A stretch of 64,000 nt of DNA. Origin: Vitrella brassicaformis CCMP3155. Its lineage: Eukaryota; Protista; Chromerida. Numbering within the stretch: the first letter of the stretch is position 1; each line of letters opens with the position of its first letter. Both the position numbers and the translations under genes were made by a program. The notes under the pieces are model-generated. The model was not told the DNA's origin, searched no databases, and worked only from the letters and a program-made list of their open reading frames with translations. This document shows positions 1-64,000 of the stretch, piece after piece. The stretch covers positions 248,001 to 312,000 of the forward strand of contig CDMY01000456.1 of assembly GCA_001179505.1 (NCBI GenBank). The letters run 5' to 3'.

Positions 1-252
1 TCCATCGGTTCGCTCACACAGGTTTCCTTCTCGAGACCGACCTCCTCTGCCCCTCAGTGCACTGCAATGGACGCCGGCGACCTCACTCAGAAGCTGCTCG
101 CTGCCCAGGAGCAGCTCATCACCGCCAAGGATGAGCTCATCAATACACTCAAGCGCGAGCGCGACGAGGCACAGGCCCAACTCGAGGCGCAGAAGCGCGC
201 CAAGACCGCCCTGCAGGTCGAGGTGGATAAGCTGCACCGCACCTCTCATTGA
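1..252 (+). CDS. 3' end of a hypothetical coiled-coil protein (5' part outside window)
   Basis: Frame open from base 1 to TGA at 250-252. MDAGDLTQKLLAAQEQLITAKDELINTLKRERDEAQAQLEAQKR has a heptad-like pattern. Confidence 0.6.
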   Translation, partial: SIGSLTQVSFSRPTSSAPQCTAMDAGDLTQKLLAAQEQLITAKDELINTLKRERDEAQAQLEAQKRAKTALQVEVDKLHRTSH

Positions 253-278
253 TTGATTGATTCCGTCGGCCATCTCAT

Positions 279-1707
279 CTACTCGAACACGACGGTGCCC
301 CATTTGTGGTGGTCGGCGTCCTCCCACTTGCGGACCACCGCATCAAAACACTGAACCAAGGAATCGATCGACACATGCAGGCACGTGCAGGGTGGGGTGC
401 CCTTGCTGTGTTATTTACCGTCCTGCATTCGGATCTCTTGATGCTCCGCAGTATGTCCGCCATGACCCTCCCACACCGCCGCAGCTCACCCTTCGACACA
501 CCACTCACGTCAGACAACGGGGCAGGCTGCACGGCAGATGACACACCAAGAGACATGTAATGGGGGCTGTCCGTCACTTGTATATAGCTATACGTTCCTA
601 CCGACCCAGCTGTCTTTGTCGTGTAGCCATATCTTGCGCGTCATATACACCGCAGCGGCCGCGATGATGTTGGACGGCAGGTGGAGCACACTCACATCGA
701 ACAAAACCAACTCCTGCACACGCACACACACACACACACATTTCTGCATGGGGGGTGTGCCTGTCGGTGTGTGTGTGCATTGAGTGATCCATCGGCTGAC
801 GCATAGGTATTTGGCGAATGCGTGGTATCGCGAGCCGAGTGGCATGTCGGGCAGCGACCCGCACAACTGATGCAGAAACACGGTGGGGGGCCTCCACACG
901 TCCGTCGATACGCCATCGGACCAAAGACTGACACACCACACTCACACACACACAGAGATACACACAAAGAGATGAGATGCATTTAATTGGTGTGGCTGGT
1001 GGAGTGGGTGTGTGGGCTGTTTGCTGACCTCATGAGCACGCCGTTTTGCATGCGGCATATGTCTTCGGCCTGGCAGTTGCTGATACTTACGATGTCGCTC
1101 ACCTCCAGCTGGTCAGGGTAGGTATCCTCAATTTGCGAGGCGACCAACAAACACGCCAAACCGGTCTGCACACACACAAGACACATAACACACACAAAGG
1201 GGCAACACAACCCACCGATGGATGTGTGCATCTCTGTCTGTCGCTTGTGTGAGTGTGGGCCCTATAAGGCAGCGTACGATCGTGTAGTACTCGGGCAGGA
1301 TGTCCATGCCGTCACACCACAGCTTACACAACATGTAGTCGAGCAGCCGCACAGAGAGGTACAACGTCTCATCCGCCAACTGACATCACAATCGCACAGA
1401 CAGGGGAAGCATTACACAGATCTTCTGTGTGAGTGAATTGTGTCCCGTCCATCCATCCATCCATCGGTCCGTTTGAAATCATCCATGGCGTCACTCACTT
1501 GCCCCATCGTGGCCGCATAGATGATTTCGTCCACAACCGAGGCCCGACGGAGGCCGAACCCCCCAGACCGCTGGGCAACATACTCAGCCGGGATGAGCGA
1601 CAACACCTGCAAGCGGGAGAGAAACATAGAACAAGAGAGCTGGCCCGGCCGGCCTCCATCTCAGGCACCTTATGGTCAGAACTCGGCAGATCCACGACCC
1701 TGCTCAT
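279..1707 (-). CDS. Cyclin (A/B-like fold, very short N-terminus), 8 exons
   Basis: Phase-consistent GT-AG chain: MSRVVDLPSSDHK|VLSLIP..RRASVVDEIIYAATMGQ|LADETLYLSVRLLDYML..|TGLACLLVASQIED..|..RPPTVFLHQL..AKYLC|ELVLFD..LPSNIIAAAAVY..|..LRRCGRVM..|CFDAVVRKWE..VFE*. These match cyclin box motifs. Confidence 0.85.
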
Positions 1708-1822
1708 GATGCAATTGCCGCCGTGGCGGTGTGCAAGAGAGGGGAAAACAAATGTTTGTTTCCCGGGACGATGTGTAAATCTGAGTTTTCGTTTACGCAC
1801 CCTCCAGCGGGGGCTGTTCCCG

Positions 1823-2404
1823 ATGTGCGACTGCGTGGCTGTTGGTCTGTTCACCCTGCACGTGGGCTGGTTCTTTCTCACCGGCCTGCAGTGGATGGGC
1901 CCGGGCTGGGGCATCTCGACGCATCACCTTACCGATGTTACCGACAAAGCCCACCAACGCATGGTACATAAGGGACGGAAGGAAGCCATGGACGGACAGG
2001 ATGGATGGATGGATGGATGGATGGATGGATGCACGGACAATGCAAGCGAAAGATATTATGCATTATGAAGTGTGGTGTCTTCCGCCATTAATTTGCTGCA
2101 GAGCGACTCGCCGGTGGTGCACATCCTCATCGGCTCCGTGCTGCTGTCCACCCTCATCACGGCTGGAGCCATCATCGCCACCATGACATTCTGGAGCATC
2201 CACAAGCAAGTCAAGGGCAAGATACCGCCACTGCCTCAGATAGAGAGCACCCGTGCCTACCTCAGAAGCCTCGTCGGCCGAAAGGTGAAGACGGTGAAGG
2301 ACGAGGGGGAGGGGGGAGTCAAGAAGGATGACCACAGCAACGGGGCCGGTGGGGGTGGAGGTGACTGTGGGGAGCCGGCAGCCGACTCGCCGCTCTCTGA
2401 GTGA
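1823..2404 (+). CDS. Small two-TM hypothetical membrane protein, 2 exons (start uncertain)
   Basis: MCDCVAVGLFTLHVGWFFLTGLQW..HQRM joined through a phase-0 intron 1964-2101 to SDSPVVHILIGSVLLSTLITAGAIIATMTFWSIHK.. Confidence 0.5.
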
Positions 2405-2808
2405 CCGACGAGGGGGCACATGATGAGCTCCCAGAGACATCTCTTTGTATCTACGGTGCGGACAGAGCAGCGTGTGGGTTGGCTTTGCATTGGTTGACGT
2501 GTGCACATGCATGGACGGACGGACCACCATCATCAGTGTCGCTCGCTGTTAGTGTGCAGTAAGTAATGAATGTTTCCTCTACTCGGACGATCAATCACTG
2601 GATCCCTCATTAAACGGCACAGAAGCCAAGCCCACTACAGGAAGACAGACACACACACGGACAGACGGCCACTCAGTCCGTCAGCTTCGACACCGTATCC
2701 TGCCATGCAGGACTGCATACATAAGCACGATGATATATCCATGAAGGCAAGGCAGGCTCCATTGATGGACAACACCCATTTATTCCCCACCCCCACCATC
2801 AGTGAGTG

Positions 2809-5800
2809 TCACTTCTTGCTGCCAGCAGGTAGAAAAAGAGGCGGCCGATAGCCAGAGTCGTCACCCTCACTACTCCCTTGATGCGCCTTGCTCGTCCCGT
2901 TGGCGGCATACCCACCACCACCACCCCCAGTGCCCATCCCTAGCCCCCCGTCACCATTGCCGGGCTGCTGTGGATTCGCAGGACCACTACTGTTGGAGAG
3001 GAAGGCCGAGGTGGTCGCCACGGTGCCGTTGTCGCTGCCCTCGGCCAGCGTCGAGGTCTCGACGGTGGCGTCGCCCCCCGCCCCATTGATGGTGTCGTCT
3101 TCCCGCCTCCTGGACGACACTTGCATTCTCCACATCTGAGCGTACTCTCCGCCTGCGGCCAGCAGCTCGTCATGGGTGCCGTGCTCCACCAGCTGACCCT
3201 CGTGCAGCACCATGATCTGACAGACAGACAGACAGACAGACAGGTGAGAGAGAGAGTATGGAGGAGGGCATGGCATTGGGACGGCATGGACAGACAGCTT
3301 TTCGTTCTGCCGATGACCGTGGGTGCCTACCTGGTCAGCGTGTCGGATTGTGCTGAGTCGATGTGCAATGGTGATGCAGGTGCGATTGCGACGAAGTCGC
3401 AACAGGGCCTCCTGCACACACACACAAATACCCATTCATTCACACACTCCTTCAGCACAAGCCGCATCATAGCCAGCTGGTGTGGCTTGGTCGATCTCCT
3501 CACCCACCTGTATCCCCGCCTCCGTCTTCGTATCCAGTGCCGAGGTGGCCTCGTCCAGCAGGACGATGGGGGGGTTCTTGAGAAGGCATCTGGCGATGGC
3601 TACTCGCTGCTTCTCTCCCCCCGACAGCTTGAGTCCTCTCTCGCCCACGGTGGTCTCCCACTTGTCAGGCAGGGACTCGATGAAGCCCCTCAGCTGCGCC
3701 ATCTCGGCCACCCGCTCGCACTCCTCCATTGTGGCGTCCAGCTTACCGTACTTGATGTTGTGCAGCAGGGTGTCGTTGAACATGACCGTGTCCTGAGGCA
3801 CCACACCTACCGCCTGACGCACTGACCTGCATCACATCACATGCGCACGCACACGGCAAACATGGTGAGGTGTGTGGATGTATGGGTTGAGTGCACTGCA
3901 CCGGCAGCTTGCCTTTGCTGCACGGATGAGATGTCGGCCCCGTTGAGGAGGATCTGCCCCTGCTGTGGGTCGTAGAAGCGGAAGAGCAGCCGGCTTATGG
4001 TGGTCTTCCCCGCACCCGTATGCCCCACAATGGCACAGGTCGACCCAGCAGGGACCACAAAAGACACGCCACGCAGACCCCTGAACAAACAAACCGAACA
4101 TTTGAAGAACAGCAGACAGACAAATGCTGCACTCACTGTTCATTGAATGCCTCTTCCCTTTCTCATCTCACCTTTGCGCAGGTTGGTTGGGGTACTTGAA
4201 GTGCACATCCCTGAACTCCACCACGATGCCGCCACACGTCTGGTCACCGGGGTTGCCGGCCGTGACGCCGTTGATCGACCCACTGTCCATCGGCAGGGCT
4301 ATCTCGCCCGTGACGTGGTGCGGCAGGGGCAGCGGGGGGGCCCCAGGCATGTCGACCAAATCAGGCTGCCAAGGCAGGCAGGAAGGATTCCATGGGGAAA
4401 CGCTTATATGGAGAGGGGGCGGCGAGGGAGCCGCCCGTTTCTGTCTCCCTGTGTGGCCACATACCTGTTCTGCGAGCAGCTGTGACAAGTTTCGGATGTC
4501 GATGAAGGCCTTGATAATCACGTTCCACACCTGACAACCATACACACACACACACACACATGGCATGTGATGAGGTGAGGCGGTATTGCGGCGGACGGAC
4601 GGACTGACCGAGCCAAGGAAGTTGAGGGGCACAAAGACGTTGATGATGTAGACGTTGACCGACACGAATGACCCGATCGACATATCTCCTCGCCGGATCT
4701 CCATCCCGCAGATGATCAGCCCCACTGGCCATCACACCAACACACACACAGAAACACAGAAGTCGTCAAATGTCTGACGGCGGCGGGCGGTGGGTTCTTA
4801 CGTATGAGGGTGCTCTGGACGATGACCTGCTGCAGGACATTGAGCAGGTTCAGCGACACCTGGGTCGCCACACCAAACCGCTGACAAACAAGACACAACA
4901 GAACACAACACAGTACACACACCCCCACACAAACGCCTCTCCGTGTGTCGTATTGCCCCCTGTGTGATGTGTCGATGTTCACTCACCTGGTAGTCCCTGA
5001 CGGCCTCGCAGAATCTATCGAGCTCGAAGGGCTCGTTCGTGAAGTACTTGACCGTCTCGAAGTTGATGAGGGAGTCGGTGGCTATGTCGTGGAAACGGTT
5101 GTCCTTCTTGTTGGCCTCCGTCCTAAATTTCCTCCGCCAAAGCGTCACCTTGACCGTCAAGATGCCGTAGATCAGCAACGCACCCGCCAAAAGGGCCGCC
5201 AGCTCCCACCTTTACACACAGGATGGTGGGGGGAAGTGTGTGGTGACGTGTGTGTCGGCGTGTGGATACTTTTGGAAATGCAGAAGGAAGACCACACAGA
5301 CGGCGAAGCACTCGGCGACCGAGGGGATGAGATACAGCACACCCCACGTCATCAAACTGTTGGCCGCGTCGCAGCCACGATCCCTGACACAACACACAAT
5401 ACACACACACACACACAGACAGGCCGTGAGGTGGGTGAATGATACAATGGCCCGTCCGTCCGTCGTCTGTGCTGCCCTTCCCTCCTTGCTTGTATACATG
5501 GAACGTATGACGTTGCCCATGCGTTTCTTGAGGTGCCACTGGAGGGAGAGGTTGTGTAGGTGCTGGAAGGTGTGCTGGGCGATCTCGATGTACGCCGCCT
5601 GCTGCACCTTGATGTAGAGGAGGCTCTGACACTCCTTGAGGGCCTTGCCGCTGAAGGTTAGGAAGCCGAACAGCACCACATACGTGATCAGCCCGCCCAC
5701 CCGGCCATCGGTCAGCGCGTTGACAGCGAAGCCGAGGAAGGCCGGCGCACAGACGTTGCATGTCTTGCTGCCGACGACGCACAGCCAGGTGGACAGACAC

Positions 5801-6602
5801 CGGATGCGGTTCCACATGGTGCTGCCCTTGCCGTCCACGCTACTCCTCGGCCAAAAGTAAGGCCGCAGCACCTTGAGCAGCGACCACACAGACAGCTCGC
5901 TGCTGTACTGCTCCTCCTCAGGCGTGCTCGGCGCCTGCCCATCCTCACTGTTGACCGTCAGCAGAGCGATCCGGTTGGCGCGTGCCTTCTGCTCGTTGCT
6001 CACGACGGCCTCCAGCCACCAAGTCAACAGCCAGTCGGCGAAAGCAAACACCAGGTTGACCAGCACGATCAGCCCCACATGGTGTGTGCCGCTGAACCAT
6101 GGATAAGCGAGCACCTTGACGAGTGCATAGAAGGCCAGGACGCCGAGGAATCGGGCCAGCCAGAGGAGGGGAGTGGTCTTCCACCTCTCCTCGTTGCCTT
6201 TGGTGCCAAGGTAGACCACCGCCACGCTCAGCGACCGGACTAGGGCAACGATGATAATGTCGAAGGCCGACGAGCGGAAGTGGTAGCGCGCGACGTCGTT
6301 ACGACTGGCCTCTAGGAAGGAGAAGCCATAGCAGCCAAGCCACAAAACGAACAGCAGGAGCCAGTCGGCGATAGCAAGGACCGTCCCCAGCCGGTAGAAC
6401 CGTGCTTTCTTCTTCCCCTGTGAGTCACATAGGCATGCACACAGACACCGACAGACAGTGCATGAGTGCGTGGCCGGCCGTCCTCTCCCCCCGACACATG
6501 CTATGCCCTCTTGTGTGTCTATGTGTTTGTTTGCCGCTGACTGACCAGTGTCGCCAGTAGCTCATCCTCCTGGATGGTGCTGAGGTCCGACATGTCAGTC
6601 AT
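2809..6602 (-). CDS. ABCB half-transporter, HMT1/ABCB6/ATM-like, with extra N-terminal TM region
   Basis: Walker A GHTGAGKT, signature [13 protein letters not shown], Walker [20 protein letters not shown], and TMD motifs [12 protein letters not shown] and VFVPLNFLG. All 10+ junctions are phase-consistent, one of them GC-AG. See the upstream extension at 6595-7031. Confidence 0.92.
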
Positions 6603-7031
6603 CCTCCTCGCTGGGCCACCCGCGGGTCTCTGTCTTTCCCTCAGCCTTCTCAGCGCCCCTGCCGTGAGCCTCAGATGAAGTGTGGTTTGGCGCTGCCTGG
6701 CAGTTGCTGGTGGTGGCAATGATGTCCGTGGCCTGCTGCCCCTCCGTCCCACACGGCCACCGGCTGCCGTCGGCAACAACACGATGGGCCACAGAGGAGA
6801 ATATGGAAGGTTGGATGTCCGAACTCCAACCTTCAGAGATGAATGAATCAGTCAATCAGCCAACGCGGTCAGCTAACGGTCAACATGGCTGGCAGGGGGG
6901 GGATGTGTCGTTTTTGGAGCTTGACAGGGGCTAAGCTCGCAGCAGAGACCTTCCAGCTCGCATTCCAGATCAATTCCAGATCGGCGCTGCTGATCGGTCG
7001 CTGCACTCTCAAGCCCTCTCGAACCCTGCAT
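6595..7031 (-). CDS. Two-exon upstream ORF overlapping the ABC start, or the true ABC N-terminus broken by a +1 shift
   Basis: ATG at 7031 (MQGSRGLESAATDQQ..), 47-nt GT-AG intron 6877-6831 in phase 1, continuing WSSDIQ..PSEEDD to TGA at 6597-6595. Confidence 0.45.
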
Positions 7032-7269
7032 CGCATTGGTTTCTTGTGAACGCCGCGCTTTTCGCTGGCCGCGGATCAGGTAAAGTACGAGGGAGGCAGG
7101 GAAGCAGGTGCAGGACAGCAAGATTGATTGCGCTGTGCTTGCCTGTGTGCTGTGCTTGTCGTGCAGTGAGCTGCCTGGGAGGTAGCTCAGGCAGGTCACC
7201 CTCGCTCCATCCACGTACAATGGTGACGACATCGACATCGACAGGCCCGCGTTGCCCCGCTGCGATGAG

Positions 7270-10200
7270 ATGAACGTGCACTACGCGATGAGCTCCCTCT
7301 CATCCTACATCAACGACTTCTCGTCCTTCATCCCCGGCTCCGTCAAGACCGCCGCCGGACTCCACAAACAGATCTCACTCGACGTCTGCCACATCACATG
7401 GATGCACTTCCAGTGGGCCGACTGGGCCGGCAACAAGCAGCCACCACGGCTCTACCTGGCACTCGGATACCAGGACGGTTTCCAGATTTGGGACGTCACC
7501 GACGCCGACGACATGCGCGAGATAGTCAGCCGCAAGGACCAGCCCATCGCATTCCTGAAGCTGCTACCGCTGCCGGATGAGTCGCCGAGGTCCACCGGGG
7601 TGGACCACCAGGAGGCGCCACCGGGAGAGCGAGAAGGGGAGACAGACAACAGGGCGAGAGGAGGGGCCACCAGAGTGCCGCCGCTGCACCCGCAGAATGC
7701 CCCCATGGTGGCGTATGTGCATGGCGGGGCGACTTTGGTGCGGCTGCTGTCGATGAGCCGGCAGGAGGTGGTGTCGCTGCTGAGGCTGCCACACCTCATC
7801 AGCGGGCTCGAGGCCACATCCAAAGTGCTCGCTGTAGCCATGAGAGGCCAGGTACGGCACGGCACGGCACGCACTCAGAGCGACAGACAGACAGCACCAT
7901 GAAGGAAGGCACTGACTGACGGCTGACAGAGGTGAGTCTGTGTGTGTGTGTGTGTGCGTTGCCTATCTATCAGATTGCCCTTTTCAATGCGTGCACGTTC
8001 CAGAGCGAGGTGACGCTCTCCACCGCCCCGTCCCCGTCCCCTGCATTCGCCATCGGCCCCCGCTGGCTGGCATACAACGCCCACCCCCCGCCCCCCTCCC
8101 TCCCCCCCGCCACACACACCCACACCCACATCCACCCACTACCACCTCGCTCCCGGTCCAACCACCACCTGCCCGACCGTCACTTTGTGGTTGGCTCGGC
8201 GCCCGGAGCCCTCAGCGATAGGCTGTCTGCCGGGCTGCAGTACTTGGGTCAGGTTGGCCAGCGGACGCTGGATTCGCTGCTGATGCCGAGCCAGGGGCAC
8301 CATCACGGGAGCGCGGCTGGTGTGGGGGGCGTGAGTGTGGGTGCCGGGAAGAGAGTGGGTGTCGGTGGGTCGCGGGAGGGGGAGGGGAGGACGGGGCATG
8401 TGGTGGTCAGGGACATAGACACCATGGAGGTCCGTACGTAGCCACATGGCATGGACCAGCAAGACAAAACATGTCCTGCCTGCCTGCATGGATGGATGGC
8501 TCTCTCTCTCTCTCTGTGTGTGTGCTGTGTTGCAGATTGTAGCAGCATTTGACACGCATCAGAGCGAGCCGTTGAGTCTGCTGACGTTCGATCCCACGGG
8601 TCTGCTGCTCTTCAGCTGCACGCCCACGGGGCACACCATACAGGCACACCGAGCAGTCCTCGCACACGACGACAGACACGGTGAGTGAGTCGGTGCAGAT
8701 GAGGCACACAGACACCTACGCCTACCTACGTTGGTTGGTATGTCTGTTGTGTGGGGTGGATGGATGGATGGAGTGATGGGTGCAGGTGAGGCACGACTGG
8801 TAGACAAGGATCGGGCAGGTCGCCCTTCGTTGACGTTCGAGCCCCTCTTCACCCTCAACCGAGGCATCACGCCCGCACTCATAACGGCCATCACATTCAG
8901 CAGGGACTCACGACTCATCGTGGTCAGTCAGTCAACACAGCACAGCACAGCCCCCATCCATCCATCCATCCGTCCATCCATCCAGCGTCCATGCGCAATG
9001 CACGTCTCTCTTTCTCTCCCCCTCTCTCTTCTCTCGTCAGGTGTCGTCGGCGAAAGGCACGTCTCACTTTTTCGTCCTCCCGCCGTCCCTGTCCCCTCCG
9101 CTGCCCCTGCCCTCGCACACGCGGCACACACGATCGCACCACACGGACCGCCCCACTCACTTCTCGCCACCACCGTCGCTGCCCTACCGTGATCGGCAGA
9201 GGAGCAGTGGCGTTGGGGTTGGCAGTGACGGCATGGTGGTTATCAACGCCGCGGCCAGAATCAAACTCGGATCGACCCTCCTGCAGGTAGGCAGTCAAGA
9301 TCGTCAGTCAGCATATGGTCTGTCGATGCACAAGCGTGTATGTGTGTGTGTGTGTGTGTGTGGATGGTGGGTGTAGGAGGGTCTGCACCCCAAGTGTGCC
9401 ATCCTGTCGCTGCCCTCGCCGTCCTCCCTCTCCCTCTACGTAGCCACCCGCGCCGGCCTGCTGCACCACTACGGCGTCACCATCACACCAGCAGTCACCC
9501 CCCAGTCGGACAGACAGCACCACACCGATGCGGTGCCCATCGCCCTGCATCCGTCGAGCACCGACAATGACAGCCCCGAGGTGAGCGTGGCGCTGCTCAA
9601 GTGCGTCCCCATGTGGCGGCCGCACAAGCACTTCAACGAGAAGGTGGTGCCGCTGGGGGTGCCCGAGACGGGCGGCACGGACGGGGAGGACGGGGCAAGG
9701 GACAAGAGCGAGCGGAGCGACGGAAGGTGAGATGACGACAGCCACACACACACGCACACACACACGCCCAGCGAATGAATGTCTGTTCATATTATTATGC
9801 CAATACGTCTGTGACACAGATGGCTGAGCTACGTCGAGACGTCCACCTGTCTTCGCCCAGACCGGCCTCTGTGGATGTCGCCCCAGCTCAAGCTCTTCCG
9901 CTACCACCACCCCCCACCCCCTCCATCGCAGGCCTCCACACCACTGACGACGCCCCGATCCGACACCGACAACAAGGACGACAGCAGCACCAGCCGGCAG
10001 CCGAGACCGCCATCTATCTTCACGTCCACCTCCATCAACAGGATGGTGCGCGAGGGGGAGGTGCCGCAAAGAGTGGCCGTCGTGCTCAAACGGGGCAGGG
10101 GCGAGGAGCCTCTGGTGCATTACGAGGGGGGCAGGGGCGACGAGAACATGCAGTCCCTGCTGGCCGGGGCGTTGCGGACGCCTCTCGCGACCCCTCCCTC

Positions 10201-10621
10201 ACCCAGACGGCACTGCGTCCACCACCGTGGCCAGCAGGACGGCGCGGCCGCCATGGATGAGCTGCACATGTCCGAGACCGACGAAGACACCGAGGGCATG
10301 GGCGTTGACCGTGACGGCTTTCAGATGCTGCCGAGCTCGTCCATCCCGGTGCCATCGCCCAACACATCCATCATGACGGGCAACCCCAACTTCGTGTCGC
10401 CTCCGTGTGGCCACCACAACGGCAGCCCCAGCCCCCATCGCGGCCTCATCATGGGCGCAGCGGCTGAGTTGGGCAAGCGCGTGATGGAGGAGAGGGACCG
10501 GGAGAGAAGGCGGGCGAGCGAGGCACTGGCGGGAGACGAGGGGCTGCCTGTGAGTGAGGCCGCTCTGCCCGCGAGCCGGCCGGTGCCGGTGGTGATCAAG
10601 GAGAAGTGTCATAGGGATTAG
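7270..10621 (+). CDS. BCAS3: BCAS3/Rudhira-like (plant ATG18f-h-like) WD40 PROPPIN-type autophagy protein
   Basis: LALGYQDGFQIWDV, FAIGPRWLAY, VVVRD..FDTH..LSLLTFDPTG, LFTLNRGIT..ITFSRDSR, VSSAKGTSHFF and C-terminal WLSYVETSTC..RPLWMSPQL. Junctions are phase-consistent. Likely 5' UTR intron 7080-7166. Confidence 0.85.
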
Positions 10622-11368
10622 ACAGATCAGTTAGAGCATTGTGTGTGTATGTGTGTGTGTAGTAGGGGCGGGAGGCGAGGTGGGAGCGGGTGGCGGGCGA
10701 GAGAGCGATTGTAGTTCTGTCTTTCTGTATGTGTACCACACGTGTACCATATATATACATACCATAGCTACCTGACCAGTGAGTGTACCATAGCATAGAT
10801 AGATAGATGGAGCAGTGTCGTCTGTCTGTCTGTCTGTCTGCGGCCGATTGAGCTCAGGGAGGGATGTGAATAAACAAAGACAGACACGTGTCGGTCGATC
10901 CTGCTACGTACGGCAGCCAGGGAGACAGGCAGGCAGGCAGGCGGATGTGAGGGTCGAGTCGAGTCGAGTCGATTGGTCGAGTTTTGCTGTCATCTCCGCA
11001 TACGAAATGAATGAAACATTGGCCTAGTACTTTCGTCGTCCACATGATGGCTATGGCTGGCTGCCTTCTGCACGATTAGCCTTCGAACTGGTCATGCTGA
11101 CCTCTCTCGGCTGCAATGCTGAGAAGGGTCGCCATGGCGTGGGCGAGGGTGCATCGAGTAGAAGGAAGGCAGTTGGTGAAGAAGGAAGAAGCCGCAGGCC
11201 GACGATTGATTTTTGATTTTCGTCGACTACAATGCATGGACCGACCATGCTTCGTTTCATTTTATCTACATTACATGCACTCGTTGGAATTCACGGAGGA
11301 GACACTCACTTCTCGTTCATCACTATACAGTAGTCATCACATCGGTCTCTCGTGCCCGTGTTGGTCAG

Positions 11369-14186
11369 TCACCGCACCACCATGGGACGAACGTTGCCAT
11401 CCGTCGACAGCACCTGTCCGGTCGCATCGGGGAAGTAGAAAGTGCCTGGCGACGTCCGGCCTGAGCGAGACAAACAAAAACACGGCAAGGCATCCCTCCC
11501 TTGTCGTCTGTCTGATTGTGCGAGTGTTTAACTCACTGACTGACTTTTGCGTTTCTTTCTCTCCAGCAGCATGAGAATGGCCTGAAATGCGTTCTCGTGC
11601 CGCCAGGAGGGACACGCAGACGATATCACCGCCTGGTGGAGGCGAACACGGACGGGCAATTGCGGAGTGAGACACACGCATATCGATTCGATGGATTGTG
11701 CGGTCTGTCGAGTGCTGACCTCATCAGGGCTGAGGGTGAGGGGCCCAGGAGGATAGACGTACCAGCAACGATGAGACACCACCTGCAGGACAGAAATTGG
11801 TGGTGAGTGCTGTCAGACCGGCTCGATGTGTGTCTGCCCGTGCCTGTCTCTCTGTGTGTGTGCTTGTGCATTTCCGCCAGCCTACCTCAATGTGGTATCG
11901 GCGAACGACATCCAGCGGCAACTGACTCAGGTAGGACCTGGTGGGAGGATGCAACAGATCCTCTTCATGCAGTGAGAGCCCCCTTTGCGCGCACCGACCA
12001 CAAGTGTGTGTTGATGCGTTTGGCAGGCCACTTGATGACAAACTTGGTCACATCGAACAGCTCCTCAAAGGGCAACTCCCACCTGCACACACAGAGAGCC
12101 ACAGGCAGCACACGAAGGCTGACAAATGAGTACACACACTCCAGTTGTGTACTTGTCAGAGAGCAGCACTGGGACGCACCCAGCGAAGAGCGCCTCGAAG
12201 AAGCGAAGCGACCACCCACTCTTGCCTGCGTGACACGATATGCGCGCATCCGTTGACGGATGCATCAATGCAGTCAATGCCATCCCGCCCATTTGCCTGC
12301 CTCTCCAGCCATTTCACCTCTTGGGACGAAGCAGAAGCGTGAATCCCCCATTGCACGGTAATGCTCCGCCTTCAAGCAGGTTGGAACCAGACACACACAG
12401 AGAGAGGGAGAGGGAGAGGGAGACCATTATGTCTGTCTGTCTGACATGCGCTGATACTTACAACTGGGGCCTGTGTGTCATCAATTCGCAGGCCGGTGAG
12501 GTTCTGCCGACCCAGCTCCACCAGCAGCTGCCGGCTGTCAATCCCGTCACCCTACACAGGCACACGCACAGACACACACGCACACACACACACGCACACA
12601 GAGGCACACTTGTGCGCAAGCTGAGGTACCTGCACACCGAGCATACCTGTTTGTGTGGCCCTCGCGAAGGGTCCACCCTCCCCATAAACACACCCAACGT
12701 CGTCCGCTTTTCGACGGGCTTCGACGCCCCAACAAGACTCAATACCTCAGACCACGGCAGATGACCTGATATCTCGGTCGATCATACATATGGCAAGAAG
12801 GGCACAACCGTCTCGCAAACCGTCTTGTTTGTTTCTCCCTTCTCCCTCCCCGGCTGTGCCGTGCCTGGTATGACGATGTCCTGCCACACGCCGTAGTGTG
12901 GCTGGGTCTGGAAGGGCATGTCGTTGAAGAGCTCTGTCTCGGGTGTGAGCTTGATGGCCTCGGGCATGCACTGCCGCCACGTGGGGAAGACCCCAGCAGA
13001 CAGACCAGATGAGAAGGAGAAGACGTGATCGCGGCCATCTGATCATGGGTTGGGGGCAGAGAGAGAAAGGGTGAGTTGTGAGGTGTTCTTGTTGTCGCTT
13101 CTTCTTATGCCTACTTGTCTGATTGAAATATGGCAGCTTCAGTATCAGCTGCCGGTAGATCCCATCCAGTTGCGATACCCTGCAAGTTTGAGAGAGAAAC
13201 CAACAAACACATGGCGTGACACTACTTTCCCCCACCTCCCATCTCCCGCCCACCTAAACACATTGCCCTCGAACAAACAGATTCCGAACGCGGGCACAAA
13301 GAAGAAATCCGCCTTAGCGGGGTCATCCGTCCGGACGTGGCTGATCCTCAGTAGCTCGGCCAGCAGCACATCCGCCCCCCACTGCCCCCTGGAACAGTAC
13401 GAATGGCCGCCGGTAAGCTGCAAAAGCTCGTCAACCTCTCGACCGTACACGTAGACGCGTAGATGGGGCTCAGAAGGAGCACCAAGTGGTAAGGATGGCT
13501 GCGACGCACGATTGCCTGACATATCTTCCTCTGCGGCTGGACACCGGCCGGCAGTGATCGCATCAAAGGGCCCTTGTCGTGGGCACATTGAGTGCATCAC
13601 GGGAGCCGTATCGTTGTCTGAAGGCTGGAGCGTGGAATGCGACAGCGACGGCCCATCCCAATAGATGGCGTCAAGGAGGCTGAGCCGCAGTGCCGTCACG
13701 TTGGCATCCGACGCGGCCCTTCCCCATGCAGACTTGTCCAGCAGCACTAAAAACCACAAGACGCGAACACACACACACAAGAAGATCCATAATCGTGCCA
13801 CATGAGCATATCCCGCCTCCCTCTCACTCACCGGGCTGGAAGTGTCCGGCGAAATAGTCCAGCAGCTGGAAGTAGACCACCGCCCTCGCCAGCCTTCCCG
13901 CCACCTCCAAGGCATACCGGGCCACAAAATACAGCAGCGCCACCAGGCCCAGCAGGCACTCGCTCCCCGCCTGGTCCAGGAACTGCCATCTCTGCTCTGA
14001 TACTGATGGATCCTCACTGCCGAATTCGACAAAGTTGTGGTAGATGGTGAAGGAGAGCGCCATGAGGTGGGCGGGCTGGTGGCCTGGGTTGAGCATGGCA
14101 TGGAAGTAGGTGGCCCAGGGGATGAGAGGGGAAGAGGAGGGGTCACGGCAGTCAGGATCTGTCCAAACTCGGTGGGAATCACCCAT
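11369..14186 (-). CDS. Exostosin-family (GT47) glycosyltransferase with long N-terminal extension
   Basis: LRVYVY, DPAKADFFFVP, GRDHVF, DIVIPGH, MGDSRFCFVPRG, RFFEALFAGCVPVLLSD, WELPFEELFD. One junction (12646/12551) is out of phase. The 3' end is approximate. Confidence 0.85.
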
Positions 14187-14388
14187 GTCAGAAGAGGTTA
14201 GCGCGGATCAGCCAGACAGGCCTGACATAAACACATCAGCCGTCACCTTCCAAGAAGGGTTTCCTTGGTTCTTTGCTGCATTCTCACGCGCGTGCACATG
14301 AGCGGCGTAAACTTTAAATCTGAGACGGCGAGCTTGGGGGCGGCTCCAGTCTTGCTGTTTCAAAAGTTGTCCTGTATCGTCGCTCATC
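14187..14388. promoter_or_regulatory. Putative bidirectional promoter (exostosin / Trk)
   Basis: 202 bp between divergent ATGs. No specific motif identified. Confidence 0.5.
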
Positions 14389-15731
14389 ATGGCTTTTGGG
14401 TTGATTCGTCTCGGCCATCATGTCAACTTTCTGCAGCTCCACTTCATCTACTTCTTCGGTCAGGCAGCGGAAAGAGCAACCGACACGTATCATCACACAC
14501 ACGTCAACAATGCGCCTGTGCCGCACCAGGTTTGGCCCTCGTCGCTTCCTTGGTCCTGCTGCAGACAGAGCATCATGATGCCTACACCAACCTGCATATG
14601 TTTCATCCCGAGGGCTTGCACAGGCTGAATTGGGTGGACTCGTTCTTCCTCTGCGTGGCGGCCGTCTCCCTCACCGGCTGGAGCGTCGTCCCCTTCGAGA
14701 AGGTCAGCACCGTGGGCCAAGTGATCATCTTGCTGCTATTTTGCAATGGTGGGCACGTCTTGATGGCCCTGGTCATGGTCAAGCTGCGCCGCATGTGATT
14801 CCGCCTCTCACACGCCGCTGAAGAGCTGACTCTACGCCGAAGGCTGCAGTTCTGGCGGCCCATCAAGGTGCAGGCCTCGCCGTATGTGTCGCCCGAACAG
14901 GCAGCGGAGCAGCTCATCGAGTACCGGGCCTTGGGCCACCTCGACGGCATCATGACGGTCATCCTGGTCTCCTTCGTGGTCACGGGGGCGGTGCTCATCT
15001 ACGTGGCGGCCGGCAACGTAGTCAACACAGCCAATGACAGGCAGGAGCCACTGGGTGTTTACAGCAAGGCGTACTTCTCTGTCTTCACCTGCCTGTCGGC
15101 CTTCACGAATGCGGGCATCTCGCTGCTCGGCCAGGGCATGGTGCCTTTTATGAAGAGTCGGCTGATGATCACCGTCCTCTGCGTGCTCATGGCATGTGGT
15201 GCGAAGGAAGCACGGATGGAAGGGAGACAAGGGCAAGAAGAGCTCCGTGTGCAGTGCAGTGCGCGCACGCCTCCTCCTTGTATGCGATGCGATGCAGGCA
15301 ACACGTGCTTCCCCTTCGTCTTGTGGGCGTCAGTCCGGCTGTCGCACTATCTAGCGCGCGACCCCAACCGTCGTGCGGAGCTCGAGTGGCTGTCCTCACA
15401 TCCCCGGCGGTGCACCACCCACCTTTTCCCCAACTATGAGACGGCCATGCTGCTGCTGTGCTGGGTGGTCATGACCAGCTTCCAGTTCCTCATCCTGGTG
15501 CTCGACTTTCCCTGGAACAAAACCGATGCCGACACGTCCGCCGCTGGGGTGCACGGAATCATCGATCAGCTAATCTTCTCGACAATCGCGTACGTGTTCA
15601 CATCTAAACAGACAGACAGATACGGAAAGACAAACCCATTCAGACACACACTTGGTTGGTTGGTTGCCACCCACTCCACTTGTCCTCGCCTCCCTCTCTC
15701 ACTCCCTCCCTCCCTCTCTCACTCCCTCCCT

Positions 15732-15762
<31 letters not shown>

Positions 15763-17088
15763 GGATTTATGATTGCAATGCGGTGCAGGACTCGAACGGC
15801 GGCGTTCTCGATATGGGCCGTGGCGGGCCTGAGCGCGCCGGGTCTCACCATCCTCCTCGTCTACATGTTCGTCGGCGTCTACCCGCAGGAGATGGCACTG
15901 CTCGGATCGGCCAAATTCAAAGTCGCCGAGCAAGAGGGAGGACTTCCAGCCATCGTCCGCAAGGACACCTCCCGCATGTCGGCCATGTCCGTCAGCACGC
16001 CCGCAAGCGCAGCCGTGTCATCGCCCAAGAAGGGCAGGCTGGCCAGCATACGAGAGGAGGAGGAACCCTTGCTTCAGACGGCCGGTGTTGGTCAGGAGGA
16101 AGAGAGGGAGGGTGTGGGCGAGGGGTATGGTGAGCAACCCGAGTGTGTGCTGGACGTGGCCGGGGAACACCCCCTGGTGTTTCACTACCAGGTGGTCAAG
16201 GCCAGCGATATGGCGTACGGGCGGCTGGGGGCCAGAGGGGAGTGGCAGACGGTGAGCAACATGGCGGCAAACCTCAAGGCCGTGTGCCTCAAGGACTCCT
16301 TCATCATCTACTTCGCCTTCCTCCTCATCGGCATCATCGAGTACGACAACCTGACCTACTACGACCTCTTCCCCGTCTTCTTCGAAATCATCTCCGCCTA
16401 CGGCACCGTCGGCTTCTCGCTCCCAGACTCCGACTCGACCACCATCCTCTCGGGCGGCTTCTCCAGCGCCTCCAAACTGGTCATCTGCTTCATCATGCTC
16501 CTCGGTAGACACCGCGGCCTCCCACACTACCTGGACGCCTCCGTCACATCCATCAACCAATTCGCACCCCACGGCACAAGAAAGAGAAGATTCGCTCGCC
16601 TGTCGATCCCCTCACTCCCCTCACTCAGCGTGTCTCGGCCATCCGAGGATACATTTCCACCCACACTGGTCCCCCCAACCACCCCCAAGGTGAGCCGAGC
16701 GGCGACTCGGATCACCTTCGCCATCCCCTCTGCCGAAGAATCAGAGGCAGCGGCAGAGGCCGAGTCGGTGGACGTCGCTGCGACGCGGACCCCCTCGGTT
16801 GCGAGGCGGCACATGACGGTAACAGCGCAGCTGCGGCAGGACATAAGTCGGTTTTTCGCCGGTCTGCGTGTCCACGGCACGCCCATGCCCATGGAGCCCG
16901 GCGGCTTCGACGAGGCCGATGAGGAAGAGGAGACCAGCGAGGGAGACATGACCACCAGACATGGGGGTGTCTCGGGCCGGCATGCAGAGGTGTCGGAGAG
17001 GACGCCCCTGCTGCTGCCACCGCTGCCAAAGTCCGGCCTGGCAAGATCTGCAACCGCACCCTTGCACCAGCAGGCAGGCAGGAGATGA
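14389..17088 (+). CDS. Trk/HKT/KtrB-family cation transporter
   Basis: Four pore loops (AAVSLTGW, SAFTNAGI, TRTAAF, SAYGTVGFS) plus LLGRHRGLP. There is an in-frame TGA at 14796-14798. Confidence 0.9.
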
Positions 17089-17712
17089 ATTATGGTCTGA
17101 AGGGCGAAAAGTGAGACGTACGTACAGCCTGACTGACTTGTGCGGATGGATGTCCTATGGTGGATGGATGGATGGATGGTGCATGATGCGATACCCACTG
17201 ATGGCTCGTCAGCCGGAAAGGTTTTGACTCATTTCTTGCTTGTTGCTGATGTGAAGGAGTGAGACCCCCATGTCCCAGGCGATTTGACATTCAATGCATT
17301 CTAATCCATCAAGTCAATCAAGGGGCTGCCCTGCCCACCTCCCCGCCCGCCATCAAGATCGGCCGCGAATGGCAGGGCAGGGCAGGCACCATAAATATAG
17401 ATTGTGCACACACAGGCGACATGCTATGAAAGGAGAAGAGAAGAAGAAAAAAAGAGAGAGTCAAAAAGAGAGAGCACCTCCCTCACACACTGGCGTCGGT
17501 CGCCATGAATGAACCCATCGATCTTCCATGCCATGCCATGCGACGCATAAATGCAGGCAGGCACACAACACATGACATGGACGGACACTTACACATCTCC
17601 CCTCCCCTCCACTCGCCTACTACCCGGCCGTGGCCATCTTACTCGGACGCACTATCCACAAACACAGAGAGAGAGAGACCGCATTCGGATGACCCACCAC
17701 AGCACAGATCAG

Positions 17713-20700
17713 TCAGAATTGGCAAAATTTGTCCACTCGCTGGACCAGGTCCCGGATGTAGCTCTCGTCGATGCCGCCCGTCCCGTTGACCTGGTGGTCC
17801 AGCCGCTGACGCACCCCGGCACCGCCAGCACTCGGGTCGTTGCACACCGTCTCAACCACCGGCGACATCGACATCATCAGCCCAGGCTTGTGGCCGACGT
17901 GGCGGGGGTCTGACGAGCCGGCGGGGCCGTCGAGGGGCGATAGCATCTCCCTCTCGGTGTACCTGTACTGTTGCTGCTGCTGTCTCATGTGGGCGGTGCG
18001 TGCGTGCGAGGTGAGCAGGGGTCGCTCGGGCGAGGGAAGGGTCATGGGTAGGGGCTCGGGCGTCCCGTTGTAGACGTTGGAGTAGTGCTCTACCGCCGAC
18101 TCGACGCGCGGGAACAGCTGACATATATCCACACGACACGGAGGACACCCATGCCATGTGGCTGAGAGAGTGTGTATGTGTGTGTCAGTCAGGTCAGTCA
18201 GGGAGTGTGTGTGAGGGTACATCACCTCTTGAGGTGCGTTCTTTGCGACGAGGAAGTCGAGATGCTCGTACTTGGGTATGGCCTGGAAGACACAGCGGGG
18301 CACCTGCAGCAGCAGCCACTGGTTGTCCGACAACCTGACACACACACAGACAGATCAATCAGCACACATCACATGCCATGCCGGCTGAGCGATCCGTGCG
18401 GAGGGGTGCGGCCATGGCCATCCCTTCCTTCCCTTCCCACGCACATGTCGTTTTGTCCGCAGATGAGGACCACAGGGCAGGTGACTCTGCTGACATTGTA
18501 CTTGGGTATTTCCACGTCGGCCGGCCCCCCCACGCCCGTCGCGTCATCGTAATGCTCAAACTCCCCAGAACTGAAAGAACCAACAATGACACGAATGACA
18601 CACAGCATAGGTGTCGGTCGTGTCAGCCACCGTACAGTGCACATCACATCCGCGCAGGCAGGAAGGCCTGCCTTCTCAAGTCAATTCAGCTACCCGAGTA
18701 GCTGGAACCAGTGTCTGGCGACCTTGACGGATGTGGCCGAGTACAGGTGGAAGTAAAAGACCTGCTTAGCCCACGCTCTGCATGAGCAGACAGACAGACA
18801 GGAGACAGACGTCATGGAGGGACGTGTCTGCTTGGAGTCCTTCGCACGCCCACTCACTCACTCAGTCACTGACTCACTCTGCGAGTTTGACGTGCCAGTT
18901 GAAGAGGAGGTCCAGCGACAAATCAATCACGCGCACAAAGATACCCCTGCACACACCCACACAGACAATCGACGTCTGTCTGTCTGTCTGTCAGGTTAGT
19001 TGGTTGTCGGACCCACTACCGTGCGAGCATTCTTTTCCACACATCAGTGGTGGAGAGCATGGCCTTCTTGCCAAAGACGAGGAAGAAGGCGCGCTTGCTG
19101 AAGGTCAGCAGCGGGTACACCAGTGCGATGTGGCTGCCCTCCTTAGTCGACAAAGCTGATGATGATCGCCACACAAAACCGCACACACCACCACACGCTC
19201 ACATGACATGAGAGCACCCCACCCACCCAATGATGGACGGAATGCCATCTGTGGTGGTCCCATATATCTCCATCTGTCTGTCTGTGAGTCTTTGTCACCA
19301 CTCACTTTTCAGCCGGCAAGCGGGGGCGAGTGCGATGAAGGTGGCAATGCGCCGGTTGAGGGCCGGCTGAGTCGACAGAGCTGCACACAACACACATCGA
19401 TGACACAAATGAAATAAATGAGCGGCAAGGCACATGGGCATCTGACTGACAGGAGCATCACATCCGTCAATGAGAGAAGTGATGTACCTACCTGCGAACA
19501 TCTGTGCGGTGCCGTTGGAGAAGCCCACGTAAATGCACTGGGTTGCGCGCGTCTCACGCAACACCAGCTGCATGCACCACACCACACCACACCACACCAC
19601 ACCAGCACACACAGACACCCAGACAGACAGACAGACAGTCACACACACAGACGGATGCGATGCGATCCGATGCGATGCCTTTTCGTTCCTTCCTGTGTGT
19701 CCTTCCCTTCCTTGCTCACGTCAACACAAGTCGGGACGTCATAGCGCGCCAGCTCGTCAATCGAAAAGTCCCAGTAGCTGCACACAACACAACACAATCA
19801 CACAAACACAGACATGACGTCATGTCATCTATCTCATGTCATGGATCGATCGGTGCCACGGTGGCTGTGGTGTGGGTGGGGGAGTGAGTCGGCGGCTGGG
19901 TCCCGTCCGTTTCTCATCTCACTTACTGTTTGTCGTCCCTCTTGAAGAATCTGTGTTTCCAGCTGTACTTGTTGCCACGATTGTTCGCCAGCCACACGTC
20001 ATACCTACACACACACATACACACACATACACACACACACACACGAGCAGACACACACGAGACAGCACGTGCCATGCCGTGGTGTGGTGTGGTGTGGTGT
20101 GCCTTGGCTTGCTTTGATATATACCATACATACATACCCCTTTCTAGCGAGGTAGATGGGCAGTGAGATCTCCTTGTTGCACACCCAGCACTCGTCAGAC
20201 ATCATCAGGCCGTGCATGAACAGCAGCGGCAATCCACCATCGCCACCCCGCCGACGCGACACCAGGCTGTCACTCTCCGTCGTCACGTTAGTCACGGCGG
20301 CCGTCCCGGGCCCCAGCAGGTCGGCAAACGGGTCTGTGCGCGACGGCAGCGACGTCGAACGAGATGAGCCCCACCCTACAGGCAAGGCATCAGTCAACCA
20401 GCGTCGGGTCGTCCTCCCTGTGTGCGCGCGCGCGTGTGTCTGTTTCTATCCACCGGGCTGCAGGCCGTGCATGTTTGTGTTGGTGGGCGTGTTGATGCCC
20501 TGGTTGGGTGGGACGATCCTGTGCAGCACCAGCACGAAGCCGTCAGGGGTCTCTGCGAAGTGATCCTCGACGTTGAGGCCGGCGTCCTCGAGCAGCTCGA
20601 CCGTCGAGGACGACAGCTGCGGCTGACGGGGGCCCTCCAGACGCTTCGAGAACAACATGCTCACGCCACTGAGAGGGAGAGAGAGCGGAGGAGAGAGCGA

Positions 20701-21087
20701 ATGGGATATATGGGATGCCGTGGGTGTGTTTCTATGTGTGGGGGTACATGTGTGTGTGTGTGTACCTGACGGACTGGTCGTATAGGATGTCAAGCAGCCT
20801 TCTGAAGGGAAACAGCTTGTAGAACGTCAGAACCAACGTGCGCACCACAAACTCTGACAGAGAGAGAAACCACACAGACACACATCTCGCTTATCGGTCC
20901 AGATGCATTCACTCTCTCTCAGCTCATCTTCTGACTGACCGAATGAGAGCAGACAGAAGATGATGGCCACCTTGACGGTTTCGAAGGAGAAAATGTACCT
21001 CACGTGCTGCAGGGCGTTCGCCCGCACAGGGGAACGCACCATCACCTTCGGACTCGTCACAGGACTCATCGCCGCACGCCCATTCAT
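17713..21087 (-). CDS. Acid lipase / sterol esterase (AB-hydrolase lipase) with N-terminal TM anchor
   Basis: TPDGFVLVLHRI, PLLFMHGL, GYDVWLANNRGNKYS, WDFSIDELARYDVP, nucleophile GFSNG, GQND, YEHLDF. All junctions are in phase. Confidence 0.9.
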
Positions 21088-21347
21088 CGCTTCTTGCTCT
21101 CCTTTTTCTCCGGGTCTGCGAGCTATGGTGACCAAGCACTTCTAAGCTCGCAAACGTGTCAAAGGATCGCGACACGTGTGAAAAACGCCGAGCACTTGAT
21201 CCGTTTCGGCGCTTGCCTCCTCTCGTCGCAGATCTCCCTCTCAGCAAGTGACAAGCGCTTTTCGACCCATCTTCATCTTTGTGTCATCGAAGAAGCGTCA
21301 GCCTCGAGCTCCTCCCGATCTGTCTTTCTGTCCGCCAGTCTCTCAAG
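21088..21347. promoter_or_regulatory. Putative bidirectional promoter (lipase / calreticulin)
   Basis: 260 bp between divergent ATGs. Confidence 0.5.
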
Positions 21348-23819
21348 ATGCGTCGGAGCGCACGCGTGACGGTGACGGCCTTGAGTGTGCTGTGCCTGCT
21401 GGCTGGCGAGGCGGCCGCCAAGGTGTACCTGCACGAGACCTTTGACGATGACTCGTGGGAGCAGCGGTGGGTTCTCGCCAAGTGGAAGGAGGGAGAAGGT
21501 GAGGCAGCCAGCTGGCGAGACACTTGCTGAGCTGAGACGGGGATTTGGAGAGAGGGAGGGAGGGAGGGAGGGAGACGGCCGGGCAGCCAGTTAGTTTGGT
21601 GCTTTTGCCGCGCGTCTGTCTGTCTCCGTCTCCACCGCAACAGGTCCCCATCTCTCTGTGTTGGTTTGTGCGCGTGTGCGTGTGCGTCCGTCAGGTCTTG
21701 CCGGTAAGTTCGAGCTGTCTCACGGCAAGTTCTTCAACGACGAGAAGGCCGACATGGGTAAGAGACCACACCACACCACACCACACCACACACCGCATTC
21801 CACCCATCCCCTTGTGTGTGGCTCGCCTCTGCATCACCCGCAGGTCTGAAGACGACTCAGGACGCCAAGTTCTACACGGCCTCGACGTCATTCGACGGTT
21901 TGTCGAACAAGGACAAGACTTTGGTGCTGCAGTTCCAGGTCAAGAACGAGCAGAACATCGAGTGCGGCGGCAGCTACCTCAAATTCGGCCCAAAGATCGA
22001 CGACCCAAAGGAGTTCAAGGGAGAGACACAATACTCAGTCATGTTCGGTAAGCCAGCCAGGCGGAGAGGGAGGGACGGCATGTGCGCAATGTGTGTGTGT
22101 GTGTGGTGGTGTGCAGGGCCTGATATGTGTGGCTCTGCGACACGCAAAGTGAGTGAGAGGCACACACCACACCACACGAGAGAGACGAAGGAGTGCTGGG
22201 ATACACACAGACCGGTGGGAATGTGTTGTGTTTGTTGTGGTGTGTTGTGGTGTGGTGTGTGTTGTGTGTCAGACTCATTTGATCTTCAACTACAAGGGCA
22301 AGAACCTCGACCGCAAGAAGGACATCGAAGTCAAAAACGACAACCTCTCTCACCTCTACACACTCGTCCTCAGGGTAAGTGAGTGAGGGGGCCCACACAC
22401 ACACACACACACACACCTGACAGGCCACACCCAAGGCACACACCCCTCTGTGTGTGTGTGTGTGTGTGTTCAGCCAAACAACACATACGAGGTGCAGATC
22501 GACCAGAAGACGGTGGCCGACGGCAGCTTGTACGACGACTGGAACTTCCTGCCGCCCAAGCAGATCAAGGACCCCAGCCAGTCAAAGCCAAAGGACTGGG
22601 TCGACGCAAAGGAGATCGACGACCCCGAAGACAAGAAACCCGGTATGTCATGCCCATCTCTGTCTTGTCTGTCTGTGCTGTGCTCTGTCATGATATCATA
22701 GCGATGCGATGTGTGTGTGTCGGTGGGTAATCAGAGAGTTGGGTGGAGGAGAAGCAGATCCCTGACCCCAATGCGTCCAAGCCCGACGACTGGGACGAGG
22801 AGGAGGACGGCGAGTGGACACCGCCCATGATCGACAACCCCGACTACAAGGGAGAGTGGAAGGTACACTACACTACAGACGACACACACAACACAGCACA
22901 ACACAACACAGCCCAGCCCAGCCCAAAACACAACAATCTCTCACCCCTCCACCCCTCCACCTTGGCTGGATTATTTGATGAATCAGGCGAAGCGCATCCC
23001 CAACCCCGACTACAAGGGCGAGTGGGTGCATCCCATGATCGACAACCCAGACTACTTCGACGACCCCGCCGTCTACGCCTATTCCGACATCTCTATGGTA
23101 CCTGACCTGATAAGAGCAGAGCCGTGGGCTGATCTGTTCAGCACAGCACAGCACGCTCACGAGTGTCTGTCTGTGCGTGTGTGTGTGTGTGTGGTTTTGC
23201 AGGTGGGCATTGACCTGTGGCAAGTCAAGGCGGGCACCATCTTTGACAACATCGTCGTCTGCGACAGCGAAGAAGAGGCCAAGGTCCGTCAGTCACAGAC
23301 CCACAGCACCCCACCCCACCCGCGCCGCAACTGCCACACCCACCCTCATTTCGTCGTGTCTGTGGTGTCTGTCAGGCGGTCGCTGACAAGTATTTCGTCC
23401 CACTGCGCGACGCCGAGAAGAAGCTGAAGGAGGAAGAGGTAAACAAGCGACTGACTGACCACACTACCACACCACACTGCACCACAGCGGTGACACACTC
23501 CGCCCATCCAATCTACTGTGTTGGTTTCCTGTCCCGCCCCTATTTATCAGGACAAAAAGAAGGCAGAGGAGGAGGAGGCCCGCAGGAAGGAGGAGGAGGC
23601 CAAGGAGAAGGAGGAAGATGACGAGGAGGAAGACGAGGAAGACGAAGACGAGGAAGCGCCGGAGGTACGCACACACGCACACCAACGCTTACCCCTGCAC
23701 ACTCTCCCTCACTCACACAACGGTCGGACACCTGACCTGGTATGGCGGTGTTTGGTGTGTTTTGTTGTGTGGTGTGCCATCAGGAGGATGAGGGCGGTGC
23801 GGAGCACGACGAGCTCTAG
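21348..23819 (+). CDS. CRT: Calreticulin
   Basis: Signal peptide, [38 protein letters not shown]-domain repeats ([20 protein letters not shown]), [15 protein letters not shown], acidic tail and HDEL*. Confidence 0.97.
22375..22473 (+). repeat. Representative intron with 5' (CA)n and 3' (TG)n microsatellites
   Basis: (CA)n at about 22394-22416 and (TG)n at about 22449-22468. The same polarity recurs in many introns on both strands. Confidence 0.9.
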
Positions 23820-25345
23820 ATGCCCACAGAGATCTATGAGTGAGTGAATGGGTAGATATATAGCTCGATTCGTGCGTCGCCGCTCACTCACTGGCTGGCT
23901 GGCTGCCGTCACCTGACTGTGCTGTCTGTCTGTCTGACTGTCTGCCTGACTGCTACGGAGGGAGGGAGGGAGGGGGGAAATAGACAGCGAGCTGTGTGGG
24001 AATGGCTGATGTATCGTGTGATGGTGGGCGTTCGCTGGTCGGTCTGGTCTCCCTCTTGAGTTGCTCCATGGAACCCAGAGTGAGCAGCGCCGGTGCCGAC
24101 TGCCTCACGCTGGGTTGCATGGCGAGGTGCGAGAGGGGGATGAGGTCGCAAAGCGACTTGTACGATGAAGCACAGCCACCACGATTGCGTAGGAATGCTC
24201 TGGGAGAGTGGTCGTGTGCGCGGGGCCAGCTGCCCGTACGACGCCGCCGCTGCCACCGGTGTGTATCATCGACCGTGATGACACACAGCAGTTGCACCGC
24301 TGCGTTGAATGACAGTGGACCCACACACTGAGCCACAACACCCTTTCTTCTTCCCCTGCCTGTTCCTCAGCTTGCCTGCCTGCCTCTTTCTCCTCTGTCT
24401 GTCTGTCTGTCTGCCTGAGAGGGTGGGTGGGCCTGTAAATATCCTTCATGAGATGCATATCGATCGCACGAAGACCAGAGGGGCGGAGGGGGGGGGGGGG
24501 AGGGATGGCTCTCTCGCTCACTGCCTCAGCCTCGCTGTCATCTTGCCTTGCCTTGCCTTGCCTTCCTATCTTTCCTCCGACTTCTCTCCCTCCCCACTCT
24601 CCGCCCCTCTGCCATCCCCCTCCCTCCCCTTGTCTCTCGTCGCGAGTAGTAGCCGCCCAGAAAGACCGACCAGGCTCTCTGTAGACAGACGCACGCGCTC
24701 ACACCAATAGGTACTGCCATCCATCCATCCATCGGTGGGGTCGGTCGGCCGGAGTCACGCATCGGTAGCATAGCAGCGAGCTAGGTGGGTTTGCATCGCG
24801 GGTTTGCATCGCACACCCACCTATTTAATAATTAGCCAGCAAGGCAAAGACGGAGGGATCGATGGTCGACGATTGATGACTCGAATCAAGATGAGAAGAG
24901 AGTGGCCTGGCCCTGGACGGTCTTTGGTGGCGTGTGGTGGTGCCTCTGCTGGATGGTGGATCGGTTGTCAGGTCACTCTCCCTCCCTCTCTCTCTTCTGT
25001 GACATGTGTTGCGTGCAGCGTGCATCCGAAAGGTGTGGATGCGATCGATGCGACTGGCTGACGTGACTGACTGACTCGTGCGTGCGGTGTGTTATGCGAT
25101 CGATGCGACTCAGTGAGTGACGTGCATGACGCCCTACTTAATTCATGAATAAGTGCACAGTGCAAAGCGTGTCGCCCAGCCCACGAAGTAGCAGTGGCCA
25201 TCCATCCATCCTGCCTTGTCAGTCTGTCTGCACAGCACAAACCACTGACCAGCCCAAATCAGTGAGGGCGTCACCACACGCTAGAGGCCAAAACATCGCT
25301 GTCTGTCTGTATGCCACAACAACTTATCCATTCCGTTCTGTTCAG

Positions 25346-27102
25346 TCAGCCGTAGGTCGTCGTCGCACCGTACTGCTGCACCTGCATCAGTGCAGTGGGA
25401 AGGAACACATGATATATATACACACACCAAGATGCATCCATTGCATTGTGTCCATCCGATCCGCGTGTGGTTCTGCCCGCCTGCCCCGCCAAAGTCACTG
25501 ACTGACCGTTCCTGGCGGCACTCTGACGATGAGGGGCTCCTGCTGCCCGTACATTACCGGAGAGGCGCCATCTGAGGCCAGCGCCATGCCATCATATCCA
25601 CCAACACAAACAACCATGGGTGCTGATCGAGTCGAGTGTGGCATCGCGTCTGATTCCTCCCTCCTACACACACACGTGCCAGGGGGTGGAGGTGGCATTG
25701 GGGGTCCGCCGTAAGGTCCGCCGCCGTATTCCTCGTCTTCATCATCGTCCTCGTCGATCTTGTGGCTGTATCCGTCACACACACACACACACACAGACAC
25801 ACACAGGCGTCACTCTCATCACACACTTCATCACTCGGCTGACTGACCACTGTGTGATGAGAGTGACGATGGGCACGAGGAGGAAGAGGGTGCCCGCCAT
25901 CGCCAGGTGAAACGAATAACTCACCGCCATACCTGAGATGTGTGGAAAGATACCCGAGACAAGACACTTATTTCCATGTCTCTGGTCCGGCCGGCCACTG
26001 AGTGGCTGACCTCCGCCTCCGCCGATCCCGAAGGCCGTGATGAGATTGTCACTGACACAGACACGTATCCACCGGTCTCCCTCTCTGTCTGTTTGTCTGT
26101 TTGTCTGTCTGTGTGTCTGTGTGTCTGTGTGCCTGTCTCTGTGGTTAGTCACTCGAACATGCCCTGAATGTTGTTGGTGGCCATGTAGTAGAACCCCAGG
26201 CAGGCCGCGCACGCCAACACAGGAGCGAGATGTAGAACTCCGTCTTCTTGTAGATGCCCTTGCGCCGCCCCCGCCGCGCCCACATTACGAACAGGAGCAG
26301 CGAAAACAGCTCAAACACCAAGGCGATACCCACGGCAAAGGTCTGCAAAGAAAGGGGCGAGAGGGAATGAGCAGAGCATTGTGACTGTGCGGTTGGTTAT
26401 TTAGCTGAGCAACCATGATGAAGGAGGCCCAGGCGACCATGTCCAGGTTGGCACAAGCGCTGTGGCCTGCACGTGTGCACGTGTGGACAGACAGACAGAC
26501 AGGCAGGCAGGCAGGCAAAAGGCAGAATTCGGTGTCTCCTGACACCCGATGCTGCAAGGATGCACCAACCGATGATTCCGTAGCTCTGCCGGGAGATGCC
26601 GCAGGCGATGTCGCGCGCATCGGTGATGAGGTGCTTGCCCATGATGGGAGACTCGCTGTACACACACGCACACACACATGGACACACACACGTGTAATTG
26701 ATTAGGAGGGAAGTCTCTGGGCCTGCGTGCCATGTGGTGTCTCTTCTGTCAGTGACGTGACTGACCAGAATTGTCTCATCAGTTTCTTCAGTTTCTGTGG
26801 CTCCTTTGCGCATGGACTGAATGCGATGTTCATTTCCCAGAGGGAGAAGTCTATCGTCAGGACGTAGACGAACACCACCGTCCACTTCTTGTGATACCTG
26901 CAGGTCAATGCGATGCACCCAATGGCATCCATCCATCCATCCATCCACACACACACAGACAGGCACGACACGACAAGCAGTGCAAGGGGGGGGAGGGCAG
27001 GGTGCGTGGCCCGTACCAGTAGGGGAGGAATACGGCTATAACCCACAGCAGGAGTGCCAGGCACACCGACAGCAGGAACAGCAGGGGCGCCTTCGAGGCC
27101 AT
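25346..27102 (-). CDS. Claudin/PMP22-like four-TM protein with acidic, Pro-rich C-terminal tail; apparent 1-nt deletion near 26220
   Basis: TM1 LLFLLSVCLALLLWVIAVFLPYW, Cys-containing loop, TM2 TFAVGIALVFELFSLLLFVMW, TM3 ISLL(V)LACAACLGFYY, TM4 SYSFHLAMAGTLFLLVPIV, tail DEDDDEDEEYGGGPYGGPPMPPPPP. Confidence 0.7.
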
Positions 27103-27279
27103 CCCGTCTCGACGCCGTCTCACTCACTGCACAAAGCTGCCTCTTCTTGCTAGGAGGTGCTGTCCCGTCTGCTCTCTGATTCAAATTGCTCGGGGGGAAA
27201 GGGGAAATTGGAAGAAGAGAGGGGGGGGCGCCGGGGGCCGATCAGCGAGCTCAGCTGAGATTCTGACTCTTTCGCCGAC
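27103..27279. promoter_or_regulatory. Putative bidirectional promoter (claudin-like / coiled-coil gene)
   Basis: 177 bp between divergent ATGs. Confidence 0.5.
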
Positions 27280-30200
27280 ATGTCCTTGAACAGCGCCCCC
27301 TCCCTTCTGCGCTGCCACGCGAAATACTCTGAAAGTACACAGGGGTTCACTCCCCTGCTGACCAGCAGCATCCTCCACACAATCCCCCCAACCCGCATCA
27401 ACCTCGCCAACACAACCGACCAGAATGCCCTCAACCTCGCTCAACACCACACGGCGCCAGGGGCTGCAGATCAGCCCGCATCAGAGACCCATCTGCCAGA
27501 CCAGCAGCAGCGGGTCCAAGGAGGCCTTGCCCAGCCACAGCCCCACACGCAAGACGCCATGCCACCGGCGGCGTTTCAGGAGCTCCCCCTGAAGCAGCTG
27601 ACGTCGGAGCAGCTCAAACAGAGATGCGAGGCGCGCTTCCTGCACCTGGCGCGATGTATCGAGAACGTCTGCATGGACGCCATGAGTGCCGAGTGGGAGT
27701 GGCAGAAGCGAGTCGGCGACAGGGCCCGGGAGCTGTGGGACTGTGCAGAGGTGGTGATCAGTGAGGCCATGGACACGGTGGCGCACTGTGTGGCGAGGGT
27801 TGAGGCGGCGAATGAGAGGCGGGACGAGGTGCGGCGGGAGAACGATGTGTTGCGCCGACGTGTGGGTGAGAAGGAGAGAAAGGTGCACAGCGTCAAGGCA
27901 AAGACATCCGATGAGCTCAAGAGACACGTGGCAACACTCAACTGCAAGTGGGTTACTCATTTAAACACAGGCACCACCAAGAATGCCTGTGTCCACTCAT
28001 TATATCGTTTCTCTGCTGCAGGTGGCGGAAGGAGAGGGCCCAGCTGGAGGCTGTCCGAGCGCACTTAGAGGAGTGCTCGAAGCGGCTCGACACCGAACAC
28101 CCAGGGAGCCCCATTAAGCAGGCACAGGAGGAGCTGCTCGATCAACAGCAGATGACCAAGTGAATCATACATGAGACATTAAGACGGAGAAACCCACAAC
28201 AGGCATTGCAACGAGTTTTGTCTCTATGCGTGTACTGTATGTGGGTGTGTGTAGGAGGGTGGAGGAGGAGCGTGAGAGGCTGCGTGTGGCCCTGGAGGAG
28301 CTCAGGCGGCAGTACACACACGTCGAGCTGACCCTGGAGGGGAGGGAAGCCGAAGTCGAGCATGTACTCGACATACACCAACAGACTAAGGTGATCGAGG
28401 AACTGCACCCACCACGCACATAGCCTCCCCTCCCACCACTCACATCAGAGTGTGCCGCGTAGATAGGCGGCGCTGCGGGAGGCGGAGAGCCAGAACGCCC
28501 AGCTGAATGAGTGTCTTCACATGGCAGAGGAGGACCTCGCCGCACACAAGCTCCGCGGCCAAGTGGACCGGCTCAAGGTCGACGCATTCGAGCGAACTCT
28601 CTCCCCATTCCTGGTGAGACTGACCCGCACAAAAGACATACACACCGACCACACGCGCGTCACGCCTGTGTCTCTTTTCGCCTGTGTAGGGCGCCAAACT
28701 GCCTGTCCTGCAGCCCGACTTGTTGGGCGCCGCTTTCTCCCCGGCTGGTTCTCCCATTCGTCAAGGCCCATCCGGCCCAGGCTTCTCGTTCTACAGTCGT
28801 GTGTCAATCGTCAAGTTTGCCGCCCCACAGGCGGCATCGCCCTCTTCCAGGGACGGAGGAGGCCAAGACAGAGACGCCACCTCACTTCCATACGCACACG
28901 AGAGGAGGTCCACCAGAGGATCGACACTGCCTGCCAAGTCATCGGCAGCGGTCATGCTCCCTCAAGCGGCCTTCAGCACAGCCGAGTTGGTGGACGACTC
29001 GGCCAGGGGTCTGATTACCAAGAGTGCCGTCACGGAGTCGACTAATGTGCGTGAGGGTGTGGGCGAGGTGGACTGGTGGCATGAGGAGAGGAAGGAGAAG
29101 GAGGAGGGGGCCGACACCACCGGCAAGTCTGCCGGCGAGAAAGTGGTGGGCGAGACACGCAGCCAGCTGTTTGGGGCATCAATCGACTGACTGTCCTGGC
29201 TTCTGTATTTTGTGCCATCTATGGGTTTGCATTGCAGATGAGCATCTTTCAGCGACTGAAGGGTGTGCGGCAGACGGCTCTCAAGTGGAAAATGCGCTCA
29301 ATCGTCAAAAAGTAAGCCAGGCAGCCGCAGCAAAGAGAGAGACATGGAATTGGCTACCCCGCGCTGCGCTTTTCGTTCCCGCAGTCCGGTGAAGGTGTTG
29401 TGTAGAATGACGGCCATCCGCCCAGTCCCGCTGGATTGGTTGAAGGAACGAAACATGTAGGCGCGCAGGCCGCTGGCTACGACACACGCATCATTCCACG
29501 TGCGGTCCGTTTGTCCCTCACTGTTCAGTGAGGCGGGCCGTCTTGTCGAGATGGAGGAATTCTGCGCAGAATTCCGGTCGGTACCAACACCCCCCACCAT
29601 CTCATCCCTCGTCTCGTCCCCTCTCGCTGTATGTATGCAGTCAGGCGATGGCCTCAGCCCGCGGCGAGACAGACCTGGACCTGCTCAAGAGCCCCGTCGA
29701 TCCGCCACCAGACGACCTCCGGCAACCCCCTCCGCCCATCGACCTACTCCTCGGCCTTTTTCCGCCAACCAGAGGATCCCGCATGTCACGCAGCGGCATC
29801 ACTGACGGCGGCGGAGGGGGCGCGCCACTGCTGTCGCTGGACAGGGTGCGTGCGACTGTCCGGGTGTTGTTGGACGCCATGACGATGGATGTGTTTCTCT
29901 CGACGACGGACTTCCGTGCGCTGCCTCCCTTCACCGAGTACGTCATGGCGTGGCTGCAGCGGTATGACGTCAACATTTCGACTAGCGGCACGACAGCCGC
30001 ACCAGCTGTGCCCGGTCGGCGAGCCGACGAGGTGACGTCACAGGTGTGGATAGTGGAGAGAAAAGGCGCTGGAGCGGCGTCATTGGCTGTGGGTGGTGGG
30101 GACCGTCGTGAGGGCATGACTCTGGGCGACACGCGAGCAACCGAAGTGTTTGTGCGATCTGTGCTCACATACCGGTAAGATATCCGCACAGAGGAACAAA

Positions 30201-32308
30201 CGGCCCTCTGTATGTCTCTGTGTGCGTCTTTGTGTCTCAGCGAGCGTGGTGGATGGGAGGTCCACACGTTCGCATCGTTTCTGCTGGATGAGTACTCGAG
30301 TGACGTGCTGCTGTATTATTTGCTGATCCGGCACCACCTGATGGGCCTCGAGGTGCGCAGGAAGGACGACCTCACAGCCGAAGCCAAACTCGTCGACGTA
30401 CGCATGCACACTTTGCTTACACAGAGAGGAGACATGTGTATATTGTGTGGCAGTGATGAGACATGCGCTTATGTGTGTCCGCAGGTGAAGCAGGCCATTC
30501 GGTGGGCGCGGACCCTGCTGGGGTCTGACAGCTTCACACACAGGGAGATCAACACACTCTCAGAGGTAAAGAGAAGAGACACAAACCTTTGTTCATGCCC
30601 TTCCTCTCGCTGTCTGTCTGTCTGTCTGTCTGTCTCTGTCTCCGCAGAAGCTCATGTCGGCGGCTGTGCGGTTTGGGGTATCGTCAGCAGTCAAGAAGAC
30701 ATCAGAGGAGGACACTGAGGACGACAGCAGCCCCACCGGCAGCAGCACGGGGGACAAAGAGGGCACCCAAAAGACCAAGCACCAGCTGCCAGTCTACCTC
30801 CTGCTGCGGCTGTTCCTCGACGAATTCCGCGTCGAACGGTCAGCGACTGAGTGAGTGTCGGATCAGTGACTTGATGGATGCGACCATGCTGCCTCATTGC
30901 AGACACAAGCGTCTGTTCTGTCTCAAGTGGCTTTCGGAGCTGGCACTCACAATGAGAGGTGGGTCCTTCGGCGGAGCAGCAGCAGCTGCTGCAGCCACAG
31001 CCGGGCCCACCGCCACCGATCGGCTCTCCCAGGCACCCTCCGCCCTCCTCAGTCGCAGCGGCACCAAACCCCTCAGTGGGTCTGCGTCGTTCCGTCGGGC
31101 GACCACCATGCGGTCCTCCACTCTCAGTGGCCAGAGGAAGACACGAGACCTCAGCGAGGTACGGAGAGAAAGAGAGATCCATTGGCCGACTGAGCGTCGT
31201 CTGTTCGTGTGTGTGTGTGCGTCTGAGTAGGTCCTGGCTGACTCTGGGTCTGAGGAGGACGAGCACGACAAGGATGAGGGCGGGACGGGTGTTGCGGCCA
31301 TGGCGGCTGACGACACAGACGGCGGCGGCTTCTCGCCCTCACTCACCCTTTCACAGGTCATCCATCCATCAATCCATCCCTCACGTGTCTCCCTCCCTCC
31401 CTCGCCATATGTGTGTGTGCGTGTGGGTGTGCAGGTGTGTGTGATAGTTGCGGCGCTGTACCCTTTGCCGCCCGAGACAGCACCATACACACCCTTGTCC
31501 ATCGCCGCACGGGTCTTCAGGGAGGCCGCCACGCTCGGCAGAGGCCGCGTCGACACACAGTCGCTGGCCTGTGCGGTCGAGGCGTTGTGCCTGCCCTCTC
31601 TATCCGTCAAGTGGCATCTGGACAAACAGGGGCTGACCAGGCCAGAGTCGGGCATACTCGTGCCTGCTGCGGCCTCGCAAGCCTCTCCCGATGACGTCAT
31701 CAAACTCGTCCAGGTCAGTGAGCCCCACGATTCGATCCATGTGCACATACATCATGATGTATGTGTCTGTCTCTCTTGCTGTCTGTCTGTCGTGTGGGGC
31801 ACAGGACGAGTATGAGCGGCTCCAGCGGCTGACGGTGCTGGGCCCACGACCAAACGCCTATATAATGCAGCTGGGCGCCCTCACGTGTCTGCCCAACATC
31901 ATGGCGGCGCTGCAGCCGCCGATGGAGAGCAGGGACTCGCTCGGCACCGAAGACACCACACTCACCGACCTCTCACTCTTCAGGCACGTCACACATGGAT
32001 GCCAGGCCACACACAGAGGGGGGATGGACAGATGTCTGCAGAGACTCTCACTCTCTCTCTCTCTCTCTCTCTCCATTCCTTCACACAACAGGCTGCTGTC
32101 AGTGACCTTCTCCCTTGCCCGTGCAGTGTCTCTGGCACGGCTGACGGCAACTTTCGACCGGCCCCCCGCCTCGCCCCTGATGGTGCGCAAGGGCGGTGCA
32201 GGTGCCCCTGGTGGTGTGCTGGTGGGGAACAGGGAGATGGCCAGACTGAGAGGGGTGTTTAGCTTGCTCAGCGAGATACTCAAGCTGGAGCTGGACATCG
32301 TGTCGTGA
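27280..32308 (+). CDS. Large multi-exon hypothetical protein with N-terminal coiled coil
   Basis: About 14 phase-consistent junctions from MSLNSAPS.. to ..KLELDIVS*, with a coiled-coil region at 27600-28600. No family recognised. Confidence 0.8.
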
Positions 32309-32738
32309 TATATCGACTGACTGATGTGATTGATTGATGTGTTGTGTGTGACTGAGATGATGAGGCATTCCGGACGGACGCCAGCCTTGTCTATATGTCA
32401 ATGTGGTGTCTGTCATGTTACTTAGTCACTCACTCAGTCACTCTTTCAGTCAGTCAGTGTGGTTACAAAAGCCATTCGTTCATTCTCTCTGCCGTCCGTC
32501 AAAACTGGCTGCCACCCAAACAAAATGCATCCATCCATCCATCTCACATGCCGTCCACTCATTTATACCAATGGCAGCCACCGACCACCAATCAGTAAAC
32601 AAAACACTGACACAGTATTCACAGCCAGCAGCCAAGGGGGGGAGCGACCGAGGGAGGGAGGGAGGGAGGGAAGCAGGGAGGAGGGAGAGGGAGAGAGGAC
32701 GAAGGAAGGGCGTCCCTCCCCCCGTTGTGTGAATTCAT

Positions 32739-33127
32739 TCATTTCTTGGTCCTGTGTTCCTCGAGCATCTTCTTGGTCTGAGTCTCGATCTGCTTGCTCA
32801 TCTCGGCAGCCTTCTGCGCCTACACACACCACACCAGACCACACCAGACCACACCACGGCACAGCAATGATGCATAGTCACGCCGAGTGTCGTCGTGGAG
32901 GCAGAGCAGCATGGCTGACGTCTTTTGCTGTGGTGTCTGCGAGCCTGGCGGCCTTCTCCACTTCTGTCATGCACTTTTCAAGACGGACCTGCCGACCACA
33001 CAGACACAGACACACTCGAGGAATGCAGGAAAGCCCCTCTCTGTGCGCATGTCAGCCCCGCCCACCTCACCTTGTGTTCATTGAGGACGTCAGGAGTGAG
33101 CTGCCTCTCCCCCTGCTGGCTCTCCAT
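32739..33127 (-). CDS. Small (~68 aa) helical/coiled-coil protein, 3 coding exons (start uncertain)
   Basis: MESQQGERQLTPDVLNEHK|VRLEKCMTEVEKAARLADTTAKD|AQKAAEMSKQIETQTKKMLEEHRTKK*, joined by two canonical phase-0 introns. Confidence 0.6.
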
Positions 33128-33473
33128 TTGCCGCAACGAACAGACAAGGCAGCTGGTTAAGAAGCTGCAACCAATCAACCAATCACCTCGAACGGCTGGT
33201 GGTATCTGCTGAGCAGGACACTGTGACGGACACAACACATCCGTCTGTCATTCTTCACGCACATATTGGTCTAAGGTGTACCTGTTGAGCAGTTTTAAAG
33301 GCTCGGGGGTTCGGAAGCGGCTTAAGGCTCTCAATCAGTGCGAGCTCAGAAACTCGCGGGCTGGAGGAAAGGGAGAAGGAACAGAGGACAGCGGGGTGCA
33401 ACGACAGCAAGCGCAGAACCCCTACAAGTTTCTTTGCAGAAGCCGCCATCGACTTGGGCGGTCCTTTGAGTCG

Positions 33474-36199
33474 ATGCACGGTCCAGGGCCTCCAAGCTGG
33501 GAAGCCACCTCATCGAGCCTGTTGTCGGCTCCCAGCAGCAGCTCTGCCGCCATGCCGCCGCCCGACGTGCCCATGGCGCCCGTCGCCTCCCCCATATGCA
33601 CATCTGCCCTGCCCAGCCTGGGTCTCTGGGAGGGCGCCGTGGAGGCCGAGCCGACGCAGATCAACACTCAGACCAAACCGCACTTTGTCGAGGTGCACAA
33701 GGACAAGCTCACCGTCAGCTATGTCGGCAAGGGCAACCACACCGACTTCGGGGTGAGTGGAGTGGCACACACAGGCATCGCATTGGGCGCGAGATAGACA
33801 CACGACGTGTTCATGCTTCTCATGGGTTTGATGTGCGTGGGATGCGATTGGTCATGTCAGGCGGTTCAGTCGAACCATCCCGCCCCTAGTCGCCGCGTGG
33901 CGTATTACTTTGAGGTCAAGGTGCTGGACGCCGGCACCCGGGGCAACATCTGTGTGGGACTCAGCGACAAGACCACACTCCTCAACAGACAACCAGGACA
34001 AGATCAAAAGTGACCACACACGCACACGACCAACACACAATAAGTGCATCTCTCTCTCTCTCTCTGTATGTGTGTATGTGTGTGTGTGTGTGTTTGTGTG
34101 TGTGTGCAGTTCCTATGGTTATCAGGGTGAGACCGGCAAGAAGTTCTGCGGCAACGGTCAGAAGGGCGAGGCCTACGGCCCCCCCTACGGCAAGAACGAC
34201 ACCGTCGGCTGCGGCATACACTACACCAAGGGTCACGTTTTCTTCACTCTCAACGGCAAACACCTCGGTCAGTGCCATGCCACACACAGACGAACCACCT
34301 CACCTCCCGGACAGCCAGCCAGCTCATGCATTCTGCGTGCCGTCCTGCCCTGTGTGTTTTGCAGGTCGGGCTAGCGGGCTGGGCCCGTCTGAGTACTACC
34401 CCACTGTTGGTCTGCACAGTCCGGGTGAGAAGGTGCAGTTCAACTTCACCGGGCCCTTCATGTTCGACCTTCAGACACTCATACAAGTGGGCGATACACA
34501 CACGAATGGGTCCGCATTGGCTGGCTGACGGGTTTTTGTGTGTTTCTGTGTGTGTCAGGGTGAGTGTCAGGAGGAGCGCAGGATCATATCGCGCGAGCAG
34601 GTGTCCACCAGAATGCTCCACGACCTTGTCCGGTCATACCTCCTGCACGCCGGCTTCCACAAGACGCTACGCGCATTCGAACGAACCAGCAGTGAGCAGG
34701 GCACCGACACAAGCAGACACAACGCTTAGTTACGAGCCGTGCACTCTTGCACTCTCATCGCAGGTTCAGCCGACACCGACGTGACGATGCAGGACGCCCC
34801 CTCCCCCTCCCCCTTCCCGCCCTCCGGCCCCTCCCTGCTCGCCAACGGCCCCTCCAAGCAGATCGACACTGACACAGGCATGCACGACGACACTCCCAGA
34901 GACAGGCGAAGACAGCCGGATGACGCACACCAGCCATCTGCAGCACCGGCAGCAGCAGCACCGGCGGCGGCAGCCGGCGCAGGCAGCAGCAGCCGTGCGT
35001 GTTCGATTGATGAGGACGAGCAGAGGGCGGTGGGTGTGGGTGACGGTGAGGGTGGCGTTGGCGCCAGGACGCTGTCGGGTCTGGCGGTGGCGGAGCATGC
35101 GCTGAGGAAACTCAGGCAGACAGTCGTCGTCAGGCAAAGTAAGCTGACTGCCTGACGCACGACACCTCATGTGACATAAGGTGAGCTTGGGATGGCTTGT
35201 CTGGTGATTGCTCTTCCAGGCATCCGGCGTGCCATCTGTTCTGGGCGGATACCTGAGGCGATTGAGATCATCAACCAGCACTTCCCCAGGGTCCTCACGG
35301 TAGTCGTCACTGCAGTCACACGAGCACAAGGCTGACTGGCCTCTGTGTTGTTGTGCGCTGTGCTGTGTGGTCAGGAGCAGCCCCCCTCCCTTGCTGTCGT
35401 GCTGGTCGTCTCCCAACAGGTAGCACATCCAGACAAAGCCAGACAATCGCCGCGGTGCCGACTGACTGTCTCTGTCGTCGTGTGGTGTGTGTGTCATCAC
35501 CAGATAGTAGAGTTGATCCAGCGGAATGACGTCAAGGGCGCCCTGAGTTGGCTGCGGCAGGAGTGCAGGGCCGTCAGGGACGGCACCGCACACGCCAAAA
35601 CCGCACTCGAAGTACTGACGGATGGAATGGATAGATCAGAATATTGATGCACTTCCGCACGTGTGTTGCATTCAATGCATGTATGTGTCTGTGTGTGCAG
35701 GAGACGGCGGCGTTGATAGCGTATCGTGACCCCGAGCGGTCCCCCCTGGCGCACCACTTCGACCCATCGAGGCGGCAGCTGGCCGCAGACCTCATCAACC
35801 AACACATCATCGGTGCGGTACACACAGACATTCATGACATGACACACACGCAGAGAGACCAGCGTGATCGAGCCAGCCAGCCAGGTGGAATGTGGAGGGT
35901 CCATCCATCCGTCCGTCCATCCGTGCAGAGCGTGAGTTGGGTCTGAGCGGATGGGCGCCTCTCCACGTGCTTGTGAGACAAGTCGTGGCGGCCAGGTGCA
36001 TAGACGCACATACCAGCACAGTGGCGCTCAGATCCTTCTGGGCCCCTTCTGTGTCTGTGTCGGTGTCTGCAGGCGTCTGCTGTTCGAGCGCAACTTGTCT
36101 CGCGGCCCGTACCCTCATTCCCGCCACCTGTGCCAGGCTCCCCTGTACCAAAACAACCCACCAACTATCCCACCCCAGATGCAGGCAACCGACAACTGA
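33474..36199 (+). CDS. RANBP9: RanBP9/RanBP10 (GID1) SPRY-LisH-CTLH-CRA protein
   Basis: SPRY motifs YYFEVKV, SYGYQGETGKKF, DTVGCGI, FFTLNG, YPTVGLHSPGE; LisH LVRSYLLHAGFHKT; CTLH IRRAICSGRIPEAIE; CRA LIAYRDPERSPL..RRQLAADLINQHI. Confidence 0.9.
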
Positions 36200-36482
36200 G
36201 GGAGGGGGGCGGCGCGGTGTGTTCAGAAGATGAGGCATGTATCCCCGTAGGCTGCATCTATCTTGTTCAGTCAGCTGCATGGATGGCATGTATACATGGA
36301 TGACAGAATGTTGCGCGTGGGTGTCATGCGTGAGTGTATCATAGACAGGTAGGCGACTTATTGATTACTAATTGGAGGCGAGGGACCGTGTGGATGCATT
36401 AATTGCATGGCCATCCTCTCTCTGGAGCTCGCAAAGACGGGCGGCCGGCTGGGGGCATCTCCACATCCTCAAACATTCAACC

Positions 36483-39400
36483 ATGAGTGATGCTTCCAAG
36501 CTCTCGGCAGCCCTTAACGCCACAGTGGCCGTCATGTCCGACGTCGGTGGGTGCACTCGAGAGGCCGCCAGCGACATCATCGGCAGCGACGCCAGTTGGC
36601 AGAGTTCGTCGATTCATTGGTTGGACGAAATGTGGCTGGTGCTATGTGCCCTGCTCGTCCTCATAATGCAGCCCGCATTTGCAATGTACGTATGTAAGGG
36701 GCTCAGAAAGGACGTTTGTGTGTGTTCGGACGTCGATGTGTGTGTGTGTGTTCCACGTGAGGGGCTGGGCGTTTGGGGTGTTGTGATGCTGCTGCTGCTG
36801 CAGGTTTGAGGCAGGCTGTGTGTCCGACAAGAACGGTGCCTCTGCACACACACATGACATACAATACACGTGTGCGTCTCCGTCCGTCTATCTCTTGACC
36901 AACCAGGTGCCTCCATCATGATAAAGAATGCAGTGGACATACTCGTCTGCTCGTTCGCCTACGCACTTGTCGGTAAGTGCCGGAGAGGAGAAGGGAGAGA
37001 TGAGGCGGGCGGCCTTGATTGTGCGCGGGGCGGGTGGGTATGTTCAGGTTTTCAGCTGTCCTACGCAACGGCCGACCCCTTTGTACCTCCGGATGACATG
37101 GCCAGATTCTTCTTCAATCTGGCATTCGCCAGCACCGGTATGTATGAAGACACACAAAGCGGGGTGTGCGCAGATGACTGTCTGTTTCTCCATCACCGTT
37201 TGTGACAGCCGCCACGATCCTGAGTGGTGCGTTGGCGGAGAGGCTTCGTTTGAACGCCTACATCATTCTTACTCTTGCTGTCGGCAGCGTCATCTACCCC
37301 ATCGTGACGGTACGTATGTGGCAGTCACTTCCGATTCATTTCCGCCATGCGTGTGGTGTGGTGTCTCAGTGGTGGGTGTGGGCCGATGACGGTGAGCAAT
37401 CGGACGGACAAGAGGGCACATTAGCCTGGCATGTATGAATGCATTGGTGCGTGGCTGCACTGGCTGGCTGCAGGTCTCCTGCAGAAACAAGGGTACATAG
37501 ACTTCGCTGGCGGCAGTGTGGTGCACGTCTTGGGGGGCGTTGGCGCCCTCACTGCCGCAGCGATGCTCGGCCCACGTGTGGGGCGATACCCGGAGTACTC
37601 TCCGTGGGACATGCCCGTGCTGCGTCGACTGCTCGGTCGAAGCCTGGACCCCGACCAATACATGCTTCCGCCGGGATTGCCGGCCATTGAAGACGCACCA
37701 CACCCCTTCCGCATCGTCTCAGGCACCCTCTTTCTATGGTCTGTCTGTTATATCTTGGATACTGATAACGCCTGGACATTGTGTTTGTGTTTGTGTGTTA
37801 CGTACAGGGGTGCGCGGTACGGATTCAATTGTGGCTCGACCATGGGTGTGACTGCCGGCGGTGCCTACGTGGCTGCCCGTGTGGCGGTGATCACAACGAT
37901 GGGTGCCGTGGGCGGCGGGCTGGCCATCGTTGCCATCAGCATGATGTCCAGGCGATGGGTGCCTCTGCGTCTCTGCACGGGCATACTCGCGGGGCTCGTG
38001 TCCATCACGGCTGGTTAGTCTGAGAGACATGAAGCGGAGCTCTTGATCGTGTTTATCGTGTGTCGGTAGGTGCGCCTCACCTCGGAATGTACGAGGCAAT
38101 GGCTGTGGGTGCTCTTGGGGCGTTGTTGGCCCGGCTGTCGACGGCAATCCTCAAGTGGTGCCAGATCGACGATGTCGTCGGTGCCTTCGGCACGCACGGC
38201 GTGCCCGGTGCGTGGGGTGTGTTGGCCGTGGCGCTGTTCGCCAAGAGTGCCAGCTGCGGAGACTATACCACGGTTGGGCTTTTCTATGCCGCCACCAAGG
38301 AGCAAGTCAACGAGGTCACAGACAGACAGACAGACAGAGAGAGACCGCGGACCTGGATGGATGCCCTCCTGTGTGTGTGTGTGATTTCGATGTCTAGGCT
38401 TTTGTGCAGGTCGGTGTGCAGCTTGGCGGCCTCCTGCTGATCATTGCCTTCACGTCTGCATCAGTCGCCATCGTCTGCTTTGTACGTTACGTGATCATAC
38501 AGACACGAACGTCACATAGCGGATCGCATGTCCATCTCTGTTGTGTGCAGGTGCTGAATCAGACGCCGATGAAGCTGCGTGTGTCGTTCGGAGAGGAACT
38601 GACGGGCCTGGACTGGATGGAGCAGTCCATAAAGAACATGCATCAGGCCAGAATGGAGGTCGTCGAGTCCCTCGTGCACTCCGTCGCGGGACTTAACGCA
38701 GGTGTTATTGAGCATGACACCATCAATTGTTATCTTATAACTAGCATTTGTCTGTGTGTCCGGGCGGTCAGAATGGGACCTATCGTGAGAAAGATAGCTG
38801 CGCTGATGTGTCTCATGCATTGATATACATCCCATCTGGTGCTTGCCAATGTCAGGTGGTTGTCGGCTGAAGCGAAGCGCTTGAAGCTCCACAAGTCGAC
38901 TTCACGAACAATGGAGGTGCGTGCAGACAGCCTGATAAGAATCCTTTGCCTGTCGCTTCTTGCCATCGATCAGACGACTTTGAATCACTTCGTCAAGGCC
39001 AGCCGAGCCCTCAGAGATGCTTCGGCGCAGAGACGGTCCAGCACGGGCTCAGAGGTGGATGTTGAGCTGCCTGTCTTCATGCCCCTGGGCACTCTGGTGG
39101 TGCTCGTGCATCGCGCGGAGATGAAGAAAGGCGTAAGAGGCAGCTGGGGAGACACCACTGCAGTGAAACACGAAGCCACACGTCCCTCTCTCTGCACGTG
39201 TGTCTGCTACTTACTGCAGGTGAGCACACCGGATGACCGAACCTTCTTTGTCGAAGTCAAGCTTGTCCGGTCAGCACTGTGTAGTCAGCCGCACCTCTGA
39301 CATATGTGTGTGTCATGTCATGCGTGCCACTAGTGGCGACCCCGACAGCGCCGATGGCACAGCCAAACTGCAGCCCCACCCCGGATTCCGCAGAGCACGA

Positions 39401-40829
39401 GACACAGCCATCGTGGACGAAGCTGCGACCCAATCCGCATACGTGTGGGAAGAGGTGGGCCAGGACCCATTAATGGATCATGACAGCCTTCTGGTCTGTG
39501 ACAGTTTGTCTGTCTGTCTGTCTGTCTAGCCGTTGGTGTTTGCGAATGTGGGCAATGAGGTGGTCAACGATTTACTCATACAGGTGGGCCGCTATCGACA
39601 CACGCCACATATACGTGTGTGTGTGTGTGTGTGTGTGTGATAACTTGACTAGTTCAATGTGTACGATGCCCGCTCGCTTCGGGACATGCGCGGCGACTGC
39701 TTCGGTTCGTCACTAGCGACCAAGGCACTCGCCAATGACGTCAGCGCCGCCGCCGCGGGGTTCAAGAAGAAACACTCGATAATGACAGGCAGCGTACGGA
39801 TGGGCATACCCGATGCACGCCCTTGCGGACGGACAATGCACCCTTCAGGCGTTTTACCCAGCCTGCCCGTCCTCTTGGGAGCAGGACCTGGCCGGAGACG
39901 ACTTCCAAAAGGACATGATGGAAGGGGTCAGCACAGCACCGTGAGACACCAACAGACACTCTCATCGTGTACTCATGGAAGGAAGTATGGATACATACGT
40001 CTTTGTGTTGTCAGGGCGTCAAGACCAAAGAGCTGTGTCGGGCCATCAGGCTGGAGGCGCGACGGAGTAGCCTCGCCAGGCGAATGTGCGTAAGGACGGT
40101 GCACCGCACTGCACTCACAGAAACCTGCACAGACCTGTTCGCCCACCCAGGTCATTTATGCGCAAGGACGACGAGAAGAAAATCATTATTACCGGCAAGC
40201 TGTACTTCTCCATCGAGTTCAGGACGAGCGATTTTGACAAGGTCGGTCACACGGACACTCACCGTGTGTCGCTCACAACGTCCCGTTATCCTGTGCATCC
40301 ACCCCTCCATCCGTCCGTGCAGTCTCTGTCGAAAGCTATATCATCGCTGGTGGCGGTCGACAAGCAGCTGGAGGCCAGAAAGCGCAATTCGATACCAAGT
40401 CAGCCAACAAGAGTTCATCTATGTGTGTATGTGTGTGGCATGGACCACCTACGCAGCTTCTGAGCTCGACCTGCCCATAAGTCCGACTGCGGGCAAGGGC
40501 TCTCTGTCCACCTTCAGCCGACGCACACACAACTTGATAAAAAAGGGAATCGCCAGGATTGGTGAGAGCAAGACACAACGCCTCAGCTGTCTCACCTCAC
40601 GTCGTGTGTGCGTGTGTGTGCAGCCAAGTCGATGGCTCGTTCGCCCAAAAGCGGCGATGCGCTCCAGCCAGGTCTGGATATGTTCGCTCACCGGCGGAGG
40701 GCCTCCGTCGGCCGCTGCTCCGTCATGAGCAACGACGAGCGGGTCTCACTCGAGGTCGACGCACCGCCCCTCCAAGCCGCACCGTCTGCAGCACACCTCC
40801 TCGCCGCGCCCAAAATCATCAGCTCTTAA
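36483..40829 (+). CDS. AMT: Ammonium transporter (Amt) with long C-terminal extension containing a C2-like domain
   Basis: FEAG..KN..IMIKN, FNLAFAST..ILSGALAER, DFAGGSVVH, YGFNCGS, DDVVGAFGTHGVPG, LRVSFGEELTGLD, followed by a phase-consistent exon chain to TAA at 40827-40829. Confidence 0.93.
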
Positions 40830-41022
40830 AGGGGGCAAGTCGGTCTCATCGGCCTTGCCCACACCAGTCGGGGCATCCACCGCATTCCTCAACGATGCCG
40901 TTGTGGACGAGACGTCGGGAGCCAAGACTCCCGTCACCAATCGGATAACAAGATACCGCACCAAAGGCAGCACACCAAGCCCCGGTAGCAGATGCCGTGC
41001 GGCGGTGGAAGGCGATGGGAAG

Positions 41023-43104
41023 ATGGAGACGAAGCGGGCCAAGAAGGAGCTGGCTGACAAGAAGAATGACAGCCTCGCGGTCATTTCGGATGTGCTGCGC
41101 GATGACGCTGAGTTTGCACTGCCCAGCCGCATACAGAGGCACGCGGAGCGCATCAAGAACAAAAAGGCCACAGGTGAGTCGACTCGTCGATGGCCGGAGG
41201 GAGTGAGACACGCGAGTGAGCGGCGTGTGTTGCGTGTGCATGGATGGCCCAGGCTCCATGGAGCTGTCCGATGAGCAGAGACACATGCTGGAGAGCGAGG
41301 CGGCGGCCATGGAGCAGGAGGAGATGGCCAGCATACGAATTGCTGCACTTGAAGGACAGACTCTCAACACATCCAAGTACCCCCACACCTTCATCCCTTA
41401 CGCATACATCTACACCTGGCTGTGTATGTGATGTGTGTGGCCGCAGAACCTCGCCTCAGAGAGACAGCAGCGGCGTCAAGTTCAAGAGCAACGCCACAGA
41501 CATGGACGAAGCCGAGGACGGCGAATGGAGAGGTACACCTGTATCCTGACCTGTAACAACTCCCCAATGACCTACCTGTCCTGTGTGTACTGACTGGGGA
41601 TGCACAAATGCTTCAAAGACGAAACCCGTCAGGCGCAGCGCAAAGCGAAGCTGCTGAACCGCAAGGTTACTGGTCAGCTGATGACAGCCGCCCAGAAGGA
41701 GGAGCTCAACAGGGCAACACAAGAAGACATGGAAGATGGCGACGAGGCTGAGGATGACGAGTACGACAAAGATCACCCCAATCTTGTGTCATTCAAGTCG
41801 CGGGAGACTGATATCGACAGCGACGCCGATGACTGGAAAGGTGCACCCAGCACAATCCTCACCGTGCATTTGGACGTGTGTTTGTGTGCAGATGAGTCCC
41901 GCCACGCCAAGCGAAAACTCAAACTGATGGGCAGGAAAGCTACAGGACAAATCCGGATGTCGCAAACACAGAAGAACGAGCTGCGCCGTGCATCAGAGGA
42001 GGCTATGGACGACGGCGACTCAGATGTTGGCAGCAATGACGCCGATGGCCATGATGACCAGCCACCAAGAGGCGCGAACTTGGTTCAGTTCCAGTCCCTT
42101 CAGACAGATATCGACAGCGACGCCGACTGGCAAGGTGCCTGAGACATGTCTGCTACACACACACACATGTACACTGCTCGTCCTTTCCTCGACTACAGAT
42201 GCATCCCAGCATGCTCAGCGTAGCGCAAAGCTGATTGCGAGAAAAGCTACTGGGCAGCTACAAATGACGGAGTTGCAGAGGAGGGAGCTGGAAGATGACG
42301 ACGAGGAGGAGGAAAGGGGAGAGTTGCAAGACGACCAGCCTTACCTTGTCTCCTTCAAGACACAAGAAACAGACATCGACAGCAACCCCGACTGGCTGGG
42401 TACAGTACGGCCCACATGCGCATCGTGTGTCCCTGTGTTCACACGTGTCTCCCTACCTGTGTCTCTCAGCAACAGGTCGGTTAAGGCGCGCAGGGCGAAG
42501 CTGAAGGCCCGGCAGACGACGGGCCAGGTTAAGCTCACGAGTAGCCAGAAGGACGCTCTCAGTAGTCTGGCACAGAAAAATGACGACGATGACGATACTG
42601 GTAGCGAAGACGCCTCTCCGCAGCAGGACGGAGGGGGCGACGCAGACGCCGTCCATTTAGTGACCTTCCGTAGCAGACCGCAGAGCGTAGTCAGCGACAT
42701 GGACGATCAAGAGTGGAAAAGTAGGCAGGCAATGCAGAAGATCGACCACCCTTCGCCGCAGCACACGTGTGTGTCTGCATGTCTCCGCTGCTCAGCAAGC
42801 GGTCGGGCAGAGGCGCGCAGGGCGAAGCTGAAGGAGCGCAAGGCGACAGGACAGTTGAAGCTCACCTCAGACCAGAAAGATGCCCTCGCCCATGCCGCGT
42901 CCGAAGAGCTGGAGGAAGAGGATACACCCGAGAGGAACGTCTCTGGTGCAGAAGATCGGCACATCGGAGGGGACGGGTGGCGGGGTGAATTTCGCCCACC
43001 TGAATGGCCAAGGCGCTGACGACCAGGACGGTTTCTATGCCGGGTCACAAATCGTCTTTGACTTCGCTCGGTGGGGTGAGGTTTCCTCTGTGGGACACAT
43101 TTGA
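41023..43104 (+). CDS. Novel tandem-repeat protein (six ~70-aa repeats, roughly one per exon); may be continuous with the Amt gene
   Basis: Repeated R-x-AKL-xx-RKATGQ-LxLT-xxQKxxL / acidic linker / LVxFxS-xx-TDIDSD-x-DW. Repeats are separated by phase-1 introns. The end is 43019 or 43104 depending on a +1 shift near 42970. Confidence 0.75.
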
Positions 43105-43375
43105 CATCGCCCACTCTCTATGCATCACACACACATACAGTGAATGCCCATACACGACACTCATCGAAAGACAAACACATCACGCACATGCCATCATTGT
43201 TTGGCGACACCTTTAATTAAAGGGGTCGAAATTTGAAAGTCGTCCTTGATGGCTGCATTTTGGTCAGAAGGGTCCCCACCACTACCCCAAAGCCTACCTG
43301 AGGCAGGTCCCCACCGTAGCCTACGACTGTCCATCTGTACCTACGACTGCGTGTCCGTCTACGAGCAGCCAAGCT

Positions 43376-44513
43376 TTATACGGACGGGGCCTGCTTCCAC
43401 AACTCATCTACCCACTCCGCCCACGCAGGATTCGCCGCACGATACTTTTCGACCTCGGCCACCTTGTCGCCTTCCTTCACCCCCGGCGGCAGCGGGATCA
43501 TCTGGATCATCTGGATCAGCCGGCCCTGCCAGGTCTCAGCCCACATGCTGTCGGCCGGTGGCGCCAGTTTTGCCGTGGGCTCCTTTTCTTTCTCCTCGTA
43601 CTGCTTGAGCAATTCTGTTGTGATGGGCGTCAGCAGCACCTTCAGGTCGCCTCCCTCCAAAGCTGCCCGCAGATTTGCAAAGGTGACTGGCTTGCCGCTG
43701 TTGTCTTGCTCCTCCTCCACCTCATCGTCAGCCGCTGAGCCGCCCTTCTTTCCTTTGCCCTTGCCGCCCTTCTTGCTCTTGCCGCCCTTCTTGCCCTTGC
43801 CGCCCTTCTTGCCCTTGCCCTTGCCGATGGTCTTTTTGCCGATGGTCTTCTTGACCCTCTGCTTGGGCGGTGGGAGGATGGTCTGGGTCGGGTCATACTT
43901 GTCTGTGGTCTTCTTGACGTTGAATAGCTCTCGATGGCCCTCAGCGGCGACAAGTGCCGGCGGCTGTCAGACGCATCCACACACACACTGTGATACACCA
44001 CACACAGGAAGCTAGTTGCTTCCTACCCACCTTGAGTTCGATTTCCTCGTCGATCGACCACACGATGTAGCCTGAATCCGTAATGGCCTCACTGAATCCA
44101 TTCGGGCTGAACACAGCACACACAGAGGAAGATCTCTCGATTTCCGTCTTTCTGTCTGTCTGTCTGCCAGTCTGCCTGTCCAAACCATCCATCCAGCCAT
44201 CCGTCTGTCCGTCTGTCTGTCTGTCTGTCTTGCCACGCCGATTCATTCTGCTCCAAAGATCTTATCTGATCACGATGAATCCTTCGGGCGGCACAGCGAT
44301 CCTACAGGAGTACAGTGGGTCCGTTCTGTCCTCGATACTCGAGAATAGAGAGATGGTGCGACCCTTGACCACAAAATATCCCGTCTTGAAAGTCGGGTTC
44401 ATCAGCTGTTCGGCGGTTCGGGAGAAATCAGCGTCCACGTCGATGTAAGTGACCTCCCACTTTCGAAACTCGGCTGTAACGCAGCCCAACAGGGAAGCGA
44501 TAAGCAACATCAT
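43376..44513 (-). CDS. Secreted hypothetical protein with Lys/Gly-rich linker, 3 exons
   Basis: Signal-like MMLLIASLLGCVTAE; middle exon PNGFSEAITDSGYIVWSIDEEIELK; last exon PPALVAAE..KTIGKGKGKKGGKGKKGG..WVDELWKQAPSV*. Confidence 0.65.
43740..43850 (-). repeat. Coding low-complexity repeat KGKKGG / KTIG
   Basis: Repeated ttgccgcccttc units on the + strand. Confidence 0.9.
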
Positions 44514-44746
44514 CGCGCAGCGTCAACACATTTACATTACGGCGAGGTTCCCCGTGTCCATATCCACCCATCCATCTGTATGTCTGTCTGTCGGGCTGTC
44601 GGTCTGTTTGAATGTGTGGGTGTCTGTCTGTCTGTGTGTCGGTCTGTTCGTCGGTTTGTCTGTCTGTCGGACTGTCTGTCTGTCTGTCCATCGGTCGGTC
44701 TGTCCGTCTGTCTTTCTGTTCTGTCTGTCTGTCCATCCATCCTCAT

Positions 44747-45482
44747 TCATCCATCCTCATTCATCCATCCACCACACTGCAGTGACACACACTGGCAGAA
44801 AGCAGCCGCCGCCACCTCGAAGACGCCAAGCCCCAACAGCTAACAGCCACACACCAAACACACAACAGTCACACATCATGTTTGAGTGCTGTCGCTCCCT
44901 TACCGAGGCCGCGTATGGCGCGTCGTCGATGTCATACATCGATGACCAGTGCGTCGGGATCGTCGTAGCGACCTCCTGATTCATGACACAAATCTGCGGC
45001 GCGATGCACTGTCAGTGATCATTGTACCTTGATCACGGCCGCCGTGTGTACGAGGCAAAACAACACCGACACCGCATCAGCTCCTGCATCAATGACACAA
45101 AAGTGACACTAATCACAAGCAGTGATGGATCCGAACCTGTGATGGATGTGGTGATGATGGCACCTCTGCAGAGGGCCAGGCAGGCACCGACAGCCAGCTG
45201 CTGGACGACAGTGGTATCCACAGCGTGTGATCTGCACAGAGACAAACACACATGACAGAAGATGTGTGTGTATCGACAAACATAACAGAAGATATGTGTG
45301 AATTTTTACGTCAGCGAGGCTGCAGCCCAAACGATGATCTTGAGCAGCATGCTGGTGATGGGGCCGACCGACTGCCCGAACAGCAGCGATGCAGCAGCTG
45401 CCAGCGTCGACAGACAGACACTCACAAGTGTCAGCACCAGGATTTTGACTCTCCACTTCGCGAATACGGCAGGCGGCACCAT
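44747..45482 (-). CDS. Small multi-TM hypothetical membrane protein, 5 exons (3' end uncertain)
   Basis: MVPPAVFAKWRVKILVLTLVSVCLSTLAAAASLLFGQ..|SHAVD..LAVGACLALC..|GADAVSVLFCLVHTAAVIK|ICVMNQE..|LLGLGVFEVAAAAFCQ; junctions are phase-consistent. Confidence 0.55.
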
Positions 45483-45707
45483 TGTGTGCGAAACAGCTGT
45501 TGATTGACTTTGACTGGTGGATTGTTGTTTGTTTGTCGGTCTTTCTTACGAGATTGCCTCTTTGTCAGTATACAAGAATCACTCATACACATTGCATCCA
45601 TACTAATCAAGACAGAATCGATCGTTGCTATGCGTCAAATCAACACAATGTGTCTTATCTACTTATTCACACGTGCACACCACTACGTCGAAAGTACCGG
45701 CCGCCTG

Positions 45708-46112
45708 TCAGGGCAGGCTCAGCGGACTCTTCGTGCCGTTCGATGAACTCGCAGACGTTGGTGTGCCCGTTGCCGTGTCGTCTTTCTTCGCCGCTGTCGG
45801 TACATCCAGCAGGGAGATGATCCAATCGACGGCCATCACCACGTATGCGTTGATCTCCTTGTCGCCGTCTGGCTGCATTGCCCCGTATCTCACCAGCATA
45901 GCGCGGAGCGTCGTCCACGTACCTTGGGAAACGCTGACATGGAAACAAATAGATGAATCATAGGATGTCAGGCGCATCTCAAACACCAGTCACGCTCAGT
46001 CCGCTCACCTTGTGATCTGATGCTGTGTAATAAGTGCGAAGAGAGAGGTTGCCGTGGCGATGAGTGCAGGGATCTTCCACGGGATAAGCAACAAGATCAG
46101 GTTGGCCGACAT
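45708..46112 (-). CDS. Small two-exon hydrophobic hypothetical protein
   Basis: MSANLILLLIPWKIPALIATATSLFALITQHQIT joined in phase 2 to SVSQGTWTTLRAMLVRYG..SPLSLP*. Confidence 0.5.
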
Positions 46113-46408
46113 CAGAACATAGCCGGGTAGGTACGCTACGAACACGCGAGCGGCCTGTTGCATCCATGACAAGGCCATCGAATGGACGCGATGAGCTGCA
46201 TTCGGTGGAGGGCAGCTGGGCAGGGCGGATCAAATGGGACAAAAGAATGTGGTTTGCTGCCGGGATGGGGTTGTCGGTAGAGGCATATATGCCGGCGGTG
46301 ATGGGCACGTCTGCCGACCCAGACGAACAGTGCAAAGGTACGGCAACGAACAGAGCAGGTCCTCACCAGTGAGAACACGCAGTTTGCCATTCTGTTGGTC
46401 TGTCAGAA

Positions 46409-47018
46409 ATGGCGGCTGTGTTTCACCAGCTCACTTCCCAGTCGTACGACGTCTGCATCGACCGCAAGATGGAGGTGCCCGACACCAGCCATCACGGGCC
46501 ACAAACCTATCTAATCGCTTTCATCCCCGCGGCCGCGGCGTTCGCCGATCATTTGACTCGCCGGCTGTTCCTTTATGATGGCTTCGAGAGCGACTGGATC
46601 CCCAACCGATGGCTTTACACACGTGGAGCTCACGAGAGGCGCCGGGCGTCTTGGTGCGACCCTTATGGAGCCTTACTGCATGTGGATGGCGCAGGGAGTT
46701 TCCATGAGCGCCGAGGCCACACCATAGCGTCAGTCCGAAAGTATTCTTTCATGGCGACTTCGGAGGAGGCTGTGCGTCACATTGAGACGGCTCGGTGCAC
46801 CGAGGGCACGCCTGATGAGGCCAAGGCTGACTGCGTTAAGACAGAGGCTCACTTTCAGCAAGAAGGCTTCGCCGGCAACCGCCTGGCCTCCTTGCAGTCA
46901 ATTGCCCACGAACACCCGCTACTTGCGCAGATAGACAACACGGGCTACACCTATGTGAATCTGGTGAGCAATCGGACAGACACACACGGACACAAACAGA
47001 CACCCATCCCGCCAAACA

Positions 47019-47058
<40 letters not shown>

Positions 47059-47929
47059 TTTGGCTGATTGTATGCATCGGCCTTGTTGTGTGTGTTTGTT
47101 TGTTTGTCTGTGTCTATTCCGTTCTCAGAAATTGGAATCGGGGGATCAAGACACAGGTGGAGAAGGGAAGAAGAAGAAGGTTCTGGACAGCACACATGTG
47201 GAAGCGGCCCGCATTCTCGTTGAGGAGCTGAACCGGGTTGCGGTCGGTTTCGGCTCGACGGGACTTCAGCCGCCAAGAGCCACCTGCCGCCATTGGGTAT
47301 TGCTGTCGCGCTTCGTGATCAACAAAGACGGCACAACCCCCCTCACTCTGCTGGCCAGCCACCTACTTCATCACTCATCCGTCTTGTCGGGCGTGCACGA
47401 CATTGCCGACCTTCACGCCCACTTAGCCAGCCACCTACACTGGCGTGTGAGTGCCCATGCCGTCGTGCACGAGCGCCTGGAGTCCAGCTACGGGCCGGCT
47501 CTCCCGATCTTCAATCCCCAGCTGAAGACGCACGAGACAGAAGAGGTCATGGAGAATCTCTACGAGCCGTGGGGGGAACTCCTACTTGCCGCCACAGGGG
47601 TGGAGCAGTCCATCAAACCCCACCATACGCGTGGCTACTGTGTGAGAGCGTCAGGGAAGGACACACACGGCAACCGCCTCGTCACTCTGCCAATGACCCC
47701 CCTCTACGGCGCATCCCCTCTGTACCGGCTCTATGTCCTCGACATCACCAACACGCAGATTTGGCTGGCAGCGCGCATCGCGGGGAAGGCGTGGCAGCGG
47801 CGCAAGAAAGAGCACTTCAAGACCTTCGCAAAGGGGTGGCGGCGCATCGAGGGAGTGTCGAAGCTGTGTGTAGTGCTGAGAGAGCGATGTGTCTGGATCA
47901 GGTCATACTTTAGGCGAGCAGGGCCTTAG
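46409..47929 (+). CDS. Hypothetical protein (~450 aa), one in-frame stop-free intron at 46964-47128
   Basis: The 506-codon ORF contains a 165-nt GT-AG segment made of (CA)n(GA)n..(GT)n repeats. No family recognised. Confidence 0.75.
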
Positions 47930-48320
47930 ACATCATCCGTGTGTACGTACGTGGGGCACAACGTGTGCGTGTCTTTGATAGAGCAGTGAGCCAGACACCT
48001 CTGCTCCTCATAGAAGCCCGCGCCTTTGTACTTGCGCTTGAAGTATATCAGGTGGTCCTGCGCGAGGCTGAGGACGGCTATAAGAGACGCCCCGACAGCT
48101 ACAGCCACTGATTGCAATGAATCACAGACACTCATGCAGAGGGTGAGAGTCAAAGCGCATGTCGATGTGCACCTGTCCATGCATGTACGTGTGTTTGTGC
48201 TTGTGTGCGTACCTGCTGCATCGGCCAGAAAAAAGAATCGGAAGCCAACTGGGCGCCACGTCCTGACTGACGGGCAGAAGAAGATGCTGCTCAAGGAAGA
48301 GAGGGAAGAGTAGAGTGGCC
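47926..48320 (-). CDS. Possible small single-TM protein (start and end unresolved)
   Basis: ..WRPVGFRFFFLADAA joined in phase 1 to VAVAVGASLIAVLSLAQDHLIYFKRKYKGAGFYEEQ. No clear ATG. Confidence 0.35.
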
Positions 48321-48703
48321 CTCACTGAGTGCGATGTGCATGTGCAACAGACAGTGTGTTGGTGGTGCCTGTGCGTCCTTAGCCCATCGTCTGGACGGGG
48401 GCTTAGCCCATGTGCGGCGCGGCATGGTGTGTAGAAGACATTCATGATTGCGTCACTCGACTTGTCTCATTCGCTAATCAAGCGCAAGCAAAAAGAAAAA
48501 CGAGGCAAGCTTCGACGACCCGACACCGACCGACAAACTTCCTTACTCGTACGGCGCATCTCAGCCAGTCACGTCAACTGACTCTCGTATCAATCGGTCC
48601 TGCCCACCCTTCTCTCTCAGTTTTGATTTCGCATGCTTTGTGTGTCTCTCACTCGACTAAGTTTGTAGGTCTCTCTCTCTCTCTCTCTGTCTCTGGTGGG
48701 TAG

Positions 48704-51700
48704 CTAGGGCTCTTCTTTGATAGGTGTGCCCCGCGAGAACTCCGACCGGCGGCCTTTGAGGCTCATCTGGCTGCCACGCCGGCCGGGATGGCTGCCATAC
48801 CACACACCAAAGATCAAACAACACATCATGGCACAGACGACAATCTCGGCTTTTTCTTCGAGGTCGCGTGCTTGCGTACCTCTCCACTTCGTCGACGTAT
48901 TGGAAATCGATTGCGGCGAGGGGCACCCAGGAGGGCTCCCATTCAACGGGGTCGGCGCCCTGGGGGATGGCCCACTTGAGCAGCGCGTCACCCGTGACGT
49001 ACCTGAGATCTACCACTTCGGCACGGCACCAACCGTACTCATCGTACCACACCTGATGTACCAAGAAAGGAAACCCGATGGTGTCTCGTGTCTCGTTCCG
49101 ACGAGGGAGGCATCGACCTGTATCTTTCGTCCGGGTGCGATCTCGGCCCACTCTCCCTGGGTGACGGCAAGGGAGCTGCGGAGCTTGGCTGCCACCTGCT
49201 CGATGGTCTCGACCTGCTGGTCGGCGATCTCGGTCTCGATGGGAGGCGGCACCTGTCATTCAGGCAGGGATGACACGCGTTCGGGCAGAGGCGAAGGTGA
49301 GTCTCTGCGTGTGCAAGTGCCTTGATGATGGTGCTGCCGGTCATTCGGATGAGGTGAAAGATGAGACACACGACCGACAGCGTGGCATACGCCGCCGCAA
49401 ACCTCCACTTGTAAAACTCCGTCAGCCCCTGTATGAAAGGACACGCCCACACACAGAAATAGGCATATCAACGAAGCCCCCCCCTCTCTCCTATGTGTGT
49501 TGATATACTTCAGGGTATGGGTACTGGAGGTCGGTCCATCCAAAGATGCCTGTTTGTGACTGGTGGATCATGCCAAGTCCGGCCAGGAGGGTGCCCACGA
49601 GGCCCCAGGCGGCGGCGAGCAGCAACTTGCGGTCGATGAGGTACACCATGATGGCCGTCCATATCACCGACGAGAAGATCGAACCGAGACCGAAACCGCC
49701 GAGACCGAACCGAGAGGGGTCACTCTCCTGCACACACACAAAGAACGAAAGAAGTTACGGATTGCGGTGTGGCTCCCTCTCCCTTGTAGGTCGTGCGTGT
49801 GCTGTGTGGACAGGTACAGAGAAGCTGCCGCCGGTGCCTGCGGCGAATTTCCATCCCCAGTCGGCCAGCACGGGCATCAGACCCACAGCAAAGGCCGGGA
49901 AGTGACGCACGGCCAAACCCTGCACACACACAAGCACGCCACAAATACCATACAGCAACTCACGTGTCTCCCTCCCCATCACCCCGCACACCCACCCCCG
50001 CGGCGTCCATGAAGATCATGAGTCCCACGAAGATGATCATGGGCGCGACGGCCCCCTCGGGCACCAGCTTGAGGATGGCGCCAAACACGCCGAAGAGCGA
50101 CAGGGCGCTGAATACCACCGCCACCATGCCGGCGTAGTAGATGGACGCACCTGTGTCGTATGTATGCGTCGGCAGTGAGTATATCATTTTACATTAATTC
50201 TTCAGTGCAAAGTGCAAGTCTGTCTGTCTCCTGTTGGTTCATCCATCCCTCACGCACCCATGCGTTTGTACGCCGGCTGACCGATGTACACACCGACCGC
50301 CAAAGGGTTGCCCAAGAAAACTGCACACCACCCACGGAGACAATCCAGATGATCAGCCAGCGAGCGGTCGACTGGGCACATCAAATGCCTGTGATGAGGT
50401 TGAGGGCCCCGTCGAAGAGGAGGCAGGTGCGCATGGGGTAGCGGTCTCCGGTGCGGCTGGCGGAGTAGACGTTGAGGATGGTGCCCATCGAGTTGGTGAC
50501 TGCACGCACGTGCCACAGACAGATGGATGAGCGCAGGCATAGAGGTTCGGTCGGTCCTTGTTCCCTTCCCACTCACAGGCGATAGGAATGATGGTGCCGA
50601 GATACCTGACGGATGGATGGATAGAGACACGTGACACAATGAATGCATTCAGGCACGTGCAAGATAGCTGGGTGGCTATCCGCCGGTTTGGCTCACTCAC
50701 TTCTGCAGCTCGACGAATCCTGACATGTCCAGGCCAACACCCTCAGCAGACCAGCCTACAAGAATCAACCACACACATGCAGGGGATTGGTCGCCCATTT
50801 CCTGCCACACCACACCCACCGATTCCGAGTCCCCAGAAGGTTATTTTGGTGGCGGCGCCCGAGAGGTCCTTCATGGAGACGAACCCCTGTATGGCGCCGC
50901 CCACGGTGCCGAATACCAGCACACACACCGCCACGGGGATGTACCAGAACTCGACCTCCGACAAGTAAGTGATGCCACACAGAGACACAGAGACATCCAG
51001 CCATTGCAGGCCGGAAACCCGTGCAGAGGGGGAGGGGAGAATGGAGAGAGAGGAAAGACATGCCTTCACTCGTCCAGTCCCTGTCTCACCCGATGAGGGC
51101 CAGGACGAGTGGGAGGAAGCCAATGAGCGGCGCCATGAAGATCTTGCCGAACCACTCCACGCCCAGCCACGTCAGACCGATGGCCGCAAGGGGCGTCATC
51201 AGACCAGCGGGGGGCACCACCTTCTCCACGTAGTTGCCCACCAGCGCCACACACATGGATATCACGCCTCCTAGAATGTTCCTGCACAAAACACAGGCCA
51301 GGGGCACAAAGAGGCAGCAAGGGAGACAGAATGCACGAGCTCCTAGTAGGGGCACTGACTCACGCACCCGAGCACTGCGATTTTCCATGCCTCCTCGACC
51401 ACTTTGTTGACGCTGGCGTACTTGACGGTGCTCTCTCCCTTGCCGGCAATGAAAGCCATGCCCTCCCCCATGATGGGCGCCATGATGCTGAAGATGAAGG
51501 CGAACCCCGCCGGAGACGAAATGCCGAACGGCATTGCACAGACGTCTCTGCGCCCCTCCCGCTTCATGAGCCAAGCGCCCAGCCACGCGTAGAACATGTT
51601 GCTGAAGAGAAGGCCGACCCCTGCAGCTGGCAGCACTCGGCCGAGGATGATTTTGTCGCAGAGCGGCTCCAGTGTGTCGTTTGCCTGCAGGACGTTGCGC

Positions 51701-51804
51701 ATGGCAACCATGAGAGCGAGGGCGGTGCATGTGTTGTCCATGAGCAGCTGGAAGAAGGCGTTGAGCTCGGCAGCCCAGTTGGTCTTGTCGTCTTTGCCGC
51801 TCAT
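48704..51804 (-). CDS. NCS2/AzgA-related xanthine-uracil-type permease with C-terminal Tudor/SH3-like domain
   Basis: ELNAFFQLLMDN, GRVLPAAGVGLLFSNMFYAWL..EGRRDVCAMPFGI, GNPLAVGVYIGQPAYKRMGA, IIFVGLMI, VYLIDRK. Tail WAEIAPGRKIQVWYDEYGWCRAEVVDLRYVTGDALLKW..WEPSWV. Includes two GC-AG introns and one GT-AC intron. Confidence 0.88.
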
Positions 51805-53780
51805 GGTGGATCAAGTCTGTCGGAGGCTTCCTTCTCTTAGTCAGAGCAACTCAATGTAGGGCTGCCTTGGGGATGACGACCAGGCGTGGACATCACCGGG
51901 GGAAGAAGAAGGCTGCTCGTGCGTCGCATGCGTCTGGGGGCTGCGGATTGAGACACCAGCCAACGGTCACAACGGCCGTCTCTTCCGGATAGCACCGCTT
52001 CGTTGAAACTTTTGATGTTTCCATGTCGATGTCTTGGTTTCGTTCCCACCCATGGATCCCACCCAGCTAGCTAGCACAGTTCCCCTCCCTCCTCCCTCTC
52101 CCCGGCTCGACCAGACCTATAGTCAGACCACTCCTATCTATACTCATCCATCCATACATCCATCCACGCAGCCAAACAGGCGGCCAGTCAGCCACGCAAT
52201 GCATTGCAATGTCATGATGCAGCAAATACAACAGACGCGCACGCGCACAATCGCACCAATGCGGCGTGAGGCATGTGTGCGTAGCGCGTAGGACTGACAA
52301 ACGATCCTCCCATTCATCCTCTCTCTCTCCTCGCCCGCGTCCACTCCACCCACGTGTGTGTGTGTATGAATGAATGAATGAATGATGGATGGCTTCTTTA
52401 GCCAGCCATGCGCCTCGCCTCACTCCCACCCATCCGTCTCGACTCGACCCCTCCCTCCTCAGACAGACAGGACAGACCCAAGAAGCCCCTCATCGTCAGT
52501 CAGGATTATATATGTATATCGATCGGCCACACGAGGCGGACACTCTCAGAGGTGAGCACGGTGTGAGTCATTGAATTGAAAGATGATCATGCAATCGATG
52601 TGCCCCAGTGCTCTGACTCCCATCTGACTGGTGGGTGCAGGACTCACTCACTCACTCAGTCACTGTGACGGCGCAAACGAGCCCGATAAAGCATCACGCC
52701 GGCTACCTGCTGGGCCAGCGATGATCAAAATACTTGAGCGGGCTACCGAGAGATAGGATGATAATAGAGATGACGCGTGCGGCTTATCTTCCTCGGTGGG
52801 TGGTGGGTGTCGGCCTCCCTCAGCAAGGCCACACCCACACAAGGGAGCCAAAAAGCCGACAAGTGTCTGTCATCACTCGGTTCAGCTTCGCTCAGCTCGT
52901 CTGACCGACCGTGACAAGAGTGAGGGAACCAGTGGGCACCACGTAATGGAGGGCAACCAAACACTTGAGCACTTAGGGGTCATTGTGTGTACTGGGTGTG
53001 TGTGAGAGTGTGGGTGTGGGTGTGGTGTGTGGACAGCTGGCTGAATTGCCTGTGCCTCAATCGCTTCGTTACGCAAACCATCAAGGAAGGACCAAGACAA
53101 ACAGACAGACAGACAGACAAACAGACAGGCAGAGAGACCGAAAAATCCATTAAAGGCAGAGAGGGGAAAAGTACGCTGAGGGGAGGCGACGGAGGGATGG
53201 AGGGATGGGTGGATGGATGGATGGAGGGGTGGGGGAGAGAGGGCGAGAAGCGAAGGAAAGCAGTGGGTGGGGCAGGGGAGGAGAGGGGAGGGGAGGGGAG
53301 GGGGAGGAGGGGGCAGTAAGAACCAACCACTCAGACACACTCCCACACCCACACAGAGAAATACACGGACCAACTAGACGTAGACGGCCAGGCTATACAC
53401 ACGGTATACGATCAAGGCAGGGAGGGAGGCAGATAGCTAGCTATACAGAGACACCACTCTCTCCCATACACACACACATGGACATCCATCCACACAGATG
53501 AACACCGGTACATGTCTGTACGCAGAGAGAGAGCACAGCACAGTAGCAAGTCAGTCAGTCAGTAAAGGGGAAAAACGAACGAACGAACCAGACAGGCAGA
53601 GAGAGCCAAAGCCAGACAGACCATCAGCACGCCACCACACCACCACATCGCGGCACACCACACCACACCAAATCAGCGTCAACAGAGCAAAGCAAAGGAA
53701 GACCGCAGAAACAAAGTGGAGAGGGAGGGGAAAAAGCAAAACTGAATCGAGCCCAGGCGTGGTGACGTGAGCAGGCCGCG

Positions 53781-55590
53781 TCATGTGCCGTGCTTGTGTT
53801 GGTGGTGGCCGAGAAAATCAAGAAACCCATGGCTACCCTGCACACACACACACGCACCCACACACACACAGTCCTTCCTCGCCCCTCTGTCCCCCCTGCG
53901 TGTGTGGCTACTTACCTTCTTGCCATGTGCCGCCGTGTGTGGGTGTTGCTCGACGGGCACCTTCTCCTCCTTTGAGCTCATACGCCGTGAGAGTATGCCG
54001 CCCGGAGAGTGGCTTGCGTGGGAGGCCTCCCGGCTGTGCACGTGCCGCCCGTGGTGGTGGGGGTGGCCGTGTGGCGCCTTCTTGTCGACGAAGCTGTCCT
54101 TGAGCAGCGCAACGAAACGCAGAGACGCCAGCCACCCCCACTGGCTCAACATCCTGATCGACGGACAGCACACAAATGGCTGGTTTGTCCGTCCGTCATT
54201 GCAATCGTGAGAGCACAGGAATTGACGTATCGTACCAGTGTGGGATCGACCCGCATAGGTCGACCTGCGTGATGCAGGATATCTCGACGCCAGCCGTGCC
54301 GTCGTGCAGGTGGGTGGGCCGCAGTCTGAAGCTCATGGTGTGCATGTGGCACCGGATGGCGGGCGTGTGCCGGTAGTGCGGGTTGCGATTGTCAAACGAG
54401 TCCATCGCCATCTATATGTCGAACAACACATGACACACCACGTGCCACATGTCGGGGTGTTTCTGGCGCTCAGGGTTAGGGTACCTTACCTTCTCGGTGT
54501 CGTCTGATGTGTAGTGGACGTATGTAGTGAGGACGCCGTCCTCCTCGACGACCTCGTGGCGCTCGTACATCCACACCAACGACTCACTGCGGGACCGACC
54601 AGCACACGACACAATATATGGGCACCTGAACGATTGGTTTCTCCTTCTGGGTGTGGTTTGCGTGCGTCTGTCTGTGAGTACCGCGGTGCGAGCATGCGGA
54701 ATGCGAATCGTGTGTGCAGCAGCGACACGCTGTCCTCGCCCTGCAGCCGCTCGCAGTCACTGCAGGAGGGAATCCACTCGTACCACTTGCAGGCAGTCAG
54801 CCGCTCAGCCACCGCCTTGACATTCAACCCACCAATACGCACCAGACTCTACAGGCACCAATACACAACACCACCATGAGAGAAATTGGACACCCCTCCC
54901 TCCACGGCTCTCTCGACGCACCTTAAACAGCGGCAGGTCATGGCCCGGGACGTGTTTCTTGTACACGTATGTGTGCTCCTTGGGGCGCACCCGCACAGCG
55001 TGCCAGCTCCCGTCATCGCGATGCATCTCACGCGTGGCGTCCAGCACCCGCTTCGCCTCGAGGCAACGCGCAGAGGGCGCGGGAACGGGCTTGCTCTCAG
55101 CCATGGAAGAAGTGTTGCTGTCATTGTAGGCCGCGACGGGGACCGTGGCAATCGATTGCGCGGACTCACTGGGTTTGGGGGGAGGGAGGGGGAGGGGGTC
55201 GAGGTCGGGACTGGCGGCATGCTTGGCGGTCTTCTGCAGCTCGGGGGAGGGGGGGTAGGCGGATGAGGCGTATGTGGTGCTGAGGGCGGGGGAGGAGGGG
55301 TCGTGGACCGACGAGGGGGGGATGATGGTCGTCTGGCTCTGGCTCGTCTCATTGGCACTCTCGACACTCACCCCATTCCAGTTCTTCTCATTGTTGATCA
55401 ATGGACTCGACGTGCCTTCCGTCTTGCTCTTGATGTAGTACTGGAGGTCGTCGTACGTCAACTCGTCCAAAAAGGCACCCAGATTCTCCTCCGCCGGCAT
55501 GACGCGGAGGCCCTTCTCCCGTGGGTCAATACAGAGGTCGCAGCTGGCCACGGAGGTGGGACAGCCCACACAGGACTGTTGCTGGCCCAT
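53781..55590 (-). CDS. START-domain lipid-transfer protein with MGxxxS/Cys N-terminus and His-rich tail
   Basis: W..VYKKHVPGHDLPLFKSLVRI, WYEWIPSC, LLHTRFAFRMLAPRESLV, VEISCITQVDLCGSIPHWML. Junctions are phase-consistent. Confidence 0.85.
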
Positions 55591-56209
55591 CTGACTGTCT
55601 GCTACAGCCGATGATAGCCAGAGCAAATTGTAGCAGAGTCGTTGAACTCGTTGTGTGCTCAGTCCCCCCAGTACGTCGAAACGCTGTGTTGTAGCTGAGG
55701 GAAGTTGAAACGATGGTTGGAGCTGATCAGAAGATGCTGGTGAAGACGTCAGACCGAGATGGTAGCGTCGTCGAACTCGGTGTTTGCCCAGTCGAACTCG
55801 TTGAACAAGCTTTCAACTCGTTAGCTGAGGGCAGGTGAGGGGAAGAAGAGGGGCGAAGGAGGGGGAAGGACTGATGTGTGGCAAATACAAACCCTTCACC
55901 TCACAAACCCTGTGGCGGGTTAAGGGTTCGGAAGATCCAAGGAGGAGAAGGGATCGAACGCCTCGCTCCTGTCTACGCTCACAAAGATGGGACAGCCCTC
56001 GTTGTCGGCCTTCCGGCAATAATGGTCGAGCTATTCGTGTGTGTCATGGATGGGCTGATCTCTTTGGTTTGGCTGCTCACCTGCTGCTTTCGGCGGCGCA
56101 AGTAGGCTGCTGAGTGTGCCCTCGCATCGTGCCGTGCTTCCCTCCCTCCCTCCACCGCCTCGCGCTATCCTTCGGCACAGTCTAATTCCCGGCGGCAGTC
56201 AACTCGACA

Positions 56210-57375
56210 ATGGCCACCCCTCGCGCTTTGCTGATGGCACTGATGGTCGTCGTCAGGGCATCAGCAGCACCGAGAGGTACAGTACGTGCACACCGATATG
56301 GCCATCCGCTCATGTGCACTGACTAACGTCACGTTTGTTCTCCGTGGACACAGGCGCTCAGGCGAGATACGAGGACCCCTCTGCTGTGGGTGAGCCGTTG
56401 CGAAAGCTTCAGGACGTGTGTGACTTCCACAGTGCTAATTGCGACCCCTCCGACTTTTCCGACATCTGCTCTTCTGGCCACTCCCAGAGAGAATACCGAG
56501 GATGCTACAGCGGATATGAGGTATTAAATGTGACACACTGAGAGAGAACGGAAAGTAGTCTGGACTCCTCCCTGTTGTCCGAGTATTACTTGCATGCAGG
56601 TGTATGACTTCATCTGCTCAAGAAGTCCGGGGCTTTATTGGGACATCGAGGGGTCGATGTGCTGCGGCTCCTGCGGGTGGGCTGGAATATGTACATAGTG
56701 CATTAAATTGTGGAGAACAATTCGACATTTTGCCATTGTATGGCATGGAACTTTCAGGCCTCACAGCCCCCATGAGGAGCCGGCCCGGAGCAACGACAGC
56801 CCCCCTGGCAGGCCCCCTGAGGAGCCGGGCAACGGCAGCAGGGCGCGCCATAAGGACGGCGAATCGCCCGCCTTTCCTGGCAGTGAGAAAGGCGAGTACG
56901 AGGGCAACGATTTGCCATCCAGCGATGCCTGCGACCTGTGGAAATGCTCGGAGGAATTTCGGGCGTCGGTCGTCGCGATTGTCGTGGTGGCCGTAGCGAT
57001 TGTGACATTCATCGTCGTATACCGCCGCTGCTCACGCTGCCGCAGCAAACGACTCACCGCGTGTGTCGACAAGTGCCTCCCCATCCGGGTGCGTTGTCCG
57101 TGCACTGAGCTAGGATGAAAAACAGAACAAACAGTAAAACACGTTCAATCTGTGTGTGTGTGCAGTGGAGGTCTCGCCAGCGCCAGTCGTCGGTGCCGAC
57201 CACAGCGCCGCCACCGAAGGGCAGCCCCGAGCCCGTCCCCTGCCCCCCGCCCCTGGCAAGCCTCAGCTCCCTCCCTCCCCCCAGCGCCCCTCCACCCTAT
57301 GATGCCATGCATCCCATGGCCGGCTACCTCTCGGCCAGCCCACCGCCGTCGTCTCCACCCCCGTACGACGACTAG
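56210..57375 (+). CDS. Type I membrane protein with Cys-rich ectodomain and PPxY tail, 5 exons
   Basis: Signal MATPRALLMALMVVVRASAAPR; Cys domain ending MCCGSC; TM SVVAIVVVAVAIVTFIVVY; tail with APPPY and SPPPY. Confidence 0.75.
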
Positions 57376-59001
57376 CACACGTGCCAGGCGCCCCCGCTCT
57401 CCGTCGACTTCCCGTCCTGTTGTCCTCCCCCTCAGACGCGCCACACCTCCGAGGCCCGAGGGCGCTGCGACGGCGAGGCCCGAGGGCTCGAGCCGAGAAA
57501 CCGGTCGAGCGGCCATCCACCAAATGCGGAGGGCACCGATCTCGCTCGAAACACCGCAGGGGAGGCAGACGATCGACCAGCCTGGAAATCCTGGAGTCAG
57601 TCGCTGGTGGCGACTCGTGGTCTTGTGTCTGTGAGTGAACAAACTCGTGTATGTATTGAATTTGTCTTGGTTGGCCTGCCCTGGTGGTGGTATTCATCAA
57701 TCAACAGAGAGATGGAGAGAGAAGTCTGGTTGAGTTGGGATGGAGGACAGATACGTACGTGTTGTGTGTATGTGTGTATGCATGACTCACGCGGTCTGGC
57801 TGGTGAAATGGGCCAGCCAGCGCTTTTTGCATTTGTTGGGTTGGCGCCGTGCCGTGCCGTGCCGTGCGCTGGTTTTTGCTCGCTCATTGCCAAATGTATG
57901 TGCGTGTGTCTGTGTGCATGTAGTCCATGCCATGTAAGGGCGCTGCCAGGTAGACGGGACGGGACCGCATGTGTGCATGACATGAGAAGGCAAGAAACTC
58001 TGTACGTCTGCATTCATTCCACGTGCAATGACTGTCAATGTGGTGTGCTGAGAACATCAAGAGGCCATCTGTCTGTCTGTCTGTCTGTCTGTCTGTCATC
58101 TGGCGACTGACCATTGCTGGCATGTCCTCAATCGTGGGCGGTTGACAGAGACGGGGAATCAGCTGCAATGTTTCTCGTCTGCAAGCTTGGCCGGGCGGCG
58201 CTGTGTGTGCGGCTCGTGAGAGAGCTACAGCTTCCTCTGCATGCATCCATCTGCGTGTCTGAGGCTGATGGCCCTCGGCTGGCACTGCCCAGGCACTGCG
58301 CAGTGATGACTCTGTCAGTCATTCTGAGTCACTATTGAGGCAGCGTGTTGTCATGAACCGGATATCGTTTGCAGCGATATTAGTTGTGCAAACACACGAG
58401 AGACCCTTGGACGCACCTCATTTTGCATTCATTGTCTCCATCGGCCAAGTGTTTCGGCATCCATCGCACAGACGCATACACCCACAGTGTCTGTCTGTCG
58501 CCCAGCCCTCATGCAATCTATACACACGACTTATCTATCATACAGCCAGCGGCCTTGATTGGACAAGACACACGTGGGGGCAAAAACACAGCCGTCACAC
58601 TCACCATATGCACGACACGCACACCGGACCATCTGATCCACGATCCACACAAATTGCGAGCTACAGCAAGATGTCAACGACGGCAAAAAGTGCCTCCTCA
58701 TGACCGACACGAAGCGAGCACTAGACGTACCGACCGACAATTAAAAACCGTTGGAGGCACCAGCCTGCCAACCAACGAAGACTGCCCCGCCCCCCCGCTA
58801 GTGTACGGATGTGCAAAAAGCTCTTTGCTATCCATGCACACACAGAGAGAGAGACACACAGAGACGCAGACAGACACACAGGGAGGGAGCACAGTGCACT
58901 CGGCTACTGACAAAGTAAGGCCCGTCACCGATCTGCTAGTAGCCGAGAAATGACCCGACGACCTAATGTCTCATGCATGACTTGCAGCATCAACTCTTTC
59001 G

Positions 59002-59522
59002 TCAATTTATTGGTTTATTTCCGGCCTCTCTTGCCCAGGTTGAAGTAGGCGCGCATGGGCGCATCCACCATGTAGTAGAAGAAAACCGAAAACACGGCCA
59101 GCGCCGCGGTGAAGGTGAGATTTCTAACCAAAGGGTCGCCCTCCATCCAAGAGCCGGCGAACCGCTCACCCGCCTATACCACACACACACACACACATAA
59201 AAACAACCAAAGATGTGTTCCCTATGCGCGCATTTTGTGTGTGTGTGTGTGTGTGTGTCGTACTTTAAAGACGGGGTTCTGGAGGATATAGATGGGCCAA
59301 GCCAGGTTCTCGGTCCACACGAGGGCGGGGTGGGTCATGACTTGCGCCAGTGGGTCGATCCCGACGGCGAGCGAGTAGATCAGGTACGTCCACAGGGGGT
59401 ACACGAAGTACCACACCAGCATGTAGCCCGTTTGGGAGCTGTTCTCGATGGTGAAATAAAGAATGAACACCACCGCATAGCTCACCATGACGCCGACTTT
59501 GAAGACAATCGACACCTGTCCA

Positions 59523-59563
<41 letters not shown>

Positions 59564-60689
59564 TCGTGGGGAATGGAATGACACACACATCGATCCCGAC
59601 GGCTCACTCACTTTGCTGGGGTCGATTTCGAGTTTCCTAGTGTGTGGGTTGTAGAAGTTCTCTACGAATATGCGCGCCACGCACATGCCGAGGATGCACA
59701 TAGGGACAAACATTAGGGGATAGAGCTTTAAGAATCTGACCCCCAACCACCCCGACGTGATGTCACAGCAGCCTGACGTCACCATCATTCCATCCAACCA
59801 ACACAAACAACCCACACACAGTTCACCAGAGGCTGCCCGCCTCCCCTCCCCTCCCTCTCGTCCATCGTACCTGGCCACAGAGTGCAGACCACCATGATTG
59901 CGTACAGCCCCCATCGGTTGACCCTGGTAATCCCGGCATAGAGTGGCTTGAAAAGCAGGTAGAAGGCAAGCAGCACGGAGAGGAACCATGAGGGGCCGTT
60001 GAATGGAAGGTCCTCCAAGTTGATGTCCCATCGCCACACGTGCACCAGGAAGATCGTGAGTGGCAGATGCTCCAGGTCCGACCAGGAGGGCGCGGGGAGG
60101 TTCCACACGCACAGCAGGATGGCGACCAGATGCAAAGGATAGATGCCCTTCAAACGGTGGTAAATGAACATAAAGTAGCCCTCCTGAGAACATAAACGTG
60201 CAGACGAGATGGGCGATGACCTGCTGTCAGCTAGCTCCGTTGTGTACCTGTTTGTTTTTCTGGGGGTCTTTGGCGGTGAGTCGTGTGTAGGTGATGACAA
60301 AGCCCGACAGCATGTAGAAGAAGTACACCCAAGTATACCCCCACCGTGACGGGTACTGGCTCTCCCACGTCGAATTACGCCATATTGGGAAATGCTGGAA
60401 GCCATAGAAATGATACCTGTGGTGCACACGCAATACCCAGGAAGACAAAGAGCTGTAAGACACTCAGACGCAGAGTCTGACGTGCTGGCACTGACCACAC
60501 GATGGTCCACGAAGCGATAAATCTCGGGAAGCCGAAAGCAGTGAGATAGGTGCTGCGGCTGAATTGGGATGGAGCGGGATCTTGAGCGGCATCGGTAGGG
60601 GGTGCTTCGATGTCCTTGTCCTGCTGCAGGCCGATGCTGTCGTCCACCACGCCCATCTCAATGCCGCTGTCCTTGCTGCCCCGACCCAT
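59002..60689 (-). CDS. Acyltransferase-3 (OafA/OatA-like) membrane O-acyltransferase
   Basis: FPRFIASWTIVWYH, FFYMLSGFVI, HRLKGIYPLH, NGPSWFLSV, PIYILQ, FYYMVDAPMR; about 10 hydrophobic segments. Confidence 0.88.
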
Positions 60690-61114
60690 CACGATAACAG
60701 TCTCCGACGAGATCTACGAGCTCTCTCACAGTGTCCTCTCTCTCGAGTGCAGCAAACACAGAGTGCAGCGCTGCGGGCGGATGCGACACAGACGGCCAAG
60801 CCACGAGATGAGACAACCTGGGTGGGTAGGAGGCGACAGCGCCGACACGTAGACAGATCTATGTTCATTCCGCGGGTCCGCTCCCCTCCCCTCCCCCTCT
60901 TCCCCTCTTCCCCTCCCCTACTCTACGCTCGCATCGCTCGATCCGAAGAGAGGAGATCTTTTCCAGCGAGAACGCACGATAAGACAGCATGAGCCTTTCC
61001 GCGTTACCGACTGCCACATGAGGGGTCAAAAAGCGGAAACAATTCATTGCCCCCTCAGGCCTCCTTTGCCGCCGTGTTATTCCCTCGACAGTCCATCCTG
61101 TCAGTGCAACACCA

Positions 61115-62237
61115 ATGGCCCCTCGCACTTCGGTGGTCTCTCTGATGGCCTTCATCGCCCTCGCCATCGCATCAGCAGCACCATTCGCCATGAGAGGTAC
61201 ACACACACACACGCACACACACACGCACACGATGGTATAAGCGCCCGTCGGTGGCTGCAGGTGTGCAGGAGAGAGAGGCCCACAGGCAGCTGCAGGGCGA
61301 AGAGGCACTGTGCCTGGAGATCTGCAAGACTTTCTGCGACTCTTACTGCTTGGGCCAAGGGGACGACTGCACGGCCGAGTGCAGCAGTTGCCCGCCGGGC
61401 TGCTCTGAGGGATTGCGTGGCCGCCGGCTCCAGCAGCAGCGACTCCGGCGGCAGCGACTCCGGCGGCAGCGACTCCGGCGGCAGCGACTCCGGCAGCAGC
61501 GACTCCGGCGGCAGCGACTCCGGCGCCAGCGACTCCGGCGCCAGCGACTCCGGCAGCAGCGACTCCGACAGCAGGGACTACGAAGAGGACTCCTCTACTG
61601 CCGGCAGCGACTACCGGGAGCTTCAGGAGTGCAAACACACCTGCCACGACGTCGACATTTGTGATGACTGCCGGTTGGGCCAGTGGAACGAATACGCGGC
61701 GGCTACCAGGTACGTCAGGAGAGAGAGGGGCTTACAGACAGACAGACAGACGGTAGGAGACGAGCACACGCACGCAGCATCCATCCATCCATCCATCCAT
61801 TCACCCATTCCTGTCTGGCTGGGGCTACTTGTGTGTGTGCAGGTCTATACGGTAGGGCGCAATGGGTCATGCGGTGCTGTCTGGGCACGTCTTCGGACGA
61901 CTGTTCTCTACCCCGGGTTCTTCATTGTGGACAGCGGTGCTGCGGCACATGCGACGAAGAGAGCAGCAATACGACGGCAGAGGGAGGGGCGCTGCGGCAG
62001 CTTCAGGAGGGGTGCACACGTGTGTGCATCAACGGCGTGTGCAGGACGCTCTGCGAGATGGGAAATGCTGTCAACCGCACTGTGGTCGTACACTCTGCGG
62101 CACACGCTGCAGAGAGCCCGTCTGTGAGTTTGTTTGTCGGTCTCTTGGCCTTGATGCTGTGCATCAATCATGTTTTCCATACGCTAACTCACGGAAGGGA
62201 GAGGGGAGGGGAGAGGAGGGGGCAGCGCAGCTTTTAG
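61115..62237 (+). CDS. Secreted or surface Cys-rich protein with (SDSGG)n spacer; frameshifted (assembly error or decaying gene)
   Basis: Signal MAPRTSVVSLMAFIALAIASAAP; CLEICKTFCDSYC..C; RxLQ motifs; CCGTC; C-terminal hydrophobic stretch. The coherent reading switches frame near 61430 and 61696. Confidence 0.6.
61438..61572 (+). repeat. 15-nt coding tandem repeat, 9 copies (AGCGACTCCGGCGGC)
   Basis: Counted directly. Reads SDSGG in one frame and QRLRR in another. Confidence 0.95.
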
Positions 62238-62699
62238 CTTTTTTCGGCGAGACGGGCCAGCAGATTTTCCACTCTTTTTGGCTGTGACGCTCTGCGCTGG
62301 TTTTTGCTGTTTGTTGTGTGGGAGGGAGGTGAGTCTGTCTGTCTGTCAACGTATGTTCAACACGAAGGCCCTGGATGGATAAGTGGGTGAGCCGTGGTTA
62401 GCTCTTCTACGGTAGAATGCATAGAGATCAGCACACAGTAAGTACCAAACAAACGCTGCGACCGTAGAGAGTGACAAATTCAAACAAAGCTGCCTGCCAC
62501 CCCATGCCATGCCATGCACCGGCTCACAAATACACAAACACATACATACATAAACACATGCGACGTATGATTGGATTGGTGCAGACAGACATACCTAAGC
62601 TCCTGTCTGTCATTGGTAGGAGCACAAGGACAGACACAGCCATCTCCCTCCACTCGCAAATACATACATACTCATCTCACCATCAGCCCCGCCCGCGAC

Positions 62700-63917
62700 T
62701 CACACACATGGCCCGGCGTGTTTGACTGAAAGGGCCTCACCCACCACCCCACCCGTCCCCGCCCGCACACAATTGGCGTTCCACAGATGGCATGCGTTCA
62801 TGAAGGTCTGCCCGCTGGTCGCACACACGGGCTGATGTACACCCCAACACGGCCTCGTGCACCCGTCGCCCTCCCTCTTTTCGGCGGCCCCCCGGCATTT
62901 CCGCCGTCTCTCGAGCAGGTCGATCATTCTCTGCACGTGCTGCGAGTTGGGGCTGGGTGCGAAGCACCTGATCCAGTCGACTTGGAAGGTGTTGCTGTCC
63001 TCGTTGGCTTCCCGGTGTGTGGTGGCGATGGAGCTGAGGACGGTGTGCTGGGGGAGTGGCTGAATGCCCTCAAACAGCTGCAGCTGAGACAGCTCGGAAT
63101 CCTCATGCAAGATGCCCTGGGGCAACACACACACACACACACACAGGGAGAGGGGAAACTGATCGCCGGTGTGGCTAGCGCACAGCCACCGTGCACACGT
63201 AGCCCACCTGTATGTGTGGATTGTCGCTCTCGCCTTCGTTGGGCACGTGAAGGTCCCCTCCTTCCTGTACCCCCACACACGCAAGCAAGCCGTCACGTGA
63301 GTGCCCCACCACTGTGTGCGCGCGCGTACGTAGAAAGCGACGTAAAAGTCGTTGAATTCCATGGAGAACACCCTGTCCGTCATGGTCAGATTCCGAAACT
63401 TGGGTAAGTTTGTCCAGGCGATGGAATCCTTTTCTCTGAGAGGCTGGTTTCTCGTCTGTGAGCCCACGATCCTAGCCGTCTCCTCGACACACAGATCGGC
63501 TGCCGTCTGGTTGTCGTTGACGCTGGCCCTGATGGCGTCGCCGAATGCCCTCTCGATTGCTTGTGACGCGTTGGCCAGCTGATAGTCGACCACTTCTCTG
63601 GGCTTGAACATATACGCCCCTTGGTAGGTCATGAGAGTGCCATCGAGGTTGGGTGGGTGGACTGTCATCTAGAGAGGGAAACCCGACATGCATCGACAGT
63701 GACCCACAGGTACGTACGCAAAATACCTGTTCGAACATGTCCATCTCAAGATAGAAAAAATCGTCTGTCTCTAGTGCAGAATCAGATCCCGCCGGTTTTC
63801 CCCGTGTCCACACCTGGATAAAATCGGGTCCACAGAGAAACGGACATAGAAGGAGCCTTCATCTCTTTCCATTCATCCCTTCTTACGGTCTCATGGTACC
63901 CGTAATTGCCCTCAACC
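62700..63917 (-). CDS. GH16-like glycoside hydrolase with C-terminal Kazal domain (5' part outside window)
   Basis: E-M-D-M-F-E catalytic-type motif at 63730-63747, FQVDWIRCF, and Kazal CTRPCWGVHQPVCATSGQTFMNACHLWNANC..HAGPC*. Confidence 0.75.
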
Positions 63918-64000
63918 CTGCACAATACCCGCACACACAACACACACACAAACAGACATCGGTCGAAATGCTCATTCGCTCTGCTCACGTGACTTTCACG

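What the first reader, a model, noticed from the sequence alone, without database searches (positions are those of the whole stretch)
36483..40829. Ammonium transporter fused to a C2-like domain
Seen: after a complete Amt core with both pore histidines, a phase-consistent exon chain gives GTLVVLVHRAE..DDRTFFVEVKLV..RARDTAIV..AYVWEEPLVF..LLIQFNVYDARSLRD..(long insert)..ITGKLYFSIEF. Known: this strand pattern matches C2 Ca2+/phospholipid-binding domains. The Amt fusions I know are to kinases, cNMP or other signalling modules, not C2. Inference: a Ca2+- or lipid-regulated ammonium transporter or transceptor.
Basis: partly seen in the sequence, partly recalled or inferred. Interest (0 to 1): 0.8.

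Follow-up and report, generated by a model that had tools for sequence, protein, structure and literature searches.

The report
Ammonium transporter with built-in C2 domain
This gene of the alga Vitrella brassicaformis joins a complete ammonium transporter to a C2-type domain too diverged for sequence searches, a layout shared with dinoflagellates and not found in the literature I could search, but the domain lacks the usual calcium-binding residues.

Summary
Window 36483-40829 (+) is one 24-exon gene of Vitrella brassicaformis, public model CEM14635.1. That model matches the window 100% but lacks the first two exons, which encode TM1.

- **Transporter:** the Amt core is complete, with twin His, Phe gate and the W148, D160 and S219 equivalents. 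One oddity: Arg stands at the AmtB-W212 pore position, unique among 236 homologues.
- **Tail:** Pfam finds no C2. AlphaFold models of this tail (pLDDT 75) and of a dinoflagellate homologue (pLDDT 89) match only C2 domains. Z is 13.2 over 129/129 residues of E-Syt1 C2A, and the top 50 of an exhaustive PDB scan are all C2.
- **Distribution:** the same Amt + helical linker + C2 layout occurs in a Vitrella paralogue and in dinoflagellate transcripts with uninterrupted ORFs. So the fusion is not an annotation artefact.
- **Calcium:** the canonical Ca2+-ligand aspartates are not conserved in the family, so Ca2+ control is unsupported. I read the domain as a Ca2+-independent regulatory or docking module on the cytosolic C-terminus.

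No Vitrella RNA data could be found. First readers of this scan noted the same architecture on three other pieces of this genome. No paper describing an Amt-C2 fusion was found.

The parts
36483..36685 (+). Exon 1: start codon, N-terminal segment and most of TM1 (..LVLIMQPAFAM). Missing from the public model.
   Evidence: First ATG of the frame. GT donor at 36686. Collinear with the N-termini of P0005, P0008 and P0009.
36804..36835 (+). Exon 2 (FEAGCVSDKN). Missing from the public model.
   Evidence: AG/GT borders and phase fit. Matches FEAGCV..KN of homologues.
36907..38481 (+). Exons 3-10, the Amt core: 36907-36972, 37048-37137, 37209-37309, 37370-37391, 37474-37738, 37808-38013, 38070-38314, 38398-38481.
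   Evidence: Pfam PF00909 on single exons and on P0001, E=1e-65. Exact mapping.
37524..37526 (+). Codon of the first pore histidine (AmtB H168 equivalent).
   Evidence: Read from the sequence. This alignment column is His in 232 of 236 homologues.
37815..37817 (+). CGG = Arg at the AmtB-W212-equivalent pore position (GARYGFNCGS).
   Evidence: Arg in 1 of 236 aligned Amt homologues, Trp in 226. Two DNA runs show no differing letters.
38195..38197 (+). Codon of the second pore histidine (AmtB H318 equivalent).
38551..39087 (+). End of the Amt domain (GLDWME) and the linker to the C2 domain: exon 38551-38701, micro-exon 38772-38784 (EWDLS), exon 38856-38916, and exon 38974- up to 39087.
   Evidence: Exact mapping. 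The linker, including EWDLSWLS, is conserved in paralogue P0002. The dinoflagellate linker aligns to it.
39088..40226 (+). C2-fold domain (P0001 residues 470-681), spread over exons ending or lying at 39132, 39220-39269, 39334-39454, 39530-39583, 39653-39793, 39849-39926, 40015-40085 and 40151-40241.
   Evidence: AF2 pLDDT 74.9, pTM 0.75. Foldseek top 50 all C2 or C2-like domains or C2-containing proteins, best E=1.6e-6. VIA Z=13.2, rmsd 2.7 A, 129/129 residues of 7atp.
40227..40829 (+). C-terminal tail after the C2 domain (exons 40323-40398, 40457-40561, 40624-40829). It is Ser- and basic-rich (e.g. HRRRASVGR). Stop codon at 40827-40829.
   Evidence: Exact mapping. No Pfam hit. Not conserved outside the Vitrella paralogue.

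Best explanation
SHOWN. This is one gene of about 896 codons. It encodes a complete 11-helix Amt/Mep-type ammonium transporter, a conserved linker of about 90 residues, a very diverged eight-stranded C2 beta-sandwich, and a Ser- and basic-rich tail that is probably disordered. The model superposes end to end on C2 domains of the cPLA2, PLC-delta and dysferlin-C2A kind, which from my own knowledge are topology II. The protein belongs to a family found in Vitrella (at least two paralogues) and in dinoflagellates.

INFERRED. Amt C-termini are cytosolic, so the C2 domain should sit under the inner leaflet, directly after the C-terminal region that regulates Amt trimers allosterically in plants and fungi. 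The canonical Ca2+-ligand aspartates are not conserved in the family. The 'top' loops vary greatly in length. The best-conserved residues lie on strands 2-4 (E in VEV, FxxPRxT, W), in the opposite loop between strands 4 and 5 (PxGxE), and around strand 6 (IGQ, W). I therefore read the domain as a Ca2+-independent C2, in the manner of the PI3K, PTEN or novel-PKC C2 domains. It would dock the transporter's regulatory C-terminus to the membrane, to the transporter's own cytosolic face, or to a partner, and so set activity or location. I do not read it as a Ca2+ switch.

In this particular paralogue the pore carries Arg in place of a near-invariant Trp, so its transport properties may be altered.
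For: Gene structure and identity with CEM14635.1. Amt core: Pfam PF00909 and pore or site residues kept. C2 fold: AF2 of P0001:455-692 and of the dinoflagellate P0003:478-640, pLDDT 88.8. Foldseek pdb gives C2 or C2-like matches throughout the top 50. VIA pdb_via gives Z 13.2 over 129/129 residues of 7atp, 125/127 of dysferlin C2A and 123/126 of cPLA2 C2. The exhaustive pdb_via_wide top 50 are all C2 or C2-like domains, Z 9.7-13.2. Language-model neighbours and the ESM Atlas's own model also point to C2, as does the Atlas shape search. The fusion is real: dinoflagellate members come from transcriptome assemblies (Trinity, MMETSP), and contigs of 2.3-3.1 kb each hold one uninterrupted ORF covering Amt plus C2. 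L003 begins with CTCAAG, the last six bases of the dinoflagellate spliced leader. The Vitrella and dinoflagellate tails align collinearly; hhalign gives E=9.7e-5 over 171 columns. Ca2+ ligands are absent at family level: in the alignment to synaptotagmin-7 the DYDRFSRND loop is replaced by a five-residue gap without Asp. Loop lengths are variable and charge is inconsistent.
Against: No Vitrella transcript data could be found, so the exon chain at this locus rests on gene prediction plus conservation. Pfam C2 does not hit this protein, and only 1 of 14 family members gets a weak hit at E=0.012. The PDB profile search is not significant, with Syt7 at E about 0.5-1. Common descent with classical C2 domains therefore rests on fold. 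hhalign probability for Vitrella versus dinoflagellate tails is only 58%, and that comparison included the shared end of the Amt domain. The regulatory or docking role is inference; no lipid, Ca2+ or partner binding was or could be tested. I judged the Ca2+ ligands from sequence alignment and predicted secondary structure, not from superposed coordinates. P0001 itself has DD in loop 1 and D..D..D at the start of loop 3.
Confidence: 0.55

Rival explanations
1. One reading: a classical Ca2+-dependent, phospholipid-binding C2 domain that switches the transporter on or off, or moves it, in response to cytosolic Ca2+.
For: The fold is C2, and the best structural matches include Ca2+-binding C2 domains such as E-Syt1 C2A, dysferlin C2A and cPLA2. 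P0001 has DD at the end of loop 1 and YDARSLRDMRGD at the start of loop 3. Related long dinoflagellate Amts carry IQ-like calmodulin motifs in their tails, so Ca2+ control of this Amt clade is plausible in general.
Against: The acidic residues are not conserved in paralogue P0002 or in any dinoflagellate member. In those, loop 3 is five residues shorter than in synaptotagmin-7 and has no Asp pair. In P0001 the candidate residues lie at the start of a 35-residue, paralogue-specific insert, most of it modelled below pLDDT 60.
Confidence: 0.15
2. The protein is an ammonium sensor (receptor or transceptor) rather than a nutrient transporter. Ammonium binding in the Amt module would be passed through the helical linker to the C2 module as output, as in the bacterial sensor Amts. 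In this paralogue the pore Arg would block transport.
For: By sequence, the closest solved structures are the sensor Amts Sd-Amt1 (8qj3, E=7e-36) and Ks-Amt5 (6eu6, E=2e-33), ahead of Mep2 and AmtB. The layout of Amt, helical linker and C-terminal cytosolic module is the same as described in PMC11152129. Arg replaces a Trp kept in 226 of 236 homologues at a pore position.
Against: The published N1/N2 receptor signature is not met. The spacing is 39 instead of 54-60, the [FT] position holds L, M or I, and Q is often N. The same paper places proven transporters such as plant AMT1 in the same sequence cluster. A C2 domain is not an enzymatic transducer. The other family members keep the Trp.
Confidence: 0.15
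3. The C2 domain is only an address or scaffold. It would bring the transporter to a particular membrane or contact site, or hold trimers in clusters, without affecting transport.
For: Many Ca2+-independent C2 domains act in targeting or protein-protein contacts; this is general knowledge, and examples such as CEP120, Aida and Munc13 C2A appear among the matches. The conserved surface is not the lipid-binding top loops.
Against: Nothing here separates this reading from a regulatory role. The domain directly follows the conserved C-terminal region known to gate Amt trimers.
Confidence: 0.12
4. Annotation artefact: the transporter and the C2 protein are two neighbouring genes that the gene predictor joined.
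For: There is no RNA evidence for this locus. The junction uses a 13-nt micro-exon, and many alternative GT/AG pairs exist.
Against: The same fusion lies within single uninterrupted ORFs in dinoflagellate transcript contigs. The linker, including the micro-exon peptide EWDLS, is conserved in a Vitrella paralogue. There is no in-frame stop or start signal between the parts, and all introns are GT-AG of 55-88 nt.
Confidence: 0.03

Closest known systems
Bacterial sensor Amts with fused C-terminal modules: Ks-Amt5 (Amt-histidine kinase, PDB 6eu6) and Sd-Amt1 (Amt-HAMP-GGDEF, PDB 8qj3). Papers PMC5764959 and PMC11152129.
   Same: An Amt core with all pore motifs, a helical linker, and a folded cytosolic module at the C-terminus. 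They are the best sequence matches among solved structures.
   Different: This gene is eukaryotic. Its module is a C2 sandwich, not an enzyme. The N1/N2 receptor signature is only partly kept.
Plant AMT1 and fungal Mep2, regulated through their cytosolic C-terminal region (e.g. PMC4852598, PMC13745463).
   Same: Eukaryotic Amt trimers whose short C-terminal region controls activity. The tail here also has basophilic Ser sites (RRRAS).
   Different: Those tails are short, about 50-80 residues, without a folded domain. Here about 430 residues follow the core and include a C2 fold.
Membrane-anchored C2 proteins: extended synaptotagmins, ferlins, MCTPs.
   Same: A membrane anchor plus a cytosolic C2 domain. 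The best structural match is plant E-Syt1 C2A: Z 13.2, rmsd 2.7 A, 129/129 residues.
   Different: Here a single C2 follows an 11-helix transporter. Pfam C2 does not detect it. The Ca2+-ligand aspartates are not conserved.
Ca2+-independent C2 domains: PI3K C2, CEP120 C2, Aida C2, novel-PKC C2.
   Same: The same fold with comparable scores, e.g. PI3K-gamma Z 12.7, CEP120 Z 12.5, PKC-epsilon Z 10.8. No full set of acidic ligands.
   Different: No detectable sequence relationship. The host protein is a transporter.

Membership tests
Amt/Mep/Rh ammonium transporters (Pfam PF00909) | Significant match to the family profile | tested here: met
   P0001 E=1.1e-65, 222 bits against a cut-off of 23.2. 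Single exons also hit.
Amt/Mep/Rh ammonium transporters (Pfam PF00909) | Twin-His pore pair (AmtB H168 and H318) | tested here: met
   His at both alignment columns; codons 37524-37526 and 38195-38197.
Amt/Mep/Rh ammonium transporters (Pfam PF00909) | Recruitment site and Phe gate (AmtB F103, F107, W148, F215, S219, D160) | tested here: met
   All six equivalents are kept in P0001. The AmtB numbering comes from my own knowledge, anchored on the 1u77 match of chain residues 103-200.
Amt/Mep/Rh ammonium transporters (Pfam PF00909) | Hydrophobic pore lining (AmtB W212) | tested here: not met
   Arg in P0001. Trp in 226 of 236 homologues and in all 12 other family members.
Amt/Mep/Rh ammonium transporters (Pfam PF00909) | Complete set of 11 helices including TM1 | tested here: met
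   TM1 is absent from the public model. It is encoded by exons 36483-36685 and 36804-35, which are collinear with homologues. I ran no transmembrane predictor.
C2 domain (Pfam PF00168, C2 superfamily) | Match to the sequence profile | tested here: not met
   No hit on P0001-P0011 at E<=0.1, nor on the tail at E<=1. One of 14 members hits at E=0.012. The PDB profile search finds Syt7 C2A only at E 0.5-1.
C2 domain (Pfam PF00168, C2 superfamily) | Eight-stranded beta-sandwich that superposes on solved C2 domains | tested here: met
   Z 13.2, rmsd 2.7 A, 129/129 residues of 7atp. In the exhaustive scan of 48,161 chains the top 50 are all C2 or C2-like domains. Foldseek E=1.6e-6. The Atlas searches agree.
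C2 domain (Pfam PF00168, C2 superfamily) | Five acidic Ca2+ ligands in loops 1 and 3 (defines only the Ca2+-dependent subset) | tested here: not met
   At family level, loop 3 is shortened and lacks the Asp pair and loop 1 is variable. P0001 alone has some acidic residues, in a low-confidence insert. This rests on sequence, not on superposed coordinates.
C2 domain (Pfam PF00168, C2 superfamily) | Phospholipid binding | not testable with these tools
   Domain pI ranges from 4.8 to 9.5 across the family, so no consistent basic character.
Ammonium receptors (AmR, 'cluster 2' of PMC11152129) | N1/N2 signature QX6EX15NX2D[FT]X54-60TX2[ST] | tested here: not met
   No C2-bearing member matches the strict motif. 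E, N, D, T and T are kept; the first position is Q or N; the [FT] position is L, M or I. By my count on the window exons the spacing at this locus is 39. Only P0002 matches with relaxed spacing.

The most novel reading that the evidence does not exclude
Dinoflagellates and chromerids have a class of ammonium receptors or transceptors of their own. In it, ammonium occupancy of the Amt module would be passed through the conserved helical linker to a Ca2+-independent C2 module that engages membranes or a partner. This Vitrella paralogue, with Arg in the pore, would be a pure sensor. As in its paralogue CEM02269.1, it might act together with, or be spliced onto, the downstream RKATG/VxF repeat protein.
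Probability: 0.12. Interest if true: 0.8.

Novelty: new variant of a known kind. Interest (0 to 1): 0.6.

Why it matters
Amt proteins fused to cytosolic modules are known in bacteria, where they act as ammonium sensors. In eukaryotes, regulation is known only through short C-terminal tails.

Here a folded C2-type domain, invisible to Pfam, is built into the C-terminus of a whole clade of Amts in dinoflagellates and their photosynthetic relative Vitrella. Dinoflagellates dominate marine nitrogen uptake in blooms and in symbioses.

The finding gives a concrete, testable handle on how these cells control ammonium uptake or sensing. It adds a new host protein to the list of C2-domain architectures. 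It also flags a natural pore variant, Trp to Arg, that would be informative for the transport mechanism.

Tried and rejected
- **Word-index searches with the tails.** P0001 residues 400-700 and P0003 residues 425-650 found only themselves. The family had to be collected from the one exhaustive search, made with an Amt piece, plus a profile search that added P0177-P0180.
- **Sequence detection of C2.** Pfam C2 on whole proteins, tails and all 14 domain members gave essentially nothing. PDB profile searches were not significant.
- **RNA evidence.** No RNA run holds the stretch. Laying X6, X1 and X2 showed only DNA contigs with introns, and X6 touched only microsatellites.
- **Reading on past the stop.** The idea that frame 1 across the stop at 40827-40829 continues the protein, as in paralogue P0002, gets no support. 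The local alignment scores 41 against 32-35 in the other frames. Many GT/AG pairs could join the frames, so splicing cannot be excluded or shown.
- **Sensor-Amt signature.** Not met.
- **Spliced leader.** A full dinoflagellate spliced leader was not found in the fetched contigs. Only a 6-nt remnant stands at the start of L003. The two 3' ends inspected (L003, L005) show no poly(A).
- **Exon 1 against P0002.** BLASTP gave no alignment. A Smith-Waterman check done exon by exon did.
Full report
**Where and what.** The window has about 58% G+C and short GT-AG introns. Earlier notes of this scan name the genome as Vitrella brassicaformis. I confirmed this: the exhaustive protein search with an Amt piece of the window (window:37425-38015) returned P0001. 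P0001 is CEM14635.1 / UniProt A0A0G4FM62 of V. brassicaformis CCMP3155, named only 'Ammonium transporter AmtB-like domain-containing protein'.

P0001 (814 aa) maps with 100% identity onto window 36918-40829 as 22 exons. All 21 introns are GT-AG and 55-88 nt long. The in-script join of exons served only to test identity with the public protein.

**The observation.** Exons 36483-36685 and 36804-36835, joined to 36907-, have proper splice sites and phases. They encode ..LVLIMQPAFAM/FEAGCVSDKN/G-ASIMIKNAVD, which is collinear with the N-termini of homologues; in P0009, for example, residues 17-36, 39-48 and 50-62. The public model therefore lacks TM1, and the true product is about 896 residues.

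The exon after it encodes the sixth strand, SAFYPACPSSW.

**The transporter part.** Pfam PF00909 hits single exons and P0001 at E=1e-65. I aligned 236 homologues. In that alignment P0001 keeps the equivalents of AmtB F103, F107, W148, D160, H168, F215, S219 and H318. The AmtB numbers come from my own knowledge, anchored on the 1u77 match of chain residues 103-200.

One position stands out. The W212 equivalent is Arg (GARYGFNCGS, codon CGG at 37815-37817). It is Trp in 226 of 236 sequences, and no other sequence has Arg. Two independent DNA runs show no difference from the window, so this is not a read error.

By sequence, the nearest solved structures are the bacterial sensor Amts Sd-Amt1 (8qj3) and Ks-Amt5 (6eu6), ahead of Mep2 and AmtB. 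The published receptor signature QX6EX15NX2D[FT]X54-60TX2[ST] (PMC11152129) is not met, however. E, N, D, T and T are kept, the first residue is Q or N, the [FT] position is L, M or I, and the spacing at this locus is 39 by my count.

**The tail is a C2 fold.** Sequence methods fail on it:
- Pfam gives no C2 hit on P0001-P0011 or on the tail.
- Only 1 of 14 domain members gets a weak hit, at E=0.012.
- A profile of the domain finds synaptotagmin-7 C2A in the PDB only at E about 0.5-1.

Structure prediction settles the question:
- P0001:455-692, with a 14-sequence alignment (A3), gives pLDDT 74.9 and pTM 0.75, with eight main strands.
- Foldseek against the PDB returns only C2 or C2-like matches in its top 50. 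The best are plant E-Syt1 C2A at E=1.6e-6, then otoferlin C2A, CAR4, Itch, PLC-delta1 and cPLA2.
- VIA-align gives Z 13.2, rmsd 2.7 A over 129 of 129 residues of 7atp. It also aligns 125/127 residues of dysferlin C2A and 123/126 of cPLA2 C2. From my own knowledge these are topology-II C2 domains.
- The compact dinoflagellate homologue P0003:478-640 folds better, at pLDDT 88.8 and pTM 0.84. In an exhaustive alignment to 48,161 PDB representatives, its top 50 are all C2 or C2-like domains, Z 9.7-13.2.
- Independently, 21 of the 30 nearest clusters by language-model features are PF00168 clusters. The ESM Atlas's own model of P0001 and the Atlas shape search also return C2 proteins.

**The fusion is real and conserved.** The long relatives fall into two groups. 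One is a Vitrella paralogue, P0002 = CEM02269.1, 44% identical in the tail. Its linker is conserved down to the micro-exon peptide EWDLSWLS.

The other group is a set of dinoflagellate proteins:
- Gymnodinium smaydae (Trinity assembly).
- Zooxanthella nutricula (MMETSP1462).
- Alexandrium monilatum (MMETSP0096).
- Many environmental contigs.

These come from transcript assemblies. Contigs L003-L006, of 2.3-3.1 kb, each hold one uninterrupted ORF covering Amt plus C2. L003 starts with CTCAAG, the last six bases of the dinoflagellate spliced leader. That is suggestive only.

The Vitrella and dinoflagellate tails align collinearly, strand by strand. hhalign gives E=9.7e-5 and probability 58% over 171 columns.

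For the Vitrella locus itself I found no RNA. No RNA run holds it, and the runs I laid are DNA. It is answered in the negative for the dinoflagellate homologues.

**Ca2+ and lipid.** Synaptotagmin-7 has the ligand-bearing loop DYDRFSRND-PIG. At that place the family consensus has a five-residue gap and no Asp pair. The other 'top' loop varies from a few to about 40 residues.

Conserved positions instead lie on strands 2-4 (E of VEV, FxxPRxT, W), in the loop between strands 4 and 5 (PxGxE), which lies at the opposite end of the sandwich, and around strand 6 (IGQ, W). Domain pI ranges from 4.8 to 9.5.

P0001 alone has DD in loop 1 and D..D..D at the start of a 35-residue insert found in no other member, most of it modelled below pLDDT 60. 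Ca2+ binding is therefore not a family property and is doubtful here. I judged this from alignments, not from superposed coordinates.

**Mechanism (inferred).** Amt C-termini are cytosolic. In plant AMT1 and fungal Mep2 the short C-terminal region gates the trimer (PMC4852598, PMC13745463). In bacterial sensor Amts a helical linker couples the core to a fused module (PMC11152129).

The C2 domain here follows a conserved linker of about 90 residues at just that place. I read it as a Ca2+-independent docking or regulatory module that sets activity or location.

**Novelty.** No paper in the library joins 'ammonium transporter' and 'C2 domain' in this sense. The survey of fused Amts in PMC11152129 contains neither 'C2 domain' nor 'eukaryot' in its main text. 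Public annotation carries only PF00909. I class this as a new variant of a known kind: an Amt with a fused cytosolic module.

First readers of this scan noted the same architecture on three other pieces of this genome. I did not test those loci.

**Limits.** Exons were searched by reference, and the public protein by its id.

Noticed in passing
window 37815-37817: Arg codon at the AmtB-W212-equivalent pore position. It is unique among 236 aligned Amt homologues, where Trp stands in 226. It could change or block conduction in this paralogue.
   Followed up: partly
window 36483-36917: The public model CEM14635.1 starts at 36918 and lacks TM1. Two upstream exons (36483-36685, 36804-36835) restore it.
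   Followed up: yes
window 40729-42504; L002 7416-9629: Paralogue CEM02269.1 (P0002, 1399 aa) continues after its C2 domain into RK(A/K)TGQ.K / VxF / DTD repeats. One 393-nt exon spans the linker and the first repeat. In the window the same kind of repeat protein is annotated as a separate gene (41023-42504), 194 nt after the Amt stop. The frame-1 ORF open from 40729 overlaps the last Amt exon. Many GT/AG pairs could join them, but no similarity or RNA supports this.
   Followed up: partly
P0014, P0015, P0026 (dinoflagellate or environmental long Amts): A sister group of long Amts lacks the C2 domain. Their tails carry an IQ-like calmodulin-binding motif instead: Pfam IQ E=6e-4 and 3.5e-3, just under the cut-off (P0014 by eye only). 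P0011 shows a faint PH-like hit.
   Followed up: partly
L002 4464-4783 (P0002 residues 314/315): The public model of the paralogue seems to skip part of the Amt core: the sequence jumps from ..LVSVTS to DVVSAWPIHG, losing about one helix. This is probably a gene-model error.
   Followed up: no
L003 1-6 and 117-185: This environmental dinoflagellate contig begins with CTCAAG, the end of the dinoflagellate spliced leader. Its ORF can start 23 codons upstream of the called start, giving an N-terminus like those of the other family members.
   Followed up: partly
one search hit list: Outside the C2-bearing clade, the best-scoring Amt cores in the profile search are marine Synechococcus-type transporters, 35-38% identical over the half of the query that is Amt.
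   Followed up: no

What the first reader, a model, noticed from the sequence alone, without database searches (positions are those of the whole stretch)
41023..43104. Undescribed exon-encoded repeat with RKATG (H3 tail-like) and VxF motifs
Seen, six units: NKKATG/NRKVTGQ/GRKATGQ/ARKATGQ/ARQTTGQ/ERKATGQ, then a helix ending QKxxL, an acidic linker, and GVKFKS/LVSFKS/LVQFQS/LVSFKT/LVTFRS/(GVNFAH) followed by TDIDSD..W. Phase-1 introns at the repeat borders indicate exon duplication. Known: histone H3 has ARKSTG at K9, and PP1 docks on RVxF. Inference: a multivalent basic/acidic scaffold with possible methyl-lysine mimic and phosphatase or kinase docking sites, which would be the regulatory tail of the Amt if fused. 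The VxF motifs lack the upstream basic residue, so PP1 binding is uncertain.
Basis: partly seen in the sequence, partly recalled or inferred. Interest (0 to 1): 0.75.

Follow-up and report, generated by a model that had tools for sequence, protein, structure and literature searches.

The report
Tandem PP1-inhibitor-like modules beside ammonium transporter
This stretch of the alga Vitrella encodes a disordered protein built from repeats of a short undescribed module whose layout recalls animal phosphatase-1 inhibitors, and a sister gene carries the same repeats as the tail of an ammonium transporter; here only four of the six repeats are still in frame.

Summary
The repeat is real, but only four of the six units are in frame. 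RNA contigs and the public annotation (P0001, 353 aa) give a gene from ATG 41023 to a stop at 42502-42504 that holds units 1-4. Intron 42400-42469 throws units 5-6 out of frame. The sixth 'GVNFAH' motif is a reading in the wrong frame.

No Pfam, PDB or fold match was found. A profile of the units, searched against 1.84 billion proteins, found only five other proteins:
- a Vitrella paralogue in which the same repeats form the C-terminal tail of an Amt-C2 ammonium transporter;
- the 81-aa ORF annotated over unit 6 of this locus;
- proteins of Chromera, Rhytidocystis and one unnamed sample.

Across 30 modules the conserved unit is [VI]xF, an acidic spacer, an aromatic residue, a basic helix, R-[RK]-x-T-[GP] and a short helix. 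This is the grammar of inhibitor-1/DARPP-32: an RVxF dock plus a basic phospho-threonine site. I did not show homology to that family.

The H3-tail mimic idea is not supported. The PP1 and kinase idea is plausible but untested. At this locus the repeats are not fused to the Amt, because the stop is kept in the RNA.

First readers of this scan noted similar modules on two other pieces of this genome (s1-201778, s1-205652).

The parts
41023..41173 (+). Exon 1a of the repeat gene (P0001). It begins at ATG 41023 and holds the first basic motif, NKKATG.
   Evidence: P0001 sequence, gene range in L001, RNA contig block 40623-41174.
41253..41376 (+). Exon 1b, the helical and acidic insert of unit 1.
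   Evidence: P0001; L002 block 41246-41376.
41447..41532 (+). Exon 1c, with GVKFKS, an acidic run and the W that ends unit 1.
   Evidence: P0001; joint 41530>41617.
41619..41840 (+). Exon 2, which is unit 2 (NRKVTGQ ... LVSFKS ... DDWK). It is bounded by phase-1 GT..AG introns.
   Evidence: Joints 41530>41617 and 41838>41890 in X6 and X7; translation.
41892..42134 (+). Exon 3, which is unit 3 (GRKATGQ ... LVQFQS ... DWQ).
   Evidence: Joints.
42199..42399 (+). Exon 4, which is unit 4 (ARKATGQ ... LVSFKT ... DWL). It is the last in-frame unit.
   Evidence: Joints 42132>42197 and 42398>42469.
42400..42469 (+). A 70-nt intron whose removal shifts the frame of the next exon relative to units 1-4.
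   Evidence: Joint seen in X1, X6 and X7 contigs; frame analysis.
42470..42504 (+). End of the P0001 ORF. It reads the non-homologous tail ATGRLRRAGRS and then TGA at 42502-42504. About 42476-42481, unit 5 is one base shorter than unit 6.
   Evidence: P0001 C-terminus; L001 gene end; sequence comparison of exon 5 and exon 6 starts.
42477..42720 (+). Unit 5 (ARQTTGQ ... LVTFRS ... EWK). It is open and well conserved, but lies in the -1 frame relative to the P0001 ORF in the mRNA.
42796..43019 (+). Unit 6 (ERKATGQ ... NVSG ... GWRG, then EFRPPEWPRR and a stop). It is in the same frame as unit 5. The old donor G|GTGAAT at about 42985 is not spliced. The annotation has a separate 81-aa ORF here (P0004, 42699-43019).
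   Evidence: Contigs run unbroken over 42796-43397 (X6) and 42796-43150 (X7).
42982..42999 (+). 'GVNFAH', a reading in another frame that overlaps the W-R-G-E-F codons of unit 6. It is not part of the repeat.
   Evidence: Frame mod3=1 against mod3=0 for unit 6; only 3.3 bits to the module profile.
40729..41022 (+). 98 open codons upstream of ATG 41023 in the repeat frame. They overlap the end of the Amt-C2 ORF, whose stop is at 40827-40829 in another frame.
   Evidence: Stop map; translations; RNA contig unbroken over 40623-41174 with no gap.

Best explanation
The region is a transcribed gene of Vitrella brassicaformis for a 353-aa, largely disordered protein. It has four in-frame copies of a roughly 75-aa module, followed in the same mRNA by two further copies that a one-base loss has put out of frame.

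The module belongs to a small, undescribed family found so far in Vitrella, Chromera, the apicomplexan Rhytidocystis and one unnamed sample. In a Vitrella paralogue the same module array is the C-terminal tail of an ammonium transporter with a C2-like domain.

Read in its conserved phase, one module is [VI]-x-F, an acidic spacer of variable length, an aromatic residue, a basic helix (R-x3-R-x2-[RK]-[LI]), R-[RK]-x-T-[GP], and a short helix (L-[TS]-x2-Q-x3-L).

Inferred, not shown: each module is a phosphorylation-switched docking or inhibitor site for the PP1 catalytic subunit, in the manner of inhibitor-1/DARPP-32.
- The VxF anchors in the RVxF pocket.
- The basic helix lies along the acidic groove.
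- The threonine, once phosphorylated by a basophilic kinase (PKA, PKG or CDPK type, which need R at -3), reaches the active site.
- In tandem, the array would tie local PP1 activity to kinase signalling next to the transporter.

At this locus the array is a stand-alone product, or a broken-off tail, rather than a fused Amt tail.
For: Shown:
- Gene model and expression. Spliced contigs in X6, X7 and X1 match P0001.
- Purifying selection between units. dN/dS is 0.18-0.35 where it could be computed, with synonymous sites near saturation.
- Family. A profile search of 1.84e9 proteins gave only P0001, P0002 (5e-37), P0003 (8e-20), P0004 (1.6e-15, the unit 6 ORF of this locus), P0005 (2e-6) and P0006 (3.5e-4).
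- P0002 has PF00909 plus the repeat tail.
- Conserved columns over 30 modules: V 80%, F 87%, aromatic 87%, R 90% and 93%, [LIV] 100%, R(-3) 100%, T/S 100%, and G (70%) or P (27%) at +1.
- An AF2 model of one module has pLDDT 81.5. The VxF part is non-helical, then come a helix (residues 19-35), a loop with the T, and a helix (46-54).
- The ESM Atlas model of the whole protein has pLDDT 0.43, which points to disorder.

From the literature: inhibitor-1 needs R8KIQF12 plus the I29-R30-R33...T35 subdomain, and T35 is phosphorylated by PKA (PMC5758809). A MYPT1 R-R-S-pT-Q-G peptide inhibits PP1 (abstract of PMC10003451).
Against: - There is no sequence-profile match to Pfam DARPP-32 or to any PP1-regulator family, even at E<=10. 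There is no PDB sequence hit and no fold hit.
- The basic residue of RVxF is present in only 10 of 30 modules (loose definition) and in none of the window's own modules.
- The F-to-T spacing is 31-41 residues, against 22 in inhibitor-1.
- My module set for the Chromera protein favoured sites that have a VxF upstream, which inflates the VxF share.
- No binding, phosphorylation or translation data exist.
- Two frame disruptions at this locus are compatible with decay.
Confidence: 0.4

Rival explanations
1. The array is a phospho-regulated disordered region that does not involve PP1. The R-[RK]-x-T sites would be substrates, pseudosubstrates or 14-3-3-type sites for basophilic kinases. The VxF, aromatic residue and helix would bind some other partner, such as the transporter's own cytosolic face, the C2 domain or calmodulin.
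For: R at -3 and T are invariant, which fits many basophilic kinase sites. The basic residue before VxF is mostly absent. There is no profile match to any PP1 regulator. In the paralogue the array sits next to the Amt-C2 body.
Against: V and F are conserved at a fixed distance upstream of a basic phospho-site. This pairing is what defines inhibitor-1-type PP1 inhibitors, and a plain kinase substrate does not need it.
Confidence: 0.25
2. At this locus the array is a decaying remnant of an ancestral Amt-C2-repeat gene. A frame change near the Amt stop cut the tail off, a second one cut off units 5-6, and the 353-aa ORF is merely carried on read-through transcripts and does little or nothing.
For: The paralogue has the fused form. 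There are two frame disruptions, both present in RNA. The repeat frame is open for 98 codons upstream of its ATG. The RNA contig L002 runs through three genes, so transcription alone says little. The window's modules lack the basic RVxF residue.
Against: A 353-aa ORF remains intact with its own ATG 193 nt after the Amt stop. That is the same spacing as between the clearly separate SPRY-CTLH and Amt genes on the same contig. The motif columns are intact in units 1-4. The dN/dS values reflect past selection only, not present selection.
Confidence: 0.2
3. The whole region is still translated as one Amt-C2-repeat protein through recoding or rare splice forms. That would need a +1 shift at the Amt stop, and a frame-restoring event at the unit 4/5 junction such as a 69-nt splice or a retained intron.
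For: In the mRNA the Amt-C2 frame and the unit 5-6 frame are the same, and only units 1-4 are offset. Intron 42400-42469 has no in-frame stop, so retaining it would read units 4-6 through (ORF 41988..43019). The paralogue is fused.
Against: The contigs show only the 70-nt splice and keep the stop codon. There is no in-frame slippery heptamer in the overlap. The homologous frame of unit 5 starts nine codons before the ORF1 stop, so the shift is mutational in position. Frames would agree by chance about one time in three.
Confidence: 0.07
4. The module is a histone H3 tail mimic or chromatin scaffold. ARKATG would copy ARKS(T) at H3K9 and be read or methylated by chromatin enzymes.
For: One unit reads ARKATGQ. 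A weak, sub-threshold SPT2 match covers residues 3-85 (17.4 bits against a cut-off of 24).
Against: The A is not conserved. The K position is R in 13 and K in 10 of 30 modules. In the paralogue the array is the C-terminal tail of a membrane transporter. The SPT2 hit is below the cut-off and lies in charged helices.
Confidence: 0.03

Closest known systems
Inhibitor-1 / DARPP-32 (PPP1R1 family, Pfam PF05395)
   Same: Both are disordered. Both have a hydrophobic V/I-x-F dock followed downstream by [IL]-basic-R-R-x-T and then P or G. Relatives read IRARRPTP and RIKARRPTG. Inhibitor-1 has R8KIQF12 and I29-R30-31-32-33..T35, with T35 phosphorylated by PKA (PMC5758809).
   Different: There is no detectable profile match. 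The spacing is 31-41 residues rather than 22. The modules have an extra conserved aromatic residue, a basic helix and a second helix. They occur in tandem arrays of 4 to about 20, not as a single copy. The basic residue before VxF is often missing. The family occurs in chrompodellids and an apicomplexan, and one copy is attached to a transporter.
MYPT1 inhibitory phospho-sites (R-R-S-pT-Q/G-G)
   Same: Both have a basic R-R-x-T-G/Q site whose phospho-form inhibits PP1 (abstract of PMC10003451). In both cases the protein also carries an RVxF dock. That last point for MYPT1 is from my own knowledge of its KVKF motif and was not tested here.
   Different: MYPT1 is an ankyrin-repeat targeting subunit with single sites far from its dock. 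There is no homology.
PPP1R15 / GADD34 PP1-binding core (Pfam PF10488)
   Same: From memory only: KVRF, then W, then a D-R-x-R-F-x-R-R-I helix. This resembles the Rhytidocystis modules, which read VRF...F.DPDR..QRF.RI.
   Different: Not tested against a real PPP1R15 sequence. There is no Pfam hit. PPP1R15 has no R-R-x-T-G site.
Phospho-regulated C-terminal tail of plant AMT1 ammonium transporters
   Same: In both, a C-terminal tail of an Amt-family transporter carries a threonine in a regulatory context. For plants this is my own knowledge (AMT1;1 T460). For the paralogue.
   Different: The plant tail is a short conserved segment that acts allosterically within the trimer. Here the tail is a long repeat array behind a C2-like domain, and at this locus it is a separate ORF.

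Membership tests
Inhibitor-1/DARPP-32 (PF05395) | Significant sequence or profile similarity to the family | tested here: not met
   hmmscan of units, P0001, the P0002 tail, P0003, P0005 and P0006 at E<=10 gave no PF05395 hit.
Inhibitor-1/DARPP-32 (PF05395) | RVxF-type PP1 docking motif N-terminal to the phospho-site | tested here: inconclusive
   [VI]x[FW] is present in 24 of 30 modules. The loose RVxF definition fits 10 of 30 and the strict one 6 of 30. None of the window's own modules has the basic residue.
Inhibitor-1/DARPP-32 (PF05395) | Basic run ending in R-R-x-T downstream of the dock (a PKA-type site) | tested here: met
   R(-3) is present in 30 of 30, R/K(-2) in 23 of 30, T in 27 of 30 and S in 3, and [LIV] at -6 in 30 of 30. 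The spacing is 31-41 residues, against 22 in inhibitor-1.
Inhibitor-1/DARPP-32 (PF05395) | Phospho-Thr-dependent inhibition of PP1 | not testable with these tools
   This needs biochemistry or a complex prediction. Structure prediction folds single chains only.
Histone H3 tail mimic (ARKS/T) | Conserved A-R-K-S/T with an invariant lysine as the methyl acceptor | tested here: not met
   The column is R in 13 and K in 10 of 30 modules, and the A is not conserved. In the paralogue the array is on the C-terminal tail of a membrane transporter.
Any curated Pfam repeat or domain | A hit at the gathering threshold | tested here: not met
   The best hit is SPT2 at 17.4 bits against a cut-off of 24.
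C-terminal tail of the adjacent Amt-C2 transporter (in-frame fusion) | One ORF running from the Amt through the repeats in the mRNA | tested here: not met
   The RNA contig keeps TAA at 40827-40829 with no indel. The repeat ORF is in another frame. The feature is met in the paralogue P0002, as annotated.
Programmed -1 ribosomal frameshift joining units 4 and 5 | An in-frame X XXY YYZ slippery site in the overlap | tested here: not met
   The only heptamer, AAAGGGG, is in the wrong phase.

The most novel reading that the evidence does not exclude
Chrompodellids and at least one apicomplexan have a family of tandem inhibitor-1/DARPP-32-like modules, each an RVxF dock plus a kinase-switched basic phospho-threonine. 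These would act as multivalent, phosphorylation-gated PP1 sinks. In Vitrella one such array is wired to an Amt-C2 ammonium transporter, so that nitrogen uptake and PP1 signalling are coupled at the membrane. If so, this logic arose outside animals or is far older than thought.
Probability: 0.3. Interest if true: 0.75.

Novelty: new variant of a known kind. Interest (0 to 1): 0.55.

Why it matters
Inhibitor-1/DARPP-32-type control of PP1 is, to my knowledge, treated as an animal speciality. A 2022 review of apicomplexan phosphatases describes the PP1 partners LRR1 and inhibitor-2 and never mentions DARPP-32 (PMC8949495).

A conserved module with the same two-part grammar, repeated 4 to about 20 times per protein in relatives of malaria parasites, would be new in two ways. 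It would be a new class of PP1 regulator candidates, and a rare case of a nutrient transporter that carries its own phosphatase-docking array. It can be tested directly with peptides and recombinant PP1.

For this particular locus the value is lower. The copy is truncated, lacks the basic docking residue and may be decaying.

Tried and rejected
- Pfam on every exon, P0001 and all relatives at E<=10 gave nothing above the cut-offs. The SPT2, EBNA-3 and other weak hits are charged low-complexity matches.
- PDB sequence searches with the unit profile A2 and the module profile A3 gave only chance hits or none.
- Foldseek of the AF2 module model against the PDB gave no match.
- The ESM Atlas gave no usable feature hit. 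Its structural rows all had TM scores of at most 0.33.
- Three word-index protein searches (window read-through, P0002 tail, P0006) returned only the query itself. Low-complexity words saturated the candidate lists, so these blanks say little.
- A -1 frameshift signal between units 4 and 5 was looked for and none was found.
- I listed possible introns that could join the Amt frame to the repeat frame. There were 343 GT/GC..AG combinations and none is supported by contigs, so the exercise was uninformative.
- The bacterial-type promoter and terminator scan of the spacer is not applicable to this organism.
- tblastn of the paralogue's linker against 40300-41022 gave no significant alignment, so I could not place the frame change from homology.
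- 'GVNFAH' as a sixth VxF is rejected. It is in the wrong frame and scores 3.3 bits.

For spliced sequence I used the database protein P0001 and the RNA contig L002 by reference.

Full report
**Organism and gene model**

The window is from Vitrella brassicaformis. Six-frame translation and alignment confirm tandem units of about 62-81 aa on the + strand between 41023 and 43019.

The public annotation has a 353-aa product here (P0001; gene 41023-42504 by the L001 coordinates). Contigs of public runs laid on 38500-44000 show clean GT..AG joints:
- 41530>41617
- 41838>41890
- 42132>42197
- 42398>42469, seen in X1, X6 and X7
- 42720>42796

These contigs are therefore cDNA-derived. They reproduce P0001 exactly. 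The 6898-nt contig is also held as L002 (ERR558152_25193), on which bases 5019-6080 translate to P0001.

Unit 1 has two extra introns (41174-41252 and 41377-41446).

- Removing the 70-nt intron 42400-42469 leaves exon 5 one base out of register. The ORF reads ATGRLRRAGRS and stops at 42502-42504.
- Compared with the homologous start of exon 6, exon 5 is one base shorter just after the acceptor, at about 42476-42481.
- Units 5 and 6 remain open and in frame with each other across the 75-nt intron. They sit in the -1 frame of the mRNA and have no AUG before 42699. The annotation calls an 81-aa ORF there (P0004).
- There is no in-phase slippery heptamer in the overlap.
- After unit 6 the old donor (W-R-G|GTGAAT) is not used. 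X6 and X7 contigs run unbroken to 43397 and 43150.
- 'GVNFAH' is the same DNA as W-R-G-E-F read in another frame, so it is not a sixth VxF. In its own frame, unit 6 has NVSG at that position.

**Is the repeat real?**

Yes. The unit HMM scores 68-102 bits per unit within the window. Between units, synonymous sites are near saturation (pS 0.65-0.83) while pN is 0.26-0.47. Where it could be computed, dN/dS is 0.18-0.35. The duplications are therefore old, and the peptide sequence has been held by selection for most of that time, including in units 5 and 6.

**Relation to the Amt**

- The Amt-C2 ORF ends at TAA 40827-40829.
- The RNA contig is unbroken over 40623-41174 with no mismatch or gap, so the stop is real.
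- The repeat ORF starts 193 nt later, in the +1 frame.
- L002 also carries the upstream SPRY-CTLH gene, separated from the Amt by 190 nt. Lying on one contig is therefore no evidence of one protein.
- At this locus the repeats are not an Amt tail.

**Relatives**

Pfam, PDB, the ESM Atlas and the word-index search left the protein open. I therefore searched a profile of the six units against 1.84 billion representative proteins. Six proteins passed E<=0.001:

| Protein | Length | E-value | Source |
|---|---|---|---|
| P0001 | 353 aa | 1.8e-105 | the query locus |
| P0004 | 81 aa | 1.6e-15 | the unit 6 ORF of this locus |
| P0002 | 1399 aa | 5e-37 | Vitrella CEM02269.1, on another contig |
| P0003 | 1155 aa | 8e-20 | transcriptome GHVS01, which is Rhytidocystis sp. 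ex Travisia forbesii, an agamococcidian apicomplexan |
| P0005 | 454 aa | 2e-6 | Logan contig of SRR26360272, next to an IMCp-like ORF |
| P0006 | 2239 aa | 3.5e-4 | Chromera velia Cvel_20316 |

P0002 is the key result. It is an Amt (PF00909, 1e-59), followed by the same C2-like region as the window's gene, followed by six or more of these modules as its C-terminal tail. The two Vitrella loci are paralogues with the same order of parts. In one of them the array is annotated as fused. This is a Rosetta-stone argument that the array works with the transporter.

**The module in its conserved phase**

The relatives show that the conserved block runs across the exon border. Thirty modules aligned from VxF onward (A3) give the following column shares:

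| Position | Share of 30 modules |
|---|---|
| V/I/L | 80% |
| F (aromatic class) | 87% |
| second aromatic (F/W) | 87% |
| R | 90% |
| R | 93% |
| R/K | 90% |
| L/I/V | 100% |
| R at -3 | 100% |
| R/K at -2 | 77% |
| T/S | 100% |
| G | 70% |
| P | 27% |
| L, four residues after the G/P | 83% |
| T/S next | 67% |
| L, seven residues later | 80% |

- The spacer between VxF and the aromatic residue is acidic and varies in length.
- The F-to-T distance is 31-41 residues.
- AF2 on one module with this alignment gives pLDDT 81.5. The VxF part is non-helical. A helix runs from the aromatic residue through the basic run, the T sits in a loop, and a second helix follows.
- The whole protein is predicted to be disordered (ESM Atlas pLDDT 0.43).

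This is the look of an array of short linear motifs in a disordered chain.

**Mechanism (inferred)**

Inhibitor-1 needs two elements. One is the R8KIQF12 dock. The other is the subdomain around T35 (I29, R30-R33), which PKA phosphorylates (PMC5758809). The modules have both elements in the same order. In the relatives they are close to the animal wording: RIRARRPTP, AIRARPPTP and RIKARRPTG. A phospho R-R-S-T-Q-G peptide of MYPT1 also inhibits PP1 (PMC10003451 abstract).

I therefore rank a phosphorylation-switched PP1 docking or inhibitor module first, at about 0.4.

The weaknesses are plain:
- No profile match to PF05395 or any PP1 regulator.
- The basic residue of RVxF is present in only 10 of 30 modules and in none of the window's own.
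- The spacing is longer than in inhibitor-1.
- My choice of Chromera modules favoured sites with a VxF upstream.
- There are no experiments.

My recollections of the DARPP-32 and GADD34 sequences are leads only and were not tested.

**The H3-mimic idea**

This fails. The lysine column is R as often as K, the alanine is not conserved, and in the paralogue the array sits on the C-terminal tail of a membrane transporter.

**Status of this locus**

Three readings remain open:
- A stand-alone tail protein produced by gene fission. The ORF is intact, has its own ATG, and shows the same 190-nt spacing as other neighbouring genes here.
- A decaying remnant. There are two frame disruptions and weak docking motifs.
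- Much less likely, recoding or rare splice forms.

Two facts are unexplained and are noted rather than interpreted. The repeat frame is open for 98 codons upstream of ATG 41023. In the mRNA, the Amt frame and the unit 5-6 frame coincide while units 1-4 are offset.

**Earlier notes of this scan**

After I had reached the inhibitor-1 reading (note), a word look-up showed two first-reader notes on other pieces of this genome with the same idea: s1-201778 and s1-205652. I did not see their DNA, and they are not independent evidence. Notes s1-221702 (Amt-C2) and s1-221856 (+1 shift at the Amt stop) concern the neighbouring gene. My data add that the stop is present in RNA and that a fused paralogue exists.

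Spliced sequence was used only by reference (P0001, L002).

Noticed in passing
window 48227-48310 (+): An exon-like ORF piece, KKNRKPTGRHVLTDGQKKMLLKEEREE, sits behind a CAG acceptor and ahead of a GT. It resembles the basic-site-plus-helix half of the module (E 0.0013 with A2 and 0.012 with A3 in a six-frame search of the window). It lies between the annotated gene ending near 47929 and the minus-strand gene starting near 48704.
   Followed up: partly
window 33378-43397 (L002, 6898 nt): One assembled RNA contig carries three complete same-strand ORFs: SPRY-CTLH, Amt-C2 and the repeat protein. The spacers are only about 190 nt. Either the UTRs overlap or transcription is polycistronic-like in Vitrella.
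   Followed up: partly
window 40729-41022 and L002 frames: The repeat frame is open for 98 codons upstream of its ATG and overlaps the Amt C-terminus. In the mRNA, the Amt-C2 ORF and units 5-6 share one frame while units 1-4 are in the +1 frame.
   Followed up: partly
window 43314-43792 (- strand gene): Contigs of X1 and X7 cover the neighbouring minus-strand gene with 11-16 base differences over about 220-480 nt, while X5 and X6 match the window. This points to a second allele, strain or close paralogue in those samples.
   Followed up: no
window 40296-40316 and 42155-42172: The same loose-end sequences appear at these two places in all four runs. One 566-nt contig touches both places by about 20 bases, so a short sequence is shared with another locus.
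   Followed up: no
L004 (SRR26360272_70046) 2-3363: The repeat-family protein P0005 lies between a carbonic-anhydrase-like ORF (PF00194, 7e-7) and an ORF with a weak IMCp hit on one 3.5-kb contig. The source organism is not identified, but it looks alveolate.
   Followed up: partly
L003 6490-7779 (paralogue P0002): In the paralogue the introns fall at the R-K|A-T-G site rather than at the W-x-G border. A 196-aa double module is duplicated almost exactly (residues 987-1182 against 1183-1378). The two arrays therefore expanded independently.
   Followed up: partly

What the first reader, a model, noticed from the sequence alone, without database searches (positions are those of the whole stretch)
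48704..49460. Nucleobase-type permease fused to a Tudor/Agenet/SH3-like domain
Seen: after the last TM, a 68-nt GC-AG intron (49320-49253) links in frame to a helical linker and WAEIAPGRKIQVWYDEYGWCRAEVVDLRYVTGDALLKWAIPQGADPVEWEPSWVPLAAIDF, then an RRGS/RRSE basic tail. Known: G-x-x-V-x-V-W..W..A.V with several aromatics is typical of Royal-family beta-barrels that read methyl-Lys/Arg. I know no NCS2-type permease with this architecture. Inference: a transporter with a cytosolic interaction or sensor module. It is the second nitrogen-scavenging transporter fusion in this window.
Basis: partly seen in the sequence, partly recalled or inferred. Interest (0 to 1): 0.75.

Follow-up and report, generated by a model that had tools for sequence, protein, structure and literature searches.

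The report
Vitrella permease with orphan C-terminal domain
A gene of the alga Vitrella brassicaformis really does join a nucleobase-transporter-shaped membrane permease to an extra 130-residue cytosolic tail with a small tryptophan-rich beta domain, but that domain has no detectable relatives anywhere and its Tudor/SH3-like shape is only a lead, not a result.

Summary
The minus-strand gene (ATG 51804, TAG 48706-48704) has 14 exons. The 68-nt GC-AG intron 49320-49253 joins the last transmembrane exon in frame to three tail exons. The public model CEM14646.1 / A0A0G4FM70 (653 aa, Vitrella brassicaformis) has this junction. So does a 220-aa ORF on a 923-nt JGI contig, which is shorter than the 964-nt genomic span and must therefore be spliced.

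The core matches no Pfam, NCBIfam or PDB sequence. It is 28-30% identical to bacterial 490-550-aa proteins that sources name inconsistently. Its AlphaFold model has the 7+7 UraA fold, with UapA as best match (Z 27.6). "NCS2-type" is therefore supported by fold, not by family membership.

All 38 bacterial relatives end 10-30 residues after the last helix, so the tail is found only in Vitrella. Its core exon found nothing real among 1.84 billion representative proteins and no second copy in its own genome. AlphaFold could not fold it. ESM Atlas neighbours are Tudor-clan barrels, which counts as a lead only. No aromatic cage or methyl-mark reading is shown.

Verdict: a real, expressed fusion with a lineage-specific orphan domain, most likely a cytosolic regulatory or docking module. 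Interest is moderate.

The parts
48704..51804 (-). Whole gene: 14 exons and 13 introns. It corresponds to CEM14646.1 / UniProt A0A0G4FM70 (653 aa, Vitrella brassicaformis CCMP3155).
   Evidence: Exact mapping of P0011 onto the window. Splice sites of every junction.
49321..51804 (-). Exons 1-11: permease core (P0011 residues 1-522) with a 7+7 UraA/NCS2-type fold. The TM3 and TM10 beta-strands are present in the model at 93-95 and 323-325.
   Evidence: AF2 with a 39-sequence alignment gave core pLDDT mostly 85-95. Foldseek hits SVCT1 and UapA at E 7e-6 to 5e-5. VIA-align gives UapA Z 27.6. The core is 28-30% identical to bacterial proteins of 490-550 aa.
49253..49320 (-). 68-nt GC-AG intron that joins the last TM exon to the tail.
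   Evidence: Donor GCACTT, acceptor GACAG, in frame. The junction K522|V523 is present in P0008 and P0011.
49118..49252 (-). Tail exon 1: acidic linker with a predicted helix (P0011 539-550) and the first strand(s) of the beta domain (WAEIA, start of RKIQ).
49053..49117 (-). 65-nt GT-AG intron inside the beta domain.
48880..49052 (-). Tail exon 2: core of the Trp/Tyr-rich beta domain (VWYDEYGW...IDFQYVDEVE). This is an orphan sequence.
   Evidence: phmmer against 1.84 billion representatives found only itself plus two repeat-protein artefacts. It is the only copy in its own genome. No Pfam, NCBIfam or PHROG hit.
48792..48879 (-). 88-nt GT-AG intron.
48704..48791 (-). Tail exon 3: basic end (pI 11.4) with RRGS (629-632) and RRS (639-641), followed by the TAG stop.
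50321..50388 (-). Second GC-AG intron of the gene, also 68 nt, inside the permease core.
   Evidence: Donor GCATTT, acceptor GTGCAG.
50258..50281 (-). 24 nt treated as intron in the public model. An in-frame downstream donor (GTGCGT at 50257) would keep them and add GQPAYKRM, which matches the bacterial consensus.
   Evidence: Alignment gap in P0011 opposite the conserved bacterial G-P-K columns. Junction check.

Best explanation
This is one expressed gene. It encodes a 14-helix elevator-type permease of the UraA/NCS2 structural superfamily, from a Pfam-less family otherwise seen here only in bacteria.

Three extra 3' exons extend it in Vitrella by about 130 cytosolic residues. These comprise an acidic helical linker, a roughly 70-residue Trp/Tyr-rich beta domain and a basic end with two RRxS sites.

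The tail most likely acts as a cytosolic regulatory or docking module. Probably folded as a small SH3/Tudor-like barrel, the beta domain would bind either a partner protein or the transporter's own cytosolic face. Phosphorylation of the basic end would modulate that contact.

Shown here: the gene structure, the splicing, the fold of the core, the absence of the tail in all bacterial relatives, and the absence of sequence relatives of the tail.

Inferred: the cytosolic side (by homology with UapA/UraA, whose C-termini are cytosolic, which is established knowledge), the barrel fold, and the whole regulatory mechanism.
For: Splicing and fusion.

Core fold: AF2 pLDDT 75 overall with the core at 85-95. 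Foldseek top hits are SVCT1, UapA, prestin, SLC26Dg, AZG1 and UraA. VIA-align gives UapA Z 27.6, with BicA, SLC26A2, UraA and SVCT1 at about Z 24.

Tail absent from relatives: in alignment A1 the bacterial proteins stop 10-30 residues after the last helix. The 77 complete ORFs among the 80 bacterial loci reach at most 531 aa.

Orphan tail.

Beta content: both AF2 runs place strands at 557-561, 564-570 and 575-581.

Barrel lead: ESM Atlas neighbours by features are Tudor-knot, Tudor_3, Agenet, PTM_DIR17_Tudor and 53BP1_Tudor (0.83-0.86). By structure they are PHF19 Tudor_2, coilin Tudor and Myosin_N clusters (TM 0.58-0.67).

Composition and RRxS sites.
Against: The second half of the domain is below pLDDT 50 in both AF2 runs. 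No Tudor or SH3 HMM or PDB sequence matches it. The Atlas scores are in the range the tool calls leads only.

With no homologues there is no conservation evidence that the tail is under selection or folded. The Vitrella core is very divergent: it differs at 26 of 74 columns that are at least 90% conserved in the bacterial proteins, including Tyr in place of the near-invariant Glu of the NVESA motif. It also sits on a very long tree branch. Transport activity itself is therefore not assured.
Confidence: 0.6

Rival explanations
1. The tail is a bona fide Royal-family (Tudor/Agenet-like) reader. An aromatic cage binds methyl-lysine or methyl-arginine on a cytosolic partner and so couples the transporter to protein-methylation signalling.
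For: Tudor-clan families dominate the named ESM Atlas neighbours. The domain has 6 Trp and 4 Tyr in 70 residues. The pattern G-x-K-x-x-V-W...G-W-x-x-A-x-V resembles Tudor strands 1-2; this comparison comes from my own memory and is not a test.
Against: No Tudor-clan HMM or PDB Tudor sequence hits the tail, even at E 10. There is no confident model in which cage positions could be checked. SH3-like barrels are the commonest small beta fold and most do not read methyl marks. Earlier follow-ups in this genome left two of five such Tudor-like calls unsupported or unproven, which bears only on how often such calls hold up.
Confidence: 0.12
2. The tail is not a folded barrel. It is a fast-evolving, largely flexible C-terminal regulatory tail with a short beta-hairpin. 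It would work through linear motifs, such as RRxS phosphorylation and sorting or turnover signals, as in the C-tails of fungal nucleobase permeases and plant AMT1.
For: AF2 gives only three medium-confidence strands and then pLDDT 32-48. There are no homologues at all. The end is basic, with two RRxS sites.
Against: A strongly hydrophobic, aromatic, alternating pattern over about 60 residues is not typical of disordered tails. The ESM model of this stretch superposes on small barrels at TM about 0.65. Low single-sequence AF2 confidence is expected for any orphan domain.
Confidence: 0.25
3. The fusion is an annotation or assembly artefact, and the tail exons belong to another transcript or to the 3' UTR.
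For: The donor is non-canonical (GCACTT).
Against: One unbroken ORF crosses four introns on a contig shorter than the genomic span. The tail exons have no ATG of their own in frame. All three tail junctions keep the frame with canonical AG acceptors. A second GC-AG intron lies inside the conserved core, where the splice is required to keep the conserved frame.
Confidence: 0.03

Closest known systems
UapA / UraA / SVCT1 (NCS2 = NAT family, SLC23)
   Same: A 14-helix 7+7 inverted-repeat fold with core and gate domains and short beta-strands in TM3 and TM10. UapA is the best structural match (Z 27.6, rmsd 4.1, 383 residues aligned). Foldseek hits SVCT1 and UapA at E 7e-6 to 5e-5.
   Different: About 10-16% identity. 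No PF00860 hit. No NAT signature motif. The substrate is unknown. None of these proteins carries a folded C-terminal beta domain (established knowledge).
Unnamed bacterial permease family (JGI: 'AGZA family xanthine/uracil permease-like MFS transporter'; NCBI: hypothetical, MFS, SulP or NCS2 family permease)
   Same: 28-30% identity over the whole core, with shared motifs such as AMP(Y/F)G, (E)SAxxxGD and YIG(H/Q)P.(W/Y)K.MGA.
   Different: The bacterial proteins are 490-550 aa and end just after the last helix. In the proteobacterial subfamily I sampled (80 loci, at least 71% identical to one another in the matched N-terminal part) they usually follow an isochorismatase-family hydrolase gene. 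Vitrella has 13 introns, a 130-residue tail, Tyr in place of the near-invariant Glu and a very long branch.
SLC26/SulP transporters with a C-terminal STAS domain
   Same: The same transporter superfold (Z 22-25) carrying a cytosolic C-terminal globular domain that regulates or docks. This is the nearest architectural precedent.
   Different: The Vitrella tail gives no STAS or any other Pfam hit. It is much smaller and predicted to be beta-rich.
Tudor / Agenet / SH3-like small beta-barrels (Pfam Tudor clan)
   Same: Similar size of about 60-70 residues, beta-rich and aromatic-rich. They are the nearest named neighbours of the ESM model and embedding.
   Different: No sequence-profile match. The fold is not confirmed by AlphaFold. 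No cage has been identified, and the context is a cytosolic membrane protein rather than chromatin or RNP.
Ammonium transporter-C2 fusion in the same window (36483-40829)
   Different: A different transporter family and a different appended domain. I did not re-examine it.

Membership tests
NCS2/NAT (Pfam PF00860 Xan_ur_permease) | Significant match to the family HMM | tested here: not met
   No PF00860 hit for the exons, for full-length P0011, or for a bacterial relative. A profile of 14 family members finds no PDB sequence.
NCS2/NAT (Pfam PF00860 Xan_ur_permease) | 7+7 inverted-repeat UraA fold with TM3/TM10 beta-strands | tested here: met
   The AF2 model has strands at 93-95 and 323-325. 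UapA gives Z 27.6; UraA and SVCT1 give Z about 24. Foldseek E values are 7e-6 to 7e-4. SLC26 and SLC4 share this fold, so it does not by itself assign the family.
NCS2/NAT (Pfam PF00860 Xan_ur_permease) | NAT signature motif [Q/E/P]-N-x-G-x-x-x-x-T-[R/K/G] in TM10 (motif recalled from the literature) | tested here: not met
   A regular-expression search of P0011 finds none.
NCS2/NAT (Pfam PF00860 Xan_ur_permease) | Transport of nucleobases or related compounds | not testable with these tools
   Only context hints exist. In the proteobacterial subfamily I sampled, relatives sit next to an isochorismatase-family hydrolase, and about ten also sit next to an AtzE-family amidase.
AzgA-like (AGZA, as JGI names the bacterial relatives) | Closer to AzgA/AZG proteins than to other 7+7 transporters | tested here: inconclusive
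   AZG1 and AZG2 score Z 22.6-23.3, below UapA (27.6) and level with SLC26. There is no NCBIfam hit. The names given by sources disagree.
Tudor / Royal family | Match to a Tudor-clan profile | tested here: not met
   No such Pfam hit at E up to 10. phmmer against PDB at E up to 10 gives only SurA at E about 1.
Tudor / Royal family | Five-stranded SH3-like barrel | tested here: inconclusive
   AF2 gives three strands and then pLDDT below 50. The ESM Atlas model superposes on Tudor-containing clusters at TM 0.58-0.67, which is a lead only.
Tudor / Royal family | Aromatic cage and binding of methyl-Lys/Arg | not testable with these tools
   The domain is aromatic-rich (6 W, 4 Y in 70 residues), but there is no reliable model in which to place the side chains.
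SLC26/SulP | C-terminal STAS domain | tested here: not met
   No STAS hit in P0011 or P0008.

The most novel reading that the evidence does not exclude
The orphan Trp-rich domain is a new, lineage-born peptide- or methyl-mark-binding barrel. It would tether or gate a nitrogen-compound permease in response to cytosolic signalling. If so, chromerid algae build sensor-transporters by bolting small reader domains onto nutrient permeases, with the neighbouring Amt-C2 gene as a second example.
Probability: 0.1. Interest if true: 0.75.

Novelty: new variant of a known kind. Interest (0 to 1): 0.4.

Why it matters
If the tail is a functional domain, this is a rare case of a 7+7 (NCS2/SLC26-fold) permease outside SLC26 that carries its own cytosolic globular module. 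It would also show that such a module can arise within one lineage from sequence with no detectable ancestry.

Two wider points follow. A large bacterial permease family, with at least 553 confirmed matches in the scan of species-representative genomes, has no Pfam or NCBIfam model and carries contradictory names. It is also a worked example of GC-AG introns that gene finders could miss. The practical value is limited until a substrate and a binding partner are known.

Tried and rejected
Family and sequence searches that found nothing:
- Pfam and NCBIfam on every exon found nothing.
- phmmer of exon 1, P0011, P0008 and a bacterial relative against PDB found nothing useful.
- A 14-sequence profile against PDB found nothing.
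- PHROGs gave nothing significant.

Weak tail hits treated as chance:
- SurA parvulin at E about 1. That alignment starts inside TM14.
- Mrr_N at E 0.011-0.064, 16 bits against a cut-off of 29.5.
- A YukD-like domain at E 0.05-0.23.

The two non-self hits of the big search are artefacts. They are a 5720-aa ENA repeat protein and a Toxoplasma repeat protein. In both, a 13-26-residue motif is summed over dozens of repeats.

Searches that added nothing:
- The second word search, using the alignment, returned the same proteins.
- A Tudor HMM search of the window's own genome gave only one unrelated Tudor gene, so no local profile could be built.
- Literature searches for the accessions, for NCS2 plus Tudor, and for Vitrella plus nucleobase transporter found nothing relevant.

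A tree of the core cannot name a donor, because Vitrella sits alone on a branch of more than 5 changes per site. I therefore make no horizontal-transfer claim.

I considered a canonical-donor alternative for exon 2/3 that would restore 11 residues aligned in bacteria. I rejected it because no in-frame AG acceptor exists there.

Full report
**What is there**

The window is eukaryotic, with 58% G+C and many 60-150-nt introns. Its genome has 72.7 Mb in 1064 contigs. The exact protein is deposited as CEM14646.1 / UniProt A0A0G4FM70, "unnamed protein product" of Vitrella brassicaformis CCMP3155. This agrees with earlier notes of this scan. It is not human DNA.

The gene lies on the minus strand, from ATG 51804 to TAG 48706-48704. 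I mapped the 653-aa public model (P0011) back onto the window and solved every junction. This gives 14 exons and 13 introns. Eleven introns are GT-AG. Two are GC-AG, both 68 nt long: 50388-50321 and 49320-49253.

**Check of the observation**

The exon ends ...ATCAAG at 49321, the donor is GCACTT and the acceptor ...GACAG, and the next exon starts at 49252 in frame (VPPPIETE...). The basic RRGS/RRS end needs a third (48879-48792).

Independent support comes from P0008. This is a 220-aa ORF from a JGI/IMG record on a 923-nt contig. It runs from the middle of exon 10 through exon 11 and all three tail exons to the same stop, and is identical to the window throughout. On the genome that stretch is 964 nt long and has four introns. 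The 923-nt contig must therefore be spliced, that is, derived from RNA.

If the GC-AG intron were retained, the frame would add 93 low-complexity residues and stop.

**How I searched the spliced model**

I searched my own spliced model only exon by exon, by reference. I did not search or fold a joined product of my own. That includes the variant with the alternative exon-7 donor. All full-length work used the database's own records, P0011 and P0008. In scripts, only junction windows of at most 20 codons were spliced, to verify frames.

**The permease**

No exon, nor the full-length protein, nor a bacterial relative matches any Pfam or NCBIfam model or any PDB sequence. A 14-sequence profile also finds nothing in PDB.

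Word searches found only prokaryote-type proteins of 490-550 aa. They are 24-30% identical over the core. Their sources call them variously "AGZA family xanthine/uracil permease-like MFS transporter", "MFS transporter", "SulP family inorganic anion transporter" or "hypothetical".

With a 39-sequence alignment, AlphaFold gave a confident core, pLDDT mostly 85-95. The model shows the two short strands in TM3 and TM10 that mark the UraA fold. Foldseek's top PDB hits are SVCT1, prestin, UapA, SLC26Dg, AZG1 and UraA. VIA-align puts UapA first (Z 27.6, rmsd 4.1, 383 residues). BicA, SLC26A2, UraA and SVCT1 follow at about Z 24, and AZG1/2 at about Z 23.

The ESM Atlas gives the same picture. Its nearest clusters are unnamed or labelled "NCS2 family permease", have no Pfam family, and reach TM 0.83. 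Xan_ur_permease and BenE clusters reach TM 0.6.

The NAT signature motif is absent. The core is thus a member of the 7+7 superfamily, nearest to NCS2 by shape. It is not a demonstrated member of NCS2/NAT or AzgA, and its substrate is unknown.

Vitrella's copy is very divergent. It differs at 26 of 74 columns that are at least 90% conserved in the bacterial proteins. One of these is Tyr289, where 37 of 38 bacterial proteins have Glu, in NVESA. It sits alone on a very long branch. I found no other eukaryotic member, but the searches were not exhaustive for that question. I make no transfer claim.

**The tail**

In the alignment, all bacterial relatives end 10-30 residues after the last helix. 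The 77 complete ORFs among the 80 bacterial loci reach at most 531 aa. Vitrella adds three parts, numbered on P0011 (composition):

| Residues | Part | Features |
|---|---|---|
| 523-554 | Acidic linker | pI 4.3, with a predicted helix at 539-550 |
| 555-624 | Acidic, aromatic-rich stretch | 6 Trp, 4 Tyr, pI 4.1 |
| 625-653 | Basic end | pI 11.4, with RRGS and RRS |

The core exon of the domain (57 aa) was scored by HMMER against 1.84 billion representative proteins. The only true hit is the protein itself. The two other hits are giant repeat proteins in which a 13-26-residue motif is counted many times. There is no second copy in the Vitrella genome in six frames at E up to 10. No Pfam, NCBIfam, PHROG or PDB sequence match is significant.

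AlphaFold was run on P0008 alone and on the full protein. Both runs agree on three strands: 557-561, 564-570 and 575-581, at pLDDT about 60-68. Both leave the rest below 50.

The ESM Atlas holds its own model of this protein. For residues 552-626 its structural neighbours are clusters that contain Tudor-type barrels, such as PHF19 Tudor_2, coilin Tudor and PDS5 with a PTM/DIR17 Tudor, or the SH3-like myosin N-terminal domain. TM is 0.58-0.67 over 61-66 residues. The named neighbours by language-model features are Tudor-knot, MBT, Tudor_3, Agenet and 53BP1 Tudor, at 0.83-0.86. The tool states that such values are leads and that the two lists count as one source.

I therefore put a small SH3/Tudor-like barrel at roughly 55-60%, and a methyl-mark reader at roughly 10-12%.

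**How it most likely works**

In UapA, UraA and SLC26 proteins the C-terminus after TM14 is cytosolic (established knowledge). By homology of the core, the tail is cytosolic too.

SLC26 transporters share this fold and carry a C-terminal STAS domain that regulates and docks. That is the closest architectural precedent, but the Vitrella tail is not STAS.

My best reading, at confidence 0.6, is a lineage-specific cytosolic regulatory or docking module. The beta domain would contact a partner or the transporter's own cytosolic face. The RRxS sites would be switches for a basophilic kinase. Apart from the cytosolic side, which rests on homology as above, this whole mechanism is my own inference.

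**Context hints for the substrate (weak)**

The 80 proteobacterial loci I fetched form one subfamily. They are at least 71% identical to one another in the matched N-terminal part. In this subfamily an isochorismatase-family hydrolase gene ends at the permease start. It was seen in 74 of the 80 loci through the antisense frame, and was identified in Acidiphilium rubrum. About ten loci have a full-length AtzE-family amidase downstream. Acidiphilium also has a DUF1989 gene.

That fits uptake of a small nitrogen-rich amide or ring compound. At 29% identity, and with the changed Glu, it says little about Vitrella.

**Novelty and verdict**

The gene is already in public databases, but uncharacterised. 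I found no paper on it or on such an architecture.

It is a new variant of a known kind: a 7+7 permease with an appended orphan domain. The fusion is real. The "Tudor" label is unproven. The domain is confined to one species and offers no functional handle yet. Interest: 0.4.

Noticed in passing
window 50258-50281 (-): The public model CEM14646.1 splices at donor GTCAGC (50281). An in-frame donor GTGCGT at 50257 would keep 24 nt encoding GQPAYKRM. That fills an 8-residue gap opposite the bacterial consensus YIG(H/Q)P.(W/Y)K.MGA, including three near-invariant columns. This is either a mis-annotated donor or alternative splicing.
   Followed up: partly
window 50321-50388 and 49253-49320 (-): Two of the 13 introns are GC-AG, and both are exactly 68 nt. 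This rate is far above the 1-2% non-canonical introns quoted for animals, fungi and plants in PMC7789003. I did not measure the genome-wide rate in Vitrella.
   Followed up: no
P0011 residue 289 (window about 50470, exon 6): Vitrella has Tyr where 37 of 38 bacterial relatives have Glu in the NVESA motif. Overall it differs at 26 of 74 highly conserved columns, which may mean a changed substrate or coupling.
   Followed up: partly
L028:2315-3013 (+), 3001-4581 (+), 4960-6321 (+); about 74 of loci L003-L082: The sampled proteobacterial permease genes are preceded by an isochorismatase-family hydrolase gene that overlaps their start. About ten loci are followed by an AtzE-family amidase. The permease family itself has no Pfam or NCBIfam model, and public records name it in contradictory ways.
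   Followed up: partly
window 46373-47926 (+): An unbroken 518-codon open frame between this gene and the repeat-protein gene. It has no Pfam match and was not examined further.
   Followed up: partly
window 48670-48688: A (GA)n microsatellite starts 16 nt after the stop codon, in the presumed 3' UTR.
   Followed up: no
P0009 (ENA, 5720 aa) and P0010 (Toxoplasma gondii KAF4646355.1, 2073 aa): These giant repeat proteins reached E 3e-13 and 6e-6 in the 1.84-billion search only because a short motif (VTGSSLQLNWALPTGANP, or GDAIMRWGLPSNA) recurs dozens of times. Short queries are prone to this trap.
   Followed up: yes
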